Source: Candidatus Sericytochromatia bacterium | GTDB taxonomy: Bacteria > Cyanobacteriota > Sericytochromatia > S15B-MN24 > VGJW01 | Length of the DNA stretch: 64,000 nucleotides | NCBI GenBank assembly: GCA_035285865.1 | Contig: JAYKHS010000028.1 | Location: forward strand, 151,938 to 215,937 | Direction of reading: 5' to 3' | Shown here: positions 1 through 64,000 of the stretch, in pieces | How positions within the stretch are numbered: position 1 is the stretch's first letter | Layout of the letters: each line of letters starts with the position of its first letter | The notes under the pieces: generated by a model | Told to the model about the DNA's origin: nothing | Seen by the model: the letters and a program-made list of their open reading frames with translations, nothing else | Databases searched by the model: none | Position numbers and translations under genes: made by a program

Positions 1-123
1 GGCGGCTGCCGTCGGCGTGGCTGCGGTGCTGGCGTGGGTCGGCGCGGGTAGCGTGCGTGCCGTCACGACGGTGCATCCGGGGATCAGGAGACCCGGCAGG
101 AGCATCGGCCAGAGCGTGCGCAT
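1..123 (-). CDS. 5' part of a putative lipoprotein (runs off the window edge)
   Basis: ATG at 123 on the minus strand reads MRTLWPMLLPGLLIPGC-TVVT..., a signal peptide with lipobox-like Cys followed by a Thr/Ala/Pro-rich stretch. Divergent from the MFS gene. Confidence 0.45.
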   Translation of the reverse strand, partial: MRTLWPMLLPGLLIPGCTVVTARTLPAPTHASTAATPTAAA

Positions 124-194
124 GCCTGATGGACGAGGGCCGGGTCGTGCAAGTTCCGTCGTTTGGTACACTGCCCCATGTGCAAGCGAGCCGG

Positions 195-1418
195 ATGGGG
201 CGTGTCCTCCAGACCCGGGCCTTCCGCTGGCTCTGGCTCGGCCAGGTCTTCAGCCAGGTGCCCGACAAGGTCTATTTCGTCCTGATGCTGGAATTGGTCG
301 GGCGGCGGACCGACCGGGACCCGACGTGGACCAGTGCCGTCCTGCTGGCCTATACCTTGCCCACGGTGCTCTTCGGAGCGTTCGCGGGTGCGCTTGTCGA
401 CCGTTGGCACCCCGTGGTCACACAGGTCGTGTCGAACCTTCTCCGGGCCGGGTGCATCGCGCTCGTGCCTTGGGTCATGCCCGATTCGCCCTGGCCGGTG
501 GTCATCCTGTCCTTTCTCGTGTCCACGTTCTCCCAGCCCTACTCCCCGGCGGAGGGCGCCACGATCCCGAGGGTCGTGGCCCGTGAGGACCTGCTCGGGG
601 CCAATGCCCTTTTTGCCGCGACGGTCATCGGGTCAATCCTCGTCGGCTTCCTGCTCGGCGAGCCGATCGTCGTCCGCCTTGTGCCGGACTCGCCCTGGAT
701 GCCGGCCTTGGCCGTGACGGCGATGTATCTCGTCTCGACGGCATTTCTCGCGCTGGTCCGCCTCCCGCCGGGGGATCCCGCGCCTGCGGCCCGAGGGGGG
801 TCTTTGCTCGGGGACTTCCGCGAGGGGATGGCCTATCTTGTCCGCGAGGAGGCCATCCGGGGAGCCATCCTCCGACAGGTGGCCCTGTACGCGATGTTCG
901 CGGCCGTGGCGACCCTGGCCATCCTGTATGCTCGGCAGCGATTCTCCGTGCCGTATACGTGGCTGCTCTCGTCCGCAGGTGTCGGCATGGCCGCGGGATC
1001 GTGGCTGGTCGGGCGCTGGGGAGGCGAGCGTTCCCGCTTTGCGATGATGCGCGGGGGCTTCCTCGGGGCGGGCGTGGCCCTCGCGGCCATGGCGACGTGG
1101 GTGTTCGGCGACGTACCGACCCTGCTCGGAGGCGGCATCGCCTTGCCGTGCCTGATGGCCGTGGGTGTCGGGATAGCGTCCGCCTGGGTGGCGATACCGG
1201 CCCAGACCCTGCTGCAGGAGGAAGTGCCCGATGTCCTGAGGGGCAAGGTCTTCGCGGCCCGTGACGTGGCCACGAACCTCGCGACCTCCCTGCCCATGGG
1301 CGGCGTGGGGCCCTTGTCCGTCCAGGCTGGCCTCGCCCCGGTCCTGGCGGCGATGGGCGTGGGCATGTTCATGCTGGCTGCGTGGCCCTCTCCGCGGCGT
1401 TCCCGATCGGAGGTCTGA
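195..1418 (+). CDS. MFS transporter (MFS_3/H+ antiporter-like)
   Basis: About 12 hydrophobic segments; FRWLWLGQVFSQ, motif A-like AGALVDRW and QEEVPDVLRGKVFA. ORF opens at 57; ATG 195 preferred. Confidence 0.85.
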   Translation: MGRVLQTRAFRWLWLGQVFSQVPDKVYFVLMLELVGRRTDRDPTWTSAVLLAYTLPTVLFGAFAGALVDRWHPVVTQVVSNLLRAGCIALVPWVMPDSPWPVVILSFLVSTFSQPYSPAEGATIPRVVAREDLLGANALFAATVIGSILVGFLLGEPIVVRLVPDSPWMPALAVTAMYLVSTAFLALVRLPPGDPAPAARGGSLLGDFREGMAYLVREEAIRGAILRQVALYAMFAAVATLAILYARQRFSVPYTWLLSSAGVGMAAGSWLVGRWGGERSRFAMMRGGFLGAGVALAAMATWVFGDVPTLLGGGIALPCLMAVGVGIASAWVAIPAQTLLQEEVPDVLRGKVFAARDVATNLATSLPMGGVGPLSVQAGLAPVLAAMGVGMFMLAAWPSPRRSRSEV

Positions 1419-1419
1419 C

Positions 1420-2640
1420 GTGCGCCTGCTTTACGTGGCCGACATGTACTACCCCCCCACGCTCGGGGGCAGTGCCATCGCGGTGCGGCGCCTCGCCCAC
1501 GGCATGGCCGCGCGGGGCCACGAGGTCCAGGTGGTGGCACCCGGCCAGGCGCTGTTCGACATGGCCGAGAAGGATGGCCGTACCGTGGTCATCCGCTGTG
1601 GAGCCATTCCGGATCTGCGCCCCGGCATGGACCCGCGCAAGACCGGCATCCGTCTGCCCTTGCTGCCGGCCTTGGCCATCCGTCGGGCGATGGACCGCTT
1701 CCGACCGGATCTGATCCATCTGCAGGTGCCCGGTTACACGGCGGCGACCGCGGCGTTGCTCGCCCGGCTCGAGGGCATGCCGCTCGTTGCCACGTGTCAT
1801 GGGATCCCGGAGAATTTCTGGGCGCCGGGCGATCGCAATCAGCCACTGTTCCAGGCTTTCGGGCGCTTCATCTGGTCGTTGATCCTCGAGAATCTCGAAC
1901 GCTGCGATGCGGTGCTGGCTCCGACCCGTATCGCAGCGGACCTGCTGCGGGCCCAGGGCCTCAGGAAGGCGGCGATCCCGGTGTCGAACGGGGTGGACCT
2001 CGAGGTGTATCGCCCGCCTGCGGACGAGGCGGAGCGGCGGATGTTGCGCGAGCGGTTCGGCCTGCCGGCCGATGGGCCCGTGGTGCTGTACGCCGGCCGC
2101 TTCGCGCCCGAGAAGCGACTCGAGGTACTTTTCGATGCGATGGCGCGCATGAGGGTGAGCAGCAAGGCCACCTGGGCTTTCGTGGGCAGGGGTGTGCTCG
2201 ATCCGATGGCCGAGCTCGAGCGTCGCGGCGTCGCGGTCGCGGACGTGCGCATGCTCGGTCTGCTGACGGATCAGGACATGCCGCTCATCTATCGCGCGGT
2301 CGATGTGCTGGTCCTGCCGAGCGAGGCCGAACTTCAGGGTCTGGTGCTGCTCGAGGCGGCTGCCAGCGGGTGTGCCCTGGTGGGCGCGCGTGCGCTGGCC
2401 ATTCCCGAGGCCATTGCCGATGGCGAGACCGGCTTCCTGCATGAGCCAGGTGATGCCGATGGTCTTGCCGGAGCCCTCGATCGTCTGGTCCGGGATCCCG
2501 CGTTGAGGCAGCGCATGGGGCAGGCCGCGCTCGAGGCCGTGCGCATCCACGCCATCCCGGCCTGCATCGACCGGACGCTGGCAATCTATGAAGAAGTCAT
2601 GGCGCGTCGGGGGGGGGCGTCTCGGTCCGCAGGCGGCTGA
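1420..2640 (+). CDS. GT4 glycosyltransferase (diacylglycerol glucosyltransferase-like)
   Basis: GTG start after GGAGG; D-x-Y-x-P-x-x-GG N-terminal motif, YAGRFAPEKR and E-LQGLVLLEAAASG (EX7E). Confidence 0.85.
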   Translation: MRLLYVADMYYPPTLGGSAIAVRRLAHGMAARGHEVQVVAPGQALFDMAEKDGRTVVIRCGAIPDLRPGMDPRKTGIRLPLLPALAIRRAMDRFRPDLIHLQVPGYTAATAALLARLEGMPLVATCHGIPENFWAPGDRNQPLFQAFGRFIWSLILENLERCDAVLAPTRIAADLLRAQGLRKAAIPVSNGVDLEVYRPPADEAERRMLRERFGLPADGPVVLYAGRFAPEKRLEVLFDAMARMRVSSKATWAFVGRGVLDPMAELERRGVAVADVRMLGLLTDQDMPLIYRAVDVLVLPSEAELQGLVLLEAAASGCALVGARALAIPEAIADGETGFLHEPGDADGLAGALDRLVRDPALRQRMGQAALEAVRIHAIPACIDRTLAIYEEVMARRGGASRSAGG

Positions 2641-4312
2641 CGATTTCCGGGTCGGGCGTGACCCGGACGGTCCGGGCGTTGCGATGCAGGACCTTTCCTG
2701 GCGGCAGGCCCTTGGCCTTGCGGAGGTGACGCCGCTGGGTCACGAGGACGTTCACTCGTGTGTCCTCCCTGCCGCTCGATCGGCACGCCGCCCACGTGGC
2801 CGCCTCCGTGAGCGTGCGCTCCGGCAGAGGCTGTCCGGGTACCGGCGGACGTGCGAAGACGTGGCCCCCGGCCAAGCGATCGGCGTGAAACCACCAATCA
2901 TCGGGCTGTGCCCAGTCCCGCAGCAGGGCGTCGCTTTCCTTCGGTGAGCGTCCGGCCACCAGCAGCCAGCCGTCCGAGGAGCGACCCCTGAGGCCGGGGC
3001 CACGAGGTCGCGGAGCAGGCAGCGTGCCTTCCGTCCCACGGTCCGGATCCTGAGGCGTCCCCCCGTTCGAGGCGAACTCGAGCGTGCGGCAGGCCGACTC
3101 GGCTGCAGCAAGTCTCGGCAACGTGTGACGGCGGGTGCGCTCGGCCTTGCGTATCGCGGCATAACGCCGTGACGCCTCCGCCGAGGCCGTTGGGCCACCA
3201 TCGAGTCTGACCGTGCGCGCCGTACCCTCGGCGGGGTCCTCGAGGTCCACGCTTTCGGCACCGCGTCCGAGCGCCTCGTCGACCGTGGCCACCCACGTCA
3301 GGATGAGGTCGGCCTCGTGGCGCAGACTGTCGAGATCAGGCAACTCCTCGAGGATGCGCCGCAGTTGGTCGGCTTCGGCGCGTCGCTCGCGGATCAGGTG
3401 TTCCTGCCCTTGCCGCAGGCGTTCCTGCTCCTGCTCGGCTCGCATGGCGCGTGCGGCCTCCGCCATGATCGCCTCGACGATGGGGCCGGCGGGCGTGCTT
3501 GTCCGAGGGCCGAGCCTCCAGTCGCCCGGAGTCGTTCTCTGCGGGAGGAGCCTGCCGGCCTCCGCCTCCCGGCGCAGCAGTGCCAGATGGTTGCCGAGGC
3601 GGAGCCAGTCGTCCGGCACCAGGCGACTTGCCGGAAGATCCGGGGGAATATCTGCCTCAGCTGTTCGCTCGCGGGCATCCTGTCGGGACAACCCCTGGAC
3701 GAGCGCAGGCAGGGCCTCGGCGATCGGCAGGTCCGGCAGGGGGCTGTCCCCGGGCAGCGTTGCCCCGGGGACGACACTGCCGGGGCGAACGGGTGGCAGG
3801 GCGTACGGCAGGCCCGGCAGGATGCGCCGGACGCGGCTCAAGTGCCCGGGTACCCGCCGATCGGCCTCCACGACGATGTCGGTCGCATCGGTCAGCACGA
3901 TGTTGCCGTGGCGTCCCGTCATCTCGACATGGAGGCGCCACGTCCGCAGGTCCCCGAGGACGTCACGGCCCCTGAACGTCAGCGTGAGCATGCGCTCCCC
4001 GCCAGGCTGGGCGACTTCCTCGAGCGTGGCGCCTGTCAGGTGGCGCCTGAGTGCACCAAGGAAGGCATCCGCTTCGCCCCCGTCCTTCGGCTCGGGCGTG
4101 TCGCTTCGGTCCACGAGCGTGACCCTGGCGATCCGTCCGGCGGCACAGAGGACCAGGATGGCCTGTCGCGGTTTCAGCCTGAGGACCAGATGGCCGGGCC
4201 CGAGACGACGCACCCGGTCGACCCGAAGTCCCAGTCCTCGTTCCCGCAGGTCGGCCGCCAGAGCCGTGACGGCGAGGCCGTCCAGCGGGCGGGGGGCCCT
4301 ACTCGAGGACAC
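2597..4312 (-). CDS. rqcH: Rqc2/RqcH (NFACT/FbpA family) ribosome quality control protein
   Basis: LDGLAVTAL N-terminus, ERMLTL, EMTGRHGNIVLTD, SRVRRILPGLPY and NFACT-R motif WWFHADRLAGGHV. GTG start overlaps the cheY stop. Confidence 0.8.
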   Translation of the reverse strand: MSSSRAPRPLDGLAVTALAADLRERGLGLRVDRVRRLGPGHLVLRLKPRQAILVLCAAGRIARVTLVDRSDTPEPKDGGEADAFLGALRRHLTGATLEEVAQPGGERMLTLTFRGRDVLGDLRTWRLHVEMTGRHGNIVLTDATDIVVEADRRVPGHLSRVRRILPGLPYALPPVRPGSVVPGATLPGDSPLPDLPIAEALPALVQGLSRQDARERTAEADIPPDLPASRLVPDDWLRLGNHLALLRREAEAGRLLPQRTTPGDWRLGPRTSTPAGPIVEAIMAEAARAMRAEQEQERLRQGQEHLIRERRAEADQLRRILEELPDLDSLRHEADLILTWVATVDEALGRGAESVDLEDPAEGTARTVRLDGGPTASAEASRRYAAIRKAERTRRHTLPRLAAAESACRTLEFASNGGTPQDPDRGTEGTLPAPRPRGPGLRGRSSDGWLLVAGRSPKESDALLRDWAQPDDWWFHADRLAGGHVFARPPVPGQPLPERTLTEAATWAACRSSGREDTRVNVLVTQRRHLRKAKGLPPGKVLHRNARTVRVTPDPEIVSRLRTETPPPDAP

Positions 4313-4658
4313 GCTCCAGCGTCCGGAGCACGTCCTCGGCCTGGAAGGGCTTGCCGATGAAGGCTGCTGCACCTCCGGCCAGACAACGATGGATGATCTC
4401 GTCCTGCACCTGGGAACTGCAGACGATGACCCGGGCAGAGGGGTCCCGGCCACGGATGGTGGCCAGAGCCGTCTCGCCATCCATCATCGGCATCGCAAGG
4501 TCGAGGGTAAGGATGTCAGGCCTGTGCGTCACCCACGCGTCTACCCCGCTGACTCCGTCTCCGGCTTCGGCCAGCACCTGGTGGCCGGCTCGCGAGACGA
4601 TGTCCCTCAGCATGCGCCGCATGAATGAGGAGTCGTCGACGATGACGAGGGTCGCCAT
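4299..4658 (-). CDS. cheY: Single-domain response regulator, CheY-like
   Basis: 119 aa with IVDDSSFMR, phosphoacceptor TLDLAMP-DG, a Ser at the switch position and FIGKPF. Confidence 0.8.
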   Translation of the reverse strand: MATLVIVDDSSFMRRMLRDIVSRAGHQVLAEAGDGVSGVDAWVTHRPDILTLDLAMPMMDGETALATIRGRDPSARVIVCSSQVQDEIIHRCLAGGAAAFIGKPFQAEDVLRTLERVLE

Positions 4659-4681
4659 GTCCCGATTGTGCGCCTCCGGAC

Positions 4682-5596
4682 TCAGGCGCGCAACCTGAGG
4701 GCACCGGGCAGGACACCAAAGGTCGCCGGTGTCGTCCCCAGCACCTCGCCGTCGGCCTCGAGCGGCATGCGCACGGCACTGCTGACCTTCACGGTCGCGC
4801 CCATCATGACCTCGACGCGCGGGTGCAGCAGGTGCTGGCCCCGCAACAGCGCCAGCAGCAAGGAAGGCAGGTGCCACGCCGGCAAGGCACCCAGCAGCGC
4901 GATGTCGAGTTGGCCATCATCGGCAAGCGCCTGGGGCATGACGGGCAACCCGCCACCGAAGGCTCGGCCGTTGGCGATGACAATCTCCGACAGCGGCAGG
5001 GCACGCGTCCATGTATCGTCGACCTCGACCACGGCGTGGTCGGCAACCAGCTGGCTCCACGAGGCAAGGGTCGCCAGGACGTAGCTGGCCTTGCCCCAGC
5101 GTTTGCCGGTCCGCGCCAGCCGATCCGCGACCCGAGCCCCGAGACCGATCTCCGCCACGTTCAGGAAGGCGCGTTCGCACCATTCGCCATCCTCGCCCAC
5201 GCAGCGGACCCAGCCGACATCGACGTTGCGGACGGGGACGCTGAGCAATCGGGCCACAGGATCCCCTGCAGCCCCCTCGAAGGGCAGGGCCTCAAGCGTG
5301 TCGTTCGCAGTACCGAGTGGCAACCAGGACAGGATACCTGCGCCGCTGGTCTGCCTGCCGTCCGTGAAACAGCCCTGCAGGGCCTCGTGCAGGGTGCCGT
5401 CCCCCCCGACGACAAGGACCTCGGGTGCCCCCTCGCGAAATGCCTCGCGTACCCCGCGCGCGATGGCACCCGGGGCCGAGGCCACGTGGGCGTGGCACGT
5501 CCATCCGGCGGCGCGGAGCCGAGGTTCCATCCGATGCCATAGCTCGCGGGCCCGATGGTTGGCCGCGGCAGGATTGATGAAGGTGGGGAGGGTCAT
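4682..5596 (-). CDS. Diacylglycerol/lipid kinase family protein (YegS/DgkB-like)
   Basis: INPAA, GGDGTLHE, PLGTAND, ANGRAFGGG, DDGQLD and ADGE motifs. Confidence 0.9.
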   Translation of the reverse strand: MTLPTFINPAAANHRARELWHRMEPRLRAAGWTCHAHVASAPGAIARGVREAFREGAPEVLVVGGDGTLHEALQGCFTDGRQTSGAGILSWLPLGTANDTLEALPFEGAAGDPVARLLSVPVRNVDVGWVRCVGEDGEWCERAFLNVAEIGLGARVADRLARTGKRWGKASYVLATLASWSQLVADHAVVEVDDTWTRALPLSEIVIANGRAFGGGLPVMPQALADDGQLDIALLGALPAWHLPSLLLALLRGQHLLHPRVEVMMGATVKVSSAVRMPLEADGEVLGTTPATFGVLPGALRLRA

Positions 5597-5639
5597 GGCG
5601 GATTTGTGAAAAATATTTCTTCAGACACGCAAGGTTGCG

Positions 5640-5672
5640 GAAAGATAAGACTATATTAACCTCAAGTTAAAG
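5640..5672. promoter_or_regulatory. AT-rich divergent promoter region with TTAA-N7-TTAA direct repeat
   Basis: TTAA at 5656 and 5667 (11 bp period) within an AT-rich patch of a GC-rich genome. Confidence 0.4.
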
Positions 5673-5717
5673 CCCCAGCGCACCGGGTCTACCGGGCCGA
5701 ACAGGAACGTTTCCCCC

Positions 5718-5951
5718 GTGATCAAGTCTTCCGCACACGTTTACCACCCCGCTCGTCGTGGCCTGTCGATGACCTATTCCTACACCCGGCCGCTGGCCGT
5801 CCCCACCCGGGCCGCCGTGACGACCCCGCTCGATCCCGCCGTGCTCCAGTCCGATTGGCGCTCCAACCTGGGCCGTCTGGTCCACGGTGCGGCCCGGCGT
5901 CTGGGCTTCACCAGCGGTGCACCAGCCACCAGGCAACTCCCCAGAGGTTGA
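5718..5951 (+). CDS. Small hypothetical protein
   Basis: 77 aa ORF downstream of the AT-rich promoter region. Overlaps the 3' end of the convergent gene by 44 bp. Confidence 0.35.
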   Translation: MIKSSAHVYHPARRGLSMTYSYTRPLAVPTRAAVTTPLDPAVLQSDWRSNLGRLVHGAARRLGFTSGAPATRQLPRG

Positions 5952-7233
5952 TCACGGCGGCGACGATCCCCAGGCCCAGGGTCCAGGCCGGCAGGCGTCG
6001 CGGCCAGGCGCAGGCGAGAGCCACGATGAGCCAAGGCGTGTAGTCGAGGCTGTATCGGGCGCCGAATTGGCGCCAGCCGTCACCGAAGTAGACGAGATAG
6101 AGCGCAGCCGAGGGCAACAGGGCCAGCCACGCCCAGCGGGCCCACGTCAGCAGGCGCGCTGCACTGTCGGGGTCCACCGGCGGTTCCGGATTGTCGGTGG
6201 CCAGAGGTGCCGCCGCAGACGCGTGCACGCGGTTGCCCTCGCCTGCAGGCACAAGCCACGCGTGCGGTGCCACGACGGGCTCCGGTGCCGGCGTCGCCAC
6301 AGCCGAGGCCGGGAGCCAGCCCATTCGTCCGAGCAGCAGGCGTGCCGCCGGCAGCAGGGCAAGGAATGCCGGGGTGGTCCAGAACAGCCCCAGCCCGTGG
6401 TCCGTGACGGATACGGGGGGCCAGCCCGCGTGGAAGTCGGGTCCGCGCCAGATGTAGGCCGGCAGCATCCTGATGAGGTGGTGCAGGCTGAACGGGCCGT
6501 GCTGGTAGTTCCCGTGTATCGCGCCCCAGGCTTCGTTTCCGGCGCCGTACCCGCTGTCGAGCGGATGCCCGAAGCGCGCCATGTTGAAGGCCATGTCGCA
6601 TCCCGCCAGCAAGGCAGCCATCAAGGCAGCCCCGCCGACGCGCTTCGCCTTTCCGGGACCCGGCAGTAGCAGCGCGAGGATCGCCGGGCTGGCCACCACG
6701 ATGGCCTCACGGGAGAGGATGGCGAGGCAGAACCAGAGGCTGACGAGCGCGCCACGCCGAGGGCCGGCGAGCTCATGGAGGGAGAGCCACAGGAACAGGT
6801 TGGCGACCAGATGTGCGTACACCCAGCTGTTGCCGTGGCTGGCGCACCACCACGCCACCGTCCCGAAGCCGTACAGGAACGTCAGGCCGTGCGTCACGCC
6901 AGGCGCGAGGGGCAGCCGCCTCAGCGTCAAGTGCGCGACCGCCACGGCAGCCGCGCCCACCAGCTTGGAAACGAGGCCCAGATCCAGGTTCAGGTGCCAG
7001 ATGGCCGCCAGCGGCACCAGCAGGACCGAGGGCGCGGGGCCGAAGTAGACGTGGGCCTTGCCATCTTTCCACGCCAGCTCGTTGAGCCAGGACGGTGGTG
7101 TGCCGATATCCAGCCTGCCTTGCAGGAAGGCCTCTGCCTGGTGCAGGTGGTAGTTGAAGTGCATGAACTGGCCGCTGCCCGACAGCAGGTAAACGATCAG
7201 CGTGCCGATGAACCACCACAAGGCCGTGGGCAC
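5908..7233 (-). CDS. Polytopic membrane protein, GT-C-type glycosyltransferase-like
   Basis: Many TM segments; QAEAFLQGRLD, YFGPAP, FNMARFGHPLDSGY and QFGARYSLDY motifs. GTG start just after the rnhA stop. Confidence 0.6.
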   Translation of the reverse strand: MPTALWWFIGTLIVYLLSGSGQFMHFNYHLHQAEAFLQGRLDIGTPPSWLNELAWKDGKAHVYFGPAPSVLLVPLAAIWHLNLDLGLVSKLVGAAAVAVAHLTLRRLPLAPGVTHGLTFLYGFGTVAWWCASHGNSWVYAHLVANLFLWLSLHELAGPRRGALVSLWFCLAILSREAIVVASPAILALLLPGPGKAKRVGGAALMAALLAGCDMAFNMARFGHPLDSGYGAGNEAWGAIHGNYQHGPFSLHHLIRMLPAYIWRGPDFHAGWPPVSVTDHGLGLFWTTPAFLALLPAARLLLGRMGWLPASAVATPAPEPVVAPHAWLVPAGEGNRVHASAAAPLATDNPEPPVDPDSAARLLTWARWAWLALLPSAALYLVYFGDGWRQFGARYSLDYTPWLIVALACAWPRRLPAWTLGLGIVAAVINLWGVAWWLVHRW

Positions 7234-7234
7234 C

Positions 7235-7717
7235 TCAGCCCCTCCGTTCCTGCTGGTAGCGCCGCACGGCCGCGACGGCCAGCTTGTCACAACGTTCGTT
7301 GTAGGGGTGGCCGGCATGGCCCTTGACCCACTGCCAATCGACCTCATGCCGTGCCGCCAGCTCCTGCAGGCGCTGCCAGAGGTCCTGGTTGGCCACCGGG
7401 TCGCCCCCTGCCGTGCGCCAGCCCTTGCGCACCCAGCCGGCCATCCACTTGGTCATGCCGTCGACGAGATAGCGAGAATCGCTCGTGATCGTGATGCGCG
7501 TCGGGCGCTTGAGCTGTTCGAGCACGAGGATGCCGCCCTTGAGTTCTTCGCGTTGGTTGGTCGTCAGGGCAGTCACGTCCGAGACGACCTCGATCTCGCG
7601 GGCGACGAGCTGCCCGTCGCGGGCCACCAGGATGGCGGCGGCAGCCCCGGGACCCGGGTTGCCCGAGCAGGACGCATCGCAGAAACCTTCGACCAGCACG
7701 ACCTTATGATAGGCCAT
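7235..7717 (-). CDS. rnhA: Ribonuclease HI
   Basis: D-ASCSGNPGPG, TTNQREEL, SDSRY, W-RKGW, V-NQDLW and WVKGHAGHPYNERCDKLA. Confidence 0.95.
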   Translation of the reverse strand: MAYHKVVLVEGFCDASCSGNPGPGAAAAILVARDGQLVAREIEVVSDVTALTTNQREELKGGILVLEQLKRPTRITITSDSRYLVDGMTKWMAGWVRKGWRTAGGDPVANQDLWQRLQELAARHEVDWQWVKGHAGHPYNERCDKLAVAAVRRYQQERRG

Positions 7718-8453
7718 GGGCGAGGATGTGCCCCGCAGCAGCGGCAAGGTCGGGAAAGACGGCCGTGGCCAGAGGGCCCAGCTCGTCCGCTGTCGCGACA
7801 CCGCATGTGACGGCGTAGGCTCGGGCAGCGCCGCCAGCCCGCGCCATCTCGAGGTCGCCCGGAGTGTCGCCGATGGCCAGAGTGCGGTAGGCAGCCACTC
7901 CGGCCCGACGGCAGGCCTCGAGCAGGAGGTCGGGTGCCGGCTTGGCCTGCCGGACCTCGTCGCCGCCGACGAGGAGCGAAGGCAGTGGGGACAGGCCGGC
8001 TCGTGCGAGGCTCTCGAGGGCGTGGGCACGGGTGTCGGAGGTCGCAACGGCAAGCGTCCACCCTGCATCCTGCAGCTGCCGCATGGCTTCCGCAGCGCCG
8101 GGCAGCACCCTGTAGGCGTCATCGGGCAGGCTGGCGAAGGCCTGTCGGAAGACTTCGGGCAAGCGTGCCAGGCGATCCTCGGCAACGCCACGCTCCCCGA
8201 GCCAGTCGCTCAGTTCCGCAAGCGTCCTGCTTCCCGGCTGACGGACGAGTCGTCCGACGGGGCAAGGCTTGCCGGTAACCCTGAGGCCCAGCCACGTCCC
8301 CAGTTCATCGGCATCGGGGGCTCGCGAGCCCGCGCAGGCCCGGATCAGCCGAATCCTGCGTTCGGTGACGGCGACCCAGAGAGCCGCGAAGTCCAACAGG
8401 ACGCCGTCCTTGTCGAGCACGACGAGCCCGGGGGTGTTGCGTCCCGGGCTCAT
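7704..8453 (-). CDS. HAD-superfamily hydrolase (phosphoglycolate phosphatase-like)
   Basis: Motif I DKDGVL, motif II ATSD, KPAPD and GDTPGD. Confidence 0.85.
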   Translation of the reverse strand: MSPGRNTPGLVVLDKDGVLLDFAALWVAVTERRIRLIRACAGSRAPDADELGTWLGLRVTGKPCPVGRLVRQPGSRTLAELSDWLGERGVAEDRLARLPEVFRQAFASLPDDAYRVLPGAAEAMRQLQDAGWTLAVATSDTRAHALESLARAGLSPLPSLLVGGDEVRQAKPAPDLLLEACRRAGVAAYRTLAIGDTPGDLEMARAGGAARAYAVTCGVATADELGPLATAVFPDLAAAAGHILAHGLS

Positions 8454-8454
8454 G

Positions 8455-10455
8455 TCACCGCAGGCGCTCCGGGCGTCGCGGCACGGGTGGGCCGTAAGCC
8501 AGCAGATCTCGCGGCACGGGTGGCCCCAGAGTCATCGCCGGTGCCGGCTTGTCCAGGCGGCCGACGGGCTTCGCTGGCGGCATGACGGGGAGTTGCGGCG
8601 CGAGGCGGTTGGCACTCTCCATCGGAGGCTCACCCAAGGGGACGTAGCGTCTGCGGAGGTCGCGGCCCTGCTGGGCCGCGAGCAAGAGACCGGCATCGGC
8701 CAGCCGTTGGCGCACGTCCCGTGTCAGGGCCGGGTGGACTCTTTCGAGACCTTCGAGAGCTTCGGCGAGGCTCTTGACGCGCGCAGCCAGCACGCTGGGC
8801 GACAGCTTGCCCGCGCTGCGCCTGAGGGCGGCGACCTCGGTCCGCATCACGCGAAGCGTCGCGCCCGTGATCCAGTCTCCGCTGCCGAGGCGTGCGAGGG
8901 GGAAGCCTTTCAGATATCCACGGTCGAGTTCGGCGAGGACGGCTTCGGAAGCCTTGCGGGGCTGCGTCAGGGGCAGGACGGCCCGGTTGCGGAAGGGGCC
9001 GAGCGCCAGGTCCGCCAGCAAGCCCCGAGGCGTGTGACCCAGCGAGAAGAACAGGACCCCGGACAGATTCTCGTCTCGGATGAACTGGATCTGCTCGAGC
9101 GTGTCCCCGAGCGTGTCATCCATGCGGTGCAGGCCCAGGATGGGCAGGAATTCGGCGGTGCGGCGCCCCTGGTCGGTTTCCTGCTTGATCCAGCGCCTCA
9201 GGTCCGCCAGATTGGAGGTGTAGAGCATGCTGGTGGTGACTTGGGTCCAGCCGTTGTCGGCCCAATGGCGCCAGTTCTGCAGCTTGCGCAGGCGTGCGTA
9301 GGCCTCGCCGCGGAAGGTCGAGACTGCCAGCGGGATAGGGCGGCGGCGATTGCGGCAGAGCTGGCCGATGTCCGCGACGAACTGGCTGACCTGAGCCTCG
9401 CGCCAGAGTTGGTAGTCCCGTCGCCGAGCTTCGTCCCCGAGTCCCGAGGGCGTCGGCGCCATGAAAGTGGACGGGCGGGCAAGGCCCAGGCGCTCCAACC
9501 GGAACTGGGTCCGGCTGGCGTCGTCGTCCGGCGTTTCCTCGTCGTAGCGGATGTAGTCCAGGAGGAGGCCATCGATGTCGTGGTTGTCCACGAGTTCCTT
9601 CAAGACCGTGCGCATGTAGGCGCGCGCGCCCGGCAAGGCGGGCGACAGGAAGCGGGGCTTCTGCGTCTGCTCGGTCCGGGATGCCAGGCCGGGCAGCAGG
9701 CCGAGGACGGGATTGCCGAAGTCTCGGGTCTCGTCATAGCTGCGCACGCGGAAGGACCAGACCCACGGCATCACGGCCATGCCGCACCGGTGGGCCTCGT
9801 CAATCATGATGGCGAGGACGTCCGGCTTGTCGCGGAAGGTGGCATCCCGCGCCAGGATGCGCGAGACGTGCACGGCGTAGCCGCGGCGGACGACCTCCGG
9901 GACCAGCAGGTTGAAGCCGGCCGCATCAAGTTCCTGAACCAGACGCCGCACGCCGGCCTCGTCCGCGGGAATGGCGTCAGCATCGAGCAGCATCCCTCGG
10001 GTCTCCACCGTCCGCGAAGGCATGAGCGCCAGACGCACGCCCTTCAGGTGGGTCCGGAAGGCATCGAACCGCTCCTGGACATCGGCTGCGGGAGCATCCT
10101 GATCCAGCAGCAGCGCGCCTTGCTCGAGTGACGACCGGGCCGCGAACAACTGCTGGCGTGCGGCGGGCAGCGCAATGTCGACGGCCATGGCCTCAGCGGT
10201 CCGGACACGTTTCTGGACAGCCTTCCACTGTTCGAGCAGCAACCCGTGCTCGAGGCGCATCTCGCTTTGCCGCGGGTTGCGCGGCGCTGGCGTGGCCAGC
10301 AGCGGCTGGATGTTCGGCGTGGCGGTCGGCTGTGGCACGGGGCGTTCGCCGCCGAACCACGGCAGACCGAGCAGGCTGCCTTGCGCGTCGGCCGGGAGAG
10401 TGCCCGCGGCAAGCAAGAGGGCCAAGGCAGCAGAGAGGGAGCGGAGCAGGCGCAT
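8455..10455 (-). CDS. Secreted glycoside hydrolase-like protein (GHL10/DUF187 family)
   Basis: Signal peptide; ETRGM, GFNLLVPEV, EAHRCGM-V-PW, LSPALP, DIDGLLLDYIRY and QNWRHW motifs. Confidence 0.75.
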   Translation of the reverse strand: MRLLRSLSAALALLLAAGTLPADAQGSLLGLPWFGGERPVPQPTATPNIQPLLATPAPRNPRQSEMRLEHGLLLEQWKAVQKRVRTAEAMAVDIALPAARQQLFAARSSLEQGALLLDQDAPAADVQERFDAFRTHLKGVRLALMPSRTVETRGMLLDADAIPADEAGVRRLVQELDAAGFNLLVPEVVRRGYAVHVSRILARDATFRDKPDVLAIMIDEAHRCGMAVMPWVWSFRVRSYDETRDFGNPVLGLLPGLASRTEQTQKPRFLSPALPGARAYMRTVLKELVDNHDIDGLLLDYIRYDEETPDDDASRTQFRLERLGLARPSTFMAPTPSGLGDEARRRDYQLWREAQVSQFVADIGQLCRNRRRPIPLAVSTFRGEAYARLRKLQNWRHWADNGWTQVTTSMLYTSNLADLRRWIKQETDQGRRTAEFLPILGLHRMDDTLGDTLEQIQFIRDENLSGVLFFSLGHTPRGLLADLALGPFRNRAVLPLTQPRKASEAVLAELDRGYLKGFPLARLGSGDWITGATLRVMRTEVAALRRSAGKLSPSVLAARVKSLAEALEGLERVHPALTRDVRQRLADAGLLLAAQQGRDLRRRYVPLGEPPMESANRLAPQLPVMPPAKPVGRLDKPAPAMTLGPPVPRDLLAYGPPVPRRPERLR

Positions 10456-10522
10456 CTGCTTGTCATGATGGCGGTGCCGGGGCGTGATTTCGGTTAGCCC
10501 TGACACCAACACGGTCGTCCGC

Positions 10523-11068
10523 TCAGGACTTGACGAGATGCTCCGGTTGCCCTGCGCGTCGGTTGACCTGCCGCGAAGCGACGAAGAGCCAGTCCGAGAG
10601 CCGGTTCACGTAGCGCAGCAGCCGGGGGTCCAGCTCCTCCTGGGCGTGGAGGCGCACCATGCAGCGCTCGGCTCGGCGGGCCACCGTGCGTGCGAGATGC
10701 AGCATCGATCCGGCCTTGCTGCCTCCTGGCAGGATGAAGTTCTGAAGTGCGGGCAACTCGGCTTCCATGCGATCGATCGAGGTCTCGAGTTCCTGGATCG
10801 CGGCTTCATCCATCTGCCAGCGCGCCTTCTGACCGCCCGACGGCGTGGCCAGCTCGGCACCCACGTCGAAGAGGACCCGCTGGGTTCGCAGCAGTTCGGA
10901 AGGCATGGCATCGTCGCCGGCCTCGAGGAACGCGAGGGCGGCACCCAGCATCGCGTTCAGCTCGTCGATGGTGCCGTAGGCCTCGACCCGCAGGTGGTCC
11001 TTGGCCACGCGGACACCACCCAGCAGGCCGGTGGTGCCGCCGTCACCGGTCTTCGTGTAGATCTTCAC
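10523..11068 (-). CDS. pduO: ATP:cob(I)alamin adenosyltransferase (PduO type)
   Basis: KIYTKTGDGGTT, EAYGTIDELN, FILPGG, ARTVARRAER and YVNRLSDWLF. Confidence 0.95.
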   Translation of the reverse strand: MKIYTKTGDGGTTGLLGGVRVAKDHLRVEAYGTIDELNAMLGAALAFLEAGDDAMPSELLRTQRVLFDVGAELATPSGGQKARWQMDEAAIQELETSIDRMEAELPALQNFILPGGSKAGSMLHLARTVARRAERCMVRLHAQEELDPRLLRYVNRLSDWLFVASRQVNRRAGQPEHLVKS

Positions 11069-11226
11069 CGCAAGGACCCCATCTACCGGTCGGGCCGGTG
11101 CGCTCAGGGTCGGGACAGATCCATGTTACGTCGTCAGAGGCCGCTTGGCCATGCGGGACCCCCCTACAGTCCGCCCCCCGGTCTGCCGATGGTCCATCGT
11201 CGGAGGGAGGACGGTTCTTGGGCGAC

Positions 11227-11820
11227 ATGTTGCCGGTCGGCAGGGCCAGAGGGAAATGCCTCGCGCTGGCGGTTCCGCGCATCGTCGCGGCGCAGCGTGC
11301 CCGTGCACGACGCCACGCGGATCGGGCCGTAGCCCAGGTTCGCCGCGGCGCGCATGAAGCGGCAGCTCGCTCGTGGCAGAAGGTGTTGCAGCAGGAGCCG
11401 TCCTCCTGTACCGCGTGGTTCGGGCTTGCCGTTTCCTTGCATGCCTGCGGGCAGCACCACGAGGCCATCGTGGCTTATGCGGGCCTGTTGGATCGGTCTC
11501 CGGACGATGTTCAGGCGTGGTTCAACCTCGGCTTCTGCTGGAAGCGCATCGGCGGCGTGGACCTCGCGCGGGAAGCATGGCAACGGGGTCTGGCACTGGC
11601 ACCCGACCGCGATGACATCTGGGAGATGCTGGGTTTGCTCGAGCTCGAGCATGGCACGGCGGCGCGTGCTCGGCGCGCCTTGGCCCGGGCTGTCGCCCTG
11701 AGGCCTCGCGACCCGGGCCTGCGCACATGGTTGGCCGAGGCATGCAGTCGTGCCGGAATGCCGGCAGCAGCCCAGCGGGCCGAGAGGGATTTTCAAGGCG
11801 TGCAGGCTGTGACCAGCTGA
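11227..11820 (+). CDS. TPR repeat protein
   Basis: Repeated AWFGLA / AWFNLG / IWEMLG helices with P-D turns. Start uncertain. Confidence 0.65.
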   Translation: MLPVGRARGKCLALAVPRIVAAQRARARRHADRAVAQVRRGAHEAAARSWQKVLQQEPSSCTAWFGLAVSLHACGQHHEAIVAYAGLLDRSPDDVQAWFNLGFCWKRIGGVDLAREAWQRGLALAPDRDDIWEMLGLLELEHGTAARARRALARAVALRPRDPGLRTWLAEACSRAGMPAAAQRAERDFQGVQAVTS

Positions 11821-13214
11821 CGCCCGAGGTCGGCCAGCGTCATTCGGGTGGGCAGCTCCATCCCGGTGGCGAGCACCGGCGTCCAGCTGTCGCAGGCGTG
11901 CAGCGAACCGTGATTGCCGAGGCCGAGCGGAGTGCCTGTCGTGAATTCCCAGCCGGGGGTCGCACTGGCCGCCAGGTCGGCGTGTGCGGTCCCGGTCCAG
12001 AGGCGCATGAGGGCCGCCGGGTATCGGCCTTCGGTGAGTTTCCGGCCTTCGCCGTGAAGGTCGAGGGCCTCAGGGTCACCGGACAGGTGCCACGCGTGAC
12101 CCCACGGGTCCCTGTGCTGGCCGCCCGGCCGGACGGTCAGCGTGCGCCCGCCCGTCACGTCTCGGATCTGCATCGAACCGTCCGCTTGGCGGCGTGCCAG
12201 GACCTCGATGCCTGCCATGGAGCCGAGTCGCTCCCACAGGATTTCGGCAGCGCGGCGACCGGCCGCCGTCGGCGCGTGCCAGGCCAGCAAGGCCCGGTCA
12301 TTCGGGGCAAGGGCCACGGGATGCCGGGTTCCGAAGCCTCCGCGACCGAAGGGAACCGGGTCCAGATCCCGGAAAATCCTGTCGGGTGCGAGGGCCTGTC
12401 TGCCTCCGCAGACCCGACTCTGGCCGTGATCGCCCACGATCAGCCAGCGCCATCGTGCGAGCGCGTGCTCTGGTCCGCCTGCAGCCCGAATCAGGCGGCC
12501 CAGTTGCCGATCGAGGCGTTCCCAGTGCGCGATGGAGGGTGGCGGCCCCTGACGATGGCTGGCCATGTCCGTGGCCGGCAAGTACACGACCACGAGTCCG
12601 TGCCGTGCTTCCCGCATCCAGCCTGCAGCCGTGGCTATGGCGAGGTCTTCGCCAGCGCGTCCAAGCCGCGGCATGGTCCAGTTCCGGAATCCGGGCGCGG
12701 TGAGGTCGGTCGGGCCCGAGATCGTCATGGGGCCGCGATACAGCAGCGGATCGAGCGGAAAGCGCAGTCGACCGACGTGCCTGATCGGGCCTCGCCGGAT
12801 GGGCAGGTTCGCAACGGCGCATCGGACGCCATGGTCCTCGAGCTGTTCGAACAGCGTCCGGACCCCCGGGTCCAGATGCCGGTCGTTGAGGTCCATCAGG
12901 ATGTCACGGGCCACGCGTCCCATGAGGCCGGCACGGGCCTGCTCCCAACTGGGCCAGTAGTGGACGTGTCGATCCTCCGCCCGGTGGTACCAGAGGATGC
13001 CGGGAATGCCGTGGCGGTCGGGCCAGTGGCCCGTGGCGAGGGTCGCGAGGGCGGTCGGCGTCACCCCGGGGAAGGTCGTCACGGCCACGCCGTGCTGGCC
13101 GTGATGGGCCAGCAGTGCCAGATGCGGCGTCCGATCGGGGCGCTCGTCCCACGGCCTCGGCCCGAAGGTGGACCAGCCGTCCAGCAGGATCAGTACGAGG
13201 GGACGCGGTTGCAC
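11793..13214 (-). CDS. Alkaline phosphatase superfamily / nucleotide pyrophosphatase-phosphodiesterase
   Basis: LILLDG, FPGVTPTALATLATG (Thr nucleophile), D-ASHRQG, GDHG and GNHGSL metal ligands. Confidence 0.85.
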   Translation of the reverse strand: MQPRPLVLILLDGWSTFGPRPWDERPDRTPHLALLAHHGQHGVAVTTFPGVTPTALATLATGHWPDRHGIPGILWYHRAEDRHVHYWPSWEQARAGLMGRVARDILMDLNDRHLDPGVRTLFEQLEDHGVRCAVANLPIRRGPIRHVGRLRFPLDPLLYRGPMTISGPTDLTAPGFRNWTMPRLGRAGEDLAIATAAGWMREARHGLVVVYLPATDMASHRQGPPPSIAHWERLDRQLGRLIRAAGGPEHALARWRWLIVGDHGQSRVCGGRQALAPDRIFRDLDPVPFGRGGFGTRHPVALAPNDRALLAWHAPTAAGRRAAEILWERLGSMAGIEVLARRQADGSMQIRDVTGGRTLTVRPGGQHRDPWGHAWHLSGDPEALDLHGEGRKLTEGRYPAALMRLWTGTAHADLAASATPGWEFTTGTPLGLGNHGSLHACDSWTPVLATGMELPTRMTLADLGRQLVTACTP

Positions 13215-13277
13215 GCCCTCCAGCGTGATGGCACGGGAGGCGCCGGAAAAGGAAGGATCCGGACGAAACGTGGGGGG

Positions 13278-13901
13278 CTATTCGCCCTTGAATTCCTGAT
13301 AGCCCTTCGGCATCGGATTGAAGGTGTCCGCGTTGAATCTGGGCGTCATGTCGATGCGCCGGATGTCCAGCCGGAAACCGTCCTTGCCCGAGGAGCCATC
13401 TACCCGCATCGGCAGCTGCAGGCGGTCCGACAGCCAGATTCGCGCCTGGCCATCCCGCACGGAGCGGGTCCAGATGGTGGTGGCTTCGCCGGCCAGCGTT
13501 TCCCCGGGGCCGACCTTGCGGCCTTCCTTGAGGAGAGCCTTGCGGAACCCGTCGGGATCCAGCAGTTGGTCGAAGCCGATGCCCGTCGGTGTTCCCGGCT
13601 GCCTCATCGCGGCTGGCGAGAGCTTCACCACGACCTTCTGGGCAGGGTCCAGCATGGCTACCTCGCGGTCTCCCTTGCGCACCACGAATACCGTCCGGGA
13701 GCCATCTCGGCCGGTGGCCTCGACGCGCAGGGAGCCTTGATGGAACGACAGCACGATGGCCTGCTCCTCGCGCTCGCCATCGAGCCTGTTTTCCAGTGTC
13801 CCTGTCGCCACGAAGGAACGGGGCATCGTGGCGGCCGGGCTCGGGAGGGCCAGGATGGCGATCAGGGCCAGCATCGTCAGGAATGGCTTCACGTAGGACA
13901 T
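13278..13901 (-). CDS. Secreted LolA-like/DUF4412-type protein
   Basis: Signal peptide; G-ETLAGE, IW-S-RLQLPMR and F-PMPKGYQEF pattern typical of LolA-fold proteins. Confidence 0.55.
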   Translation of the reverse strand: MSYVKPFLTMLALIAILALPSPAATMPRSFVATGTLENRLDGEREEQAIVLSFHQGSLRVEATGRDGSRTVFVVRKGDREVAMLDPAQKVVVKLSPAAMRQPGTPTGIGFDQLLDPDGFRKALLKEGRKVGPGETLAGEATTIWTRSVRDGQARIWLSDRLQLPMRVDGSSGKDGFRLDIRRIDMTPRFNADTFNPMPKGYQEFKGE

Positions 13902-13915
13902 GCCTCCATCCTACG

Positions 13916-15352
13916 CTACCAGTCCGGTGTCGTCTCCGAGGGGCCTTCGCCGGGCCGGGGCATGGTGCTGGCCGGTCGTGGCCGGCTGTCTCTGGCCAGG
14001 GCCGCAGCCAGGGTGCGTCGCGCCTCGGATGTTGCTTCGGTGCTGGCCTGCGGGGACTGCAGGTGTGCCTCGGCTACAGCCAGATTGTGGCGCGCATCGG
14101 CATCTCCGGGCTGCAGCGCGAGGCTCTGCCGAAAGGCCATGGCTGCTTCCTGCCAACGGCCGGATCGCCCTTCGACGATGCCGAGGTTGTAGGCGCACGA
14201 AGCCTTGAGACGGCGGGTGGCACCCGGCTGGCGAGCGGCCTGCACGAATTGCGTCCGTGCCTCGCTCAGGCGCCCCCTCGCGAGTTCGACGCAACCCAGG
14301 TCGTAGCGGGCCGCAGGATGCGGGTCCTGGCGTTTGAGGGCGCGTTGGTAATGCATTGCAGCCACTTCGGGTTCACCACGCTGCCAGGCCTCGTGACCGG
14401 CCCAGAGGTCGGGCCATGAGGCCCATGTGGAGCCCGAGAGCAGCACCGTTGCCAGCACTGCGGCGGCGGCCCGGCGTGCGGATGCCGTCGCCCGAAGCGG
14501 GATCCGCAGCCAGAGCATCAGGCAGGCCACCAGGGTCAGCAGGCGCAGCAGATCGGCCAGCGGCGCCGTCATCCGGGAGGCCGGGCGTGGCTTCTCCTGT
14601 ACGCCCATCGCTCTGCCCAAGGCGTCCGCCGCCGCGCTGTCCCGTCTGGTAAGGGCTGCGCGTGCCGCACTGGGGAAGGGGCCGCCGCCCGGTCCCGGCA
14701 CAGGCGCGGCGGCGCTGCTGCCCACCGTGAAGACCCGCACTGTGTCGAGATGCCTTGCGAGGGCACGGGCAGCCGGGCGTGCATCCGATCCGTGGAACTC
14801 CCCGTCCGTCACGAGCCAGAGACTGCCCTTTCCCTTGGTCGGCAGCGCGAGCCGTGCAAGGCTGAGCGCCGGGCCGGGTCGGCTGCCGCCGCCGAGCTCG
14901 GCCGGGGCCGGGGTCAGCGCTGCCAAGCTGCGGGCGAGGGCTTCCCGGTCCGGGGTGGGCGGCAGGGCCAGTGCAGCCCGGGTCGCGAAGACCACGAGAC
15001 CGATTTCACGGTTCTCACCTTCTTCCCCAAGGGCCTCCGCAAGGCGGGCGCGGGCCTCGTCGAGGCGCGTGGAACCGGCGCCGCCCTCGCCGTCCCGGGC
15101 CCCCATGGACCGCGACACATCCACGACGAGCATCAGCGGACCACGCGACGCGCTGCCTGCGCCGGGATTGCCGATTGCGACCGCCGCCATGGCGACTGCC
15201 GGCAGCAGCACGCCGAACATCTCGCGCCCACGCGGCAGGTCCGGCCCCTCCACACCCCACGCCTCAAGCGTCCGCTTGCGGTCACGGCCGTGCCAACGGG
15301 CCAGCAGCACCCCGGCGATCAGCAGGATGAGGGTCGCTGCCGAGGCCATCAT
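13916..15352 (-). CDS. VWA domain + TPR membrane protein (BatB-BatC-like fusion)
   Basis: MIDAS DVSRSM and VTDGE, then TM segments and TPRs (YDLG, AYNLG, ARHNLA). ATGA overlap with the upstream gene. Confidence 0.75.
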   Translation of the reverse strand: MMASAATLILLIAGVLLARWHGRDRKRTLEAWGVEGPDLPRGREMFGVLLPAVAMAAVAIGNPGAGSASRGPLMLVVDVSRSMGARDGEGGAGSTRLDEARARLAEALGEEGENREIGLVVFATRAALALPPTPDREALARSLAALTPAPAELGGGSRPGPALSLARLALPTKGKGSLWLVTDGEFHGSDARPAARALARHLDTVRVFTVGSSAAAPVPGPGGGPFPSAARAALTRRDSAAADALGRAMGVQEKPRPASRMTAPLADLLRLLTLVACLMLWLRIPLRATASARRAAAAVLATVLLSGSTWASWPDLWAGHEAWQRGEPEVAAMHYQRALKRQDPHPAARYDLGCVELARGRLSEARTQFVQAARQPGATRRLKASCAYNLGIVEGRSGRWQEAAMAFRQSLALQPGDADARHNLAVAEAHLQSPQASTEATSEARRTLAAALARDSRPRPASTMPRPGEGPSETTPDW

Positions 15353-16371
15353 GGGGTCCCGTCCGGCAGCTGCTGGGGCAGGCTGGCCACGGCCCCCGGG
15401 CCCCTGCGGATCCACAGGTCGGTGAAGAGCAGCAGGCTGGCGAGCAGCGTCAGGGCGCCAGTCAGGGGGTGTGGATTCCGGCGGCCGTTGCCGCCGGGCA
15501 GGCGCGAGCGGACCAGGGCATCCACGCGCCGGTAGGCCTCGCCCAGTCCGGCCGTGTCACCTGCACGGAAACTGGTGCCTCCGGTCCTGCGTGCCATCGC
15601 GACCAGGCCGTCGTGGTCCACTCGGGTCAGAAAGATCCTGCCATCCGGTCCGCGCGCCCAGCCAATCCGGCCGTTCGCTTCCCGCACGGGTACCGGAGCC
15701 CCTCCGTCCCGGCCGACCGCGACCGTATGGACCGTGATTCCCGAGGCGGCCGCCAGCTCTGCCGCCTGGCCCGGGAGCAGCTTGCCAGCGTTCGAGACGC
15801 CGTCCGTGAGCAGGATGACGGCCCGTGACCGCGTGCGGTCCGTGCCCAGGCGAGCGACGGCCACGGCCAGAGCGTCGCCGAGGGCCGTGCCATCTTCCGG
15901 AAGGTCCGCAGGGCTAGCCCGCTCGAGCGCCTCCTCGAGACCTGCGTGGTGGTGTGTCAGGGGGCAGGCCGTGAGGGTTCCCGCCCGGAAGAGGACGAGG
16001 CCGATGCGATCCTGCGGGTGTCGCCGGATGAACCCGCGCAGCACGGATCGGGCCGCGGCGAGTCGATCCGGCAGCAGGTCCCTGGCGGCCATCGAGCCGG
16101 ACATGTCGAGCACGAGCATGAGGTCTGCCGACGGCTTTTCGTCCGCATCCGAGGTCCAGTAGACCGGCCCGGCGAGGGCAATTGCGAGCAGTGCGAGGAC
16201 CGCGCTGCGCAGCCACGGGAGCCATCGGCGAGGGCCATCCCGTACTTTACCTGGCCATTCGTGGGTCGTGGGCAGAGGGATGGCCGGGTCGATCCGTGGC
16301 CTGCGAAGGACGGCGAGGGGCAGGATCGCGAGGGGCAGCAGCAACAACCATCCGGGTGCCAGCATCGTCAC
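15349..16371 (-). CDS. batA: BatA-like VWA domain protein
   Basis: N-terminal PGWLLLL (BatA domain), LALAGP, DMSGSM-A-D, DRIGLV, GTALGDAL, LLTDG and GITVHTV. Confidence 0.85.
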   Translation of the reverse strand: MTMLAPGWLLLLPLAILPLAVLRRPRIDPAIPLPTTHEWPGKVRDGPRRWLPWLRSAVLALLAIALAGPVYWTSDADEKPSADLMLVLDMSGSMAARDLLPDRLAAARSVLRGFIRRHPQDRIGLVLFRAGTLTACPLTHHHAGLEEALERASPADLPEDGTALGDALAVAVARLGTDRTRSRAVILLTDGVSNAGKLLPGQAAELAAASGITVHTVAVGRDGGAPVPVREANGRIGWARGPDGRIFLTRVDHDGLVAMARRTGGTSFRAGDTAGLGEAYRRVDALVRSRLPGGNGRRNPHPLTGALTLLASLLLFTDLWIRRGPGAVASLPQQLPDGTP

Positions 16372-16859
16372 GGTGCAGCGTTCCCGATCGCACGCACCAG
16401 GATCCTGACCCGTTCTTCAAGATGGCCAGGGGGTGGGCTCCACCCGGCGAAGCGAATCAGGTCGCAAGCCTCCAGGGTCTCCGCGAGGATGGCGCGGGTC
16501 GCGGGGTCGGCCTCGCGGGCGTCAAGCAGGGCCAGCAGCTCTTGAGTCGTCATGCGCTGGGCGGGAACCTGATGGAGCCTGGCCAGGTGTTCCCGGAGGG
16601 CCAAGTGGATCTGCTCCGTCGCGGCCAGCAGCTGGGGGCGCGAGATGCCGCTCAGGTTGCCCAGTCGGGCGAGGGTCCTGATGGGGTCACGCCGGCGGGC
16701 TTGCCGGTCCTTGCCGGTCGGTTGCCGAGGTTTCCTCCGCCACCAGAGGATCGCGGCCACCGTGACGAGCAGCGGGAGCGCCACCGCTGGCCACGGCAAG
16801 GCAGGATCGATGGGCGGCTTGGCCGGGCGCAGCCCGGTCGCATCGAGGGTGGCCTGCAC
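16368..16859 (-). CDS. Single-TM hypothetical protein of Bat operons (DUF4381-like)
   Basis: One TM helix followed by LREHL, MTTQELL and CDLIRFA, typical of the protein encoded upstream of batA. Confidence 0.55.
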   Translation of the reverse strand: MQATLDATGLRPAKPPIDPALPWPAVALPLLVTVAAILWWRRKPRQPTGKDRQARRRDPIRTLARLGNLSGISRPQLLAATEQIHLALREHLARLHQVPAQRMTTQELLALLDAREADPATRAILAETLEACDLIRFAGWSPPPGHLEERVRILVRAIGNAAP

Positions 16860-17483
16860 TCAGCCCGGGGGCAGGGGCAGTGGGGGCGGGGCGCCGTTGC
16901 CTTGCGGAACGACCCTGCCGGCACCGGCAGGCAGGACGGGCACGGCTTCGGGTGCGCCGCCGGGCATGCCGCCGGGCAGGCCCTCGAGCGGGTTGGCCTC
17001 AGCCGCAGGGACTTCTGCGGGGTGGTTCTCGGGGTGCTCGGCGATGTCCAGCCACATCTTGGCGTTGGCATCGTTCGGATTGATCTGCACGGCCTTCTTG
17101 AACGAGGCGACGGCATCGGCCGTACGGCCACTTTCGATCGCTTCGATGCCCTCGGTGCGGTAGTGGTCGAACAGCATGTTCTTGCGGGTTTGCTGCTCCA
17201 CCGCTTGTCCGTCCAGAGCGTCGGTTGCGGGCTTGGCGGCCTCTGCGGCGGCCTTGGCGGCGGCCTTGCGGGCCTTGGCCCGCAGACGCAGTCGATCAAG
17301 TTCAGGATTGCCCACCGGTGTGGCGGGCCCCAGCAGGGAGTTGGCCATGTCCTCGGGCAGGATGGCGCGCAAGGAATCGGTGACTGCCGTGCCAACACCG
17401 GCAAGCGGGCCAACGTCCCCGCAGCCCCCCAACGCCGGGGTGAGCAGCACGGCGAGCACGAACGGGCGGATGTCTGGTCTCAT
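16860..17483 (-). CDS. TPR-containing lipoprotein
   Basis: Lipobox LGGC; TPR AVASFKKAVQINPNDANAK; Pro-rich tail. Confidence 0.65.
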   Translation of the reverse strand: MRPDIRPFVLAVLLTPALGGCGDVGPLAGVGTAVTDSLRAILPEDMANSLLGPATPVGNPELDRLRLRAKARKAAAKAAAEAAKPATDALDGQAVEQQTRKNMLFDHYRTEGIEAIESGRTADAVASFKKAVQINPNDANAKMWLDIAEHPENHPAEVPAAEANPLEGLPGGMPGGAPEAVPVLPAGAGRVVPQGNGAPPPLPLPPG

Positions 17484-17640
17484 GGGCCGTCCGCTCCCTA
17501 CCCGGGGCGCGGGCGTGCCAAACCCGGCCCGGGACGGATGGGCCCCGCATGCTATGCTCCCTCCGGTCCTGCCGCGCTGTGAAGCTGCAGCCGGCGTGAG
17601 ACGTCCCGGTCGCTCCGGGTGCGGCGAAAGGTTGGCGGAC

Positions 17641-18828
17641 ATGGCGCGCAAGCGGGTGATGGTCCTCTACGAGACGGCCGGTGGCGGCCATCTGGCCAAT
17701 GCACGGGCCATCCACGCAGCGATGGCCGAACGGCATCCCCACGTCGATGTCGAACTGGTGCACCTTGCCGACGAGCTGGGCAGTCAGCGCATTCGCGCGG
17801 TCTTCTCCAGCTACAACGCGCTTCTCAAGAGCGATCCCCGGCTCGTCAAGGTCGGGCTCAAGGTCATGAATCGGCTGGACATCGAGCCCCTGATCTACCG
17901 GGTATTCGCCAAGGCGCGGCGGAACCTGCAGGAGAGCATCCGGCGCCATCGGCCCGACCTCATCGTCAGCGTCTTCGGCGTGGGCAATACGGCCACCCCG
18001 ATGGCCCTCGAACATGTCGGCTGGCGTCATCGCGTGCCTTTTCTGGTGTTCTGCACCGACATGACGACTGACTTCCTGCGGGGTTGGGTCAGCGAGGAGG
18101 CCGACGGCATGATCGCCCTGACGCCGGATGCTGCCGGCCAACTCGTGGCCTACGGCTACCCTGCGGAGCGTATCCTCACGCTGCCGGGCTTGCCGGTCCA
18201 TCCGGCCTTCATCCGGCAGGATGGCGACCAGGCCGCGTCACGCTCCGAGTTCGGCCTCGCACCGGACAAGTTCACGGTCCTGGTCACGATGGGCGGCGTG
18301 GCGGTCCGCAATGCCTGGCGGGTCAGTCGCGCCCTCGCCGCATCCGATCTTCCCGTGCAGGTCGTGGTCGCCTGCGGCCGCAACGGCATCCTCGAGCGCA
18401 AGGTGCGCCGCCTGGCCGAGAAGTCGGGCCCGACGATCAGGGTCCTGGGGCATACCGACCGGATGGCCTCCCTGATGCGCGCTGCCGACCTCATCGTCGC
18501 CAAGCCGGGTCCCGGCACCATCGCCGAGGCCATCCAGATGGCCCGCCCCCTGTTGATCGATGCGACCCGCGAGGCGATGCCGCAGGAGAAGGGCAATCTC
18601 GAGTATCTGATCGCACGGGGCCTGTGCGAACCCATCCTGGACATGGACGCCCTGCCCAAGATGATCCGGCGTCACATCGACGATCCCGGCCTGCATGCCA
18701 AGGCCGTCGCGCGCATGACCGAGGCCCGACAGCCCGAAGCCGTCGCACAGTTGGTGGACTGGATTGCGGCGCGTATTCCCGAGCGGGGGCCGACCCGACC
18801 GCTCGATCCGGCCGTGGTCGAAGGTTAG
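17641..18828 (+). CDS. MGDG synthase/UgtP-like GT28 glycosyltransferase
   Basis: AGGGH, CTD, G-PVHP-F, VLVTMGG, CGRN, MRAADL-VAKPGPGTIAEA and QEKGN. Confidence 0.85.
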   Translation: MARKRVMVLYETAGGGHLANARAIHAAMAERHPHVDVELVHLADELGSQRIRAVFSSYNALLKSDPRLVKVGLKVMNRLDIEPLIYRVFAKARRNLQESIRRHRPDLIVSVFGVGNTATPMALEHVGWRHRVPFLVFCTDMTTDFLRGWVSEEADGMIALTPDAAGQLVAYGYPAERILTLPGLPVHPAFIRQDGDQAASRSEFGLAPDKFTVLVTMGGVAVRNAWRVSRALAASDLPVQVVVACGRNGILERKVRRLAEKSGPTIRVLGHTDRMASLMRAADLIVAKPGPGTIAEAIQMARPLLIDATREAMPQEKGNLEYLIARGLCEPILDMDALPKMIRRHIDDPGLHAKAVARMTEARQPEAVAQLVDWIAARIPERGPTRPLDPAVVEG

Positions 18829-18915
18829 GCGCTGCTGCGTCGTGGCGTTACCCTTCACCCGGCGGTGGTATGTTGGCCCCGTGTCGCTGCAATTGCCACG
18901 GGGGAGGGCCGGTCG

Positions 18916-19788
18916 ATGATTGCGACCGGTGACCTGTCCGGTTTTTCGCTTCCTGACCTGATCCAGATCATGGCGCTCGAGGAAGTCACGGGAGTCCTCC
19001 ATCTCGAGGGCCCCCGCCGTCGGGCGCGGCTGGCCGTCGAGCAGGGGCGCATCGTGGCTGCGGCCTGTGGGCCCAAGGTTGGCGAGGATGCGGTGTATGC
19101 GCTGTTCCTTTGGGACGAGGCAACGTTCCGTTGGTCCGAGGGCGAGCCGCCTTCCGATGTGCCGCCTGTGACGACCGACCTCGTGGATCTGGCGCGGGAA
19201 GGCCTGCGTCGTCGGGACGCCTGGCGTGCGGCCGAGGCGGCATTGCCAAGCCTCGATGCCACCTACTGCGTGCGTCCGGGAGCGGATACGGGTGACGAGC
19301 GCCTGACGGCCGCCTTGCGCGAGCCCGTCACGATCGGGGCCCTCGGGCGCCTTCTGGGTTGCAGTCCTGCCGAAGCTGCCGAGCATCTGGTCCGGCTCTG
19401 GGAAGCCGGCTGTCTCGACGCCACTCTGCCGGAGCAGGAGGTCGCGTGGGCCGCGTTGCTCAAGGTCCTGACCGGTGTCCGCAGGAGGTTCTCCGAGATT
19501 TCCGGGTTGCGCATGACCGAGGCCTTCGAGCAACAGATCGTGGCTTTGGCCGACGAAGCCGGGGTGGACGTGCGCTGGGCGGATGGGGTTCTTGAAGTCG
19601 CCGATCCCCCTGCCGAGGCTACCGCCGAATCGGCGGTCCAGGTCCTGGGCGCCGTGGCGGACGAGGCCTCTCGCCTTCATGGCCAAGGCCCCATCATCCG
19701 GTGGTGTCGCCAGGAGGTGGCGCTTCTCGACGAGCCCGGTCGGTTGCTGCTGCAGGGTCGCTGGCCCCTCGTGGCGCAGGGTGCCTGA
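18916..19788 (+). CDS. DUF4388 (PATAN-like) domain protein
   Basis: [18 protein letters not shown] and [17 protein letters not shown], followed by a winged-helix-like segment. Confidence 0.75.
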
Positions 19789-19803
19789 CGGAGGTCTGCA
19801 GGG

Positions 19804-20280
19804 GTGCAACGTCATGGTGGCCATCTGGTCCTTACCGAGGAAGGGCTGCGAACGCTCAATGCGTCCCTCGGCGACCTCGTGGCGGAGTCCGGGGCGCGGG
19901 CCGTGCTGCTCGTGGGCGGTGCAGGCCAGTTGATCTCGGCGCAAGGCGAGACCCAGCACCTCGACACCATGTCCCTCGCGGCGCTCGCGTCGGGTTCCTT
20001 CGGGTCGAACAAGGCCATCGCCGGCCTAGTCGGCGAGTCGGGCTTCCGCCGGATGTTCCAGCAGGGTCGGCAGTCCAGCCTCTACATGGCTCTGGTCGGC
20101 GGAGCCGACATGCTGGCGGTGGTCTTCCCCAACGACATCACGATGGGCAAGATCAAGTTCCAGGTCGAGCAGGCGATGCCTGCCATCGAGGAGGCGCTCG
20201 GCGCCATGTACAAGGCTTCCCCCACCAACCCCTTCAGGTCTGCTCCCCAGGCAGCCCCGAAGATCCAGGATCTCTTCTAG
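19804..20280 (+). CDS. mglB: Roadblock/LC7 protein MglB (GAP of MglA)
   Basis: [25 protein letters not shown] and IQDLF C-terminus; directly upstream of mglA. Confidence 0.85.
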
Positions 20281-20291
20281 GAGCGACGCAC

Positions 20292-20870
20292 GTGGCCCTC
20301 ATCAACTATGCGAGCCGTGAGATCAACTGCAAGCTGGTCTACTACGGGACCGGCCTCGGCGGGAAGACGACGAACCTCGAGTACATCTTCAAGCAGCTCG
20401 CGCCTGGCATCCGCGGCGAGATGATCAGCTTGGCCACGGAGACCGAGCGGACCCTGTTCTTCGACTTCCTGCCGCTGGACCTGGGATCCGTGCAGGGTTT
20501 CAAGACCAAGTTCAGCCTCTACACGGTGCCCGGGCAGGTCGAGTACAACGCGTCACGCAAGCTGATCCTGAATGGGGTGGATGGCATCGTGTTCGTCGCC
20601 GACTCTCAGGTGGAGAAGATGGGCGAGAACATCGAATCGCTGCGCAACATGGAGGAGAATCTCGCGGAGTACGGGCTCACGCTCGATAGCGTGCCCTTCG
20701 TCTTGCAGTACAACAAGCGCGACATGCCCAATGTCAGCAGCTTCGAGGAGTTGGAAGCCGCGCTGAACCAGCGGGGCGTGCCTTCCTTCGAGGCGGTCGC
20801 GGTCGAGGGTTCGGGCGTCTTCGCGACGCTCAAGGCCATTTCCAAGTCCGTCCTGAACAGGCTCTCCTGA
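20292..20870 (+). CDS. mglA: Ras-like GTPase MglA
   Basis: [46 protein letters not shown] and QYNKRD. Confidence 0.95.
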
Positions 20871-20939
20871 CGTCCGCGAGAAGAGTGGCGTGGTGCTGCC
20901 CGGCCTAGGCAGCGAGGTCCTCGTGGCGACCATGGGGGC

Positions 20940-21593
20940 ATGGGGCGACAACGGGCTGCGTGCTTCCTCGGCTTCGGCGTCATGGTTTTCGGGTTGACCC
21001 CGGCGTGTGCCGCGCTGGCACCCGGCGTGGACGACGTCTTGCCGATGCCGATGTCTCTGGCTTTCCGCATCGAGCCGGCAGCTGCGCCGTGGGGACAGGC
21101 CGGTGTCGATAGGAGCGTGGTGTTGCAACGCTGGTGGCCGACCGAACAGGTGCTGGCGACCGGGCGCCTTGCTGCTGGCCAGGATCGAGGCCTCCTGTCG
21201 CTGGTCATGCGGCCCGGAGGCGGGTTGCACGAGGCCGTGATCCGGGAGGATTCCGGCAAGGCCGTGTGGCTGGCCGTCGTGTCGCGGAGCGCTCACGGCG
21301 AGCCCCCGGCCCTGCGCTTCACGGTGCCTGGAACGGTGGTGGCCCTGGCGGCGCGATGGGCCGTCCGGCATGGCCGGGACCCGGGTAGCTGGGACCTGGC
21401 GGCGCGCACCCGCAGCAAGGCGGCCACGGACCTTGCGGTTCGCCTCTCCAAGGAGGTCCGTGGCGGGATCCTGCCCGAGGGGGCAACGGGCTGGCTGGAA
21501 CGCAAGGCCCTGTCGTGGGAGGTCCGCATCGCTCTGGACGATCTGGCCTCGGGCTCCAGGCCGCTCGCCACGCCCTCTCCGGCCGCCCGTTAA
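20940..21593 (+). CDS. Hypothetical secreted/lipoprotein
   Basis: Hydrophobic N-terminus ending TPAC; fills the space downstream of mglA. Confidence 0.45.
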   Translation: MGRQRAACFLGFGVMVFGLTPACAALAPGVDDVLPMPMSLAFRIEPAAAPWGQAGVDRSVVLQRWWPTEQVLATGRLAAGQDRGLLSLVMRPGGGLHEAVIREDSGKAVWLAVVSRSAHGEPPALRFTVPGTVVALAARWAVRHGRDPGSWDLAARTRSKAATDLAVRLSKEVRGGILPEGATGWLERKALSWEVRIALDDLASGSRPLATPSPAAR

Positions 21594-21689
21594 CCCAAAC
21601 TTTTACTTGGTTTGATGTCATCTTGGGGGTGGGGGCGTCAGTCCCGCCGGGGTGTGGCCGATAATCCATTCGTGAAGGAGATCAACCCC

Positions 21690-22286
21690 ATGCTGCGTGC
21701 CAAGACGCTCGAGGCCCTGACGGTCGTCGCCGTCCTGGGGTTGGTGGGCTGTGGTGGCCTCGACTCGGGTACCACCGTCTCCTACGGCAATACCTACGGT
21801 TCGGGTAGCACCTACGGGTCGGGCACAGGCTACGATCAGAGCTATCCGGCCACCGCGCCGGCAGCATATCCCACGCCTTACGTGGATCCTTACGGTTCCG
21901 CCTACCCCGGTGCTCCGTATGCCACGGATTCGCTGCTGCCGGTGGTGCCGACCCCGCAGCCATCTGTCGCGCCCACCACGAATCCCGTGCCCGCGGTGTC
22001 CCCGACGCCCTCGTTTCCCTCGGCCTACGGTTTGCGCATCCTGGACCTCAAGAAGAGCACCAGCGGAGTGCTGGTCTTCAAGCGTGCCAAGGTGGATCTG
22101 CAGCTCCATAATCCGCTCTTCGTGGCCACCCAGACGGGTCGTCTCCAGGTCAGCTGGTACCTCAAGGGCCAGGTGGTCGGGACGCCGCAGGACGTGCCCG
22201 TCCAGTTGGCTCCCGCAGAGATCCGGTCCTACTCCTTCAAGGCGGACATCCAGTCCGACGACGTAGTCGTCAAGCTCGCGCTGTAA
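21690..22286 (+). CDS. Lipoprotein with Tyr/Gly/Pro-rich linker and C-terminal beta domain
   Basis: AAGGAG RBS, lipobox LVGC, YGSGST repeats. Confidence 0.7.
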   Translation: MLRAKTLEALTVVAVLGLVGCGGLDSGTTVSYGNTYGSGSTYGSGTGYDQSYPATAPAAYPTPYVDPYGSAYPGAPYATDSLLPVVPTPQPSVAPTTNPVPAVSPTPSFPSAYGLRILDLKKSTSGVLVFKRAKVDLQLHNPLFVATQTGRLQVSWYLKGQVVGTPQDVPVQLAPAEIRSYSFKADIQSDDVVVKLAL

Positions 22287-22361
22287 CGGTCATCACCGAC
22301 AGCCCGTGATGGGCCTAACCAGCATGGCATGTTGCTTCATGCTCCATGTTGTGGAGGCGTC

Positions 22362-24332
22362 ATGGCCGAACGGTTTGCCGACTACGAGCTGATCACCCTG
22401 CTCGCCGAGAGCCTGACGGGTCGGGTCTGGCTTGCCCAGAAGGTCGACGACGACAACCTGCTCGTCGTCAAGGAGATGCTGCTGGAGCAGGAGGGCGCTC
22501 TGTCCGAGGCCGAGCAGACGGCCCGTTTCGAGCGTGAGATTCGTCTGCATTCGGTGCTGGATCATCCCAGCATCGTGAAGGCCATCGGTGGTGGTGTCTG
22601 GGAAGGACGCCATTATCTGGTGTGCCAGCATCAACCCGGCCTGACGCTGCACGCGCTGATCGAGCAGGGCCTGCCCGCCGTGCCCCAGGTTCTTGAGTGG
22701 GGCCTGCAACTCTGCTCGGCGCTTGAATATCTCTATGACCGGTTCCAGCTGGTCCACCGGGACATCAAGCCGGCCAATCTGATTGTCGACCCCAGCGGCC
22801 GAATCATGATGACGGACTTCGGGCTTGCCCGAATCGCACTCCATCCCGAGATCACCCAGACCAAGATGATGCTGGGCACGATTGCCTACATGTCCGCCGA
22901 GCAGTTGCTGGATCCCACGCTGGTCGACAACAGGGCCGATCTCTTCTCGGTAGGGGTGGTCCTCTACAAGTGCCTCACCGGTACCTTGCCCTTCCATGCC
23001 GATGACGTCGCGGGCATGGCCCATCGTCTCCTGTACGACGCGCCCACCGATCCCCGGGAGCATCGGCCGGATCTGCCCGAGAGTCTGGCACGCTTGCTGC
23101 TGCGCTGTCTTGCCAAGGACACCGAGTCCCGTTATGTATCCGCCCAGCAACTTGCCGCAGACCTGAAGGCCGAGCTGGCTCGCCCCGAGATTCACGTGGC
23201 CCATGCCGAAGACCTTATGGCGCGCGGTGCCTGGGCAGAGGCTGCCATTGCGTTGCAGCACGTTCTGACGCAAGACCCGACCAGGACTGCGGCGTGGTTC
23301 GATCTGGGGCAGGCCAAGATGGCTCAGGGGCAGGACAGTGCCGCGATCGATTGTTTCCTGAAGGTCGTCAGTGCCGAGCCTGCCCACGTCGGTGCCTATC
23401 GGCAACTGGGAGCCCTCTACCGGAGGCGTGACGACGCGCGCTCCCTCGAGGCCGCTTCGCGCATGCTGGAGCGTGCGTGGACCCTGGAACCGACGGATCT
23501 CGCGACCTGCCTCGAGTTGTTGGCGGCACGTGCCAGTGCCGGTCGTCATGCCGAGGCGCTGGAGCTTGCGGAGATCGTGCTTGCGCGCCATCCCGACGAG
23601 GATCGAGCGCAGATGGAGCGCGGACGCATCCTCGCGCGGATGGGGGACAGGGATGGTGCCATCGGGGCCTTCCGTGCCGTGCTTTCCACTTCTCCCCGTC
23701 ATCCTGAGGCCCGCTACATCCTGGGCACGCTCTACCTTCAGGCGCGTCACTGGGCCGAGGCCGAGCGTCTGCTGCTCGCAGCCCTCGATCATGAGGCCAC
23801 GCGCGAAGGTGCCATGCAGAACCTTGCCGTCGTCTACCTTGAGGAGGGTCGTCCGGGCGATGCCGAGGCTGTTCTCGAGGAACTGCTGGCCATCCGACAG
23901 ACGGCTGCAGCCTGGTCGCTGCTTGGCATGGCGCGCATGGCCCGTCATCAGTCGCTCGAGGCCATCGAGCCCTTCACCCGCGCTTTCGCGCTGGGTGGCG
24001 ACTGCCAGCATGCCCTTCAGCTTTCCGATGCCCTCGTGGCCTCGTATCGGTTCCGTGAGGCCCTGCAGGTGCTGCGGGACCTCGTGCCGCTCGTCCCTGC
24101 CGAAGAACTGGCGCCGCTCTGGTTGCGCATCGCCCAGTTGGAGACGTCCTCGGGTCAGCGTGCGGAGGCGATTGCCAGCCTGACACGCTGCATCGAGGCT
24201 GGTGCGACCGGCTTGGTGCGCCTCGAGGCGGACAATCGCCTGAAGGCGTTGCAGCCGTCGCGCAGTCCTCGGGTGGTGGCGTCCGCCGGTGTGGCGCGGA
24301 TGATCGAGCGCGCCCTGCCCTGGGCCAGGTAG
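22362..24332 (+). CDS. Hanks-type Ser/Thr kinase with C-terminal TPR array
   Basis: VVKE, RFERE, HRDIKPAN, DFGLAR, GT-AYMSAEQ and DLFSVG, followed by multiple TPRs. GGAGG RBS. Confidence 0.9.
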   Translation: MAERFADYELITLLAESLTGRVWLAQKVDDDNLLVVKEMLLEQEGALSEAEQTARFEREIRLHSVLDHPSIVKAIGGGVWEGRHYLVCQHQPGLTLHALIEQGLPAVPQVLEWGLQLCSALEYLYDRFQLVHRDIKPANLIVDPSGRIMMTDFGLARIALHPEITQTKMMLGTIAYMSAEQLLDPTLVDNRADLFSVGVVLYKCLTGTLPFHADDVAGMAHRLLYDAPTDPREHRPDLPESLARLLLRCLAKDTESRYVSAQQLAADLKAELARPEIHVAHAEDLMARGAWAEAAIALQHVLTQDPTRTAAWFDLGQAKMAQGQDSAAIDCFLKVVSAEPAHVGAYRQLGALYRRRDDARSLEAASRMLERAWTLEPTDLATCLELLAARASAGRHAEALELAEIVLARHPDEDRAQMERGRILARMGDRDGAIGAFRAVLSTSPRHPEARYILGTLYLQARHWAEAERLLLAALDHEATREGAMQNLAVVYLEEGRPGDAEAVLEELLAIRQTAAAWSLLGMARMARHQSLEAIEPFTRAFALGGDCQHALQLSDALVASYRFREALQVLRDLVPLVPAEELAPLWLRIAQLETSSGQRAEAIASLTRCIEAGATGLVRLEADNRLKALQPSRSPRVVASAGVARMIERALPWAR

Positions 24333-24361
24333 GTCGCCCACACTGGCCAGGGACGGCGCTA

Positions 24362-24433
24362 TGGAAGCGCTCGGATTCGAACCGAGGTTGGACCCGTTAT
24401 GAGCAGGTAGTCTTACCGCTAGACGACGCTTCC
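24362..24433 (-). tRNA. tRNA with CAT anticodon (elongator Met or Ile2); CCA not encoded
   Basis: Folds as acceptor GGAAGCG/CGCTTCC, D-stem GTCT/AGAC, anticodon arm ACCTG-CTCATAA-CGGGT, T-arm CTCGG-TTCGAAT-CCGAG and discriminator A. Confidence 0.9.
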
Positions 24434-24444
24434 CGAACGCCCCA

Positions 24445-25257
24445 TCATAGCGCAGCCTCAGGCCCGGCCGGAACATACATGTCCGGTCGTCTGTCCTGCC
24501 AGAGCGGCAGGTGCTTGCGCGAGGCCGCCACGATGTCCCGTGAGACCTCACCCCAGGCCAATCCGGCTTCCTGGGTACCGGCATCGTCCAGCCACGATCC
24601 GCGCGGGTCGACAAGGCCGCTGTGTCCGGCGTAGGGCACGTGGCCCGAGCCGACGCGGTTGGCGCATAGGACATAGACCTGGTTCTCGAGGGCACGCGCC
24701 GTCAGCAGAGTCCTGAACTGGTCTCCGCGGACGGCGGGCCACTGGGCCGGAACGAGCAGCAGACGGGCGCCCTGTCCTGCCAGAAGACGAGACCACTCCG
24801 GGAAGCGCAGGTCATAGCAGATGACCCCCCCCAACTCCCAGCCACCGACAGCGAACAGCCCGCCGGACTCGGCTTCCGCGAACCAGCGTCGTTCGCCTCC
24901 ACGGCCGAAAAGGTGCACCTTGTCCTGCGTGCCCAGAATATCGCCGGATGGTCCGAAGACCACGAGGCGGTTCAAGACCCCGCGTGCCGTTGCGATCGCC
25001 AGCGTACCGGCCACCGCAAGCCCCCCCTCGCGCGCCATGGCTGCCATCGGATGCCGGGGCAGATCGGCTTCGGCACTTGCCACGGGGGCACGCTTGTCCA
25101 GCGCGTAGCCTTCCTGCCAGAGCTCGGGAAGCAGCAGCAGGTCGAGCCCGAGCCCTCGGGCCTGGAAGACCGCCGACCACGCCGCAGCCAGGTTCAGGTC
25201 CCGATCCTCGTCCGAGAGCACCAATTGGGCGGCACCCACCCGCAGGACAGCGGTCAT
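24445..25257 (-). CDS. Carbon-nitrogen hydrolase (nitrilase superfamily, omega-amidase-like)
   Basis: Catalytic triad motifs LPELW, KVHLF and ICYDLRFPE; ARALENQ. Confidence 0.9.
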   Translation of the reverse strand: MTAVLRVGAAQLVLSDEDRDLNLAAAWSAVFQARGLGLDLLLLPELWQEGYALDKRAPVASAEADLPRHPMAAMAREGGLAVAGTLAIATARGVLNRLVVFGPSGDILGTQDKVHLFGRGGERRWFAEAESGGLFAVGGWELGGVICYDLRFPEWSRLLAGQGARLLLVPAQWPAVRGDQFRTLLTARALENQVYVLCANRVGSGHVPYAGHSGLVDPRGSWLDDAGTQEAGLAWGEVSRDIVAASRKHLPLWQDRRPDMYVPAGPEAAL

Positions 25258-26558
25258 CGGCTTCCTTCCCTCGAGAGCAAGGCCAGACGGATCGACCAGC
25301 CATCATCCTCCCGTCGCCCCCAACCGACGAGCCATTGCCGGTTGCCGACTGCCTTGAGCGCAAGTGGCTTCAGGTCTCCGGAATTGCCGTCAATCAGGAT
25401 CGGGGCGCTCGTTGCGTCACCATCCGGGCCGTGGAGACGGGCCATGAGGGCCTGATTCTCCCCGGATGGATGGGTGCGTTGGCTCCAGGCCACCAGCAGT
25501 CTTCCTCTCCCGTCGCTGCCGACACGGGTCATGTCGGGGCCGGCCATCGAGAGGTCCGTCCTCAGATCCGCGTGCCATCGTGGTCCCGGTTGGCCCAGGC
25601 GTCGCAGGTGCAGTTGCCGCCCGATGGGGTCGGACCCCTGCCATCCCGCCAGTGGCGGCTGGCTGCCGTCGACTCCGACCGGGCCGAGCAGCAGCTGGCC
25701 TTCGGCCAAGGGGACGGTGAGTGGCAGGGCCTGACTCTCCTGCCACGTCGCCGCGAGGATGCGTTCTGCCCGATCGGCTGTCACGCTGCGCCAGGCGGCC
25801 AGCCAGCGGTCGGGCAGGGCCAGCAGGATTGGCTGTTCGGGCGACTGCCCGGTGTGTGCCAGCCAACGCAGGCGGCCCGAGTCCGAGGCACCCCAGGAGC
25901 GTGCCACGAGCGCCACGCGCCGCTGGCCCAGACGTACGCGCCACAGTGCTCCCGTCCGTCCCCTGCCCAGAACGGCAGTGGTCAGCCTGTCGAGGGTTCC
26001 CGGACTGCGCTGCAGGATCCGGACCCTGCCCGGTCCGAGGGGCAACGCTTCCACGGTCCCCTCTCGTCCAGCCTGGCGGATTACCACCAGCCACGGCGAT
26101 TCCGCAGGGCCGGCAAACGCCAATTCACGCAGGCCATCCGGGGCGACGCCGACGGGTCCGGGTCGCTCGGTCCGCGGTAGGTCCGGCGGGAGCGGCGACG
26201 GTGTCGGCGACAGCGTCGGCGACAGCGTCGCTGCGGTGCTCGACGAGGCTTGGCCAACAGGGCTGGTTTCGCTCGTGGTCGGGGCAAGTTCCGGCATCGC
26301 CAGACGGGGCTGGGGTGTGGCGGGCGCAGCCTCCGGCAGGTCCGAAAGCCGGAGAAACGTGAGCCGAAGCGTGCCCCCATCCAACCACGCCGCGAGCGGT
26401 TGGACCGCGGGCAACAGGTCCAGTGCCGGTCGCTCCTGACCGACGGTCAGCGTGGCGGCAGCGATCACACCCAGCGGATCCGGACGCTGCACAGCGGCCA
26501 TGGCCGGATACACGCCTGCCGCGAGGGTGAGGGCAAGGACGCCGAGCCGGGGCACCAT
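25254..26558 (-). CDS. Secreted hypothetical protein
   Basis: Signal peptide (..YPAMA-A), Pro/Ser/Thr linker and a beta-rich C-terminus (LLVAW, WLVGW). ATGA overlap with the nitrilase gene. Confidence 0.5.
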   Translation of the reverse strand: MVPRLGVLALTLAAGVYPAMAAVQRPDPLGVIAAATLTVGQERPALDLLPAVQPLAAWLDGGTLRLTFLRLSDLPEAAPATPQPRLAMPELAPTTSETSPVGQASSSTAATLSPTLSPTPSPLPPDLPRTERPGPVGVAPDGLRELAFAGPAESPWLVVIRQAGREGTVEALPLGPGRVRILQRSPGTLDRLTTAVLGRGRTGALWRVRLGQRRVALVARSWGASDSGRLRWLAHTGQSPEQPILLALPDRWLAAWRSVTADRAERILAATWQESQALPLTVPLAEGQLLLGPVGVDGSQPPLAGWQGSDPIGRQLHLRRLGQPGPRWHADLRTDLSMAGPDMTRVGSDGRGRLLVAWSQRTHPSGENQALMARLHGPDGDATSAPILIDGNSGDLKPLALKAVGNRQWLVGWGRREDDGWSIRLALLSREGSR

Positions 26559-26610
26559 GCTGGCCACTCTAGCAGTTCCGGTACACTTGATCCCATCGAA
26601 GGAGTCACAG

Positions 26611-27648
26611 ATGACCACGGCCCTGCAACGTCGCGTGCCCGTACCCCCTGCAGCAGATGCCCCGGTACCCGTGCCCGTGCTGTTGTATGGTGTCGGCGCC
26701 ATCGGTGCCGGCGTGGCCCGTGCCATCCGGAGCTCCCGTGGCCTCGAACTCGTGGCGGCCGTGGATGCGGACCCGGCCAAGGTCGGCAGGGATATCGGCA
26801 CGTTGCTCGGCGAGGAGGCGTGGGGGGTCGTCGTTCGCGCCGACCTCGCGGATGTCGCCGGTGCCCGCGTGGCCGTCCACACAACCGGTTCGTTCCTGCC
26901 CGACGTCATGGCACAGGTCGAGGCCCTGGTGGGTGCAGGGCTGCACGTGGTGTCGAGCACGGAGGAGCTTGCCTGGCCGTGGCTGCGGCATCCCGGACTG
27001 TCGGCCGATCTCGATGGCGTGGCCCGCAAGGCCGGATGTACCGTCGTCGGGACGGGCGTGAATCCGGGCTTCGTGATGGACGTGCTGCCCCTTGTGGCCA
27101 CCCACGCCGTACGGGATGTCCGGCGCGTGGTCATCCGGCGCAGGGTCGACACGGCGCTCAGGCGTCGCAACCTGCAGGCCAAGACTGGGGCCGGGATGAC
27201 CGTGGAGGGCTTCGGGAGCGAGATGGCAGCGGGGCGCATGGGCCACATCGGTCTTGCGGAGTCCCTTGCCATGGTGGCGGCGGGCCTTGGATGGCCGGTC
27301 GGTGATATCCATGAGGAGCTCGCGCCCATCGTCTCCGAATCCGGAACGCGGTCGCGTGAACTGGAAGTCCATCCGGGCCATGTCGCCGGCCTCAGACAGA
27401 CGATGGAGGCACGGACGGAAGACGGTCGGACGGTGGCCTTGGAGCTGGTGATGGAATTGGCTGGCGGGCAGGATGCAGACGAGGTCGTGCTCGAGTCCGA
27501 CCCGCCGATCCGTCTCAAGGTGGAGGGCGGCGTGTCGGGAGACAAGGCGACCGTGGCCACGCTCGTCAATACAGTTGGTCGCGTGCTGGATGCGCCGCGG
27601 GGCCTCCGCTCCGCGCTGGACCTGCCGTTGCCCCGCGTCACGGGTTGA
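26611..27648 (+). CDS. Dihydrodipicolinate reductase-like / 2,4-diaminopentanoate dehydrogenase family oxidoreductase
   Basis: Rossmann YGVGAIG, VVSSTEEL-WP, GTGVNPGFVMD, GHIGL-ES and GGVSGD-AT. Confidence 0.8.
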   Translation: MTTALQRRVPVPPAADAPVPVPVLLYGVGAIGAGVARAIRSSRGLELVAAVDADPAKVGRDIGTLLGEEAWGVVVRADLADVAGARVAVHTTGSFLPDVMAQVEALVGAGLHVVSSTEELAWPWLRHPGLSADLDGVARKAGCTVVGTGVNPGFVMDVLPLVATHAVRDVRRVVIRRRVDTALRRRNLQAKTGAGMTVEGFGSEMAAGRMGHIGLAESLAMVAAGLGWPVGDIHEELAPIVSESGTRSRELEVHPGHVAGLRQTMEARTEDGRTVALELVMELAGGQDADEVVLESDPPIRLKVEGGVSGDKATVATLVNTVGRVLDAPRGLRSALDLPLPRVTG

Positions 27649-27657
27649 GGATTCGGC

Positions 27658-29061
27658 GTGCGCGTCCGCAGCCCCAGCGTCTGGGCCTTGCCTGGCCTGT
27701 TGCTGCTTGCGGGTTGTGATGTCCTGCTGCTTTCGCCGACGATGCCGGGTCTGGTGCCGGGCATCGGGCAACCCCTTCGTGGCCAGGTGCTTGATGCGCT
27801 GACAGGCTTGCCGTTGGGCGGTGCGTCGGTGGTCGGGGACGTGGGGTGGACCACCACGGGGTCGGACGGTCGCTTCGAGCTGTATGGGGCTGTCTCGCGC
27901 CAGGTCATCTCGCTGGCACGTGCCGGCTACACATCCGAGACCCTGGCGACGGGGCCGGTCGAGGACGGGCGGGCCTACTACCTGTCGCCGCTCTTTCCGG
28001 CGACGGGAAACCTCAAGGCCCGGTTCGCCACGGTCCTGGGATCAGCCGTCGTTTCGGGCAACGTTCCGGCTGCCTCGGGCGAAGTGGTCTTCGCCGGCCT
28101 GAAGTCCGGACGCATCAACCAGGGGCGTTATGCCATCGTCATGGATCCCGCCAGCGGCTTGCCGGGGTCCATCTTCTCGGGCGTGCTGGCCGGCGGTGAG
28201 GTGATCGACGGGCCCATCGACGCGCCTGACGCCCCTTTCCAGTTTCGCAGCTTCGGCATGCAGACCATCGATGTCCCGTTCACGGCGGCGGCCAACCCCG
28301 CGACCACGTCGGTCTCGACACCGCTGGTGCTCGAACAGCAGCGGATGACCGGTCTCGAGATCAGCTATGCCAACACCACGTGGGCGCGCGAGGTTCGCAG
28401 TTCCGTGACCTTGGACTTCGGTTTGATGGGGTCCGTGCCGGTGGCTCGCGGGTCCGGAACCGCCCAGTCTCTGCGCGTGCCATCCATACAGGGAACGAAG
28501 ACGGTGCTCGAGGGTCTGGCCGTCGATGCCCAGGGCGAGCGCGTCAGCAAGGTGACGATCACGACCAACATGCTTGCCAAGGTTCCCTTCGACTTGCTGA
28601 CCCCCCCGGACGGTGTCGAGCCGGCTTCGGGCTCCGAGGGCGTCGGGGGCTGGCCCGGCTTCGCGTGGCGGGCCGTGCCCGGGGCGGATGCATACCTGGT
28701 GCAGGTCTATGAGCCGGGCATTGCACAGCCCAAGTGGCGTGGACGCACCCGGGGCACCTCGATCTCGTTTGGGCGTTTCGGGGATGGCGACGCGAACGGC
28801 GCCGCCCTGCTGCCCGGTACGGACTACACTTGGGAGGTGCATGCCCTGAGCTCCCAGGTCGAGGTTGCAGGAGCCGGCATGGGCGCGAGGTCACCTGACC
28901 CGCTTGATCCAGCGGTGGACCCGAGTCCGTGGTTGCTCACACCGGGTCAGGGCATGCCCGGCGTGTGGCCCCGTATGCTCGGTGAGGCTGCTCCCCCGAT
29001 GCGCCCCTTCCGCAGCAAGAGCCGGGAGTCCGTACGGCGCGGCATGGGATTCCGCCGATGA
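27658..29061 (+). CDS. Lipoprotein with carboxypeptidase-regulatory-like and Fn3-like domains
   Basis: Lipobox LAGC; GQVLDALTGLPL-GA-V...T-SDG-F; W-AVPGADAY-V and L-PGTDYTWEV. Confidence 0.65.
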   Translation: MRVRSPSVWALPGLLLLAGCDVLLLSPTMPGLVPGIGQPLRGQVLDALTGLPLGGASVVGDVGWTTTGSDGRFELYGAVSRQVISLARAGYTSETLATGPVEDGRAYYLSPLFPATGNLKARFATVLGSAVVSGNVPAASGEVVFAGLKSGRINQGRYAIVMDPASGLPGSIFSGVLAGGEVIDGPIDAPDAPFQFRSFGMQTIDVPFTAAANPATTSVSTPLVLEQQRMTGLEISYANTTWAREVRSSVTLDFGLMGSVPVARGSGTAQSLRVPSIQGTKTVLEGLAVDAQGERVSKVTITTNMLAKVPFDLLTPPDGVEPASGSEGVGGWPGFAWRAVPGADAYLVQVYEPGIAQPKWRGRTRGTSISFGRFGDGDANGAALLPGTDYTWEVHALSSQVEVAGAGMGARSPDPLDPAVDPSPWLLTPGQGMPGVWPRMLGEAAPPMRPFRSKSRESVRRGMGFRR

Positions 29062-30341
29062 GCAGATGCATCCTCGGTGGGTGGGCATTGCCCCTGCTCG
29101 TGGCCTGTCAGACCTTGCCGCCTTGGCCTGCGACCGTGTCGGCGGCGCGAGCCGACCGGTTCCTCGTCTCATTCGCGCAACCCGTGGCCGTGGAGCGTGC
29201 CTCGGGATGGGGAGACGGCTATCGTGCCCGGGCGCTGTCGGACCATGTGCTGCTGATCCGGTCGGATGCTCCGATGCCGCTGTCCGAGGCCGTGGCCCGT
29301 TGGCAGGGCTTGCCCGGGGTGCGCCACATCGAGGAGGATCGCCTCGTGCGACCGGCGTGGTGGGGAGCATGGCGCGGGCGACTCAAGCCGGTTCTTCCGG
29401 CTTTCGGCCTTGGCATCCAGGCGGTCGATCCCCTGACGCCGGAAGGCGCGGGCGGAGCGGGGTTGCCTGGTCAATGGGCGGTGGGTGCGCTGGGCTTGGA
29501 GGCGGTATGGGCTCGAAGTCAGGGCGAGGGCGTCACGGTTGCGGTCCTGGATACGGGTGTGGATGCCACTCATCCTGATCTGGCCCCAAACCTCGAGGCC
29601 GGGCTTAATCTGGTCGAAGGTGGCAATCTGCCGCCCACCGATGATTTCGGCCACGGTACCCACGTTGCGGGCATCGTCGGGGCAGCCCTGAACAACCGTG
29701 GTGTCGTGGGCACGGCGCCACGTTGCCGGATCCTGCCGGTGCGCGTGCTCGGGGTAGAGGGTGGCACCACCGCTGCCCTGATCGAAGGTCTCGATGCCGC
29801 GCGGAGGCGGGGGGCACAGGTCGCCAACCTCAGCCTTGGATCGGCCCAGGTCAGCCGGATCGAGGCAGACGAAATGGCCCGCGCCGTCGGTCAGGGGATG
29901 ATCGTGGTTGCAGCGGCCGGTAATGAGGCTCTGTCAGGTAATCCGATCGAGTACCCGGCGGCTCTTACGGGCGTCATCTCGGTCGCGGCCCTGGGCCTCG
30001 CCGGAAAGGATGCTTCGGGTGCTCCGGTCATGGTGCGTGCCGCCTTCTCCAATCACAACCCCTTCAATGCGGTGGCAGCCCCCGGCGTCGACATCCTCTC
30101 GACCGTGCCGCTTTCGCTTTTCCCAGACGCGACTTCGGTCGGAGCAGGCTATGCTTACGCAAGTGGAACGTCCATGGCGAGTCCGCTGGTGGCCGGTGTC
30201 GCAGCCCTGATGCTTGCCCGCAAGGTTCCGGCGGCGCAGGTTCGTGCCCGGTTGCAGGAGACGGCGCGGGATCTGGGCGCCCCCGGATCGGACGACCTGC
30301 ACGGCGCCGGCCTCGTTCAACCGGCAAGCGCCGTGCCTTGA
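29058..30341 (+). CDS. S8 subtilisin-like serine protease (lipoprotein)
   Basis: Lipobox LVAC; catalytic VLDTG, HGTHVAG, AAGN and GTSMASP. Confidence 0.9.
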   Translation: MSRCILGGWALPLLVACQTLPPWPATVSAARADRFLVSFAQPVAVERASGWGDGYRARALSDHVLLIRSDAPMPLSEAVARWQGLPGVRHIEEDRLVRPAWWGAWRGRLKPVLPAFGLGIQAVDPLTPEGAGGAGLPGQWAVGALGLEAVWARSQGEGVTVAVLDTGVDATHPDLAPNLEAGLNLVEGGNLPPTDDFGHGTHVAGIVGAALNNRGVVGTAPRCRILPVRVLGVEGGTTAALIEGLDAARRRGAQVANLSLGSAQVSRIEADEMARAVGQGMIVVAAAGNEALSGNPIEYPAALTGVISVAALGLAGKDASGAPVMVRAAFSNHNPFNAVAAPGVDILSTVPLSLFPDATSVGAGYAYASGTSMASPLVAGVAALMLARKVPAAQVRARLQETARDLGAPGSDDLHGAGLVQPASAVP

Positions 30342-30363
30342 TGACCCTGATCGGAGCGTAACC

Positions 30364-31353
30364 ATGTCCCCCGTGTTCGAAGAACGTCGACCCGAGTTGC
30401 TGGGCGTGGCTCCCGAGCCGCTGGTCGCTGTCTGGCGAGGCCCTCACGTGGAGAGCATGCACCTGGGCTGGTTCGTGCTGGTAGACGCTGGCGGCGCAGT
30501 CGAAGAGATGACGCCCGGCGCTCCCCGGGTCTTTGCACGCTCTACGGCCAAGCCCTTCCAGGCCTTGCCTCTTCTGAGAACCGGTGCGGCGGCAGCCTTC
30601 GGTTTCGAGGAGCGCCATCTTGCGCTGACATGCGCGTCACATGCCGGAGAGGCCATGCATCAGGAGGGTGTCAAGGCCATTCTGGAGTTGGCCGGGCTGC
30701 AGGAGACCATGCTGGGTTGCGGCATGCATGCCCCATTCTCGGCCCCTCGGTCGGCTCCGGGCCTGCTGGCCAACAATTGCTCTGGCAAGCACTCGGGCAT
30801 GCTGGCCACGTGTCGCCATCAGGGCTGGACCACGGAAGATTATCTGGACCCGGGGCACCCCTTGCAGCAGGCCATCGCGGGCATCCTCGAGGAATTGGGG
30901 GGCGTCTGGCCCGAGAGCGAGCCCGATGGTTGCAGCGCGCCCTCATGGCACCTGCCGCTCGAGGCCCTTGCGCGTGCGTTCTCCGCCCTGCGTCGGGATG
31001 CCGACGGCGCGCGCCTGCTGGCGGCCATGGCCGTGCATCCGTTGTTGGTCGCCGGGACGGGGCGCCGGGATTCCGTGCTGATGGAGGCCACGGGTGGGCG
31101 TCTCGTCTCCAAGGGTGGCGCAGAGGGCGTGACGGTCGGGGTCTGTCGGGTTTCGGGCCGGGCGTGGGCCATCAAGATCGCGGACGGGACCTCGCGGGCG
31201 GTAGGACCTGCGCTATTGGCTTTCCTGCTCCGGTTCGGCCTGATTGAAGCGAGCGAGGCTCGTGGCTTGGCCTCGCTCGCTCAGCCCGAACTGCGCAATC
31301 ATGCCGGCATCAAGGTCGGTCGCCTGTCCGGTGCGGGGCGCCTGATCGCCTGA
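30364..31353 (+). CDS. L-asparaginase class 3 (Rhizobium etli type)
   Basis: RSTAKPFQ, CASH, NNCSGKH, DGC and SKGGAEG. Confidence 0.85.
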   Translation: MSPVFEERRPELLGVAPEPLVAVWRGPHVESMHLGWFVLVDAGGAVEEMTPGAPRVFARSTAKPFQALPLLRTGAAAAFGFEERHLALTCASHAGEAMHQEGVKAILELAGLQETMLGCGMHAPFSAPRSAPGLLANNCSGKHSGMLATCRHQGWTTEDYLDPGHPLQQAIAGILEELGGVWPESEPDGCSAPSWHLPLEALARAFSALRRDADGARLLAAMAVHPLLVAGTGRRDSVLMEATGGRLVSKGGAEGVTVGVCRVSGRAWAIKIADGTSRAVGPALLAFLLRFGLIEASEARGLASLAQPELRNHAGIKVGRLSGAGRLIA

Positions 31354-31354
31354 T

Positions 31355-31789
31355 TCAGGGACGCGGCAGGGTGGCGTCGCCCCCACGGGACGTGGCAAGT
31401 CCCACGCGCTGGACGCCGCTGGCCTTCAGGCGGTCGATGACCGAGACGACCTTGTCGAAGGCCAGCCGCTTGTCCGCGGCGACGACCACGGCAAGGTCAT
31501 CCTTGTCCTGCCGCAGGCGGCGGATGCGTGCTTCGAAGGCCTCCGGGGCGATGGCGTTGCCCTCGAGTTGAAGGGTGCCATCTTCGAGAATCTGGACCAC
31601 CGTCGCGGGTGGCGACTTCTCGGACGCGCGGCTGCTAGGCAGCTCGGCCTTGAGGGCTTCCGAGATCTGGGGCAGGAAAGCCATCACCATCAGGAACAGC
31701 GTCACGATCATGAAGACGTCGATCATCGGGACCACTTCGAACCGTGGTTCCCTGCGGCGACGCCGGGACGCGCCCCTCGGATCAGCCAC
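31355..31789 (-). CDS. exbD: ExbD/TolR family protein
   Basis: PMIDVF-IVTLFLMV (conserved Asp in the TM), ADK, and V-VID-LK-SG. Confidence 0.85.
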   Translation of the reverse strand: MADPRGASRRRRREPRFEVVPMIDVFMIVTLFLMVMAFLPQISEALKAELPSSRASEKSPPATVVQILEDGTLQLEGNAIAPEAFEARIRRLRQDKDDLAVVVAADKRLAFDKVVSVIDRLKASGVQRVGLATSRGGDATLPRP

Positions 31790-32399
31790 GCTCCGCCACC
31801 TCCGCCGCTGTGACGGGGGCCGGGGGCTGCCGGGGCTGCCGGGAAGGCAAGGGACCTTCGAGCGTGCTGCCCAGCGTGTCGGCAAAGGCATCCAGACGGT
31901 TCTGCAGGGCGTGGTGGGCCAGTGCGGCGAGGATGGCCACGACGAGACCCCCCGCCGTTGCCACCAGGGCTTCCGAGATGCCGCGCGACAGCTCGTTCAG
32001 GGGGTCGGTGGGTCGCACGGCGGCAACCTTGGCGAAGTTCTGAATCATGCCCGAGACCGTGCCGAGCAAGCCGAAAAGCGGCGAGATGGCCGCGATGACG
32101 TTGAGCCAGGCGACGCGTCGCTCGACGGCGGACAGTGCGCCGGCCGCGAAGCGTTGGCGGGCGTCGGGGGAAGCCTCGGGGTGGGCCAGGGCCCATGCCA
32201 TGGTCCGGCTGAACAGGTCCGCAGGGGCTCCCTTGCGGGTGATCGCGCGGTCCCCTTCTTCCCACGCGTCGCGCTGACGTTCGCTGCGGGCCAGCAGCCA
32301 ACCCACCTCGAAGATGATGGCGAGGCTGACGATCGAGGCGAGGACGATGGGAAACATCATCCAGCCGCCAAGCCGCAGTGTGTCGAGAATCTCGAGCAT
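31782..32399 (-). CDS. exbB: MotA/TolQ/ExbB proton channel protein
   Basis: GGWMMFP, SPLFGLLGTVSGMI-F and GISEALVATAGGL. Confidence 0.85.
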   Translation of the reverse strand: MLEILDTLRLGGWMMFPIVLASIVSLAIIFEVGWLLARSERQRDAWEEGDRAITRKGAPADLFSRTMAWALAHPEASPDARQRFAAGALSAVERRVAWLNVIAAISPLFGLLGTVSGMIQNFAKVAAVRPTDPLNELSRGISEALVATAGGLVVAILAALAHHALQNRLDAFADTLGSTLEGPLPSRQPRQPPAPVTAAEVAERG

Positions 32400-32549
32400 C
32401 GGTCACTCCCGGGACGCGACGGACCCTGTCGGTCCACGTCACGAAGACGATGGCGGACGGGACCGGGTTCCATCACGCCGGAAGGCCCCCCGTGTCGTCA
32501 AGGGCGCGCGTCACGTGCGAGGCGGGGCGCGTCCGGGCATAGGGGACGC

Positions 32550-32852
32550 ATGAGCGCGCCCCGGACCCGTTTCGATCTCGTTTCCCGTGGCATGGGCCGC
32601 GTGGCCGGTGGCGTGGTCCTCTGGCTCATCGGGGGTGTCCTGTACCTCGCCCAACCCTCCGCTGCGGCGGGCATGTTGGTGTTCGGGACCTGCCTGCTTG
32701 CCCTCGGAGCGTGGGAGATCATGAAGGGTCGCCAAGCCGCGCAGCGCAGTGTGGGGTGTCCGGGATGCGGCACGCGGAACGACGTGCTCTCCGAGGTCGA
32801 GACCTTTGCCTGCTACCAGTGCGGCAAAGTCCTGCGGTTGCCACCCGCCTGA
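32550..32852 (+). CDS. Small membrane protein with C-terminal zinc ribbon
   Basis: Two TM helices followed by CPGC...CYQC. Confidence 0.6.
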   Translation: MSAPRTRFDLVSRGMGRVAGGVVLWLIGGVLYLAQPSAAAGMLVFGTCLLALGAWEIMKGRQAAQRSVGCPGCGTRNDVLSEVETFACYQCGKVLRLPPA

Positions 32853-32894
32853 AGTGGCGTCGGCGCGTGATCTGCGCCACCGTTACCGGGTTTT

Positions 32895-32975
32895 CAGGTT
32901 AAGAGTTTATTAAAAATGGGGCTCACCCCTTGAGCATAAGTAAAGGGCCTGTTAAGTTAGGTGCAGGTTAAGTCG
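32895..32975. promoter_or_regulatory. AT-rich region with 11-bp-phased TTAA repeats upstream of the S8 protease
   Basis: TTAA at 32899/32910; TAAA/TTAA at 32941/32952; TTAG/TTAA at 32957/32968. Confidence 0.45.
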
Positions 32976-33121
32976 CGGTTGCGTTTGGCTGAAGCGACGG
33001 CCTTCTTCATATAGTTCCCGGTTTCCAGGCAACGTCATTTCTCAGGCCTCAGGCCTTCGCAATAGCTCGTTCCTCCCTTCCCAACTTGCTCGGGCCCAGT
33101 GCCCATTCAGGAGTCTACCGG

Positions 33122-34408
33122 ATGAAGAAGTTCGCTCTGCTCGCCTCGCTCGCGGTCGCCGCCGGCACCGTCGGTTGCGGTACGTCCCCCGTTGCGCAGT
33201 CCCAGGCCCTTGGTGGTCAGGTCAACCTGTCGGCCGCTGCCGTACCCGGTCAGGTGCTCGTCAAGCTCAAGCCCGGCGCCAACGCGATGGGTGTGATGGC
33301 TGCCCGCTCCGCGATGGGTCTCCGCAGCGTCGCCGCCCAGAGCGCCACCCTCAACCGCATGGGCTGGACGATGATGTCGTTCGATGCCAGCCGGACTAAC
33401 CTCGCCAGCGTCATCGGTGCCCTCTCGACGGATGCTTCCGTGGCCTATGCCGAGCCCAACTATGTGGCCACCGTGTCCGATTTCCGGCCGATCCGCCCGG
33501 GTGTCGGCGCCACCGGCAAGGCTGGTTACAACGATCCGATGGCCGGCGACCAGTACACCCTGGACAAGGTCGAGACCGCAGCCGCGCACGCCGTGACCGA
33601 GGGTTCCGAGAAGACCCTTCTCGCCATCGTGGACACCGGCGTCGACTACAACCACCCGGATTTCGCCACTCGTGACGGTCGCGGCAGCCGCGTCGTCAAG
33701 GGCAAGGACTTCGCCAACATGGACAATGATCCGATGGACATGCACGGCCACGGCACCCACTGTGCGGGTATTGCTGCCGCCACCTCGAACAACGGCGAGG
33801 GCATCGTCGGCCAGGCTCCTGGCGTCCGCATCCTGGCGGTCAAGGTTCTCGGCGACAACGGTTCGGGCAGCTACGGTGGTGTCGCCAACGGCATCATCTA
33901 TGCCGCCGACCAGGGTTCCTCGGTCATCAGCATGAGCCTCGGTGGCCCGAGCAGCTCGAAGGTTGTCGAGGACGCCTGCAAATACGCCATCTCGAAGGGC
34001 TCGCTCGTGATTGCCGCGATGGGCAATGATGGCCGCAAGGTCAAGAGCTTCCCGGCCGCCATTCCCGGCGTGATGGCCGTCGGTTCCACCAACGTGTCCG
34101 AGAAGCGCAGCAGCTACTCGAACTTCGGCGAGTGGATCTCGCTCGGCGCTCCTGGTGAGGCCATCCTGTCGACGCTGCCGACCAAGGGCAGCCAGATGGG
34201 CAAGGTCTACGGCAAGGCCAGCGGCACCTCGATGGCGACCCCTTGCGCAGCCGGCGTGGCAGCCCTGGTTCGTGACCTGCACCCCGAGTGGGATGCCGCG
34301 ATGGTTCGGGCTCACCTCGAGCGGACCAGCGACGACCTCGGCGACAAGGGCTTCGACATCCAGTTCGGCCACGGTCGCATCAACGCTCGTCGCGCCGTCA
34401 CCGAGTAG
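33122..34408 (+). CDS. S8 subtilisin/thermitase-like protease (lipoprotein)
   Basis: AGGAG RBS, lipobox TVGC, prodomain (YAEPNY), IVDTG, HGTHCAG and GTSMATP. Confidence 0.95.
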   Translation: MKKFALLASLAVAAGTVGCGTSPVAQSQALGGQVNLSAAAVPGQVLVKLKPGANAMGVMAARSAMGLRSVAAQSATLNRMGWTMMSFDASRTNLASVIGALSTDASVAYAEPNYVATVSDFRPIRPGVGATGKAGYNDPMAGDQYTLDKVETAAAHAVTEGSEKTLLAIVDTGVDYNHPDFATRDGRGSRVVKGKDFANMDNDPMDMHGHGTHCAGIAAATSNNGEGIVGQAPGVRILAVKVLGDNGSGSYGGVANGIIYAADQGSSVISMSLGGPSSSKVVEDACKYAISKGSLVIAAMGNDGRKVKSFPAAIPGVMAVGSTNVSEKRSSYSNFGEWISLGAPGEAILSTLPTKGSQMGKVYGKASGTSMATPCAAGVAALVRDLHPEWDAAMVRAHLERTSDDLGDKGFDIQFGHGRINARRAVTE

Positions 34409-34426
34409 TTCGGTCCCGATGCCCGG

Positions 34427-34466
34427 ACGGGGCAGTCATCCACAGGATGACTGCCCCGTTTCTGTT
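34427..34466 (+). terminator. Intrinsic terminator
   Basis: Perfect 15-bp stem ACGGGGCAGTCATCC/GGATGACTGCCCCGT followed by TTCTGTT. Confidence 0.8.
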
Positions 34467-34489
34467 CGGGTCTCCTGTCCGGGGGTGGC

Positions 34490-34530
34490 CGACAAGCAGA
34501 ACACCCCTACCCAATCGGGCAGGGGTGTTC
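34490..34530 (-). terminator. Intrinsic terminator for the convergent minus-strand genes
   Basis: GAACACCCCT..AGGGGTGTTC inverted repeat followed by a short T-containing tail on the minus strand. Confidence 0.55.
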
Positions 34531-34566
34531 GTGTCGACCGTAGGCCGGACTCTCGATCGTCCGGAT

Positions 34567-34824
34567 TCAGGTCGGCAGGGGCTCGCGCCCCGACCGCGTC
34601 AGGACCGTGTCCAGAAGCGTGTCGATCAAGGGGCCCCGATGCCCCAGCAGGGTTTCCGAAAGCCCTGGAGCCGATTCAGGATAAAGCTCCACTTCGACCT
34701 CGGCATCCGGCAGCCACGTGACGGTCCAGAGGGTCTGATACCGTCTGGCGCCGACGGACAGTTCCATCACGCCACAGCACGTATCACCATCATGTCGTTC
34801 GATGTCGATGGCCTGAATGCGCAT
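34567..34824 (-). CDS. Small hypothetical protein
   Basis: GGAG RBS and ATG; 85 aa MRIQAIDIE..., ends before the terminator. Confidence 0.4.
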   Translation of the reverse strand: MRIQAIDIERHDGDTCCGVMELSVGARRYQTLWTVTWLPDAEVEVELYPESAPGLSETLLGHRGPLIDTLLDTVLTRSGREPLPT

Positions 34825-34933
34825 GGTCGGGGCTCCGTCGTCCCCCCGGCTACTTGCCGGGACCAGCTTCAGGCTAGCAGCGGCCGTCGGTTGCAGGCTG
34901 GCATGTCTGTCACCAAATTGTTGGTGCAGAACG

Positions 34934-35650
34934 CTACATGTAGCTGCCGTCAGGACCGCGGACCTGGCCGCTGCGCACGGCATGCGTGAGGCCGTCCACG
35001 GATCGCAGCAGAAGACCCCCGTCCTCGGTGAGCCCTTCGATGGTTCCCGACAAGCTGCTGCCGTCCGGGCGCAACCATGTGCCCGGACGGCCGATGCTCA
35101 GGCAGGTCGACGCATAGCGTTGCCGGATGGTTGCGGCATCCAGGGGGGTCCCGAGTGCCTCATCCAGGGCATCCACCCAGGCGTCCGCGGGTGGCACGGG
35201 GACAGAGAAGGCGCCAATCCACGTGGCCTCGGGCAGGGTACTGGGGACCAGGTTCAGGCCGATTCCCAGGATGATGCCGCCATGGCCCGGAGACTCCGCG
35301 AGCACGCCGCCCCACTTCCGTGCCGGTCCGGTTTGCGGGACGTGCACCAGATCGTTGACCCACTTCAGGCCACAGGCTGCGAGGTCGATCCCCAGGCTGC
35401 CCGCGGCATCGAGAACACAGAGGCCTGCCCGATGGGTCGTCCAGGGATCCTTGGCACGATCGGGAAGCCACCAGGAGGCCGAAAGGTTGCCCGGCGGTGC
35501 CACCCACGTCCGCCCCCGCTGGCCGTGGCCGCTCGTTTGTCGGGTGGTCCACACGACGAAGGGGATGGCAGGGTCGTGGCCCGCGGCCAGTCTGCGACGC
35601 GCTTCGCGCGAGGTGGAGTCGACCTCGGGCAGGAATGTCCTCAGGCCCAC
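34934..35650 (-). CDS. birA: Biotin-protein ligase (BirA without HTH)
   Basis: VDSTS, QTSGHGQRGRTW, LKWVND, KWGGVLAE and GIGLN; C-terminal G-LLL. Confidence 0.85.
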   Translation of the reverse strand: MGLRTFLPEVDSTSREARRRLAAGHDPAIPFVVWTTRQTSGHGQRGRTWVAPPGNLSASWWLPDRAKDPWTTHRAGLCVLDAAGSLGIDLAACGLKWVNDLVHVPQTGPARKWGGVLAESPGHGGIILGIGLNLVPSTLPEATWIGAFSVPVPPADAWVDALDEALGTPLDAATIRQRYASTCLSIGRPGTWLRPDGSSLSGTIEGLTEDGGLLLRSVDGLTHAVRSGQVRGPDGSYM

Positions 35651-35681
35651 TGCGAGGCTTCCGTGGCCCGGAGTGCACGCA

Positions 35682-35711
35682 TTGACGCGATCTCGGCGAG
35701 CCTGCTAGACT
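35682..35711 (+). promoter_or_regulatory. sigma70-type promoter of rpoB
   Basis: TTGACG-18 bp-TAGACT with an extended -10 TG. Confidence 0.6.
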
Positions 35712-35831
35712 GTGTATTCCGCATATTGTGGGATAACGCGTTTCCTGCTGCCCGTGCGTCCTTGCTCTTTCGTGTGTTTCGGGAAGAGTCGCGGCGTGTC
35801 GAGGGGCAAGTGATAGACGAAGGGTGGAAGC

Positions 35832-39173
<3,342 letters not shown>

Positions 39174-39190
39174 CCCACATGCCGAGCTTG

Positions 39191-39232
39191 GCGCCCCTTC
39201 CCGAATCCCGGGAGGGGGCGTCGTTGCTTGTT
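39191..39232 (+). terminator. Intrinsic terminator after rpoB
   Basis: GCGCCCCTTCCCG/CGGGAGGGGGCGT stem followed by CGTTGCTTGTT. Confidence 0.65.
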
Positions 39233-39295
39233 GGGTGGTTAAGCCGTCTGCTGGCGAGGGTACGCATGCAGTATCCGGACCGTCAGGGAGGTCCC

Positions 39296-40429
39296 ATGCG
39301 GAATATTGTGCGTCGACTCGGTATGGGGGCGCTCAGCCTCGCTCTGGGTGCGTGCGCCTCGCCCGCCCTGACGCGTGCGCAGGCGCCAGCGGGCGGCGAT
39401 GTCTCACAGCTTGGCCAACTGCCGGGGTTCGATGTCACGCCCCAGGCAGGACTGGTCGGCAGGGTCGTCTGGCCTGATTCCGCACGTCGGTTGATGGCTA
39501 CCCAGGATGAGGTGGCCAGACGGGCCCGTGTCGGCCTCTTGCAGCCTTCTGGATCCGGTCAGTTCCGAACGGTCTACACCGCTCTGACAGACGAGTTTGG
39601 CAACTTCCAATTTCCTGCCGAGGTGACTGAAGGGGCCAATGGCATTCCGATCGATCCGTCGAAGGTTCTCATCCTGCAAGCAGAGAACGGCCTTAGCAAC
39701 AATGCGGCTGGTTCCAGTTCGGCTCGGTTGCGAACTTTCCTGACGCGTGTGGGGCAGGGTTCGACCGGATACCGCAGCACGTATGTCGATGATCAGAACT
39801 CCGGCATTGTCAACATCGATTTGAACACGACGGCGATGGCGGTCATCAAGTCGCTTCGGGACCAGTCACGCGTTCCTGCCGGCGACATCGTCGCTTTCAT
39901 CCAGTCGGTCACGCCCAAGACAAGCACGGCGAACCCTGCGGTGGTTGGCGCCAAGGAGTCGGTGCTGATCGTCCCCAACTCCGAGTTCCAGACGGTCTCG
40001 ACCTTGGTGGCCAATGTCCTTACGGGCAATCGTGATCCTCTGGCTGCCATCGAACTCAGGGATGCCGAGTCCAACCCACGGCGCTACCTCATCAAGTCCG
40101 AGTCCCAACCCGTCATCCAGGATGTGCGCTACATCGGGACCGGCGCCCCGCGCACCGTGTTCCAACCACTGGATCCCGTTCGGGTGTCCGGGGTCAATCT
40201 TCCGTACTACAGCCAAGGGGTGCTCGAGTTCCAAGGGAAGTCGGGGATCCTGACGGCACCTATCACGGGCGCGGATCTCGAGCAGAATACGTATCTGGAC
40301 ACGCAGGTGCCGCTGGACGTGGTTACGGGCATTGCCCAGTTGCGCTATGTGGCGATCAACGGAACCTTGGCCTATGCCACGATGTCGGTCGTGACGCCCC
40401 TCGGGGGATCGCTTACCCCCAGTCGTTGA
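39296..40429 (+). CDS. Lipoprotein, cluster family A (N-domain paralogous to 48510-50969) with IPT/TIG-like domain
   Basis: GGGAGG RBS, lipobox LGAC; P-I-DV...VRVSG-NL...QVP IPT-like segment. Confidence 0.75.
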   Translation: MRNIVRRLGMGALSLALGACASPALTRAQAPAGGDVSQLGQLPGFDVTPQAGLVGRVVWPDSARRLMATQDEVARRARVGLLQPSGSGQFRTVYTALTDEFGNFQFPAEVTEGANGIPIDPSKVLILQAENGLSNNAAGSSSARLRTFLTRVGQGSTGYRSTYVDDQNSGIVNIDLNTTAMAVIKSLRDQSRVPAGDIVAFIQSVTPKTSTANPAVVGAKESVLIVPNSEFQTVSTLVANVLTGNRDPLAAIELRDAESNPRRYLIKSESQPVIQDVRYIGTGAPRTVFQPLDPVRVSGVNLPYYSQGVLEFQGKSGILTAPITGADLEQNTYLDTQVPLDVVTGIAQLRYVAINGTLAYATMSVVTPLGGSLTPSR

Positions 40430-40559
40430 CCGACTTCAGCCAGGCGGCTTGGCTGGCGCGCCCGGTGCGTGACGTCGAGTGCTGGCTTGCGCGGCGCGAC
40501 GGGCCAGAACGGCCTGCTCTGCCGCCGGCCAGACGCCGCGGGCCGCAGGCCCAACCTCG

Positions 40560-41738
40560 TCAGTTGATGAAGGCGCTGGCCGTTGCCTGATTCAGGTCGG
40601 TGATGCCGAAGTAGACCATGTCGAGAAGACCTGACTCGGGGGGCTGCGCAGGAGCCGTGTAGACACCCTGCTGGTTGATGATGCCCAACTTGCGTCGGTT
40701 CTCGGGGTTGGTGCTGAAGAATTCCGGCTCGGCCTGCGGGCTTGCATTCACCTTGTAGGTGATCTTGGGATTCTGGGGCACGAACTCCGCGTTGTCGGTG
40801 TCGAAGCACTTGCCGACGAAGGTCTGGCTTCCACCGGCGTTGACATCCGCCGACGTCGGCGAGATCGAGAACCTGGAAATGCGCTTGAAGTCAGGCTGCA
40901 GGCTGGCGGTGGCACCGGCGTTCACGAGCTGGATCTTGCCCTTGGTCATGTCACTCTGGACTTGGAACTGCAGCGTCCCTCGGCCCGCATCCGTAAGGCC
41001 ATTCATGACATTCTTCGCCACGACGTTGCCTACCAGAATCTTGAAGGCGTCCGGCGCGTTGGGTTCGAGGATGTCTTCAACGTGCAGCGTGACGAAGAAC
41101 CCCGTGGGACCGGCATCAACAGAAGCCGTGGCGTCAGAACCCACTTGCTCGTAGACTCCCAGCAGGCGCGGTTCGCCGCTGCGGATGAAAGCCAGACGAA
41201 CTTTGTTTCCTGCACCGGGAACGAGGTTGATGTTGGCCGTCGCTTCGGCCTTGAGGTTTCCCATGCCATCTCGATCGTCATAGGCCTTGGCCGTGACCTT
41301 GGCGAAGCCGGTTGGCAAATCCTTGAAGGATGCGTTCGCGGGTGAGGAGGTGTCCGAGTAGAGGTTTATCGATGAGAGCGGGTAATCCACCCCAAACTGA
41401 CGATAGGTGCCGTAGTTAGCCTCGAAGGTCTGGTTGCCGACCGTAACGAAGACTTTGATGGACCCACTCTGGCGAACGGCCAAGGGGAGAGATTGAGCGG
41501 TCCTTGACGTTGGTCTCTGCACGAAGCGGATGGTCAGCTGGGCCGAACGTTCGAGGGAGCCCGGGGCCTGTTCGGTTGCTGGTTCCGTTTCCGGAACCAG
41601 CGCCATGCGCCCGAATGCTCCGGCATCCTGCGTTTCCGGGGCCTGAGCGGGTGGTGTAGCCAGCGTCGTGGCCGCACAGCCCGCAAGCAATGTCGACCAG
41701 AACGGCAATCCGATGCGCATCTGCTTGCCCTGCTTCAC
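40560..41738 (-). CDS. Lipoprotein, cluster family B (RxxQxLP domain + Ig-like domains)
   Basis: Lipobox LAGC; LTIRF..RTAQSLP; ISPTSADV-AG-SQTF and GIINQQGVYTAP (Big-type Ig). Confidence 0.75.
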   Translation of the reverse strand: MKQGKQMRIGLPFWSTLLAGCAATTLATPPAQAPETQDAGAFGRMALVPETEPATEQAPGSLERSAQLTIRFVQRPTSRTAQSLPLAVRQSGSIKVFVTVGNQTFEANYGTYRQFGVDYPLSSINLYSDTSSPANASFKDLPTGFAKVTAKAYDDRDGMGNLKAEATANINLVPGAGNKVRLAFIRSGEPRLLGVYEQVGSDATASVDAGPTGFFVTLHVEDILEPNAPDAFKILVGNVVAKNVMNGLTDAGRGTLQFQVQSDMTKGKIQLVNAGATASLQPDFKRISRFSISPTSADVNAGGSQTFVGKCFDTDNAEFVPQNPKITYKVNASPQAEPEFFSTNPENRRKLGIINQQGVYTAPAQPPESGLLDMVYFGITDLNQATASAFIN

Positions 41739-42361
41739 AGTTCAATCTCCACGGTCAAGCCTGCGGGCTCGGGTGTGGGTTCTGGTGTCGGTGCGAGTGT
41801 CGGTGCCGCAGTGGGCTGAGGGGTAGGATTACTTCCTGGATCCGGAGTAGACGAACCCCCACCACCGGATCCGGGCGTGCCGAACGGAATGGGTGTCGGC
41901 GTCGCGGTGGATCCACCGCCATCCGAGATGGGCGTGTTGAACGGCACGGGCGTTGCTGTTGCGGTGGAGCCGCCGCCACCCGAGATGGGCGTGTTGAACG
42001 GCACGGGCGTGGCTGTTGCGGTGGAGCCGCCGCCACCCGAGATGGGCGTGTTGAAAGGCACGGGCGTGGCTGTTGCGTTGGAGCCGCCGCCGCCCGATAT
42101 GGGCGTGCCGAAGGGCACTGGCGTAGGTGTCGCTGTGGTGCCGCCACCGGCACCATTGTCCCCGACCTTGCCGCCGACGCTGCCATTAGGATTGAAGGTT
42201 GCAGCCGAGCCAGTAGGGGTGGTTGAGGGCTTGGCCGTTGCCGAGGAACGCCTGAAGATTGGCTGCTGAGTAACTGTATCCTCGGCGCACGCCACGATCA
42301 TAAAGGTGGCCGCGACACAGGCGAGCGGTAGAATCCTGCGCCTGGACAGGGTCATCGTCAT
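41735..42361 (-). CDS. Pro/Thr/Gly-rich tandem-repeat lipoprotein (family C)
   Basis: Lipobox IVAC; repeat region; ends GLTVEIEL; GTGA overlap with the next gene. Confidence 0.75.
   Translation of the reverse strand: MTMTLSRRRILPLACVAATFMIVACAEDTVTQQPIFRRSSATAKPSTTPTGSAATFNPNGSVGGKVGDNGAGGGTTATPTPVPFGTPISGGGGSNATATPVPFNTPISGGGGSTATATPVPFNTPISGGGGSTATATPVPFNTPISDGGGSTATPTPIPFGTPGSGGGGSSTPDPGSNPTPQPTAAPTLAPTPEPTPEPAGLTVEIEL
41860..42150 (-). repeat. 57-bp (19-aa) tandem repeat, about 5 copies: TATATPVPFNTPISGGGGS
   Basis: ACGGCACGGGCGT at 41941 recurs at 41998 and, slightly varied, at 42055; diverged copies flank these. Confidence 0.9.
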
Positions 42362-42432
42362 CTTCTTCCCCCGAGTCGAGGTCCCATCGGTACCGTACCC
42401 CGACTCTCCGGCCTTTATGCCTTTCCTGTGGC

Positions 42433-44424
42433 TCAGGGCGCGATGACTGGCGAAACGGTGGCGGTCAGTGCGTGATGGAACGCGATCAGGGCATCCCACT
42501 CGCCGATTGCCGGGCCCGGTCCGTCCGGATCGGTCTTCATGTCCGGAGGTTGCCGCATTTCGGGTGCGATGTTGACTGCCTTGGTGGCGAATCGCTCGTA
42601 GAAATGCACCGCGGAGAACAGGTCCGGTTGGCTGCCATTGTGGAAGTAGGGAGCCGTCTGGGCCACATTGCGCAGGCCGGGAGTCTTGAAGGCCCCCTGA
42701 TCCGTTGCAAGGCCCGTTACGCCACGCCGGCCCGGATCCCCCGTGCCGAACTCGTCGAAGCCGATATTGTGGAACTTGTTGTCGGTGAACAAGGGGCCGT
42801 TGTGGCACGCTGCGCAGTTGGCCTTCCCCGTGAAGATGGCGAGGCCCCTGATCTGGTCTGCCGTCATCGCATTGTCGTCACCCAGCACCCAGCGATCGAA
42901 GGGTGCAGCCGTCGGATTCGGCGTGTTGTCCGGATTGCGACCTGCGGGTGAGACGTGGGCCCGGACATAGGCGGCAACGGCCTTTCGGGCCAGCAGGTCG
43001 TCGGGAGCGGACCCATAGACGGCTTGGAAGTCCTGGACATAGGCGTTGCTGACACGGAGTGTGGCGGTCACGGCATCGCCCGTGGTCGCAAACTCGCGAG
43101 GCCTCGTGAAGACCAGCAGATGCTGGGCCTCGAGTGAGTCGGCACTGCCGTCCCAGTTGAACAGGGTGTTGAACGCCGTATTCCAGATGGTGGGAACGTG
43201 ACGGGGCAGCTCCTTGCCGTCCTTGTCGATGCCCAGCTTGAGGCCGTCTCCCCCTCCCAGGGCATCCTGATGGCAGCTGGCGCAAGACATCTTGCCGTTC
43301 GATGAAAGGGTTGGATCGCCGAACAGACGCTCACCAAGCGCGAACTCCGCGCTCGGTACGGGAGTGATGGCCGGCATCGGCCCCATGTTCCACTGGGCGA
43401 GGTCCGCCCGTCCGAACGCGTGGACCTCGAAAGAGAGGCTGGCTTGCAGCTGGTCATTGCCAAGCCTGACCGCGATGGTTCCGGTGCTTTCGGGGAGCAC
43501 CAGACAACCGCCGCCCTGAACGAACAGTTCCTTCAATCTCAGGTTGGCCCCACAGTCCGCGCCGTTGCAGCGCCTCGACCAGTGAGGCGCCAGCGCCAGG
43601 GGGTCAAGTGGCTTGCCAGTGCTGTCGTAAGCCTTGCCCCGCAGCTCGATGATGCCGCCCGGAGCGTGGGCTGCCGTCTTCAGTACGTCGATGGAGATGG
43701 ATGCGATGCGCGTGATGACGGGTCGATAGGTGTTGGCCTGCCCGGCGACATCCACAGACAGGGTGCCGCTCGTGAAGTCTTCCGGGGGGGTCACGACCAA
43801 GGCGGTATCGCTGCGTGTCGCTATGGCTGAAGGTGGCAGGGGTTGTCCGTTCAGGCGCACTTCGACAGGCAGTCTGCTTGTCCAGCCGAAGCCCTGGCCG
43901 CTGATGCTCAGCTGCTGGCCAGGCAGCGGTTGCTTGGGGTCGACATTGAAAATCGTGACCGGAATGATGTTCTGCAGGGTCAGGACGGCCTGGGTGAGGG
44001 TGTTGGGTTGCACGACCACTTCGGTCGAACCCGTCGCGAGCAGGCCGCCCGAGGCGGACAGTGCCTCGGCCGAGATGGAGACCGTTCCGGGCTCAAGCGG
44101 CTGCAGGCTGCCCGTCGCCAGAGCTTCCGAGCCCTCTCGGACGAGCGTAAGCACCACAGGTGGCCCGCCGGAGCCGTCCCGGGCCTTGAGTGTCAGGGAG
44201 GCAATGTCCGCAGGAATGACCTGAGTCTGGCGTTGCGGCCAGCGCACTCCGACCCGAACCCCGCCTGTCCCCGCCGGAAGGGCCGTACCCGCAGGGTCGG
44301 AAACACGTACGGCCTCCAGGGTCGGGTTGCCGGATGCGGCGGGCAAGCGCGACACCTGACAACCCGTCAGGAGGCTCGAGCCCACCCATGCGACAAGGGT
44401 CAGGACCTGAAGGGCGTTTCTCAT
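42433..44424 (-). CDS. Lipoprotein: family B domain + IPT/TIG + di-haem cytochrome c peroxidase/MauG-family domain
   Basis: Lipobox LTGC; VRWPQRQTQVIP; LGERLFGDP-LS, CASCH, FNWDG, CAACH and FKTPGLRNVA-TAPYFHNG. Confidence 0.85.
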   Translation of the reverse strand: MRNALQVLTLVAWVGSSLLTGCQVSRLPAASGNPTLEAVRVSDPAGTALPAGTGGVRVGVRWPQRQTQVIPADIASLTLKARDGSGGPPVVLTLVREGSEALATGSLQPLEPGTVSISAEALSASGGLLATGSTEVVVQPNTLTQAVLTLQNIIPVTIFNVDPKQPLPGQQLSISGQGFGWTSRLPVEVRLNGQPLPPSAIATRSDTALVVTPPEDFTSGTLSVDVAGQANTYRPVITRIASISIDVLKTAAHAPGGIIELRGKAYDSTGKPLDPLALAPHWSRRCNGADCGANLRLKELFVQGGGCLVLPESTGTIAVRLGNDQLQASLSFEVHAFGRADLAQWNMGPMPAITPVPSAEFALGERLFGDPTLSSNGKMSCASCHQDALGGGDGLKLGIDKDGKELPRHVPTIWNTAFNTLFNWDGSADSLEAQHLLVFTRPREFATTGDAVTATLRVSNAYVQDFQAVYGSAPDDLLARKAVAAYVRAHVSPAGRNPDNTPNPTAAPFDRWVLGDDNAMTADQIRGLAIFTGKANCAACHNGPLFTDNKFHNIGFDEFGTGDPGRRGVTGLATDQGAFKTPGLRNVAQTAPYFHNGSQPDLFSAVHFYERFATKAVNIAPEMRQPPDMKTDPDGPGPAIGEWDALIAFHHALTATVSPVIAP

Positions 44425-44429
44425 CGCGC

Positions 44430-45050
44430 TTACTCCACCACCACGTCCATGGCGGCCTCATCGAGGATGGTCACGGGGATGGTCACGCGCATCCGGCCAT
44501 CGAGGCTCTCGACGATGATGCGGGCCGTGCCCGTCTCATCATCTGCCGCAAAGAGTCCGGGCTCGATCTCGTCCAACTCCACATCCTCGTCCACTTCGAC
44601 CGTGAAGCGCGCCCGGCTATCGATGGCATTGTCGTTCAAGCGGACCTCTGGCACCAATCGGACCATGTGCGGACGAAGCCCCGTGCTTCCCGAACCTGGA
44701 GCAACGCCAAGCTCGATGGCCGTGACACCGTCGTGGTAGGGGGCATCCTCGCCCGCGCCGAGGCGTACCTTGATGCCGGTGGAGAAGATGCCGTCGGGAT
44801 AGCGCTCCGTGTAGGGAGGGGTGGCCGTCGGGATCGGCAGTGCCGAGGACGTCGCGGCGGGCGTTGCGGTCGGTGCGCCAGACGGCTGGCCGAGGGGAGT
44901 CGGCGACGCGGCAGTGCTGCCTGGAGAGGGCAAGACAGTCGACGACGGGACTGGCGATAGCAGGGCTGACGGGACCAGACCTTGGCAGGCGGGCGTCATC
45001 ATGAGCGTCGCGGAGGCCACTCCGACGGCAAGGATGCGCCGTACTTGCAT
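44430..45050 (-). CDS. Pro/Ser/Thr-rich putative lipoprotein with C-terminal Ig-like domain (family C)
   Basis: GGAGG RBS, signal ending TPAC; ends AAMDVVVE. Confidence 0.65.
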   Translation of the reverse strand: MQVRRILAVGVASATLMMTPACQGLVPSALLSPVPSSTVLPSPGSTAASPTPLGQPSGAPTATPAATSSALPIPTATPPYTERYPDGIFSTGIKVRLGAGEDAPYHDGVTAIELGVAPGSGSTGLRPHMVRLVPEVRLNDNAIDSRARFTVEVDEDVELDEIEPGLFAADDETGTARIIVESLDGRMRVTIPVTILDEAAMDVVVE

Positions 45051-45192
45051 CAACCCACCTCCCGAATCAGGACGTGAGGGTTTCGGGTCGGCGGGCGACC
45101 CGGACAGCCCTCGTCTTGCGTGTTCGTCATCGTCACGCACCGCAATAACGACGAGTCAGGAGCCTCGGACGGCATGCGCTCCAGCGACGGCC

Positions 45193-46332
45193 TCATCGTG
45201 CCACCTCGATGTCCACCGTCGCCGTCAAGGGAGGAACGCCCACGACGAAGCCACCACGGGCCACCTTGAGGCATCCCTTGTAGGCGTCCACCACGGATAC
45301 CTGTTGCGTCCCCGCTCCCAAGGCGGTCAAACTGAAGAACTCGTCATCGCCACAATCCAGCTGCACGGGATCGGGATCGTAGCTTGGCAAGGCACCGGTC
45401 AGGCCGTTCGGCGGACGACCCACGGGCTGTCCGAAGGCGTCCAGGAAGGAGACGCTGAAGGTCGCGGTATCTTCGATGCCCATGTAGATGGACTGGGGAG
45501 AGACCGAGACAGAGGCAATGATCTCGATGGTTTCGGGAAGGGTCGCGGTCGAACCCTCGATGTTCAGGACCAGGGAGCCCCCCGTTGCATCCAAGGGTAC
45601 CCGGAACGAGAGCGTATTGTCCGAGGCCCTGCCAAGGGGCGGTTCGCCCGGACGGCTCGCCAGTGCCTCCCCTTCGATGACCTGATCGCCCAGCGTCAGA
45701 CTGTAGCTGGCGCCTCGGCTCGCCCCGAAGCCCGCGCCATCCAGTGTGACGACCTCTCCCCGAAACGCGGTCAGGGGATTGGCCCTCTTGAGCGTCAGCG
45801 GTTGATCGGGCGGGGCCAGGACCACGTGCGCCCGATGTCGGCCATTGGGCTGAAGCCGGACGCGGGTGCTGCCCGACACGACCAGTTCCTTGAGCACATT
45901 GCGGCCTTCGACCACCAAGGTCCAGTCACCGGGTTTGAGTGCGTAGAAGGTCGCTTGGCCGACGGAGCCCACGAGGCGCGGAATGGTGCGACGTTCGACG
46001 GGAACACCGGCTTCGTCTGGCACGACCCGGCATGTCAGTTCTCGAACACCCTCCGGGATGAGCTGGGCCGTTCTGGTCGCAGGCCACCGCACCGACAGCG
46101 TCAGGCTGGCGTTTGTGGTGGCCGGACGAGCTGCGTCAGCCGTTTCCGTGCCGCCGAGTGCGGTCTGGCCGTAGGCCTCGGGAGCAAGGGGGCTGTCGCC
46201 GGGCGTTTCACCTCCCGTGGGCGCGGTGCAGGCCGCCACGAACACGGCAAGGACCAGAGACAAAGCCGAGGCCGTAATCCTAGCCCGGTCGGGGCCCGCC
46301 GAAACGGGGTTGACCGGTGGATAGGGCGCCAA
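45193..46332 (-). CDS. Lipoprotein, family B + IPT/TIG + Ig-like domain
   Basis: Lipobox VAAC; VRWPATRTAQLIP; GEVVTLDGAGFG...LSFRVPLDATGG; ends TATVDIEVAR. Confidence 0.75.
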   Translation of the reverse strand: MAPYPPVNPVSAGPDRARITASALSLVLAVFVAACTAPTGGETPGDSPLAPEAYGQTALGGTETADAARPATTNASLTLSVRWPATRTAQLIPEGVRELTCRVVPDEAGVPVERRTIPRLVGSVGQATFYALKPGDWTLVVEGRNVLKELVVSGSTRVRLQPNGRHRAHVVLAPPDQPLTLKRANPLTAFRGEVVTLDGAGFGASRGASYSLTLGDQVIEGEALASRPGEPPLGRASDNTLSFRVPLDATGGSLVLNIEGSTATLPETIEIIASVSVSPQSIYMGIEDTATFSVSFLDAFGQPVGRPPNGLTGALPSYDPDPVQLDCGDDEFFSLTALGAGTQQVSVVDAYKGCLKVARGGFVVGVPPLTATVDIEVAR

Positions 46333-46346
46333 GGATGAAACCCTCC

Positions 46347-47693
46347 TCAGGGGATGATGGATACCGTGGCCGAAGCCTTGATATTCGAGAAGCCGAACTC
46401 GACGACCTCGCTGCTGCCCGTGGAAACCCCGATGAATTTGCTGGTGTAGGGGGTACCTGGTGCAACCGTGGCACCCGGTGATGGCACGACCGTGGGGGTC
46501 TGGACCTCGAAAGGCGAGATCAGGTAACCGCCCGAGATCGGGTCAATGTAGCTCTTGCCGTAGACCGGCGCCCCCGAGTCGATTTGCTCCCAGCCAAGAT
46601 CGTTGCTCTTGAACTGGAAGACCTTCTCGTAGGCCTGGGCGGCGTACCTTTCCACATTGATGGAGTCCGAGCCGACGCCCATGCTGAAGACGGGAGCGCC
46701 TGGCTTGCCGATGTAGGGTGCAAGATCGATCTCGTCGCTGCCGCTGAACGCCTTGCCGACGAACACGACATCGAAGCTCGAACTGGCCGCGAGAGAGGTG
46801 GTCGCCTGGGGGGTGGCGGACTTCGAGAGCGAGACCGAGGTTGGCGTGATCGTCACTCGGTCGACGCGTGTCGCCGTGTTGGGGCTGCACTTGGTGACAC
46901 CGTTGATGGCCACGCAGAGGGGTTCGTTTCTTCCGAGGTCACCGGGGACCTTGACCGACAACAAGCCTTTGCCGTCCCCAAGCGCCAAGAAGCTACGATT
47001 GGCCGCGCCAATCGGGATACCCGCGTTGTCATTGCCGAAGAAGACCGACATCCCGTTCGCGGCGTCGTCACCCACCCCGTCCAGGCGCGCATTGATGGTG
47101 TCGCCAAGGGCCACCAGTTCAGCGCTCAGCCTGCCGACCTCGTGCACGACGATCGGGATGAGATTCAGCGAGACCTTGGTGTTGACGTTCGGTGCCACCG
47201 TGAACGTGGTGGAGGCGGAGGCCACGACGATGGAGTCCGAGGATACGGCCATGTTGACGGTGTCGTAGCGCGAGTAGGCCACGGCCGACATCGTGGCGGC
47301 ACCGATGGCCACTTGGTCGAAGCTGATCGACGCAGTCGATTCTCCTGCTTTGCGCACGGCGACCTTGGTCAGCGAGACGCTGGGAGAGCCTGACTCGAGC
47401 GTGAAGGCCAGAGCGTTGGTGATGTCCGGAATGACTTGAGTGGTCCGCTCAGGCCAACGAATCTCGAAGGCGATTCGCCCCGAGCGTACCGCTCCGTCCG
47501 AAGGCTGTCCCGTCAGCGTCGGCAACGCACCGCCGCTCGCGCCTTCGGTGGCGGACGTCAGTCGCTGGGCGCTTTCCGGCGACGCGACGCAGGCCCCTAC
47601 GAAAGCCGTGACGGCCAGAGACAAAGCACCGGACAAAACGTGGGCGGGGCGCAAGCGCTTGGGGGTGCGCGACATCAGGTGGTTGTCTCCCAT
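46347..47693 (-). CDS. Lipoprotein, family B + Ig-like domains
   Basis: Lipobox VGAC; IRWPERTTQVIP; ends ASATVSIIP. An alternative ATG lies 18 nt downstream. Confidence 0.75.
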   Translation of the reverse strand: MGDNHLMSRTPKRLRPAHVLSGALSLAVTAFVGACVASPESAQRLTSATEGASGGALPTLTGQPSDGAVRSGRIAFEIRWPERTTQVIPDITNALAFTLESGSPSVSLTKVAVRKAGESTASISFDQVAIGAATMSAVAYSRYDTVNMAVSSDSIVVASASTTFTVAPNVNTKVSLNLIPIVVHEVGRLSAELVALGDTINARLDGVGDDAANGMSVFFGNDNAGIPIGAANRSFLALGDGKGLLSVKVPGDLGRNEPLCVAINGVTKCSPNTATRVDRVTITPTSVSLSKSATPQATTSLAASSSFDVVFVGKAFSGSDEIDLAPYIGKPGAPVFSMGVGSDSINVERYAAQAYEKVFQFKSNDLGWEQIDSGAPVYGKSYIDPISGGYLISPFEVQTPTVVPSPGATVAPGTPYTSKFIGVSTGSSEVVEFGFSNIKASATVSIIP

Positions 47694-48458
47694 CTACCGG
47701 ACCTCGACCGTCACCCGGCCTTCGCCGGAGACTTCGACCGCGAAGCTACGCGTGATGAAACTCTGGACGCCGCCCACCGTGTCGGAAGGCGTCAGCGACT
47801 GCAGCACGATGCTGGTCTTGCCGGGCTTCTTGCCGACCAGGCGCCAGTACTTGCTGGTCCCGCCAAGCGGCAGGACCGCGGCCAACTCGGCTACCGTGAC
47901 GATGCTCGTGTCGTTCGAGACAATCGTCAGATCCTTGTCCAGACGGCCAGGATCGGTGTAGGTGACAAAGGCTTCGATATCCAGTTCCCAACCTTGCTGG
48001 ATGGGCTCGTTGCCTGCCCCCGGATCGACCGATAGAGTGGCGGGTTCCGGCAAGGGCTCGGATTTGCCCTTCGCGGAAACACGAATCGCCGTGGCGAGCA
48101 CCTGACCCACCGGTATGGTCGTCGGTGCAGCGGTCGGGGTCGGTGCAAAGGTCGGCCTGGGGGAAGGCGTCGGCGTCGGAGCCAAGGTCGGAAGCAGACC
48201 GCCGGGGGTGGGGGTCCGGGTGGTCCCGGTGGTGCTGCCAGGAGCGGGTGTCGGCGTTGCCCCGCCGCCTACGTTGCCCCCGGGACCACCCGGAGCCGGG
48301 GTCGGTGTAGGCGTTGCCCTGACGGTACCGGTTCTCGGTGCTGTAGTCGGTTCGTCCGTCGTGGTGGCCACGACGGATGTATCGGCACAGGCCGCCAGCA
48401 GCACCAAGCCCACGGCGGCGTGTCGCATGGTCCGTCGGTATGCGGGATGTCGATGCAT
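47694..48458 (-). CDS. Pro/Thr-rich lipoprotein with C-terminal Ig-like domain (family C)
   Basis: Lipobox LAAC; PTPTP linker; S-DTSIVTV...GKKPGKT-I (Big_2-like); ends GRVTVEVR. Confidence 0.75.
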   Translation of the reverse strand: MHRHPAYRRTMRHAAVGLVLLAACADTSVVATTTDEPTTAPRTGTVRATPTPTPAPGGPGGNVGGGATPTPAPGSTTGTTRTPTPGGLLPTLAPTPTPSPRPTFAPTPTAAPTTIPVGQVLATAIRVSAKGKSEPLPEPATLSVDPGAGNEPIQQGWELDIEAFVTYTDPGRLDKDLTIVSNDTSIVTVAELAAVLPLGGTSKYWRLVGKKPGKTSIVLQSLTPSDTVGGVQSFITRSFAVEVSGEGRVTVEVR

Positions 48459-48509
48459 GGAGTGAGGGCAAGTCCTGTGCTAGGGGGGGCGCGAGGCCCC
48501 CCCGGTGGG

Positions 48510-50969
48510 TCAGTTCATCGAAGTGTATTGGACGGAGTTGGTGTTGCCACACCAGCCACCGATCTTATACACGTACCGGCCGCAGACGACCGTGGTGCCG
48601 CCGCCGCCGAAGTTGACGTTGGCATTGCCGTAATAGGGCCAGCAACCTCCGGCATTCTGCGGGGCGTTGCCATCAGCCGTGAGGGTCGAACGACGGACCT
48701 CGGTGCCACCGCACCAGGGACCGAGCATGTAGAGGTACTGTCCTGTGGCGAAGGCGCAAGCGCCGTAGTTGCCGCAGAATGCACCACCGCCGGTTTGGTT
48801 CCAGCCGCCATTGGGCGTACCGTCTGCGTTCAGGTTCAGGTACGACGTGTAGTTGTAGGTCAACCACCAGAGGCGGCCGCCCACATATAGCATCGGGGTT
48901 TCGGCGTTGCCCGTGTAGGGTCCGGTCTGCCAGCCGCCCGAGTACGTGTCGTTGGCCGGGTTGTAGGTCTTGTAGAAGAACGGCGTGCCGCAGTAGCCGG
49001 CCATGCCATACACGCCGCGGCCGCTGCCGACGGAGCTCAGTTCTGACGCGCACCAGTTGATGTCGTCCCGGCTGTTGCCGTTCCACTGGCCCCAGCCGGA
49101 GCCCTGGTTGCCCTCGATGTCGAAGGAAAGGTAGCCAGCAGCACTGCTGCCTTCGTCCTGGAAGATGTAAAACCGCTTGCCGACCCAGTTGTCGAAGGTG
49201 CCGGCCATGTCCTGCTGCCGCAGCGCCCAGCTGTAGTTGCCGGCGAACTGCAAGCCTGATGCAGGGCCGCCGTCGTTGTTCAGGTCGAAGTAGTAAACCG
49301 TGTTCTGTTCGGCCGGGATGATGTAGAACCGCTTGCCCGACCAGAAGCCGGCGTTCATGTTGCCGCCGCCGTGGCCGCCGGACACGTAGGCCCAGTTCGA
49401 GTTGTTCAGGTTGCCGTCGATGGTGGCCACCGTGGAGTCGGCCTGGGCACCCGACGCGATCTGGACGGATACGGCCGTGGCGTTGCTGGCACCGATTCCG
49501 GGTGGCACCACGACACGGATGGTGGTGTTGGTCCAGTACTGGATCATGGCTGCCTTGTTGCCGATCTTGACCGTTCCCAAGGCCGTACCGAACTTGTCCC
49601 CCTTGATCTGGACGTAGCCGTGCGAGCCTACCGACCGCGGGTAGATCTCGGAGATGGTGACCGAGTTGTCGATCATCGTGAGCGGGAAGGGGTCGGAAAG
49701 GCCATTGGGGTTGTATAGGTACACCGGTCCCGAAGTTGCGTCGGCCGGAACCTTGAGATACAAGGCGCGGGATCCGCTGATGGTCGTGTCGTAGGTCGAG
49801 ACCGACGCCGTGGCCAACTTGCCGCTGCTGAGCGGGAAGGCCTTGCCCGTCGTCTTGTCGAGCATCGTGAAGTAGACTTCGTTCTTCGAGATGTTGGCAC
49901 CGGTAAAGAATCCATAGCCTTCGACCTTGCAGTACTCGTCGAACTTGACGGGCAGGCCGGTGCCCAATGGGTACCGCACGATGTTGGTGATGTTGACGTT
50001 GATGCCGGGCGGAACCTGGAAGTCGGTCTCTGCTGCCTTGCCCATCGACTCGACGCGCAGCTTGCCCGAGGCGGCGGTGGACGGCACGAGCACCGTCAGC
50101 TCATTGGACTTGATGCTGACGGGCGTCTGCGGCGGTGCCGTGGAGCCGCCGAAGCGAACCACGGTTCCGCCCGGGTAGGACGCGAAGCCCGTGCCCTTGA
50201 TGGTGACGAGCGTGCCCGGGCCTCCCGAGGTGGGAGAGATGCCCGAGATCGTGACGGCGCCGGAGGTCGGGAGGTTGCCAATGGGTTCCATGCCAGCCAG
50301 CAAGTAGTTCTTGACGGCGGTCGCGATGTCCTGGATCTCGGCGGCGGCGATGGCGCCGACGCTGGCGGCATTCAGCTGCACGCTCGTCGACGTCACGGCA
50401 ACCTTGCCGATGACATCCGCGACGTTGATGCGGCCTTGGCCGACCAGAATGGCCAGGGCGGTGGTGAGTTGGTTGATGACGATGCCGCCACCCACGGTAC
50501 CGTTGCTGATGGACTTCCAACCGCCCGCGGTGGCATCCCACTGAACGATGGTGCGCATGCGCAGGATGGGCGAGCCGGGTGCCGAACTGACCGCCTTGGC
50601 GGCCTCAAGGTAGTAGTAGCGGCCGTCCGGAGGCGCCGAGCCGCCCTGGAAGGTCAGGGTGAAGCCGCCCGAGTTGTCCGACAGGCCCGAGCCGACGGGT
50701 TGATTGGTGGACAGATCGATCAACGAGATGGTGGCTTGGCTCGCGATCGACGCAAGCTGGGCATCCGTCAGTTGCTGGTTCTGGCTGGTGAGCTGGCCCG
50801 GGTCACGGACCGACCCGTACAAGACGTATCGCGCCGGATCCCAAGCGTTCGTGGCGGCAGGCTGGGTCGGATTGTCCGGCGCAACCCCGCCGACGCGCCC
50901 CGGCAGGGACGAACAGCCCACGGCCAACACGATGGCCGACGAAAGACCCCACCGCTTCCACGACTTCAT
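48510..50969 (-). CDS. Large lipoprotein: family A N-domain, ~3 IPT/TIG domains, C-terminal Cys/Trp-rich Kelch-like beta-propeller
   Basis: AAGG RBS, lipobox AVGC; ISPTSGGPGT-VTI-GTGF (IPT); six G-x-(F/Y)-Y blades. This is the 3' part of the listed 2121-aa ORF. Confidence 0.8.
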   Translation of the reverse strand: MKSWKRWGLSSAIVLAVGCSSLPGRVGGVAPDNPTQPAATNAWDPARYVLYGSVRDPGQLTSQNQQLTDAQLASIASQATISLIDLSTNQPVGSGLSDNSGGFTLTFQGGSAPPDGRYYYLEAAKAVSSAPGSPILRMRTIVQWDATAGGWKSISNGTVGGGIVINQLTTALAILVGQGRINVADVIGKVAVTSTSVQLNAASVGAIAAAEIQDIATAVKNYLLAGMEPIGNLPTSGAVTISGISPTSGGPGTLVTIKGTGFASYPGGTVVRFGGSTAPPQTPVSIKSNELTVLVPSTAASGKLRVESMGKAAETDFQVPPGINVNITNIVRYPLGTGLPVKFDEYCKVEGYGFFTGANISKNEVYFTMLDKTTGKAFPLSSGKLATASVSTYDTTISGSRALYLKVPADATSGPVYLYNPNGLSDPFPLTMIDNSVTISEIYPRSVGSHGYVQIKGDKFGTALGTVKIGNKAAMIQYWTNTTIRVVVPPGIGASNATAVSVQIASGAQADSTVATIDGNLNNSNWAYVSGGHGGGNMNAGFWSGKRFYIIPAEQNTVYYFDLNNDGGPASGLQFAGNYSWALRQQDMAGTFDNWVGKRFYIFQDEGSSAAGYLSFDIEGNQGSGWGQWNGNSRDDINWCASELSSVGSGRGVYGMAGYCGTPFFYKTYNPANDTYSGGWQTGPYTGNAETPMLYVGGRLWWLTYNYTSYLNLNADGTPNGGWNQTGGGAFCGNYGACAFATGQYLYMLGPWCGGTEVRRSTLTADGNAPQNAGGCWPYYGNANVNFGGGGTTVVCGRYVYKIGGWCGNTNSVQYTSMN

Positions 50970-51095
50970 GGGGATTCCCTTTCCTTGAGGTTGGATCCTG
51001 AACCGGACAGGTTGCCTACCATGGGGTACGGTACCCGCCTGGTTCGGTCCTGTAACGGTTTCGGAGAGCTTGTCGTCGGCCGCGCTCGCCCGGTC

Positions 51096-51124
51096 TTGAC
51101 CCCCTGTCCGGGGCGGCCTACAAT
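51096..51124 (+). promoter_or_regulatory. sigma70-type promoter of rpoC
   Basis: TTGACC-17 bp-TACAAT. Confidence 0.7.
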
Positions 51125-51266
51125 GATTGGCCCTGGGTTTGTGCCCGGTGGTTTTGGGGTTGGGGTCGCTTGCGCGCCCCGATTCCCGATTTTTGAGAGA
51201 CGATTCGGGTGGGCGGGTGCCCCTTGTCTGGGGATCCTGCGCCCGTGAAGCCAGTAAGGAGCGCGG

Positions 51267-54200
51267 ATGAGTTCCCGGTTTGACTACATCAAGGTCGGTA
51301 TCGCCTCCCCCGAGCGGATCCTCAGTTGGTCCCGGGGTGAAGTCACCAAGCCGGAGACCATCAACTACCGCACGCTGAAGCCTGAGAAGGACGGTCTCTT
51401 CTGCGAGAAGATCTTTGGCCCCGCGAAGGATTGGGAGTGTCACTGCGGCAAATACAAGCGTGTCCGCCACAAGGGCATCATCTGCGAGCGGTGCGGTGTC
51501 GAGGTCACGGACTCCAAGGTCCGTCGCTATCGTATGGGTCACATCCAGCTCGCGGCCCCCGTGGTGCATATCTGGTACCTGAAGGGCATCCCGTCCTATC
51601 TGTCCCAGCTTCTCGACATTCCCCTGAAGAACCTCGAGAACGTCGTCTACTTCAACGAGTACATCGTCCTGGATCCCGGCACCGGAGCCATCGATGGCAA
51701 GGCCCTCGAGTATGGTCAGACCATCAACGAAGATCAGTACGAAGAGTTCGAGTCCAAGGAGGCTGTCTTCACGGCCAAGATGGGCGCCGAGGCCATCAAG
51801 GAGTTGCTGGACCGTCTGGATCTCCCGGCGGAGCGTGAGAAGCTTCAGGTCGATGCGGAGTCGACCAGCGAGACCAAGCGCCTGAAGGCCATCAAGCGCC
51901 TCCGGGTCGTGGATGCGTTCCTGTCGGCCGGCGCCCGTCCGGCGTGGATGGTCCTGGATGTCATTCCTGTCATTCCGCCCGACCTGCGTCCGATGGTCCA
52001 GCTTGACGGTGGCCGTTTCGCCACGTCCGACCTGAATGACCTCTACCGCCGCGTCATTAACCGAAATAATCGTCTGCGTCGTCTCAAGGACATGGGTGCG
52101 CCGGACATCATCGTCCGCAACGAGAAGCGCATGCTCCAGGAGGCGGTCGACGCCCTGATCGACAACGGTCGTCGTGGCCGCGCCGTCGTGGGCCCTAGCC
52201 AGCGTGCGCTCAAGAGTCTTTCGGACATCATCGAGGGCAAGCAGGGCCGTTTCCGCCAGAACCTGCTGGGCAAGCGCGTCGATTACTCGGGCCGCTCCGT
52301 CATCGTCGTCGGGCCGAACCTGAAGCTGCACCAGTGCGGCTTGCCCAAGGAGATGGCGCTCGAGCTCTTCAAGCCCTTCGTCATGAACAAGCTCGTCGAG
52401 CGAGGCATCGTCCAGAACATCAAGTCTGCCAAGAAGAAGATCGAGCGTGGCGAGACCATCGTCTGGGACATCCTCGAAGAGGTGATCCGCAGTCACCCCG
52501 TGTTGTTGAACCGCGCCCCGACCCTGCATCGTCTGGGTATCCAGGCTTTCGAGCCCCTGCTGGTCGAGGGCCGCGCCATCCAGATTCATCCCTTGGTCTG
52601 CACGGCGTTCAATGCCGACTTCGACGGTGACCAGATGGCCGTCCATGTGCCCTTGTCGGTCGAGGCCCAGACCGAGGCGCGCCTGCTGATGCTCGCCTCG
52701 AACAACGTCCTCTCCCCTGCGACGGGCAAGCCCATCATCACGCCGACCCAGGACATGGTTCTCGGTTGCTTCTATCTGACGGTTGACAATCCCACTGCCG
52801 ATCGCGGACGCGGCCTGCGGTTCAAGAACTTCTCCGACGTGCTTTCGGCTTATGCCGAGGGCCGGGACAAGAGCGATGCCCACGCCGTCCTCGACCTGCA
52901 TGCCAAGGTCGTCGTGCGTTTCGAGGGTGCTCGTGAGGAGGACCTCACGGATGCGGATGAAGTGGCCGCTACCGTTTACACCGAGCCTGAAGCCCGTGCG
53001 TGGCTCGCCAAGGGCCTGCGCGAAGGACGCGTGATGGTCACGACTGCGGGGCGCATCATCCTGAATGAGGTGCTTCCGGAGGAGTTCCCCTTCCTGAACA
53101 AGGTCATCGACAAGAAGGGCCTCGAGCGGATTATCCAGCGGGCTTTCTCGCAGGAGGGGCTCGGCTCCGCCCGCGCCGCACATCTGGCCAACGAACTCAA
53201 GGGTCTCGGCTTCAAGTACGCGACCCGGGCGGGCGTCTCCATCGCCATTGACGATCTCATGATTCCCAAGGCCAAGAAGGAGATGCTCGAGGCGGCTGAG
53301 AAGGACATCGAGAACGCGCAACGCGACTACCTGGACGGTCGCATCACCGAGGTCGAGCGCTACACCAAGGTCATCGATACCTGGGCCCGTGTCACCGAGC
53401 AGCTCAAGGGCAAGGTCAAGGAAGAGTACGACCGCCTCAACTCGGTCTACATGATGGCGTTCTCGGGCGCTCGAGGGAACATCACCCAGGTCAGCCAGCT
53501 GGTCTGCATGCGCGGACTGATGGCGGATCCCTCGGGTCGCATCATCGACTTGCCCATCAAGTCGAACTTCCGTGAAGGCCTGAACCAGACCGAATACATC
53601 ATCTCCTCGTACGGAGCCCGAAAGGGACTGGTCGACACGGCACTGCGCACGGCCGACTCCGGTTACCTCACCCGCCGTCTCGCGGACGTGGCTCAGGACG
53701 TCATCGTTCGGGACGAGGACTGTGGGACGACCCGCGGTCTCGACCTGCGGGCCATCGTCGAGGGCGAGCGCGTGATCGTGCCGCTCGCCGATCGTGTGGT
53801 GGGCCGTGTCGTGGCATCCGACGCACTGGATGCCGAGGGACGCGTGGTCTTCCCGCGCGGTCACCTCCTCGGTTTCGAGGATGCGGATCGGGTTGCTGCC
53901 GAAGCTTTCACCAGCATCCAGATCCGGTCCCCGCTGACCTGCGAGAGCCCTCGGGGCGTCTGCCGTCACTGCTATGGTTGGTCTTTGACGAACCATCAGT
54001 TGGTGGACATCGGCGAGGCCGTGGGCATCATCGCGGCGCAGTCCATCGGTGAACCCGGCACCCAGCTCACGATGCGTACGTTCCATACCGGTGGCGTCTT
54101 CACGGCCGAAGCCACGACGCTTGTCGAGCGGGCGGCCAAGGCCGGCAAGGTGCGCATCGCCGAGCCCTTCGCCACGCGTGAGTTCCGCACGAGGCACGGC

Positions 54201-56930
54201 AAGAGGGTGGACGTGACGGAGCGCGAGGGCCTGATCGAGATCGTCCAGGGCAACAAGGTGCTGGACAAGGTCACGGTGGGTGTGAATTTCGTCATCGACG
54301 TGAAGGATGGCGATGTCGTCGCTGCCGGCGCGCAGTTGGCGCATTCCGACCTCGAGATGCGCGGTGCTTCCCGCAAGTCGATGGAGCAGGCCACCAAGGA
54401 GATTGCGGCCGACGTGGCCGGTATTCTCTGCTTCGAGAACTTTGCCGTCGAGGAAAAGACGGATCGTCAGGGCAATACGACCCGGACGGCCGTGCCGCTG
54501 CCCGGAAAGTCGGGCGAGGCCACGGTCTGGGTCGTCCAGGGCGATGTCTTCTCGCTGCCTACCGGAGCCCACGTCAAGGTCTCCAAGGGCCAGGCCGTCA
54601 AGAAGGACGATGTCATTGCCGAGACCGTGCAGGTCAGCCAGTTGGGCGGTTCGCTCCGTCTCGGTGCCGACATCGAGCTCGAGAAATCTAAGGCAGGCAC
54701 CGTGATCCGCAAGGGTCGCGATGTCTCGGTCATCACGGCTTCTCTGGTCTGCGAGGGGGCAACCTCGGCCGAGGGCACCAAGCTGCGGATTGATGACGAG
54801 GCGGGCCAGCGGATCTTCTCGCTCAAGTGCGGGGATGGTTCGCGTGTGGAGTCCGACCAGGTCATCGCCGAGCACGTCGATGATGAGAACCTCGTCCAGT
54901 CTGCCGGTGAGATTCGGTACGACGGCGAGCCCGTGTTCCTGGACAAGGACCGGCGCACGATCGGCAAGCAGGTTAAGCTGCTCTTCATTCCCGAGGAGCG
55001 CATGACCGTCAACAAGGACATCACGTTGCTCGTCGACGGCATTCGTAACGGCTGCGAGGTCTCTGCCGGGACCGAGGTCGTACGGGATGTCGAAGTCAAG
55101 ACCAACGGTGTGCTCGAGGTGGTCGAGGACAACAACATCATCAAGGAGGTCTATGTCTTCCCGGGTGATCGTTACGAGCTTCCTGCTGGCGTCGAGATTC
55201 TCGTCGAGGATGGCCAGCGGATCGCTACCGGCACGAACCTCGCCGATGGGGTCGTGGCGCGTCAGGGCGGGGTCGTTCGTCGCATCCAGCTGACGGATGG
55301 CGAGGAAGAGACCGGCACAGTGGTGGTCGTTCGCAAGACCGTCGAGCGGGTCGTCAAGGCGGCTCAGCGAGGCATCCCCTTCGCGCCGTCCAGCGAGGAC
55401 ATCAGTCTCAAGTACGAGACTCGTCTCCAGGTCAAGGATGGCGAGCGGGTCAAGGCTGGCGCCGCCCTCGCCAAGACCGAGGTCGCGCTTCGCCTGACCG
55501 GTACGCTGGCGCGTCTGACGGGTCGCGTCGAGATGCCCGAGGCCCCACAGGGAGAGGATGGCGAGGTCGCAGCGGAGCGCGTGCTCTCCATCACGATTCT
55601 CGAGACCCTCACGCTACGTCGGGATCATCCCTCGGTGGCCCTTCGTGCGGGTCACGTGGATCAGGAGGTCGTGACTTACCTGATGCTGGAGGAAGGCTCT
55701 CGTGTGGAACCGGGCCAGGTCGTTGTCCGCTCCGAGATTCGGTCGCACGCCGCCGGCATCGTGGAAGAGCCCCGGCGTCCCGATGATGCTCATGCTTTCA
55801 TCTCTCGCCTTGCCCTGATCACGACCGAACAGGAAATCTCCCAGACGGTTTCCCGCGCGGATGCTGCCGTCGCTGACGGTCAGTACGTCATCGAGGGCAC
55901 GGATCTCGGGGGCGGGGTCGAGGCCACGGTGACGGGCCGAGTTCGTTTCGATGGGGATCGGGTCGTCGTCCGCAAGGGCCGCCCTTATCTCATCTCGCAG
56001 GGTACCCAGCTGCTGGCCAACGACGGCGACATGGTGATGATGGGCGAGCCGCTCGCCATGCTCATCTACAACCGCCAGAAGACCGGTGACATCATCCAGG
56101 GTCTGCCGCGCGTCGAGGAGCTTCTCGAGGCGCGCAAACCCAAGGACAACGCCTTGCTTGCACCGCATGCCGGTGTCATCGAGCTCGACAAGGACCCGGA
56201 GGAAGCGGCCGAGGTTCGCATCGTTGCCGATCGGCCGCTGGTCGAAGGCGAGCCGATGGAAGAAGTGCCCCAGCCCAAGTCCCGGAGCAAGGACAAGTCG
56301 GCTCAGGGCATCACGACCCTCAAAGTCCCGGCTTCGGTCCGCCTGATCGTGGCAAGGGGCGAGCGGGTGGAGCGTGGTCAGCCCCTTACGGACGGTCCGG
56401 TCAGCCCGAAGGACGTCCTGTCCGCGACGGGCTCGGTCGAGGAGACGCAGCGCTTCCTCGTCGACGAAGTCCAGATGGTGTACCGCTCGCAGGGCGTCGA
56501 GATTGCCGACAAGCATCTCGAGGTCATCGTCAGGCAGATGACGCGGAAGGTGAAGGTCGACGAGACTCAGGCTTCCAAGTTGCTGCCCGGTGAGATGGTG
56601 GATTCGCTTGACGCCGAGCGCATCAATCACGAACTCGTCTCCGAGGGCAAGACGCCTGCCAAGCTTAGCCCCGAGCTTCTGGGCATCACCAAGGCCTCGC
56701 TCAACACGGATTCGTTCGTGTCGGCAGCCTCGTTCCAGGAGACGACTCGAGTCCTGACCGAGGCAGCGATTGCTGGCAAGAAGGACTTCCTCCACGGCCT
56801 CAAGGAGAACGTGGTCATCGGCCGTCTGATCCCGGCTGGCACGGGTTACTTCGACCCGGGCGAGGAGCCTGAACCGGTTGGTGCCGAAGCGGCGATCATC
56901 GGGGGAATGCCCGTGGAGCTTCGCCTCTAG
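51267..56930 (+). CDS. rpoC: RNA polymerase beta' subunit, unsplit, with large SI3 insertion
   Basis: Zn ribbon [27 protein letters not shown] and [10 protein letters not shown]. Confidence 0.99.
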
Positions 56931-56940
56931 GCGCCTGGTA

Positions 56941-56990
56941 AGGCAAGGGCCGTCCGCACCTCGGAAGCGAGTGCGGGCGGCCTTTGTCTT
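56941..56990 (+). terminator. Terminator after rpoC
   Basis: AGGGCCGTCCGCAC/GTGCGGGCGGCCTTT stem followed by GTCTT. Confidence 0.65.
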
Positions 56991-57018
56991 GACGCTTCTC
57001 CGGCCGCTGGCCTATACT
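56989..57018 (+). promoter_or_regulatory. sigma70-type promoter of the str operon
   Basis: TTGACG-18 bp-TATACT. Confidence 0.7.
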
Positions 57019-57074
57019 GGTTAGCCATTGCTTTATAAGCTTTTTCGCCTGTTGCCACCTTCCAGGAGGAGTTT

Positions 57075-57473
57075 GTGCCCACCATCAGTCAGCTTGTCCG
57101 CCGTGAGCGGGAGCGGGTTGTCTACAAGACCAAGTCACCTGCCCTGCTCAAGTGCCCCCAGCGTCGGGGTGTCTGTACGCGTGTCTACACGACCACGCCC
57201 AAGAAGCCCAATTCGGCGTTGCGGAAGGTCGCTCGTGTGAAGCTGACCAACCAGATCGAGGTCACGAGCTACATTCCCGGTGAGGGGCATAATCTTCAGG
57301 AGCACTCGGTGGTCCTGATTCGTGGTGGTCGAGTCAAGGATCTGCCTGGTGTCCGTTATCACATCGTGCGTGGCACGCTGGACACGGCCGGCGTGAAGGA
57401 CCGCATGCAGGGTCGCAGCAAGTATGGGGCCAAGCGTCCCAAGGCTGGCGCTGCTGCGGCCAAGAAGAAGTAG
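57075..57473 (+). CDS. rpsL: 30S ribosomal protein S12
   Basis: [10 protein letters not shown] and [12 protein letters not shown]. Confidence 0.99.
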
Positions 57474-57509
57474 TTTTCCAGAATCGTTTTTTGAAAAGAG
57501 GTTTTTGCG

Positions 57510-57980
57510 ATGCCGCGTCGTGGTCATCTCGTCAAGCGTGCGCCCGAGCCGGATCCCCGGCTGGGTAGCGCCCAGGTTACGCGTTTCATCAACTGCCTGA
57601 TGTACAGCGGCAAGAAGTCGCTGGCCGAGCGCATCTTCTATGGTGCCGTCGACAAGGTGGCGGAGAAGGTCGGCAAGGAGCCGCTCGAGGTTTTCCAGCG
57701 CGCGATGCGCAACGCCACGCCGATGGTCGAGGTCAAGCCTCGCCGCGTGGGTGGCGCGACGTACCAGGTGCCTGTCGAGGTCAAGCCCGATCGGGGTGCG
57801 GCGCTCGCTACCCGCTGGATCATTGCCAATGCGCGCAAGCGGGCGGGCAAGCCGATGGTCGAGAAGCTTTCCATCGAATTGCTCGAGAGTTTCAATAACA
57901 CCGGCCCGAGCGTGAAGAAGAAGGAAGACACCCACAAGATGGCCGAGGCGAACACGGCCTTCGCCCATTACCGCTGGTAA
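57510..57980 (+). CDS. rpsG: 30S ribosomal protein S7
   Basis: [11 protein letters not shown] and AFAHYRW. Confidence 0.99.
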
Positions 57981-57998
57981 CCGGAGGAATCTCGTTCA

Positions 57999-60083
<2,085 letters not shown>

Positions 60084-60094
60084 TTCGCAAGTCT

Positions 60095-60137
60095 GCGGCC
60101 CCCCGTTCCTACAGAGGAATGGGGGGCCGTTCCTGTC
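60095..60137 (+). terminator. Strong hairpin after fusA
   Basis: GCGGCCCCCCGTTCCT-ACAG-AGGAATGGGGGGCCGT with a weak T tail. Confidence 0.6.
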
Positions 60138-60251
60138 GGAGGCGTGCGTTCTCCGGCGGTTGTGTGTTACACTGGTGATCCTGATTCTGTACGGAGTATT
60201 TTTCTCCGGCGTGTCCCAAGTTTCCCTGGTTCCTGCTCAAGAGTTACTCAG

Positions 60252-60557
60252 ATGTCCGACAAGATTCGCATTCGCCTCAAGGCCTACGATCATCAGCTGA
60301 TCGATCAGTCCACGGCCAAGATCGTCGACGTGGCCCGTCGTACGGGGGCCAAGGTCGTTGGGCCTATTCCCCTGCCGACGCAGCGGACGGTCTACTGCGT
60401 CAACCGGAGTCCTCACGTGGACAAGAAGTCGCGCGAGCACTTCGAGGTCCGGGTTCACAAGCGTCTGATCGACGTGGCCGACTTCCATGCCAAGACCATC
60501 GAGCAGTTGCAGCGCTTGGACTTGCCGGCTGGCGTGGATATCGAAGTCAAGCTTTAA
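60252..60557 (+). CDS. rpsJ: 30S ribosomal protein S10
   Basis: [17 protein letters not shown] and [13 protein letters not shown]. Confidence 0.99.
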
Positions 60558-60777
60558 GGCGTGGTGTGCGCCTGCTCGTTTCGGAGTGGGTGCCCGGGCG
60601 AGTGCGGACGTCCGGGGTTCGGTTCCCGCAACAGTATGACTTTCCTTATTCCGTTTTTGGATAGGGTTCCCGTGAGGGGGTCGAGGCCAAGCCTCGTGGT
60701 CCTCTGGGTCCGTGGACGCAACCCTCGTCCGATGGGCTCAAGACCGCAGCACCCCCGAACAAGAAGGAGTAGCGCCT

Positions 60778-61413
60778 ATGGCCCTCGGATTGCTGGGGCA
60801 GAAGCTGGGCATGACCCAGATCTTCGATGAAAAGGATCGTTGCGTGCCCGTCACGGTGGTGGCGGTGGGTCCTTGCTTTGTCACGCAGGTGAAGACGGTC
60901 GATCGCGATGGATACAGTGCCATCCAGGTCGGTTTCGGTGAGGTCAAGGAGCGTCGGCTCTCCAAGGGTGAGGTCGGACATCTCAAGGCCAGCGGCCGGG
61001 GTGGTCTGCGTCACCTTCGCGAGTTCCGGGTCGACAACGCTGCCGACTACAAGGTCGGTGACGAAATCAAGGCAGATCTCTTCGCGGCCGACCAGATGGT
61101 CGACGTCGTCGGCAAGAGCATCGGCAAGGGCTTCCAGGGCATGCAGAAGCGGCACAACGCCGGCCGCGGCCCGATGGCTCACGGTTCCAAGTTCCATCGC
61201 CATCCCGGTTCCATCGGTGCCGGTACGACCCCCTCTCGTGTATACAAGGGCGCGGCGATGCCGGGTCGCATGGGCAACGAGCGCGTGACGGTTCGCAAGT
61301 TGACTGTCGTTCGTGTCGATGCCGAGAAGGGCCTCCTGCTGATCAAGGGTGCCTTGCCGGGTGCCGAGGGCGGCCTGCTCATGGTTCGCCCCGCTGTGAA
61401 GGTTGGGAGGTAG
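60778..61413 (+). CDS. rplC: 50S ribosomal protein L3
   Basis: [21 protein letters not shown] and MPGRMG; AAGGAG RBS. Confidence 0.99.
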
Positions 61414-61418
61414 TCGCC

Positions 61419-62036
61419 ATGAAGGTTGATTTGTTCAGTACTGCCGGCGACAAGGTCAAGGAGATTGACCTGCCTGAGGCGATTTTCGGCATCACGCCGA
61501 ACACGCATGAGATGCACCGCGCCTTCGTTCGTCAGATGGCGAATTGGCGGGCGGGGACCCATAGCACCTTGACGCGCTCCGAGGTCAGCGGCGGTGGCCG
61601 CAAGCCGTGGAAGCAGAAGGGGACGGGCCGTGCGCGAGCCGGTTCGACCCGCAGCCCGCTGTGGCGTGGCGGCGGCGTCATCTTCGGGCCCAAGCCGCGT
61701 TCTTATGTGAAGGCCCTGCCGCGAAAGATTCGCCGTCTGGCCCTTCGCAGCGCTTTGGCGACCCGCAAGGATGCCGTCCGCGTGATGGAGGCTTGGGTGC
61801 TCGAGGCTCCCAAGACCAAGGTCGTTGCCGGTCTTCTCAGCAAGATCGGTGCCACGGGCAAGGTGCTGCTCATCGTCGAGGGGCGTCACGAGCTGCTCGA
61901 GCGCTCGGCACGCAACCTGGCCGGTGTTCGTCTGATTCTGTCGGACAACCTCAATGTCAAGGACATTCTCGAGGCGGACGTCATTGTGCCGACCGAGGGT
62001 GCCCTGAAGAAGATCACGGAGGTCTTCGCAGCGTGA
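61419..62036 (+). CDS. rplD: 50S ribosomal protein L4
   Basis: [15 protein letters not shown]. Confidence 0.99.
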
Positions 62037-62332
62037 ACGATCTCTACCAGGTCATTCGCCGTCCCTTGGTAACCGAAAAGGGTGCTCAGGTTGGCGAGCA
62101 GAACAAGTACTGCTTCGAGGTGGCCAAGTCCGCCAACAAGATCGAGATTCGCAAGGCCGTCGAGACCCTGTTCGGGGTCAAGGTCCTTGATGTCAACACC
62201 ATGCACGTCCGCGGCCGCACGCGTCGGGTCAACCCGAAGTCTGCGCGTCTCGGCACGTCGCCGTCCACCAAGAAGGCGTTCGTGACCCTCGCCGAGGGTC
62301 ACGCCATCGACTTCTATGGCGAGCAGGCGTAG
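62033..62332 (+). CDS. rplW: 50S ribosomal protein L23
   Basis: [17 protein letters not shown] and KKAFVTL; GTGA overlap. Confidence 0.97.
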
Positions 62333-62343
62333 GAGGTCCAGAC

Positions 62344-63171
62344 ATGGCAGTCAAGAAGATGAATCCCCGGACGCCGGGGACGCGGGGCATGAGCGTGGCC
62401 TCTTTCGAGGACATCACGCGCACGGCTCCTGAGAAGTCCTTGGTCATCCATCTGTCTCCGAAGGCCGGGCGCAATGCTCATGGCCACATCACCTCCCGTT
62501 TCCGGGGTGGTGGCCACAAGCGGAACTACCGCCTGATCGACTTCAAGCGGAACAAGGATGGCGTTCCCGGCAAGGTTGCCTCTATCGAGTACGACCCCAA
62601 CCGCAATGCGCGAATCGCGCTCATCCACTATGTGGATGGCGAGAAGCGCTACATCCTCGCTCCTCTGAACCTTGTGGTGGGGCAGACCATCATGTCGGGG
62701 CCGGAAGCCGAGCCTCGTCTGGGCAATGCGCTCCCGCTCAAGGCGATCCCGCTGGGTACGATGGTGCACAACATCGAGCTCAAGCGTGGTCGTGGCGGGC
62801 AGCTGGTCCGTGCCGCCGGCGCGGCGGCCCAGATCATGGCCAAGGAGGGGTCCTACGTCACCCTCAAGATGCCCAGCGGCGAGATGCGGCTGGTGCATTG
62901 CGAGTGTCGTGCGACCGTCGGCCAGGTGGGCAACCTCGAAGCCAAGAACATTGCGGTCGGCAAGGCCGGTCGTACCCGTTGGCTGGGGCGCCGTCCGCAT
63001 AATCGTGGTGTCGTCATGAATGCGGTGGACCATCCGCACGGTGGCGGTGAGGGCAAGAGCCCCATCGGCGGCAAGCCGCAGACGCCGTGGGGCAAGCCTG
63101 CGATGGGTTACAAGACCCGTCGTGGTCGTCGTCCCAGCGACAAGTTCATCGTCAAGCGGAGGGGGAAGTAA
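62344..63171 (+). CDS. rplB: 50S ribosomal protein L2
   Basis: IEYDPNRNA and DHPHGGGEG. Confidence 0.99.
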
Positions 63172-63174
63172 GTC

Positions 63175-63447
63175 ATGTCGCGTAGCCTGAAGAAGGGTCC
63201 CTTCATCCAGGAGCGTCTGCTGGCCCGAGTCGAGGCCTTGGGCGCTGGCCGGGATCGCAAGGTGATCAAGACCTGGTCGCGTGCCAGCACCATCGTTCCC
63301 CAGATGATCGGTCACACGATTGCCGTCCACAACGGTCGCAAGCATGTGCCCATCTACATCACCGAGAACATGATCGGTCACAAGCTGGGTGAGTTCGCAC
63401 CCACGCGCTTGTTCCGCGGTCATGCCGGTTCCGAGAAGTCGAGGTAA
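63175..63447 (+). CDS. rpsS: 30S ribosomal protein S19
   Basis: RSLKKGPF and [11 protein letters not shown]. Confidence 0.99.
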
Positions 63448-63450
63448 CCC

Positions 63451-63879
63451 GTGTCGGAGCAGCAAGAGAATGTCCAGGACGCGGCGACCGTCGCCGCGCC
63501 CAAGGCAGTGGGCCGCAAGCTTGCCGGACGGGGTCTCCCCGGTGCCGAAGTCAAGGCCGTTGCCAAGTATGTCCGCATGAGCCCTCGCAAGGCCCGCCGC
63601 GTGATCGACCTGATCCGGGGCAAGTCTGTCGAGGAGGCGCGCACGATTCTTCAGTTCCTGCCCCAGCTGGCGGCCCGCACGGTCGTCAAGGTGCTGGACA
63701 GCGCCGTGGCCAATGCGGAGCACAATCGTGGCCTTCATCGTCGCGACCTGGTCGTTACGGCCGCGTTCGCCGATGGCGGGCCCACGATGAAGCGATTCCA
63801 GCCGCACGCCCAAGGGCGCGCATTCCAGATTCTCAAGCGGACCAGCCACATCACCGTGGTGGTCGGGAAGGTGAGGTAG
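63451..63879 (+). CDS. rplV: 50S ribosomal protein L22 (with N-terminal extension)
   Basis: [14 protein letters not shown] and KRTSHITV. Confidence 0.97.
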
Positions 63880-63883
63880 CCAG

Positions 63884-64000
63884 ATGGGACAGAAGATCCA
63901 TCCGTATGGGCTCCGTCTGGGCATCATCAAGCCTTGGCGGTCCCGCTGGTTCGCCGGTCACAAGGACTACCGGCTGAATCTGGTCGAGGATCGCAAGATC
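63884..64000 (+). CDS. rpsC: 30S ribosomal protein S3 (partial)
   Basis: [14 protein letters not shown]. Confidence 0.97.

Follow-up and report, generated by a model that had tools for sequence, protein, structure and literature searches.

The genes rpoB and rpoC are adjacent almost universally, and their separation in the genome of a Candidatus Sericytochromatia bacterium (an uncultured, non-photosynthetic relative of cyanobacteria) by a gap of 12 kb, occupied by nine genes with lipobox signals, raises the question of what the products of those genes do, and whether they do it together. The locus was analysed within a window of 64,000 nucleotides (GCA_035285865.1 JAYKHS010000028.1:151938-215937; 'the window' denotes that whole stretch, and positions are counted from its first letter). 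An initial annotation of the sequence had suggested that the nine genes encode a modular surface filament or adhesin, built from lipoproteins in a manner analogous to type V pili.

The predicted lipoprotein genes between rpoB and rpoC

The nine open reading frames of that annotation, one on the plus strand (G1) and eight on the minus strand (G2 to G9), were reproduced with agreeing coordinates, and lie between their flanking genes in the following order:

35832..39173, + strand: rpoB, left flank (Pfam RNA_pol_Rpb2 domains 1-7)
39189..39223, + strand: terminator-like hairpin directly 3' of rpoB, with a 15-bp stem and T-rich tail (consensus scan only)
39296..40429, + strand: G1, A-type predicted lipoprotein, 377 aa (lipobox rule; A-module HMM)
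40560..41738, - strand: G2, B-type predicted lipoprotein, 392 aa, with a divergent B N-domain (B HMM, E 1.3e-28; lipobox rule)
41735..42361, - strand: G3, minimal candidate tether (lipobox rule; sequence architecture)
42433..44424, - strand: G4, B-type predicted lipoprotein, 663 aa, with B N-domain, TIG-like domain and di-haem CCP/MauG-family domain (B HMM, E 2.3e-41; PF03150)
44430..45050, - strand: G5, candidate tether (relaxed lipobox rule; jackhmmer on its domain)
45193..46332, - strand: G6, B-type predicted lipoprotein, 379 aa counted from TTG (B alignment; B HMM; lipobox rule)
46347..47693, - strand: G7, B-type predicted lipoprotein, 448 aa (B HMM, E 1.3e-43; AF2 model)
47694..48458, - strand: G8, candidate tether (lipobox rule; sequence architecture)
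48510..50969, - strand: G9, A-type predicted lipoprotein, 819 aa (A HMM, 1.5e-91; TIG, E 1.2e-13)
51096..51124, + strand: promoter-like site 5' of rpoC, 10/12 matches (consensus scan only)
51267..56930, + strand: rpoC, right flank, a single 1887-aa frame (Pfam RNA_pol_Rpb1 domains 1-5)

Genes G8 and G7 abut, G5 and G4 are separated by 5 nt, and G3 and G2 overlap by 4 nt. The nine-gene block is syntenic in two MAGs of the same genus (Ca. Tanganyikabacteria, Sericytochromatia), and orthologue identities of 47-90% for the cluster genes, against 82-97% for the rpoB and rpoC flanks, indicate that the cluster evolves faster. Upstream of rpoB, at distances of 1.4 and 5.5 kb, lie genes for two subtilases of lipoprotein type.

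All nine of the lipoboxes quoted in the initial annotation were found, eight of them obeying a strict PROSITE-like lipoprotein rule and all nine a relaxed version (the lipobox of G5, with Pro at -2, passes the relaxed rule alone), by which measure the products are predicted lipoproteins; the lipobox Cys is conserved in orthologues from two other genomes. Because the rule is obeyed by only about 7% of coding-like ORFs (309/4,420), nine such genes in succession are not random, and the proper null for the run is tandem duplication rather than chance.

Of the three groups into which the products had been sorted, two hold as families: an HMM of 17 A-modules recovers both G1 (E 4.8e-23) and G9 (E 1.5e-91), and the group B proteins (G2, G4, G6 and G7) are alignable, with R10, R14, Q17 and G62 invariant in 11 sequences. 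The remaining group (G3, G5 and G8) proved to be united by a shared architecture rather than by homology, since the domain of G5 forms its own family, that of G8 is found in orthologues only, and G3 is devoid of a domain. In that architecture a lipobox is followed by an extended spacer rich in Pro and Thr, then in some cases by a small domain, and the protein ends in a strand of the form G-x-h-x-h-x-h-[Q/E/R/D]-stop. G3 consists of a lipobox, approximately 170 residues of Pro/Thr/Gly-rich low-complexity sequence and a beta-strand-like tail, and therefore has only that tail available to fold; in its orthologues the linker varies in sequence and length, and the signal peptide and tail are kept. 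Between lipobox and tail, G5 carries a Pro/Thr/Ser-rich linker and a domain of about 120 residues, and G8 a Pro/Thr/Gly-rich linker of about 90 residues and a domain of about 135 residues without a family. The G5 domain family also occurs upstream of B genes in other genera (jackhmmer: L029, L030, L031, L032, L036, L039, L041 and C17b), and the pairing of a tether with a following B-peroxidase is seen again in two further genera (G004 and G005).

Seven of the nine proteins are without a family (G1 matched none in Pfam or NCBIfam), and the folds seen are those of generic tandem Ig/FN3 arrays. The A and B modules are present at dozens of copies per genome in this lineage. The di-haem peroxidase of the initial annotation was borne out, in G4, by a PF03150 match to residues 359-517 (E 2.3e-40; 139.1 bits against a gathering cut-off of 25.6) and by two CxxCH motifs. 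Its best NCBIfam models are MauG and MbnH, with every equivalog score under its cut-off, and an identity as MauG proper was rejected (TIGR03791, 191.9 bits against an equivalog cut-off of 443.85). The IPT/TIG domains that had been reported were confirmed in G9 (51.3 bits, two stretches) but not in G4, where the score of 18.8 bits lies below the PF01833 gathering threshold of 20.9. G9 combines an A module with the two TIG stretches and with a repeat region rich in Gly, Trp and Tyr; the Kelch-like propeller of the initial annotation was not confirmed, in that Pfam Kelch is absent at E <= 0.1 and language-model values (ESM Atlas feature scores to Kelch clusters of 0.83-0.85, in the C-terminal third) provide only a lead, by which the repeat region may be such a propeller. 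The ESM Atlas neighbours of G6 are Big_2/TIG stacks, and the true start of G6 may lie downstream of the TTG. The AF2 model of G7 resolves a B N-domain, a TIG-like domain and a poorly modelled C-terminal part, followed by the tail. Usher, sortase, secretin and transporter families are absent from the nine proteins (Pfam, NCBIfam), as had been noted originally.

First strands and look-alike tails

The B N-domain opens with a strand of the form G-x-h-x-h-x-h-R, followed by W-P and then by a long loop, and the tail of the gene located just upstream of a B gene usually mimics that strand (G-x-h-x-h-x-h-[Q/E]-stop), an order of tail and B domain that is met with repeatedly in the class. The consensus sequences of the two elements (G / x / L,V / x / V,L,F / x / I,V / R for the strand, and G / x / L,V,A / x / V / x / V,I / Q,E for the tail) share a register in which the tails stop at the position where the Arg of the strand precedes W-P. 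Adjoining the strand is a conserved motif, R-W-P-x-R-x-x-Q-x-I-P. A basic residue (R/K) lies no more than 7 residues past W-P in 39/39 B domains (24/24 when non-redundant), and the basic residue at the end of the strand varies, with Ala, Gln and Glu also seen. A lipobox is found ahead of the first strand in 86 of 87 B genes, according to the sequence rule, and 23 of the 30 donors whose N-terminus lies within the locus are predicted lipoproteins. The corresponding elements of the cluster, all on the minus strand, are:

41517..41543, - strand: first strand of the G2 B domain, residues 66-74 (read from sequence)
41738..41764, - strand: G3 C-terminal tail, last 9 residues (rank 134/25,818 ORF ends against the strand PSSM from other genomes)
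44242..44265, - strand: first strand of the G4 B domain, residues 54-61 (B alignment)
44433..44456, - strand: G5 C-terminal tail, last 8 residues (rank 2836/25,818)
46087..46110, - strand: first strand of the G6 B domain, residues 75-82 (matches the G7 tail, score 17)
46350..46376, - strand: G7 C-terminal tail, last 9 residues (score 17 on the G6 strand)
47457..47480, - strand: first strand of the G7 B domain, residues 72-79, then W-P and a loop with Arg83 (AF2)
47697..47720, - strand: G8 C-terminal tail, last 8 residues (score 26 on the G7 strand; rank 42/25,818)

In the AF2 model of G7 the first strand spans residues 71-79, the loop at 82-86 has a pLDDT below 50, and the tail forms a hairpin with the preceding strand.

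The extent of this mimicry was assessed at 48 non-redundant B loci from this and related genomes, by scoring the last 8 residues of same-strand upstream ORFs (a mean of 2.4 candidates per gene) with a PSSM derived from first strands only, in leave-one-out fashion, against a background of 25,818 ORF ends. Upstream tails lie above the 99th percentile of that background at 35 of the 48 loci and above the 99.9th at 17; at 13, no upstream tail passes the 99th percentile. When a PSSM constructed from 19 strands of other genomes was applied to this genome, the ORFs upstream of its nine B genes took ranks 1, 2, 13, 42, 57, 79, 134, 2486 and 2836 of 25,818.

The matching of individual pairs, judged by these sequence scores, appears to be weak but present. 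The mean score of cognate tail-strand pairs is 8.58, versus 6.85 for non-cognate pairs (a difference of 1.7 units, on a spread of 7); the cognate sum is reached in 618 of 200,000 permutations (134 of 200,000 if a one-residue shift is allowed), and the cognate tail is ranked first for 6-7 of the 48 strands. Within the cluster, the G8 tail is the best of both row and column on the G7 strand, and the G7 tail the best of its row on the G6 strand. The G5 tail displays no pair specificity for the G4 strand (score 4), which is fitted better by the tail of G8 (score 18), and the G3 tail scores 1 on the G2 strand in the family register, the likeness appearing only 2 residues off register. Scored on their own first strands, the tails of G7, G6, G4 and G2 yield -2, 10, -2 and 5, respectively. 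The A-type proteins G1 and G9 could not be linked to any neighbour by a tail or a strand. No excess emerged from a naive genome-wide test (cognate mean 12.42 versus a null of 12.06), for which 250 lipoprotein candidates were taken and any tail was slid over their first 130 mature residues.

Proposed strand donation and its alternatives

Because several of the tails copy the first strand of the next protein, the predicted lipoproteins of the cluster are expected to clip together, in a manner roughly comparable to that of pilus subunits in Bacteroides. A coupling of tether to cargo by strand donation, resembling that of type V pili and taking the form of pairs or short chains, is the reading put forward here, tentatively and at somewhat less than an even chance. 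G3, G5 and G8 would likely act as membrane tethers for the products of the next genes (G2, G4 and G7, respectively). Once the cargo had been exported, a putative protease would cut or open the loop that follows its first strand, possibly at the conserved basic residue; the short, lipid-anchored strand of the cargo would depart; and the C-terminal strand of the neighbouring tether would replace it in the slot of the Ig-like N-domain. G7 would likely pass its own tail on to G6 in the same manner, such that the cargo (two Ig-stack proteins and the di-haem peroxidase) would hang on a long flexible tether or in a chain of G8, G7 and G6. Since donor and acceptor are different proteins in a fixed gene order, pairs or short chains would be expected rather than a homopolymer. 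G1 and G9 would represent independent lipoproteins, from a family greatly expanded in this lineage. Weighing against strand donation, the cargo proteins retain lipid anchors of their own, and a second tether therefore looks redundant unless those anchors are cleaved.

The likeness of tails to strands might also be accounted for if the nine products were independent, monomeric envelope lipoproteins, which is in our judgment unlikely: a tandemly duplicated and fast-evolving set of Ig stacks with differing heads (peroxidase, propeller), in which each tail would be the last beta-strand of its own fold or a stabilising hairpin, and would resemble a first strand through edge-strand chemistry or shared ancestry. 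Such an origin agrees with the generic folds and missing families of seven products, with module counts that are usual for surface or envelope repertoires, with the lower conservation of the cluster relative to its flanks, and with the weakness of pair-specific matching; and because the G7 tail is modelled in a hairpin, the tails could indeed be the last strand of their own domains. It agrees poorly with the ability of a PSSM made from first strands to place B-gene neighbours at the top two ranks of the background, and at high percentiles in most loci across genomes, and generic strand chemistry is disfavoured because it would not single out the adjacent gene. G3 furthermore has no fold of its own for a tail to complete, and tether and cargo genes abut or overlap. 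That same preference for the gene directly upstream of a B gene should not be seen with a general sorting signal, and counts against the distinctly improbable alternative that tails and first strands constitute a shared recognition motif, read by a third party (for instance a factor acting in export or sorting, a chaperone in the periplasm, or a protease that carries out processing) with no replacement of one by the other. The mostly class-level character of the likeness, the conserved motif beside the strand, and the two subtilases upstream of rpoB speak for a motif of that kind; the pair-specific excess, small but not nil by permutation, speaks against it, and a candidate factor was not identified.

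A true polymeric filament, with a type V-like stalk subunit polymerising head to tail between anchor and tip subunits, we regard as very improbable. The tails can be read as a three-step chain from G8 through G7 to G6, the tail of G6 scores 10 on its own strand, and type V pilins (5nf4 Mfa3, 3up6, 3r4r, 3liu and 5cag) figure in the tie at the top of the structural matches to the B domain. The own-tail scores nevertheless compare poorly with the 26 and 17 reached by the two best cognate pairs, an enzyme is found among the 'subunits', a FimA/Mfa family match is absent, and the pilin matches are middling (Z 6.3-7.1) and tied with FN3 and C2 domains.

The fuller form of the strand-donation reading, which we consider doubtful though worth stating, is that Sericytochromatia may couple lipoproteins by strand exchange as type V pili do, using parts that are unrelated or very remotely related: the end strand of a long disordered lipoprotein tether would push out the first strand, with its lipid anchor, of a modular 'socket' domain, and the cargo (enzymes and binding proteins) would exchange its short anchor for a long leash, or be joined into ordered short chains that follow gene order. 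A literature search found no paper describing an arrangement in which a tail copies the next strand. In PMC13655056, an exchange of strands between lipoproteins through the action of a protease is regarded as a peculiarity of type V pili in Bacteroidia; if true, the present system would be the first of its kind outside that class, and the first employed for cargo display instead of filaments. The principle of strand exchange would then be more general, with a second lineage using it to tether enzymes and binding modules, and a stretch of about 8 residues and a domain of about 100 residues would form a natural, genetically encoded plug-and-socket pair. The cluster would also offer a view onto the cell envelope of the non-photosynthetic sister groups of cyanobacteria, at a locus that is unusual for a second reason, the splitting of the rpoB-rpoC pair.

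Comparison with known systems

With the di-haem cytochrome c peroxidase / MauG family, G4 has in common PF03150 and two CxxCH motifs, and it differs in its fusion, in which the enzyme comes after a lipobox, a B domain and a TIG-like domain. A surface location is not supported for the proposed assembly; a c-type haem enzyme is among the proposed cargo. In chaperone-usher pili (described in part in PMC13655056), the acceptor is made with one strand missing, donation is by an N-terminal strand, and assembly depends on a chaperone and an usher. The mechanism proposed for the cluster would share with them the principle that a strand of one subunit completes or enters the next beta-sandwich, whereas in the cluster the acceptor already possesses a strand of its own, the donated one would come from a C-terminus, and chaperone and usher families are absent from the nine proteins.

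A further parallel is with type V pili, which are described as 'unique to ... class Bacteroidia' and whose subunits, according to PMC13655056, are made as lipoproteins with an N-terminal anchor strand after the lipidated Cys and a basic residue in the loop behind it. The same source reports that the anchor strand is replaced by the C-terminal donor strand of another lipoprotein, that an uncleaved lipoprotein serves as the membrane anchor, that there is no usher, and that the genes lie in one operon. Type V pili (with FimA/Mfa1 as stalk, FimB/Mfa2 as anchor, and accessory pilins) and the cluster share predicted lipoproteins, an anchor-strand-like first strand, a basic loop residue, a look-alike C-terminal tail on another lipoprotein, and the lack of an usher.

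The analogy originally drawn gains support from a feature that the initial annotation did not mention, the copying of the anchor strand of the next protein by the tails, together with a loop that in every case contains a basic residue. It is not supported as regards a filament (own tails fit poorly) or membership of a pilin family (no FimA/Mfa Pfam match at E <= 0.1 in the nine proteins). A Foldseek search with the B-domain model gave no hit at E <= 0.001, and 3liu, 3r4r and 5nf4 came up at E 0.03-0.09 alongside FN3 domains; VIA placed 5nf4 (Z 7.1), 3up6 (6.8), 5cag (6.4) and 3r4r (6.3) in a tie with FN3 and C2 domains. On that model, the fold matches appear to be generic beta-sandwiches, among which type V pilins are only tied. 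In type V pili an Arg site in the loop is cut by an Arg-specific protease; a search of the host genome for the gingipain-like PF01364 was silent, as it was in the control genomes. The type V stalk polymerises with itself, a behaviour that the own-tail and own-strand scores of the cluster, which are a sequence proxy only, do not reproduce. Type V pili belong to Bacteroidia, and the cluster to Sericytochromatia (close relatives Ca. Tanganyikabacteria and Ca. Sericytochromatia); a type V pilin consists of N- and C-terminal transthyretin-like beta-sandwich domains, and the acceptor of the cluster is a single domain of about 100 residues, borne on varied multi-domain proteins. Unlike type V pili, finally, the cluster would employ long disordered tethers as its donors, and would carry an enzyme among its cargo.

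The nine-gene block between rpoB and rpoC

In the source genome (G000, a MAG of 2.82 Mb in 32 contigs, 82.7% complete; the window covers 151938-215937 of contig C28), the nine open reading frames that the initial annotation had placed between rpoB and rpoC, within 39296-50969, were recovered with their coordinates: G1 on the plus strand and G2 to G9 on the minus strand, with G3 starting at 42361. They comprise A-type genes (G1 and G9), B-type genes that encode an N-terminal B domain (G2, G4, G6 and G7) and genes for likely tethers (G3, G5 and G8). G8 and G7 abut, G5 and G4 are separated by 5 nt, and G3 and G2 overlap by 4 nt; the region also has very long antisense frames (one example is 48510-54875, minus strand), which are artefacts of high GC. 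The flanking features are as follows.

35832-39173: rpoB (Pfam)
39189-39223: terminator-like hairpin after rpoB (consensus scan only)
51096-51124: promoter-like site before rpoC (consensus scan only)
51267-56930: rpoC (Pfam)

The entire block is syntenic, and likewise situated between rpoB and rpoC, in two MAGs of the same genus (G002 and G003), where the distance between the polymerase genes is about 12 kb, as it is in the source genome (gap 39174-51266). Across these three genomes the cluster proteins display 47-90% identity, versus 82-97% for rpoB and rpoC. Among 29 relatives for which the end of rpoB and the start of rpoC were both matched, 22 have the two genes on the same contig at a distance of 73-206 nt, and G006, from the same family, has them in this ordinary, adjacent arrangement. 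Partial matches lie close by on one contig in G008, and in G007 and G018 the two genes fall at contig edges, so that their spacing is not readable there. G004 and G005 carry the two genes on separate contigs with long flanks; those of G004 harbor A-type genes, one tether and three paralogous genes for peroxidases with B domains, and the insertion is therefore probably also present in this second genus.

The rpoC gene itself is a single frame of 1887 aa with all Rpb1 domains, and thus lacks the split into two genes found in photosynthetic cyanobacteria; frames of about 1,800-1,960 aa are present in most relatives in which the rpoC match falls in a full-length frame. On the other side of the block, a lipoprotein-like ORF is located just upstream of rpoB, and two Peptidase_S8 subtilases with lipobox-like signals are encoded at 29058-30341 (+) and 33086-34408 (+), with E values of 4e-50 and 3e-60; a third plus-strand interval, 27658-29061, belongs to this set. 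These are possible candidates for proteases that would process the lipoprotein clusters.

Lipoprotein signals, domain families and their distribution

Lipobox signals had been claimed for all nine proteins. A PROSITE-like rule (start codon, a basic residue, a six-residue stretch free of D, E, R and K, a lipobox, and a cysteine at position 15-40) predicts such signals for eight of the nine in its strict form and for G5 only when proline is allowed at position -2, and the lipobox cysteine is kept in the G002 and G003 orthologues. Genome-wide, the strict rule selects 309 of 4,420 coding-like ORFs of at least 100 aa, a denominator that includes spurious frames.

Scans against Pfam and NCBIfam (with full-length G3 compared to NCBIfam only, and a shortened G3 used for Pfam and blastp) assigned named families to only G4 and G9 among the nine proteins. 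The proposed di-haem peroxidase was borne out, in that G4 carries a di-haem CCP/MauG domain (PF03150, E 2.3e-40) that scores under every NCBIfam equivalog cut-off. The proposed TIG domains were upheld for G9 (51.3 bits, two stretches); the match in G4 was sub-threshold. The proposed Kelch-like part of G9 has support from language-model neighbours only, at scores of 0.83-0.85.

The initial annotation had also sorted the proteins into three groups, of which A and B are upheld. For group B, the N-terminal domains of G2, G4, G6 and G7 can be aligned across three genomes, R10, R14, Q17 and G62 being invariant; for group A, an HMM built from 17 A modules matches G1 at E 4.8e-23. A comparison of G1 and G9 orthologue profiles by hhalign returned an E value of 0.0097 at 4% probability, and all-against-all blastp of the nine proteins linked the B group alone. 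G3, G5 and G8 (group C) have a common architecture and are not a homologous family; the G5 C-terminal domain belongs to a family that other genera encode upstream of B genes, the G8 domain is found in its orthologues only, and G3 is without a domain.

At E <= 0.001 the B domain was matched in 40 of 41 genomes; in a phylum-wide sample searched at E <= 1e-5, it was found in 37 of 46 relatives of the same class and in none of 104 genomes of other classes. The G9-type A module was matched in 25 of the 41 genomes (G000 included), with at most 27 matches per genome, and, with this query, in none of the eight genomes of one family (f4). Of the four matches from a homologue search with G7, one was the protein of the window itself and the others had 74-76% identity, which adds nothing on distribution; a related-locus search seeded with one protein yielded three loci. 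A G9-like A-type gene followed by a tether and then a B-domain peroxidase is an arrangement that recurs in other genera, at L057 and L058 (G004, contigs C8 and C39) and L061 (G005, contig C81), and hints that the putative propeller protein and the peroxidase are connected in function. At three further loci (L043, L045 and L053, in G008, G022 and G016), short B-domain lipoproteins of 147-160 aa are encoded downstream of ORFs whose last residue is an aromatic one, Phe, as is typical of outer-membrane beta-barrel proteins; this is another context of the B domain.

Tails that resemble the first strand of the downstream protein

The first element of the B domain is a strand of the form G-x-h-x-h-x-h-R, followed by W-P and then a long loop, and ORFs that terminate just upstream of B genes on the same strand carry tails of like form in their last 8-9 or so residues. 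Conserved strongly and class-wide behind this first strand is W-P-x-R-x-x-Q-x-I-P (for example G7 residues 80-89, window 47427-47456), which may be a turn, a binding site or a site of proteolysis.

When all 25,818 ORF ends of G000 were scored with a PSSM of 19 non-redundant first strands, taken from other genomes only, the ORFs upstream of nine B genes ranked 1, 2, 13, 42 (G8), 57, 79, 134 (G3), 2486 (G7) and 2836 (G5). Five more gene pairs in this genome have a tail followed by a B domain (C28:2763-6640, C17:6539-10392, C17:20911-24582, C17:53751-55681 and C30:10173-11986), and the tails at C28:2763-4457 and C17:6539-8149 are those ranked first and second among all ORF ends. A wider, leave-one-out test sampled 87 B genes, which formed 51 clusters at 50% identity, 48 of them with an upstream ORF, and tried 2.4 candidate ORFs per B gene; the upstream tail exceeded the background 99th percentile in 35 of the 48 and the 99.9th in 17. 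At the level of the family, the predicted strand-donation grammar is present and statistically solid.

Of the 30 donors with an N-terminus inside the locus, 23 have a lipobox, and the first 80 mature residues of the donors are 65% Pro, Thr, Ser, Ala or Gly. In G3, the linker varies in sequence and length across three genomes, the signal peptide is retained, as are the final dozen residues, and the tail would be the sole part able to adopt structure. An origin by gene splitting, with the tail as a cargo strand left on the upstream gene, was set aside because the cargo retains its own strand. A search over a limited literature collection found no description of such lipoprotein pairs in Sericytochromatia or cyanobacteria.

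Our tentative preference, held at somewhat less than even confidence, is that the tethers donate a strand to the cargo. Over 48 loci, cognate tails and strands score a mean of 8.58 versus 6.85 for non-cognate combinations (sd 7.07), a sum reached by 618 of 200,000 permutations, or by 134 of 200,000 with a one-residue shift allowed, figures that overstate independence because the loci are interrelated. Within the cluster, the scores are 26 for G8 to G7, the best in its row and also in its column, and 17 for G7 to G6; in the family register they are only 4 for G5 to G4 and 1 for G3 to G2 (where the G3 tail fits the atypical G2 strand by eye two residues further on). No partner was found for the tails of G9, G6, G4 and G2, or for the first strand of either A module (G1, G9). 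We give rather less credence to a reading of these proteins as independent lipoproteins. A naive comparison, in which upstream tails were each moved along the initial 130 mature residues of 250 lipoprotein candidates, showed no excess (12.42 versus 12.06, with scores of at least 20 in 7 of 250 versus 54 of 1,250), so that the tail signal is visible only in the fixed B-domain register.

At 24 loci the cognate excess was marginal (8.08 versus 6.67, reached by 11,694 of 200,000 permutations), and at 48 loci the cognate tail ranks first for 6-7 of the 48 strands. The tails and strands might instead share a recognition motif that a third party reads, which we think unlikely. A true pilus is the least probable reading, at a level we regard as very low. 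The observation made in the initial annotation is largely right, and its interpretation is partly right, in that the analogy with type V pili holds for the apparent strand-donation grammar; a filament, a surface location and actual binding were left without support.

The B domain and comparison with type V pili

An AF2 model of G7 has a mean pLDDT of 61, with 10-residue blocks at about 70-87 in the N-domain and 79-92 in a TIG-like domain, and a poor C-terminal part; its first strand spans residues 71-79, pLDDT drops to less than 50 in the loop at 82-86, and a strand at 428-434 precedes the tail (439-445). Modelled alone, the B domain reaches 77.3, with six clear strands. Foldseek matched the whole G7 model to generic tandem Ig/FN3 chains only, which is uninformative on the first domain, and gave no match to the B-domain model at E <= 0.001; its weak matches are mostly FN3 monobodies, and three type V pilins (3liu, 3r4r, 5nf4) are among them at E 0.03-0.09. 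A VIA comparison of the B domain with 48,161 chains placed a T3SS pilotin best (Z 7.5); tied below it are FN3 domains, several pilin-like 'adhesin' entries from Bacteroides, and Mfa3 (Z 7.1, rmsd 5.8, 111 aligned), values that were rated middling. Collectively, these models and comparisons indicate that the B domain is a predicted beta-sandwich, which may or may not be kin to pilins. The B-domain profile matched PDB sequences only partially, at E 1.5e-4 or weaker.

Type V pili are found in the class Bacteroidia and are built from subunits that are lipoprotein precursors, with an N-terminal anchor strand after the lipidated cysteine; gingipain cuts an Arg site in the loop behind that strand, the acceptor's anchor strand is finally replaced by a C-terminal donor strand, and an uncleaved anchor pilin forms the base (PMC13655056). 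A search of G000 with PF01364 (gingipain) gave no match, and its controls were equally without one, which makes the search uninformative. Compared with that account, the cluster resembles type V pili (i) in its predicted lipoprotein precursors, in the likeness of its strands to anchor and donor strands and in an anchor-like partner, as read from sequence, and (ii) in the loop behind the first strand, where 39 of 39 B domains have a basic residue. It differs in its taxon and domain architecture, in being heterotypic (the scores of B-type proteins for their own tails are -2, 10, -2 and 5), and in having long disordered tethers as putative donors and an enzyme as one cargo.

Follow-up and report, generated by a model that had tools for sequence, protein, structure and literature searches.

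A candidate type V pilus-like strand-exchange system of modular lipoproteins encoded between rpoB and rpoC1 in a Sericytochromatia genome

The window analysed here, a stretch of 64,000 nucleotides of contig JAYKHS010000028.1 (positions 151,938 to 215,937) from Candidatus Sericytochromatia bacterium, carries a block of nine lipoprotein genes between rpoB and rpoC1, eight of which are minus-strand genes (50969 to 40560) and the ninth a plus-strand gene (39296–40429). A lipoprotein-type signal with a lipobox was read from the sequence in all nine, and the gene order is the same in both same-genus genomes compared (n = 2). The split of rpoC1 and rpoC2, beside rpoB, points to a cyanobacterial relative. 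Searches of the nine proteins against Pfam and NCBIfam returned, as named matches, only IPT/TIG domains and one CCP_MauG peroxidase. The NCBIfam family NF058595 (invert_tail) was rejected, its best scores being 26 bits with proteins and 28.7 bits with genomes against a curated cut-off of 37 bits, the matches lying mainly over signal peptides and occurring also in 10 of 14 control genomes. Two unnamed N-terminal domains, designated A and B, recur in the block; the terms anchor, acceptor, donor and tip in the following list denote predicted roles, and a slash marks the putative cut.

48510–50969, minus strand: B-class tip P0001; lipoprotein with B domain (first strand LYGSV, 50808–50822), IPT/TIG repeats and a probable beta-propeller; donor tail absent
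47694–48428, minus strand: anchor 1 (P0002); lipoprotein with Pro/Thr-rich linker, Big_2-like Ig domain and extra C-terminal donor strand
47697–47720, minus strand: donor strand GRVTVEVR of anchor 1; orthologue ends GRVTVEVR and GQVIVVVD
46347–47675, minus strand: acceptor/tip P0003; lipoprotein with A domain (47148–47498), IPT-like and Ig domains; C-terminus is its own Ig strand
47436–47480, minus strand: strand 1 of P0003 (GRIAFEIR, 47457–47480), WP and putative cut motif RTTQ/VIP (47436–47447)
45193–46332, minus strand: acceptor/tip P0004; lipoprotein with A domain (45805–46125), IPT and Ig domains
46087–46110, minus strand: strand 1 of P0004, ASLTLSVR; putative cut motif RTAQ/LIP at 46063–46074
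44430–45050, minus strand: anchor 2 (P0005); lipoprotein-type signal, Pro/Thr linker, Ig domain and donor strand AAMDVVVE (44433–44456); orthologue ends read SAMDVVVE
42433–44424, minus strand: acceptor/tip P0006; lipoprotein with A domain (43966–44277), IPT and Ig domains and a di-haem cytochrome c peroxidase (CCP_MauG) as cargo
44242–44265, minus strand: strand 1 of P0006, GGVRVGVR; putative cut motif RQTQ/VIP at 44221–44232
41735–42361, minus strand: anchor 3 (P0007); lipoprotein, wholly low-complexity linker, donor strand AGLTVEIEL (41738–41764), one residue longer than the usual register
40560–41720, minus strand: acceptor/tip P0008; lipoprotein with divergent A domain lacking WP (41178–41561), IPT-like and Ig domains; strand AQLTIRFVQ and putative cut motif RTAQ/SLP (41493–41504)
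39296–40429, plus strand: B-class donor-bearing subunit P0009; lipoprotein with B domain (LVGRV, 39452–39466), IPT-like domain and tail LGGSLTPSR (40400–40426), which mimics B strand 1

The gaps between an anchor gene and the following A gene are 5–18 nt, P0003 starting 18 nt after anchor 1, P0006 5 nt after anchor 2 and P0008 14 nt after anchor 3, while those between modules amount to 71–142 nt. P0004 has no anchor gene directly upstream and probably shares anchor 1 with P0003. Five further anchor/A-gene pairs are present in the same genome, on other contigs or elsewhere on the same contig.

The A domain follows the pattern G-x-h-x-h-x-h-x-WP..[RYF]xxQ-x-IP and, from sequence and model, consists of a single seven-strand beta-sandwich, in which the first strand (strand 1) is flanked on one side by the lipid anchor and on the other by an exposed, variable-length loop containing the conserved motif [RYF]-x-x-Q/x-[IL]-P; in the model of P0004, one such domain is followed by the IPT and Big_2-like domains. 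The putative P1 residue is Q in 67 of 78 A domains, a count that is partly circular because the profile itself contains the motif, and R in the Armatimonadota-type set. Anchors have no A domain, the exposed conserved motif being confined to acceptors and the long linker to anchors.

All seven C-termini listed in the initial annotation, which considered the whole set to be candidate donor strands resembling the strand that precedes RWP, were located at the ends of the respective ORFs. Three of them—GRVTVEVR (47694), AAMDVVVE (44430) and AGLTVEIEL (41735)—are extra strands on linker-rich lipoproteins and copy A strand 1 of the protein encoded next door, the resemblance extending to the exact register (G at −8, hydrophobic residues at −6, −4 and −2); this exact likeness is confined to the three, and a donor role of the other four, which are explained otherwise, is not supported. 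Those of 46347, 45193 and 40560 represent the last strand of the protein's own Ig domain, as their counterpart in alignments with the anchor proteins is the final Ig strand, the one preceding the extra strand (20 of 39 aligned anchor ends match Pfam Big_2), and in the predicted structure of 45193 the terminal strand belongs to the third domain. The fourth, proposed as a donor appended after the peroxidase of 42433, does not form a conserved strand with alternating residues, and ten proteins combining an A domain with a peroxidase have proline-broken tails, such as ALTATPSF, TLTSPIATP and SLAGATPSVTP. Conservation in homologues was found for the donor tails of anchors 1–3, not for this peroxidase tail; concerning the low-complexity protein 41735, the view of its terminus as an additional strand was upheld, its orthologues ending with PAGLTVEIEL and PAVLPIVIEF despite differing linkers. 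The original idea of strand exchange with 'C-type' proteins as lipid-anchored tethers is supported by gene order, register match and conservation, with the Ig-type termini and that of 42433 removed from the donors. None of the four A proteins in the window has a donor strand of its own, and fibre polymerisation of these subunits is therefore not expected.

In relatives, a sample of 29 loci from the search and 40 regions hand-picked from the best 150 of 424 matches, favouring other families, yielded 98 distinct A genes, 84 of them with a same-strand upstream gene called by a codon-bias rule. The A domain is N-terminal in 91 of the 98; by a crude rule, lipoprotein-type signals were recognized in 91 of the 98 A genes and in 24 of 35 complete anchors. 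The strict tail G-x-h-x-h-x-h-x-stop ends 39 of the 84 upstream genes and its looser form 57, compared with 8 (three upstream of A genes) and 24, respectively, among 2195 own-genome ORFs judged likely to be coding, a filter that excluded two known donors; without filtering, the strict tail occurs in 12 of 9104 own-genome ORFs of at least 150 aa, five of them upstream of A genes. The adjacency of tail and A gene exceeds chance. Since these patterns were written after examples had been seen, a profile of acceptor strand 1 only is the less circular test; applied to 65 unfiltered upstream tails of non-A proteins, it scored +2.6 at the stop codon and −4.4 to −11.4 at offsets of 1–6, i.e. the tails match A strand 1 in a single register only. 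Where 600 nt or more of sequence is available downstream of an A protein gene, the next gene is an A gene for 10 of 12 strict-tailed members, 3 of 17 Ig-tailed ones and 6 of 41 others. The neighbours in the two misses among the 12 scored as A with the first profile. As an example of gene order, the relative locus L042 comprises an anchor, three linkers, three tips, a linker and an A gene. The likeness within cognate tail/strand-1 pairs (39 of 50 after near-duplicate removal) was not significantly higher than in shuffled ones (p = 0.11), which counts against pair specificity; the odd pair of 41735, one residue longer, and 40560, without WP, keeps both features in orthologues and is only suggestive of pair-matching.

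The arrangement recurs in one genome of the Armatimonadota, that of a member of the Armatimonadaceae, which has 12 A genes with the loop motif being mostly R-L-I-P. As judged by eye, the genes upstream of six of them encode a terminus that has G at −8 and is hydrophobic at −4 and −2 (examples of tails are GDAEVILD, GTLPIIVN and GLSLDFK), while four A genes have no donor-type upstream tail and two no called upstream ORF.

Concerning the B domain, found on 48510 and 39296 and present in 22 of 31 genomes, its first strand reads h-x-G-x-V, usually followed by R-x-x-Q-A. A tail of the form h-x-G-x-h occurs in 14 of 17 short B proteins, in none of 11 long ones and in 131 of 3399 background sequences, and a second B gene is often situated downstream of the gene for a short B protein. 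As the short B proteins are tailed and the long ones tailless, 39296 would be the B donor and 48510 the B tip, so that B appears to form a parallel class of donor/acceptor pairs with a different strand pattern. The donor 39296–40429 was absent from the list in the initial annotation.

The best reading of these data, with a probability of roughly 65%, is a modular display system working by strand exchange in a manner like that of type V pili. Each subunit would be exported and lipidated as a lipoprotein, an envelope protease would cut the acceptor loop after the conserved Q, and the 8-residue C-terminal strand of the upstream-encoded protein would take the place of strand 1 in the same register; the acceptor, released from its own lipid, would then hang on the long Pro/Thr linker of the anchor. 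Proteins combining an A domain with a donor would act as linkers, forming short chains in gene order in relatives, whereas the window would encode only anchors and tips in three modules: 47694 with 46347 (probably also 45193), 44430 with the peroxidase 42433, and 41735 with 40560, the B donor 39296 and tip 48510 operating in parallel. Occupation of the strand-1 slot by the tail is quite likely, and proteolysis, proposed by analogy, is somewhat more probable than not as the trigger. Cell surface and periplasm are evenly balanced as the location: haem attachment to a di-haem peroxidase requires the periplasm, so the tip 42433 makes a periplasmic site possible as well. Minimal linker proteins consist of an A domain and a tail only, such as the 145-aa protein of the relative locus L056; in the AlphaFold model of a minimal A-plus-tail protein with strand 1 present, the tail is unfolded (pLDDT 54), which is weak evidence because only 3 of 55 alignment rows carried the tail.

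The tail might also bind the A domain without proteolysis, either displacing strand 1 with both lipids held in the membrane or adding to the sheet edge by beta-augmentation, and giving lipoprotein heterodimers. Adjacency and conservation fit this equally well, the cleavage is only predicted, and no protease gene is linked to the loci—the genome has 13 S8 protease genes, two within the window, and in the relatives' clusters compared no linkage of S8 proteases to anchor/A loci was found. The exact copy of strand 1, however, favours replacement over edge addition, and the anchor-only long linker together with the acceptor-only exposed motif fits release of the acceptor lipid, making this alternative unlikely.

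Decidedly improbable is the possibility that the C-terminal strand serves as an export or sorting signal for a translocon or chaperone instead of linking subunits. In their constant spacing from the stop codon and their alternation of residues the tails resemble known C-terminal beta-signals, and a barrel-like protein closes one operon of the own genome; yet the tips, which need export too, lack the strand, the tail predicts a downstream A gene (the 10 of 12 above), and the two tail classes fit two distinct first strands.

It is no more probable that the last Ig strands of 46347, 45193 and 40560 swing out to act as donors too, comparably to beta14 in Mfa1, and build a longer fibre. The loose register fits many Ig tails (23 of 75 tails of A proteins, 12 of them strict), tandem A–A genes occur here (46347–45193) and in the relative loci L016, L017 and L063, and type V stalk pilins are described in PMC13655056 as self-complementing when monomeric. 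An A gene, however, follows Ig tails about as often as unrelated ones, and in alignments Ig tails correspond to the strand that precedes the donor in anchors, the model placing them within the Ig fold. Finally, functionless relics of split fusion genes, with the anchor once running on into the A domain, would account for adjacency and register, but are very improbable given that tail length and pattern are kept exactly in different families and in a second phylum despite divergent linkers, and that the A domain is nearly always N-terminal.

With strand exchange as the preferred reading, the closest known system is represented by the type V pili (FimA/Mfa1 stalk, FimB/Mfa2 anchor, Mfa3-5/FimC-E accessory pilins). 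In PMC13655056 they are called unique to Bacteroidia; cleavage occurs in the loop behind the anchor strand, whose place is then taken by the C-terminal donor strand, with uncut anchors, linkers having both features and tips without donors. Shared with that description are lipoprotein precursors, an N-terminal anchor strand and a loop with a conserved motif that may be a cut site, as well as, at the level of sequence, C-terminal donors on anchor and linker subunits and none on tips; the A-domain topology is compatible with the transthyretin-like pilin N-terminal domain. The differences are that the pilins have two tandem transthyretin-like domains (NTD and CTD) instead of one small acceptor domain, and a donor of ~21 residues in two strands instead of a single 8-residue strand, whereas here the anchors are not folded like pilins but consist of a Pro/Thr linker, in some cases with Big_2, the residue at the putative P1, Arg/Lys in the pilins, is Gln in most cases and Arg in Armatimonadota, without a gingipain link, the window has no self-repeating major pilin, enzymes and propellers form part of the tips, there are two classes of donor and acceptor, and the hosts (this genome and the Armatimonadaceae genome) lie outside Bacteroidia. 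No pilin family of Pfam matched the cluster proteins. Since neither the two-domain pilin fold nor the restriction to Bacteroidia is found, the system is not classed as a type V pilus. Chaperone-usher pili, in which, according to PMC13721041, a subunit contributes the strand that makes the beta-sandwich of the following one complete, share completion between subunits, although their donor is N-terminal, not C-terminal, and their subunits are not lipoproteins and need a chaperone and usher; no genes for these were seen in the cluster, and no Pfam or NCBIfam match to them was obtained with the nine proteins. Big_2/IPT surface lipoproteins and di-haem cytochrome c peroxidases (CCP_MauG) supply spacer and cargo domains; they account for the cargo and for four of the seven termini but leave the A domain and the extra strand unexplained.

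In the literature searched, most subscription papers and supplements being beyond its reach, no report of such a system outside Bacteroidia was found. The sequences suggest that it works like a type V pilus built from other parts; more tentatively, it may be a second family of strand-exchange assemblies that are triggered by a protease and were built independently, occurring in all searched genomes of this class as well as in Armatimonadota, in which an 8-residue strand and a ~100-residue acceptor form a plug and socket, and orthogonal A and B sockets allow short gene-order chains to be built and exchangeable tips (peroxidase, propellers, vWA, phospholipase D) to be presented on flexible tethers. 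If true, the type V assembly logic would exist in other phyla in a much smaller module with different scaffolds, lipoprotein strand exchange would be a general route to envelope structures, and the unnamed A domain would gain a function; a click-together holding of enzymes and binding domains on the cell envelope is suggested, and an 8-residue tag locking into a 100-residue domain could be a tool for protein coupling. The A domain reaches 67 copies per genome, and 22 of 40 long homologues have Pfam matches, the cargo of tips elsewhere covering Kelch, NHL, PQQ-like, FG-GAP and PD40 propellers, vWA and phospholipase D.

The lipoprotein genes form a block between rpoB and rpoC1, the gene order of which, together with the rpoB junction, is conserved in both same-genus genomes compared. 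A sigma-70-like site is located at 51096-51124, upstream of rpoC1, such matches being overall at chance level. On either side of the A modules, i.e. those carrying the N-terminal acceptor domain A, there is a second donor/acceptor class, defined by the B domain, for which the profile search returned at most 77 matches in any one relative's genome. The features are as follows:

Window 39174-51266: lipoprotein block, 12 kb
Window 39296-40429 (+): B-domain protein, donor-bearing
Window 48510-50969 (-): B-domain protein, tip (no donor strand)
Window 29058-30341: lipoprotein S8 subtilase
Window 33086-34408: lipoprotein S8 subtilase
L056:2428-2787, L039:1474-1836, L073:1555-1917: minimal lipoproteins, ~145 aa, A domain and donor tail only
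G000:C17:18156-24582 (L002 in part): operon in the source genome encoding an A-like protein with donor, an A tip containing Kelch-like repeats, one lipoprotein and a barrel-like protein

The minimal lipoproteins are candidates for a self-polymerising subunit or an adaptor. With regard to the operon, its barrel-like product has an aromatic C-terminal residue and resembles a barrel protein of the outer membrane. In locus L042 (G004:C49:1-20000, from a relative), one anchor is followed by eight consecutive A genes: three for linkers (proteins combining an A domain with a donor strand), then three for tips, one more for a linker and a last A gene. Kelch-like propellers are present in the linkers. 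The anchors lacking an Ig domain in L028, L030, L032, L033 and L079 share the conserved C-terminal end DPR(V/L)(I/L)xGSPxxGxVxVIIE, longer than the conserved tail of other anchors.

Concerning the S8 subtilases, 13 genes of which are found in the source genome, the one at 29058-30341 contains, N-terminal of its catalytic domain, GLGIQ-AVDP, which is similar to the putative cut motif of A domains. The lipoprotein encoded upstream of it (27658-29061) was not matched by the B profile; after its lipobox region it starts with P-L-R-G-Q-V, a sequence similar to B strand 1. The window also contains what we take to be a Ser/Thr kinase with TPR repeats (22329-24332) and, presumably, an MglA-like small GTPase gene (~19900-20870) adjoining a DUF4388-like one.

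Follow-up and report, generated by a model that had tools for sequence, protein, structure and literature searches.

The window analysed here is a stretch of 64 000 nucleotides from the genome of a member of the class Sericytochromatia, an uncultured, non-photosynthetic relative of cyanobacteria (contig JAYKHS010000028.1), and all positions refer to it. Four minus-strand genes encode proteins sharing one domain, and three minus-strand genes next to them encode proteins that end in a free strand; they are named acceptors (B1 to B4) and donors (D1 to D3) after the roles proposed below. By sequence pattern, all four acceptors and the three donors have a lipobox-like Cys. Donor D1 (47694..48458, start codon 48458 or 48428), delimited from its ORF and an alignment with other donors, is a putative lipoprotein with a Pro/Thr linker, an Ig/Big_2-like domain and a free C-terminal strand (47697-47720) scoring 12.5 bits on the acceptor strand-1 profile. 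It is followed by acceptor B1 (46347..47693), a putative lipoprotein with its domain at about 47151-47483 and its motif at 47427-47477 (strand 1 and loop together, 47427-47480). The proposed P1 Gln codon, P1 being the residue before the putative cut, is 47436-47438; B1 orthologues in genomes G002 and G003 retain both Arg and Gln.

Acceptor B2 (45193..46332) consists of the domain (45808-46113; motif 46054-46107; proposed P1 Gln 46063-46065), an IPT/TIG domain and a Big_2-like domain. Its AF2 model has a pLDDT of 85, and its matches are IPT domains and S-layer Ig domains. The gene directly upstream carries no tail, so B2 has no neighbouring donor. Donor D2 (44430..45050) is a putative lipoprotein with a Pro/Thr/Ser linker, a Big_2-like domain and a free C-terminal strand (44433-44456) which scores low on the profile (-4.4 bits) yet matches the tail pattern. 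In acceptor B3 (42433..44424), the domain (43966-44268; motif 44212-44262; proposed P1 Gln 44221-44223) is followed by a TIG domain, an Ig-like domain and a cargo of the di-haem cytochrome c peroxidase/MauG family (Pfam CCP_MauG, E 2.3e-40). Donor D3 (41735..42361) is a putative lipoprotein reduced to a Gly/Pro/Thr linker, encoded by a 57-bp tandem repeat (4.8 copies, 41873-42145), and a C-terminal strand (41738-41761; 6.3 bits). Its stop overlaps the start of acceptor B4 (40560..41738, start 41738 or 41720), whose divergent domain contains an insert (41178-41552; motif 41484-41540; proposed P1 Gln 41493-41495). Two members of a second family, family A, flank these genes. The short one (39296..40429, plus strand) has a distantly related first domain, an R-x-x-M-A variant of the motif at 39452-39502 and its own C-terminal strand, similar to strand 1 of family A. 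In the long one (48510..50969, minus strand), the loop motif of the first domain is degenerate; the protein also has TIG domains and a C-terminal cargo, but no tail.

The original prediction, a conserved motif in four lipoproteins with a relative in family A, was thus borne out at all five positions. A loose six-frame regular expression run across the window returned three true matches and one spurious off-frame match. The motif forms the start of a domain of about 100 aa whose similarity exceeds chance: in pairwise BLASTP the 42433 protein matched the 45193 protein at E 2e-15 and the 46347 protein at E 3e-11. The divergent 40560 protein matched the 46347 protein at just 6e-4 and was found at 5.5e-22 by a profile of which it is itself a member. 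With an HMM made from the window domains of all four proteins, the first round retrieved four more paralogues on other contigs (E 1e-9 to 9e-6), and later rounds brought the domain-bearing paralogues of the source genome to 12-14. Their layout is a lipobox, the domain, IPT/TIG, a Big_2-like domain and an optional cargo. Searches of Pfam, NCBIfam and PDB sequences gave no named family for the domain, as had been anticipated, the PDB matches being repeat or generic Ig proteins. TdpA_C, suggested by an Atlas feature search that gave the window protein only scores under 0.9, was rejected as lying outside the aligned part.

The domain model has a transthyretin-like fold, in agreement with the prediction, and shows little order in the loop that follows strand 1 (residues 11-20, pLDDT 59 vs 83-94 for the other full blocks). 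Foldseek returned no match to the domain at E<=0.001, and generic Ig chains only for a three-domain model. Among fold matches, the highest score was that of the pilotin ExsB (2yjl; Z 9.2, rmsd 2.6, 93 aligned), also a lipoprotein, as is the pilotin AspS2 (5wec; Z 7.7, rmsd 3.5, 97 aligned). The carboxypeptidase-regulatory-like/prealbumin-like middle domain of the lyase 1nkg (Z 9.1, rmsd 2.5, 84 aligned) and the DUF4876 protein BT_1938 (4q1z; Z 8.7, rmsd 3.3, 89 aligned) share the fold as well. The type V pilins Mfa3 (5nf4; Z 7.8, rmsd 2.9, 98/105 aligned) and 3up6 (Z 8.0, rmsd 3.0, 102 aligned) tie with fibronectin III domains, below ExsB; the FimA prepilin reached a Foldseek E of 0.02, and a homologue compared with the FimA and Mfa2 clusters gave TM 0.51 and 0.56. 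No type V pilin was matched by sequence profile. These rankings would suit a peptide-binding domain of the pilotin kind or an ordinary structural spacer of the Ig/transthyretin type, in which case the tails would be terminal Ig strands or sheet-edge binders, a reading that we consider very unlikely. Unlike the two pilotins, the domain heads multidomain proteins and has tail-bearing neighbours, and no secretin gene was seen among the ORFs of the locus. As for carboxypeptidase-regulatory-like domains, that Pfam family was matched by none of 22 domains scanned at E<=1; to our knowledge, such domains have neither a conserved loop motif nor cognate donor tails.

The tails bear further on this point. 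The proteins encoded just upstream of acceptors usually have a free strand at their C-terminus, a copy of the first strand of the domain. With a profile made from acceptor strand 1 alone and a threshold of >=4 bits, tails were scored in 49/129 upstream genes, 4/57 downstream genes, 17/138 of the acceptors' own ends and 38/1556 genes of the genome background. The acceptor ends that score are Big_2 ends, as a spacer would have them; the tail, by contrast, is an additional strand that comes after the final one of the Ig domain, or the sole strand on a linker without other domains, and it shows a strong association with the gene immediately upstream of the domain. Once the tails had been seen, a pattern was drawn up for them; it matched 78/126 upstream genes vs 14/1556 in the background, seven of the 14 being such donors themselves. 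Its strict form matched 11/136 acceptors, in keeping with type V tips, which have no donor strand. The bodies that carry the tail are unrelated (Big_2-like domains, bare linkers, an S8 protease, FecR proteins), and only two of 34 short donors have the loop motif. Some proteins have both domain and tail, none of them among the four B proteins of the window; they include single-domain proteins of 147-160 aa. Cognate tails resembled their own strand 1 better than did shuffled pairs (1/2000 shuffles), at buried positions (1/2000) and not at exposed ones (636/2000). A tree-aware pairing test found four supported independent pairs (p 1), in which co-evolution is inseparable from kinship. Family A matches the domain family by profile (probability 82%, E 1e-5, 11% identity) and likewise carries the motif behind its strand 1 (R 28/38, Q 31/38), with its own matching tail in 15/16 short and 1/12 long members. 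Two families, each with a tail mimicking its own strand 1, also speak against a mere spacer.

The donor strand foreseen by the original prediction was found on neighbouring genes, and its docking was modelled. D2 with B3 lacking strand 1 gave a complex score of 0.62, the best of three controls giving 0.00; the mark used is passed by 116/157 solved complexes and 2/215 mismatched pairs. Runs shared at least 96% of contacts, and partner pLDDT was at least 87. The complex resembles a split protein because the acceptor was already stripped of strand 1, and its score may have passed through likeness to solved beta-sandwiches. Tail residues 125-135 lay parallel to strand 7 and against strand 4 of this truncated B3. 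The first strand of the domain is thus probably central, and the expectation of an edge strand did not hold.

This arrangement resembles that of type V pili (FimA/Mfa1 stalk, FimB/Mfa2 anchor, tip pilins) as described in a 2026 paper: lipoprotein precursors with a transthyretin-like N-domain, an anchor strand (central in Mfa1) between strands 4 and 7, then a loop with a conserved motif, and C-terminal donor strands on anchor-like partners without the motif, type V anchors having no cleavage site (PMC13655056). The same paper calls type V pili unique to Bacteroidia (PMC13655056). Such a coupling is so far known from pili of gut and oral Bacteroidia only. The present proteins occur outside Bacteroidia, mostly as pairs and without a sequence-level match; their donor element is one strand of 8 residues attached to unrelated proteins, and they have an inferred P1 Gln rather than Arg. 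Where type V pilins have two transthyretin domains (NTD plus CTD), there is one acceptor domain here, with IPT/TIG and Big_2-like domains after it; because the second transthyretin domain is absent, the domain proteins are not type V pilins.

On balance we favour a strand-exchange coupling assisted by a protease, type V pilin-like but reduced to a portable module, in which the domain is the acceptor half. Donor and acceptor would both be exported as lipoproteins. Judging from sequence and models, acceptor strand 1, tied to its lipid anchor, would fill the groove that strands 4 and 7 leave between them; the motif [R/F/Y/L]-x-[V/A/T/I]-Q lies in the loop behind this strand, whose length varies. 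A surface protease, our best guess being one of the many S8 subtilases, would recognise P4-P1 and cut after Gln. In the modelled exchange, strand 1 would give way to the strand that ends the upstream donor. The cargo (in the window, Ig stalks or a domain resembling di-haem peroxidases) would thereby leave its own lipid and come to sit at the far end of the long donor linker. Such units would mostly be pairs of an anchor and a tip, which proteins bearing both domain and tail could lengthen into short chains. Cleavage, protease and fibres are the conjectural parts of this scheme.

The putative site was derived from 130 loops of 1 to 12 residues. P4 is R/F/Y/L in 128/130, and P1 is Gln in 108/130. 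Arg occupies P4 in 80/130, with Phe, Tyr or Leu there in 48/130; the Gln three residues further on is better conserved. In orthologous loops, R and Q were invariant in 12/12 while P3/P2 varied, compared with 202/353 for other columns. An Ile/Leu-Pro stretch comes after the Gln. Such strictly spaced conservation in a disordered loop of variable length fits a protease site. It is unlikely, by comparison, that the tail displaces strand 1 without proteolysis, the strand remaining tethered by the loop and both lipids being kept, with the motif acting as a latch in folding or being recognised by a factor for export or assembly. The tail counts and the complex model need no cut, the Ile/Leu-Pro stretch could pack against the domain, and the loci have no linked protease (across 80 loci, S8 in one and C11 in none). 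Such a reading has to contend with the fixed P4/P1 spacing and with the type V analogue, which requires cleavage in this loop (PMC13655056). Nor is the motif a general lipoprotein export signal, a candidate that found no support: it occurs in 25/188 lipoprotein-like ORFs vs 10 expected, and 12 of the 25 belong to family A or B by our tally. The Gln as a transglutaminase acyl donor was also set aside, because 22/130 loops lack it and a second lineage has Arg there.

Cleavage after Arg, as originally suggested, by an Arg-specific protease such as clostripain (C11), is judged quite unlikely. Besides the P4 Arg, many other loops have Arg or Lys nearby; C11 is above cut-off in 45/47 class genomes, with one copy in the source genome; and in the second lineage Arg directly precedes the conserved hydrophobic-Pro stretch. 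Thirteen of the 130 loops, however, have no Arg/Lys, seven of them even counting the end of strand 1, and Phe and Tyr substitute for Arg with the spacing to Gln unchanged. The gingipain family C25, whose members cut type V pilins after Arg in the beta1-beta2 loop, is above cut-off in 1/47 class genomes, and in neither the source genome (83% complete) nor its congeners (94-98% complete). Arg is therefore probably not the cut site, and since the Arg of the second lineage sits at the Gln position, a cut after Gln is more likely. The source genome has 33 S8 matches. Two of its S8 genes adjoin acceptors and one S8 has a tail, a faint association.

The domain is present in 47/47 genomes of the class and in 0/154 other genomes of the phylum, most members of the class having between 2 and 65 matches; about half of the best 150 representatives were partial matches within giant Ig-repeat proteins and were left out. 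No plasmid match was found. The second lineage was collected with a search pattern that contained the Arg; an upstream tail was seen by eye in 6/14 of its loci, and a contig scan with one of its proteins matched only the cargo, in four loci. Similar proteins presumably occur in Armatimonadota. Look-alike clusters were observed in Myxococcota, Ignavibacteriota, Spirochaetota and Vulcanimicrobiota. Among titles and abstract beginnings, no description of such a coupling system was found.

A wider reading is put forward tentatively. The 8-residue C-terminal strand tag and the protease-activated socket of about 100 aa may form a class-wide plug-and-socket display that mounts enzymes or adhesins on interchangeable anchors. 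The 147-160 aa both-ended proteins and short family A members might assemble into type V-like fibres of a minimal kind, with a subtilase maturing them by a cut after Gln, and the Arg-P1 second lineage and look-alike clusters would make the mechanism widespread rather than Bacteroidia-specific. If the favoured coupling is correct, protease-triggered strand exchange would operate throughout a class related to cyanobacteria and in at least one further lineage, as a stripped-down form of the type V mechanism with another protease specificity. It would provide a very small tag-and-socket pair usable in protein engineering. It would also explain a large unannotated family of lipoproteins and predict their exact mature N-termini and partner pairs.

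The loop motif occurs four times on the minus strand of the window, at the positions where the original prediction had placed it in four lipoproteins. The corresponding ORFs are the acceptors B1 (46347-47693), B2 (45193-46332), B3 (42433-44424) and B4 (40560-41738), all on the minus strand, in which 40-65 residues separate the lipobox-like Cys from the motif. BLASTP showed their transthyretin-like domains to be related by descent (E 2e-15 and 3e-11), although the match of B4 was weak (6e-4). The lipoprotein cluster is placed between rpoB and rpoC, which are usually neighbours; in the window, rpoB (35832-39173) and rpoC (51267-56930) are set apart by this 12-kb cluster. RpoC is a single ORF of 1887 aa. 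Acceptor order is unchanged in two congeneric genomes and donor orthologues are present; rpoB is followed by a gene of family A, a related lipoprotein family, in both of them as well (G002 and G003). The cargo of B3 (42433-43400), behind the domain, is of the di-haem CCP/MauG family; no NCBIfam equivalog matched it above its cut-off. Within the order, this cargo seems to recur behind the domain in several genomes (similar C-termini in loci L025, L026 and L027).

Profile scans found no Pfam or NCBIfam family covering the domain. A 22-row profile matched in 47/47 genomes of the class (1 to 65 matches each, 13 in this genome) and in 0/154 sampled genomes from other classes of the phylum. When 1.84 billion representatives were searched, the full-length matches included a second lineage, whose proteins begin with a Gly-Cys-Gly-Gly lipobox and continue with the domain, Big_2 and cargo. 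B2 was modelled as three domains (pLDDT 85), the first being the transthyretin-like domain, the second IPT/TIG (6d2y, Z 11.3, rmsd 2.3, 84 aligned) and the third an S-layer/Big_2-like Ig (4uid, Z 8.6, rmsd 2.4, 87 aligned). The B3 domain modelled alone (130 aligned rows) had seven strands, and its loop-bearing block reached a pLDDT of 59 versus 83-94 for the other full blocks, which suggests a flexible loop. Its fold neighbours were transthyretin-like: ExsB had a Z of 9.2, the middle domain of a lyase 9.1, BT_1938 8.7 and FN3 domains about 8, and among Bacteroidia adhesins 3up6 had 8.0 and 5nf4 Mfa3, 4qdg and 3liu 7.8. The adhesins aligned to 98-102 of 105 residues, most other neighbours to 75-93. 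Only 5nf4 among them is titled as a type V pilin; we take 3up6, 4qdg and 3liu to be type V pilins too. Foldseek gave weak FimA prepilin matches (E 0.02-0.05), and an Atlas model of a homologue compared with the FimA and Mfa2 clusters gave TM 0.51 and 0.56. The modelled fold is compatible with a pilin N-domain, without singling it out.

A set of 130 sequences sharing less than 70% identity was used for the motif, with the conserved Pro as the reference from which positions were numbered backwards. P4 was R in 80, F in 22, Y in 22 and L in 4; P2 was mainly V, A, T or I; P1 was Q in 108, A in 8, L in 7 and S in 4; and P1' was mainly A, V or L. Loop length ranged from 1 to 12, and 13/130 loops held neither Arg nor Lys. 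Among orthologues from three genomes, R and Q were unchanged in 12 loops, and P3/P2 varied in each set. In the second lineage, Arg occupied the Gln position in most of 14 metagenome loci, one search pattern having contained Arg; this resembles the Thr-Arg-Ala site of Bacteroides pilins. Given the conservation of P4 and P1 and this Arg at the Gln position, a cut would probably fall after Gln, with Arg as P4, and would release the protein from its lipid. Family A, only distantly related to the domain family (probability 82%, E 1e-5), carries the motif after its first strand (R 28/38, Q 31/38; 39452-39502 in the window). Short donors had it in 2/34 cases. The motif was rejected as a general lipoprotein signal (25/188, where 10 were expected; the acceptor family and family A account for 12 of these 25). 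Other lipoproteins of this genome with R-x-x-Q (contigs C14:125371-127452, C18:15437-17470, C30:175550-177514 and C26:72345-73712), some with short Asn/Gly-rich repeats before the motif, are possibly further acceptor families.

Directly upstream of B1, B3 and B4 lie the donor lipoproteins D1, D2 and D3, respectively, whose C-terminal tails (small-x-hydrophobic-x-hydrophobic-x-hydrophobic-x) copy strand 1 of the following protein. By eye, 8/14 domain genes of this genome have a clear tail-bearing neighbour and 2 more a loose one. The tail sample was drawn from this genome and the fetched loci: of 163 domain hits, 129 had a coding upstream ORF and 34 were dropped. A profile built from acceptor strand 1 only (threshold at least 4 bits) matched 49/129 upstream ends, 4/57 downstream ends, 17/138 of the acceptors' own ends and 38/1556 background ORFs. 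A tail pattern, written only after the tails had been seen, matched 78/126 distinct upstream, 9/57 downstream, 24/136 own and 14/1556 background ends, 7 of these 14 being donors themselves. The family A-type tail was found in 15/16 short and 1/12 long members, and in 9/32 upstream genes versus 133/1556 background; in the second lineage, an upstream tail was seen by eye in 6/14 metagenome loci. Tails form an extra strand beyond the last Ig strand or sit on a bare linker, and other bodies bearing them are an S8 protease, FecR proteins and a propeller-like protein. The genes for an S8 protease (L105:6090-8021) and a FecR-domain protein (L040:290-1417) each immediately precede an acceptor gene, and both products end in linker and tail. 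Cognate tail-strand 1 likeness (40 pairs, <40% identity) was matched by shuffled partners in 1/2000 shuffles, the figure being 1/2000 for buried and 636/2000 for exposed positions. The likeness may reflect kinship, as just 4 pairs were supported when 79 rows were put to a tree-aware test. B2 has no adjoining donor, and may share one or take the last Ig strand of B1.

The complex was modelled from B3 residues starting just after Gln and the C-terminal 122 residues of D2. It scored 0.62 (best control 0.00), with at least 96% contact agreement between runs and partner pLDDT of at least 87; the mark for this score was reached by 116/157 solved complexes and 2/215 mismatched pairs. Tail residues 125-135 ran parallel to strand 7 and touched strand 4. 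In Mfa1, the anchor strand shares a sheet with strands 4 and 7 until the donor strand takes its place (PMC13655056). Because the modelled tail docks by strands 4 and 7, as the Mfa1 anchor strand does, strand 1 is probably central in the domain and the tail would fill its slot. Since B3 was pre-truncated, the model comes near a split-protein test and supports fit rather than binding.

The gingipain family C25 exceeded its cut-off in 1/47 class genomes, and a family profile search found no match in this genome. The sole positive genome holds five such proteins of 2,100 aa at 9% contamination, and these may be contaminant sequence. C11 was present in 45/47 class genomes, with one copy here. S8 had 33 matches in the 2.8 Mb of this genome, most with a lipobox-like start; two S8 genes lie in the window (29058-30341 and 33086-34408). 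A large or aromatic P4, a small or branched P2 and Gln/Leu at P1 are closer to the habits of subtilases than of clostripain. Among 80 loci, S8 was found in 1 and C11 in none; because no protease travels with the loci, an S8 subtilase as the processing protease is only a guess.

By analogy, these lipoproteins would work like type V pilin strand exchange, yet they are not type V pilins, because the domain proteins have no second transthyretin domain, this genome has no gingipain and the system lies outside Bacteroidia. A literature search found no description of such a system. Domain and tail occur on one protein in 11/136 cases (strict pattern), and genes with both come in runs of three or four. 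Chains, and with them a fibre, would thus be possible. Single-domain proteins of 147-160 aa, consisting of acceptor domain and donor tail only, lie within runs of tail-to-domain genes (L072:1631-2086, L044:864-1304, L048:1372-1833 and L049:1459-1938) and are candidate minimal pilins or adaptors; B1-B4 themselves look like tips.
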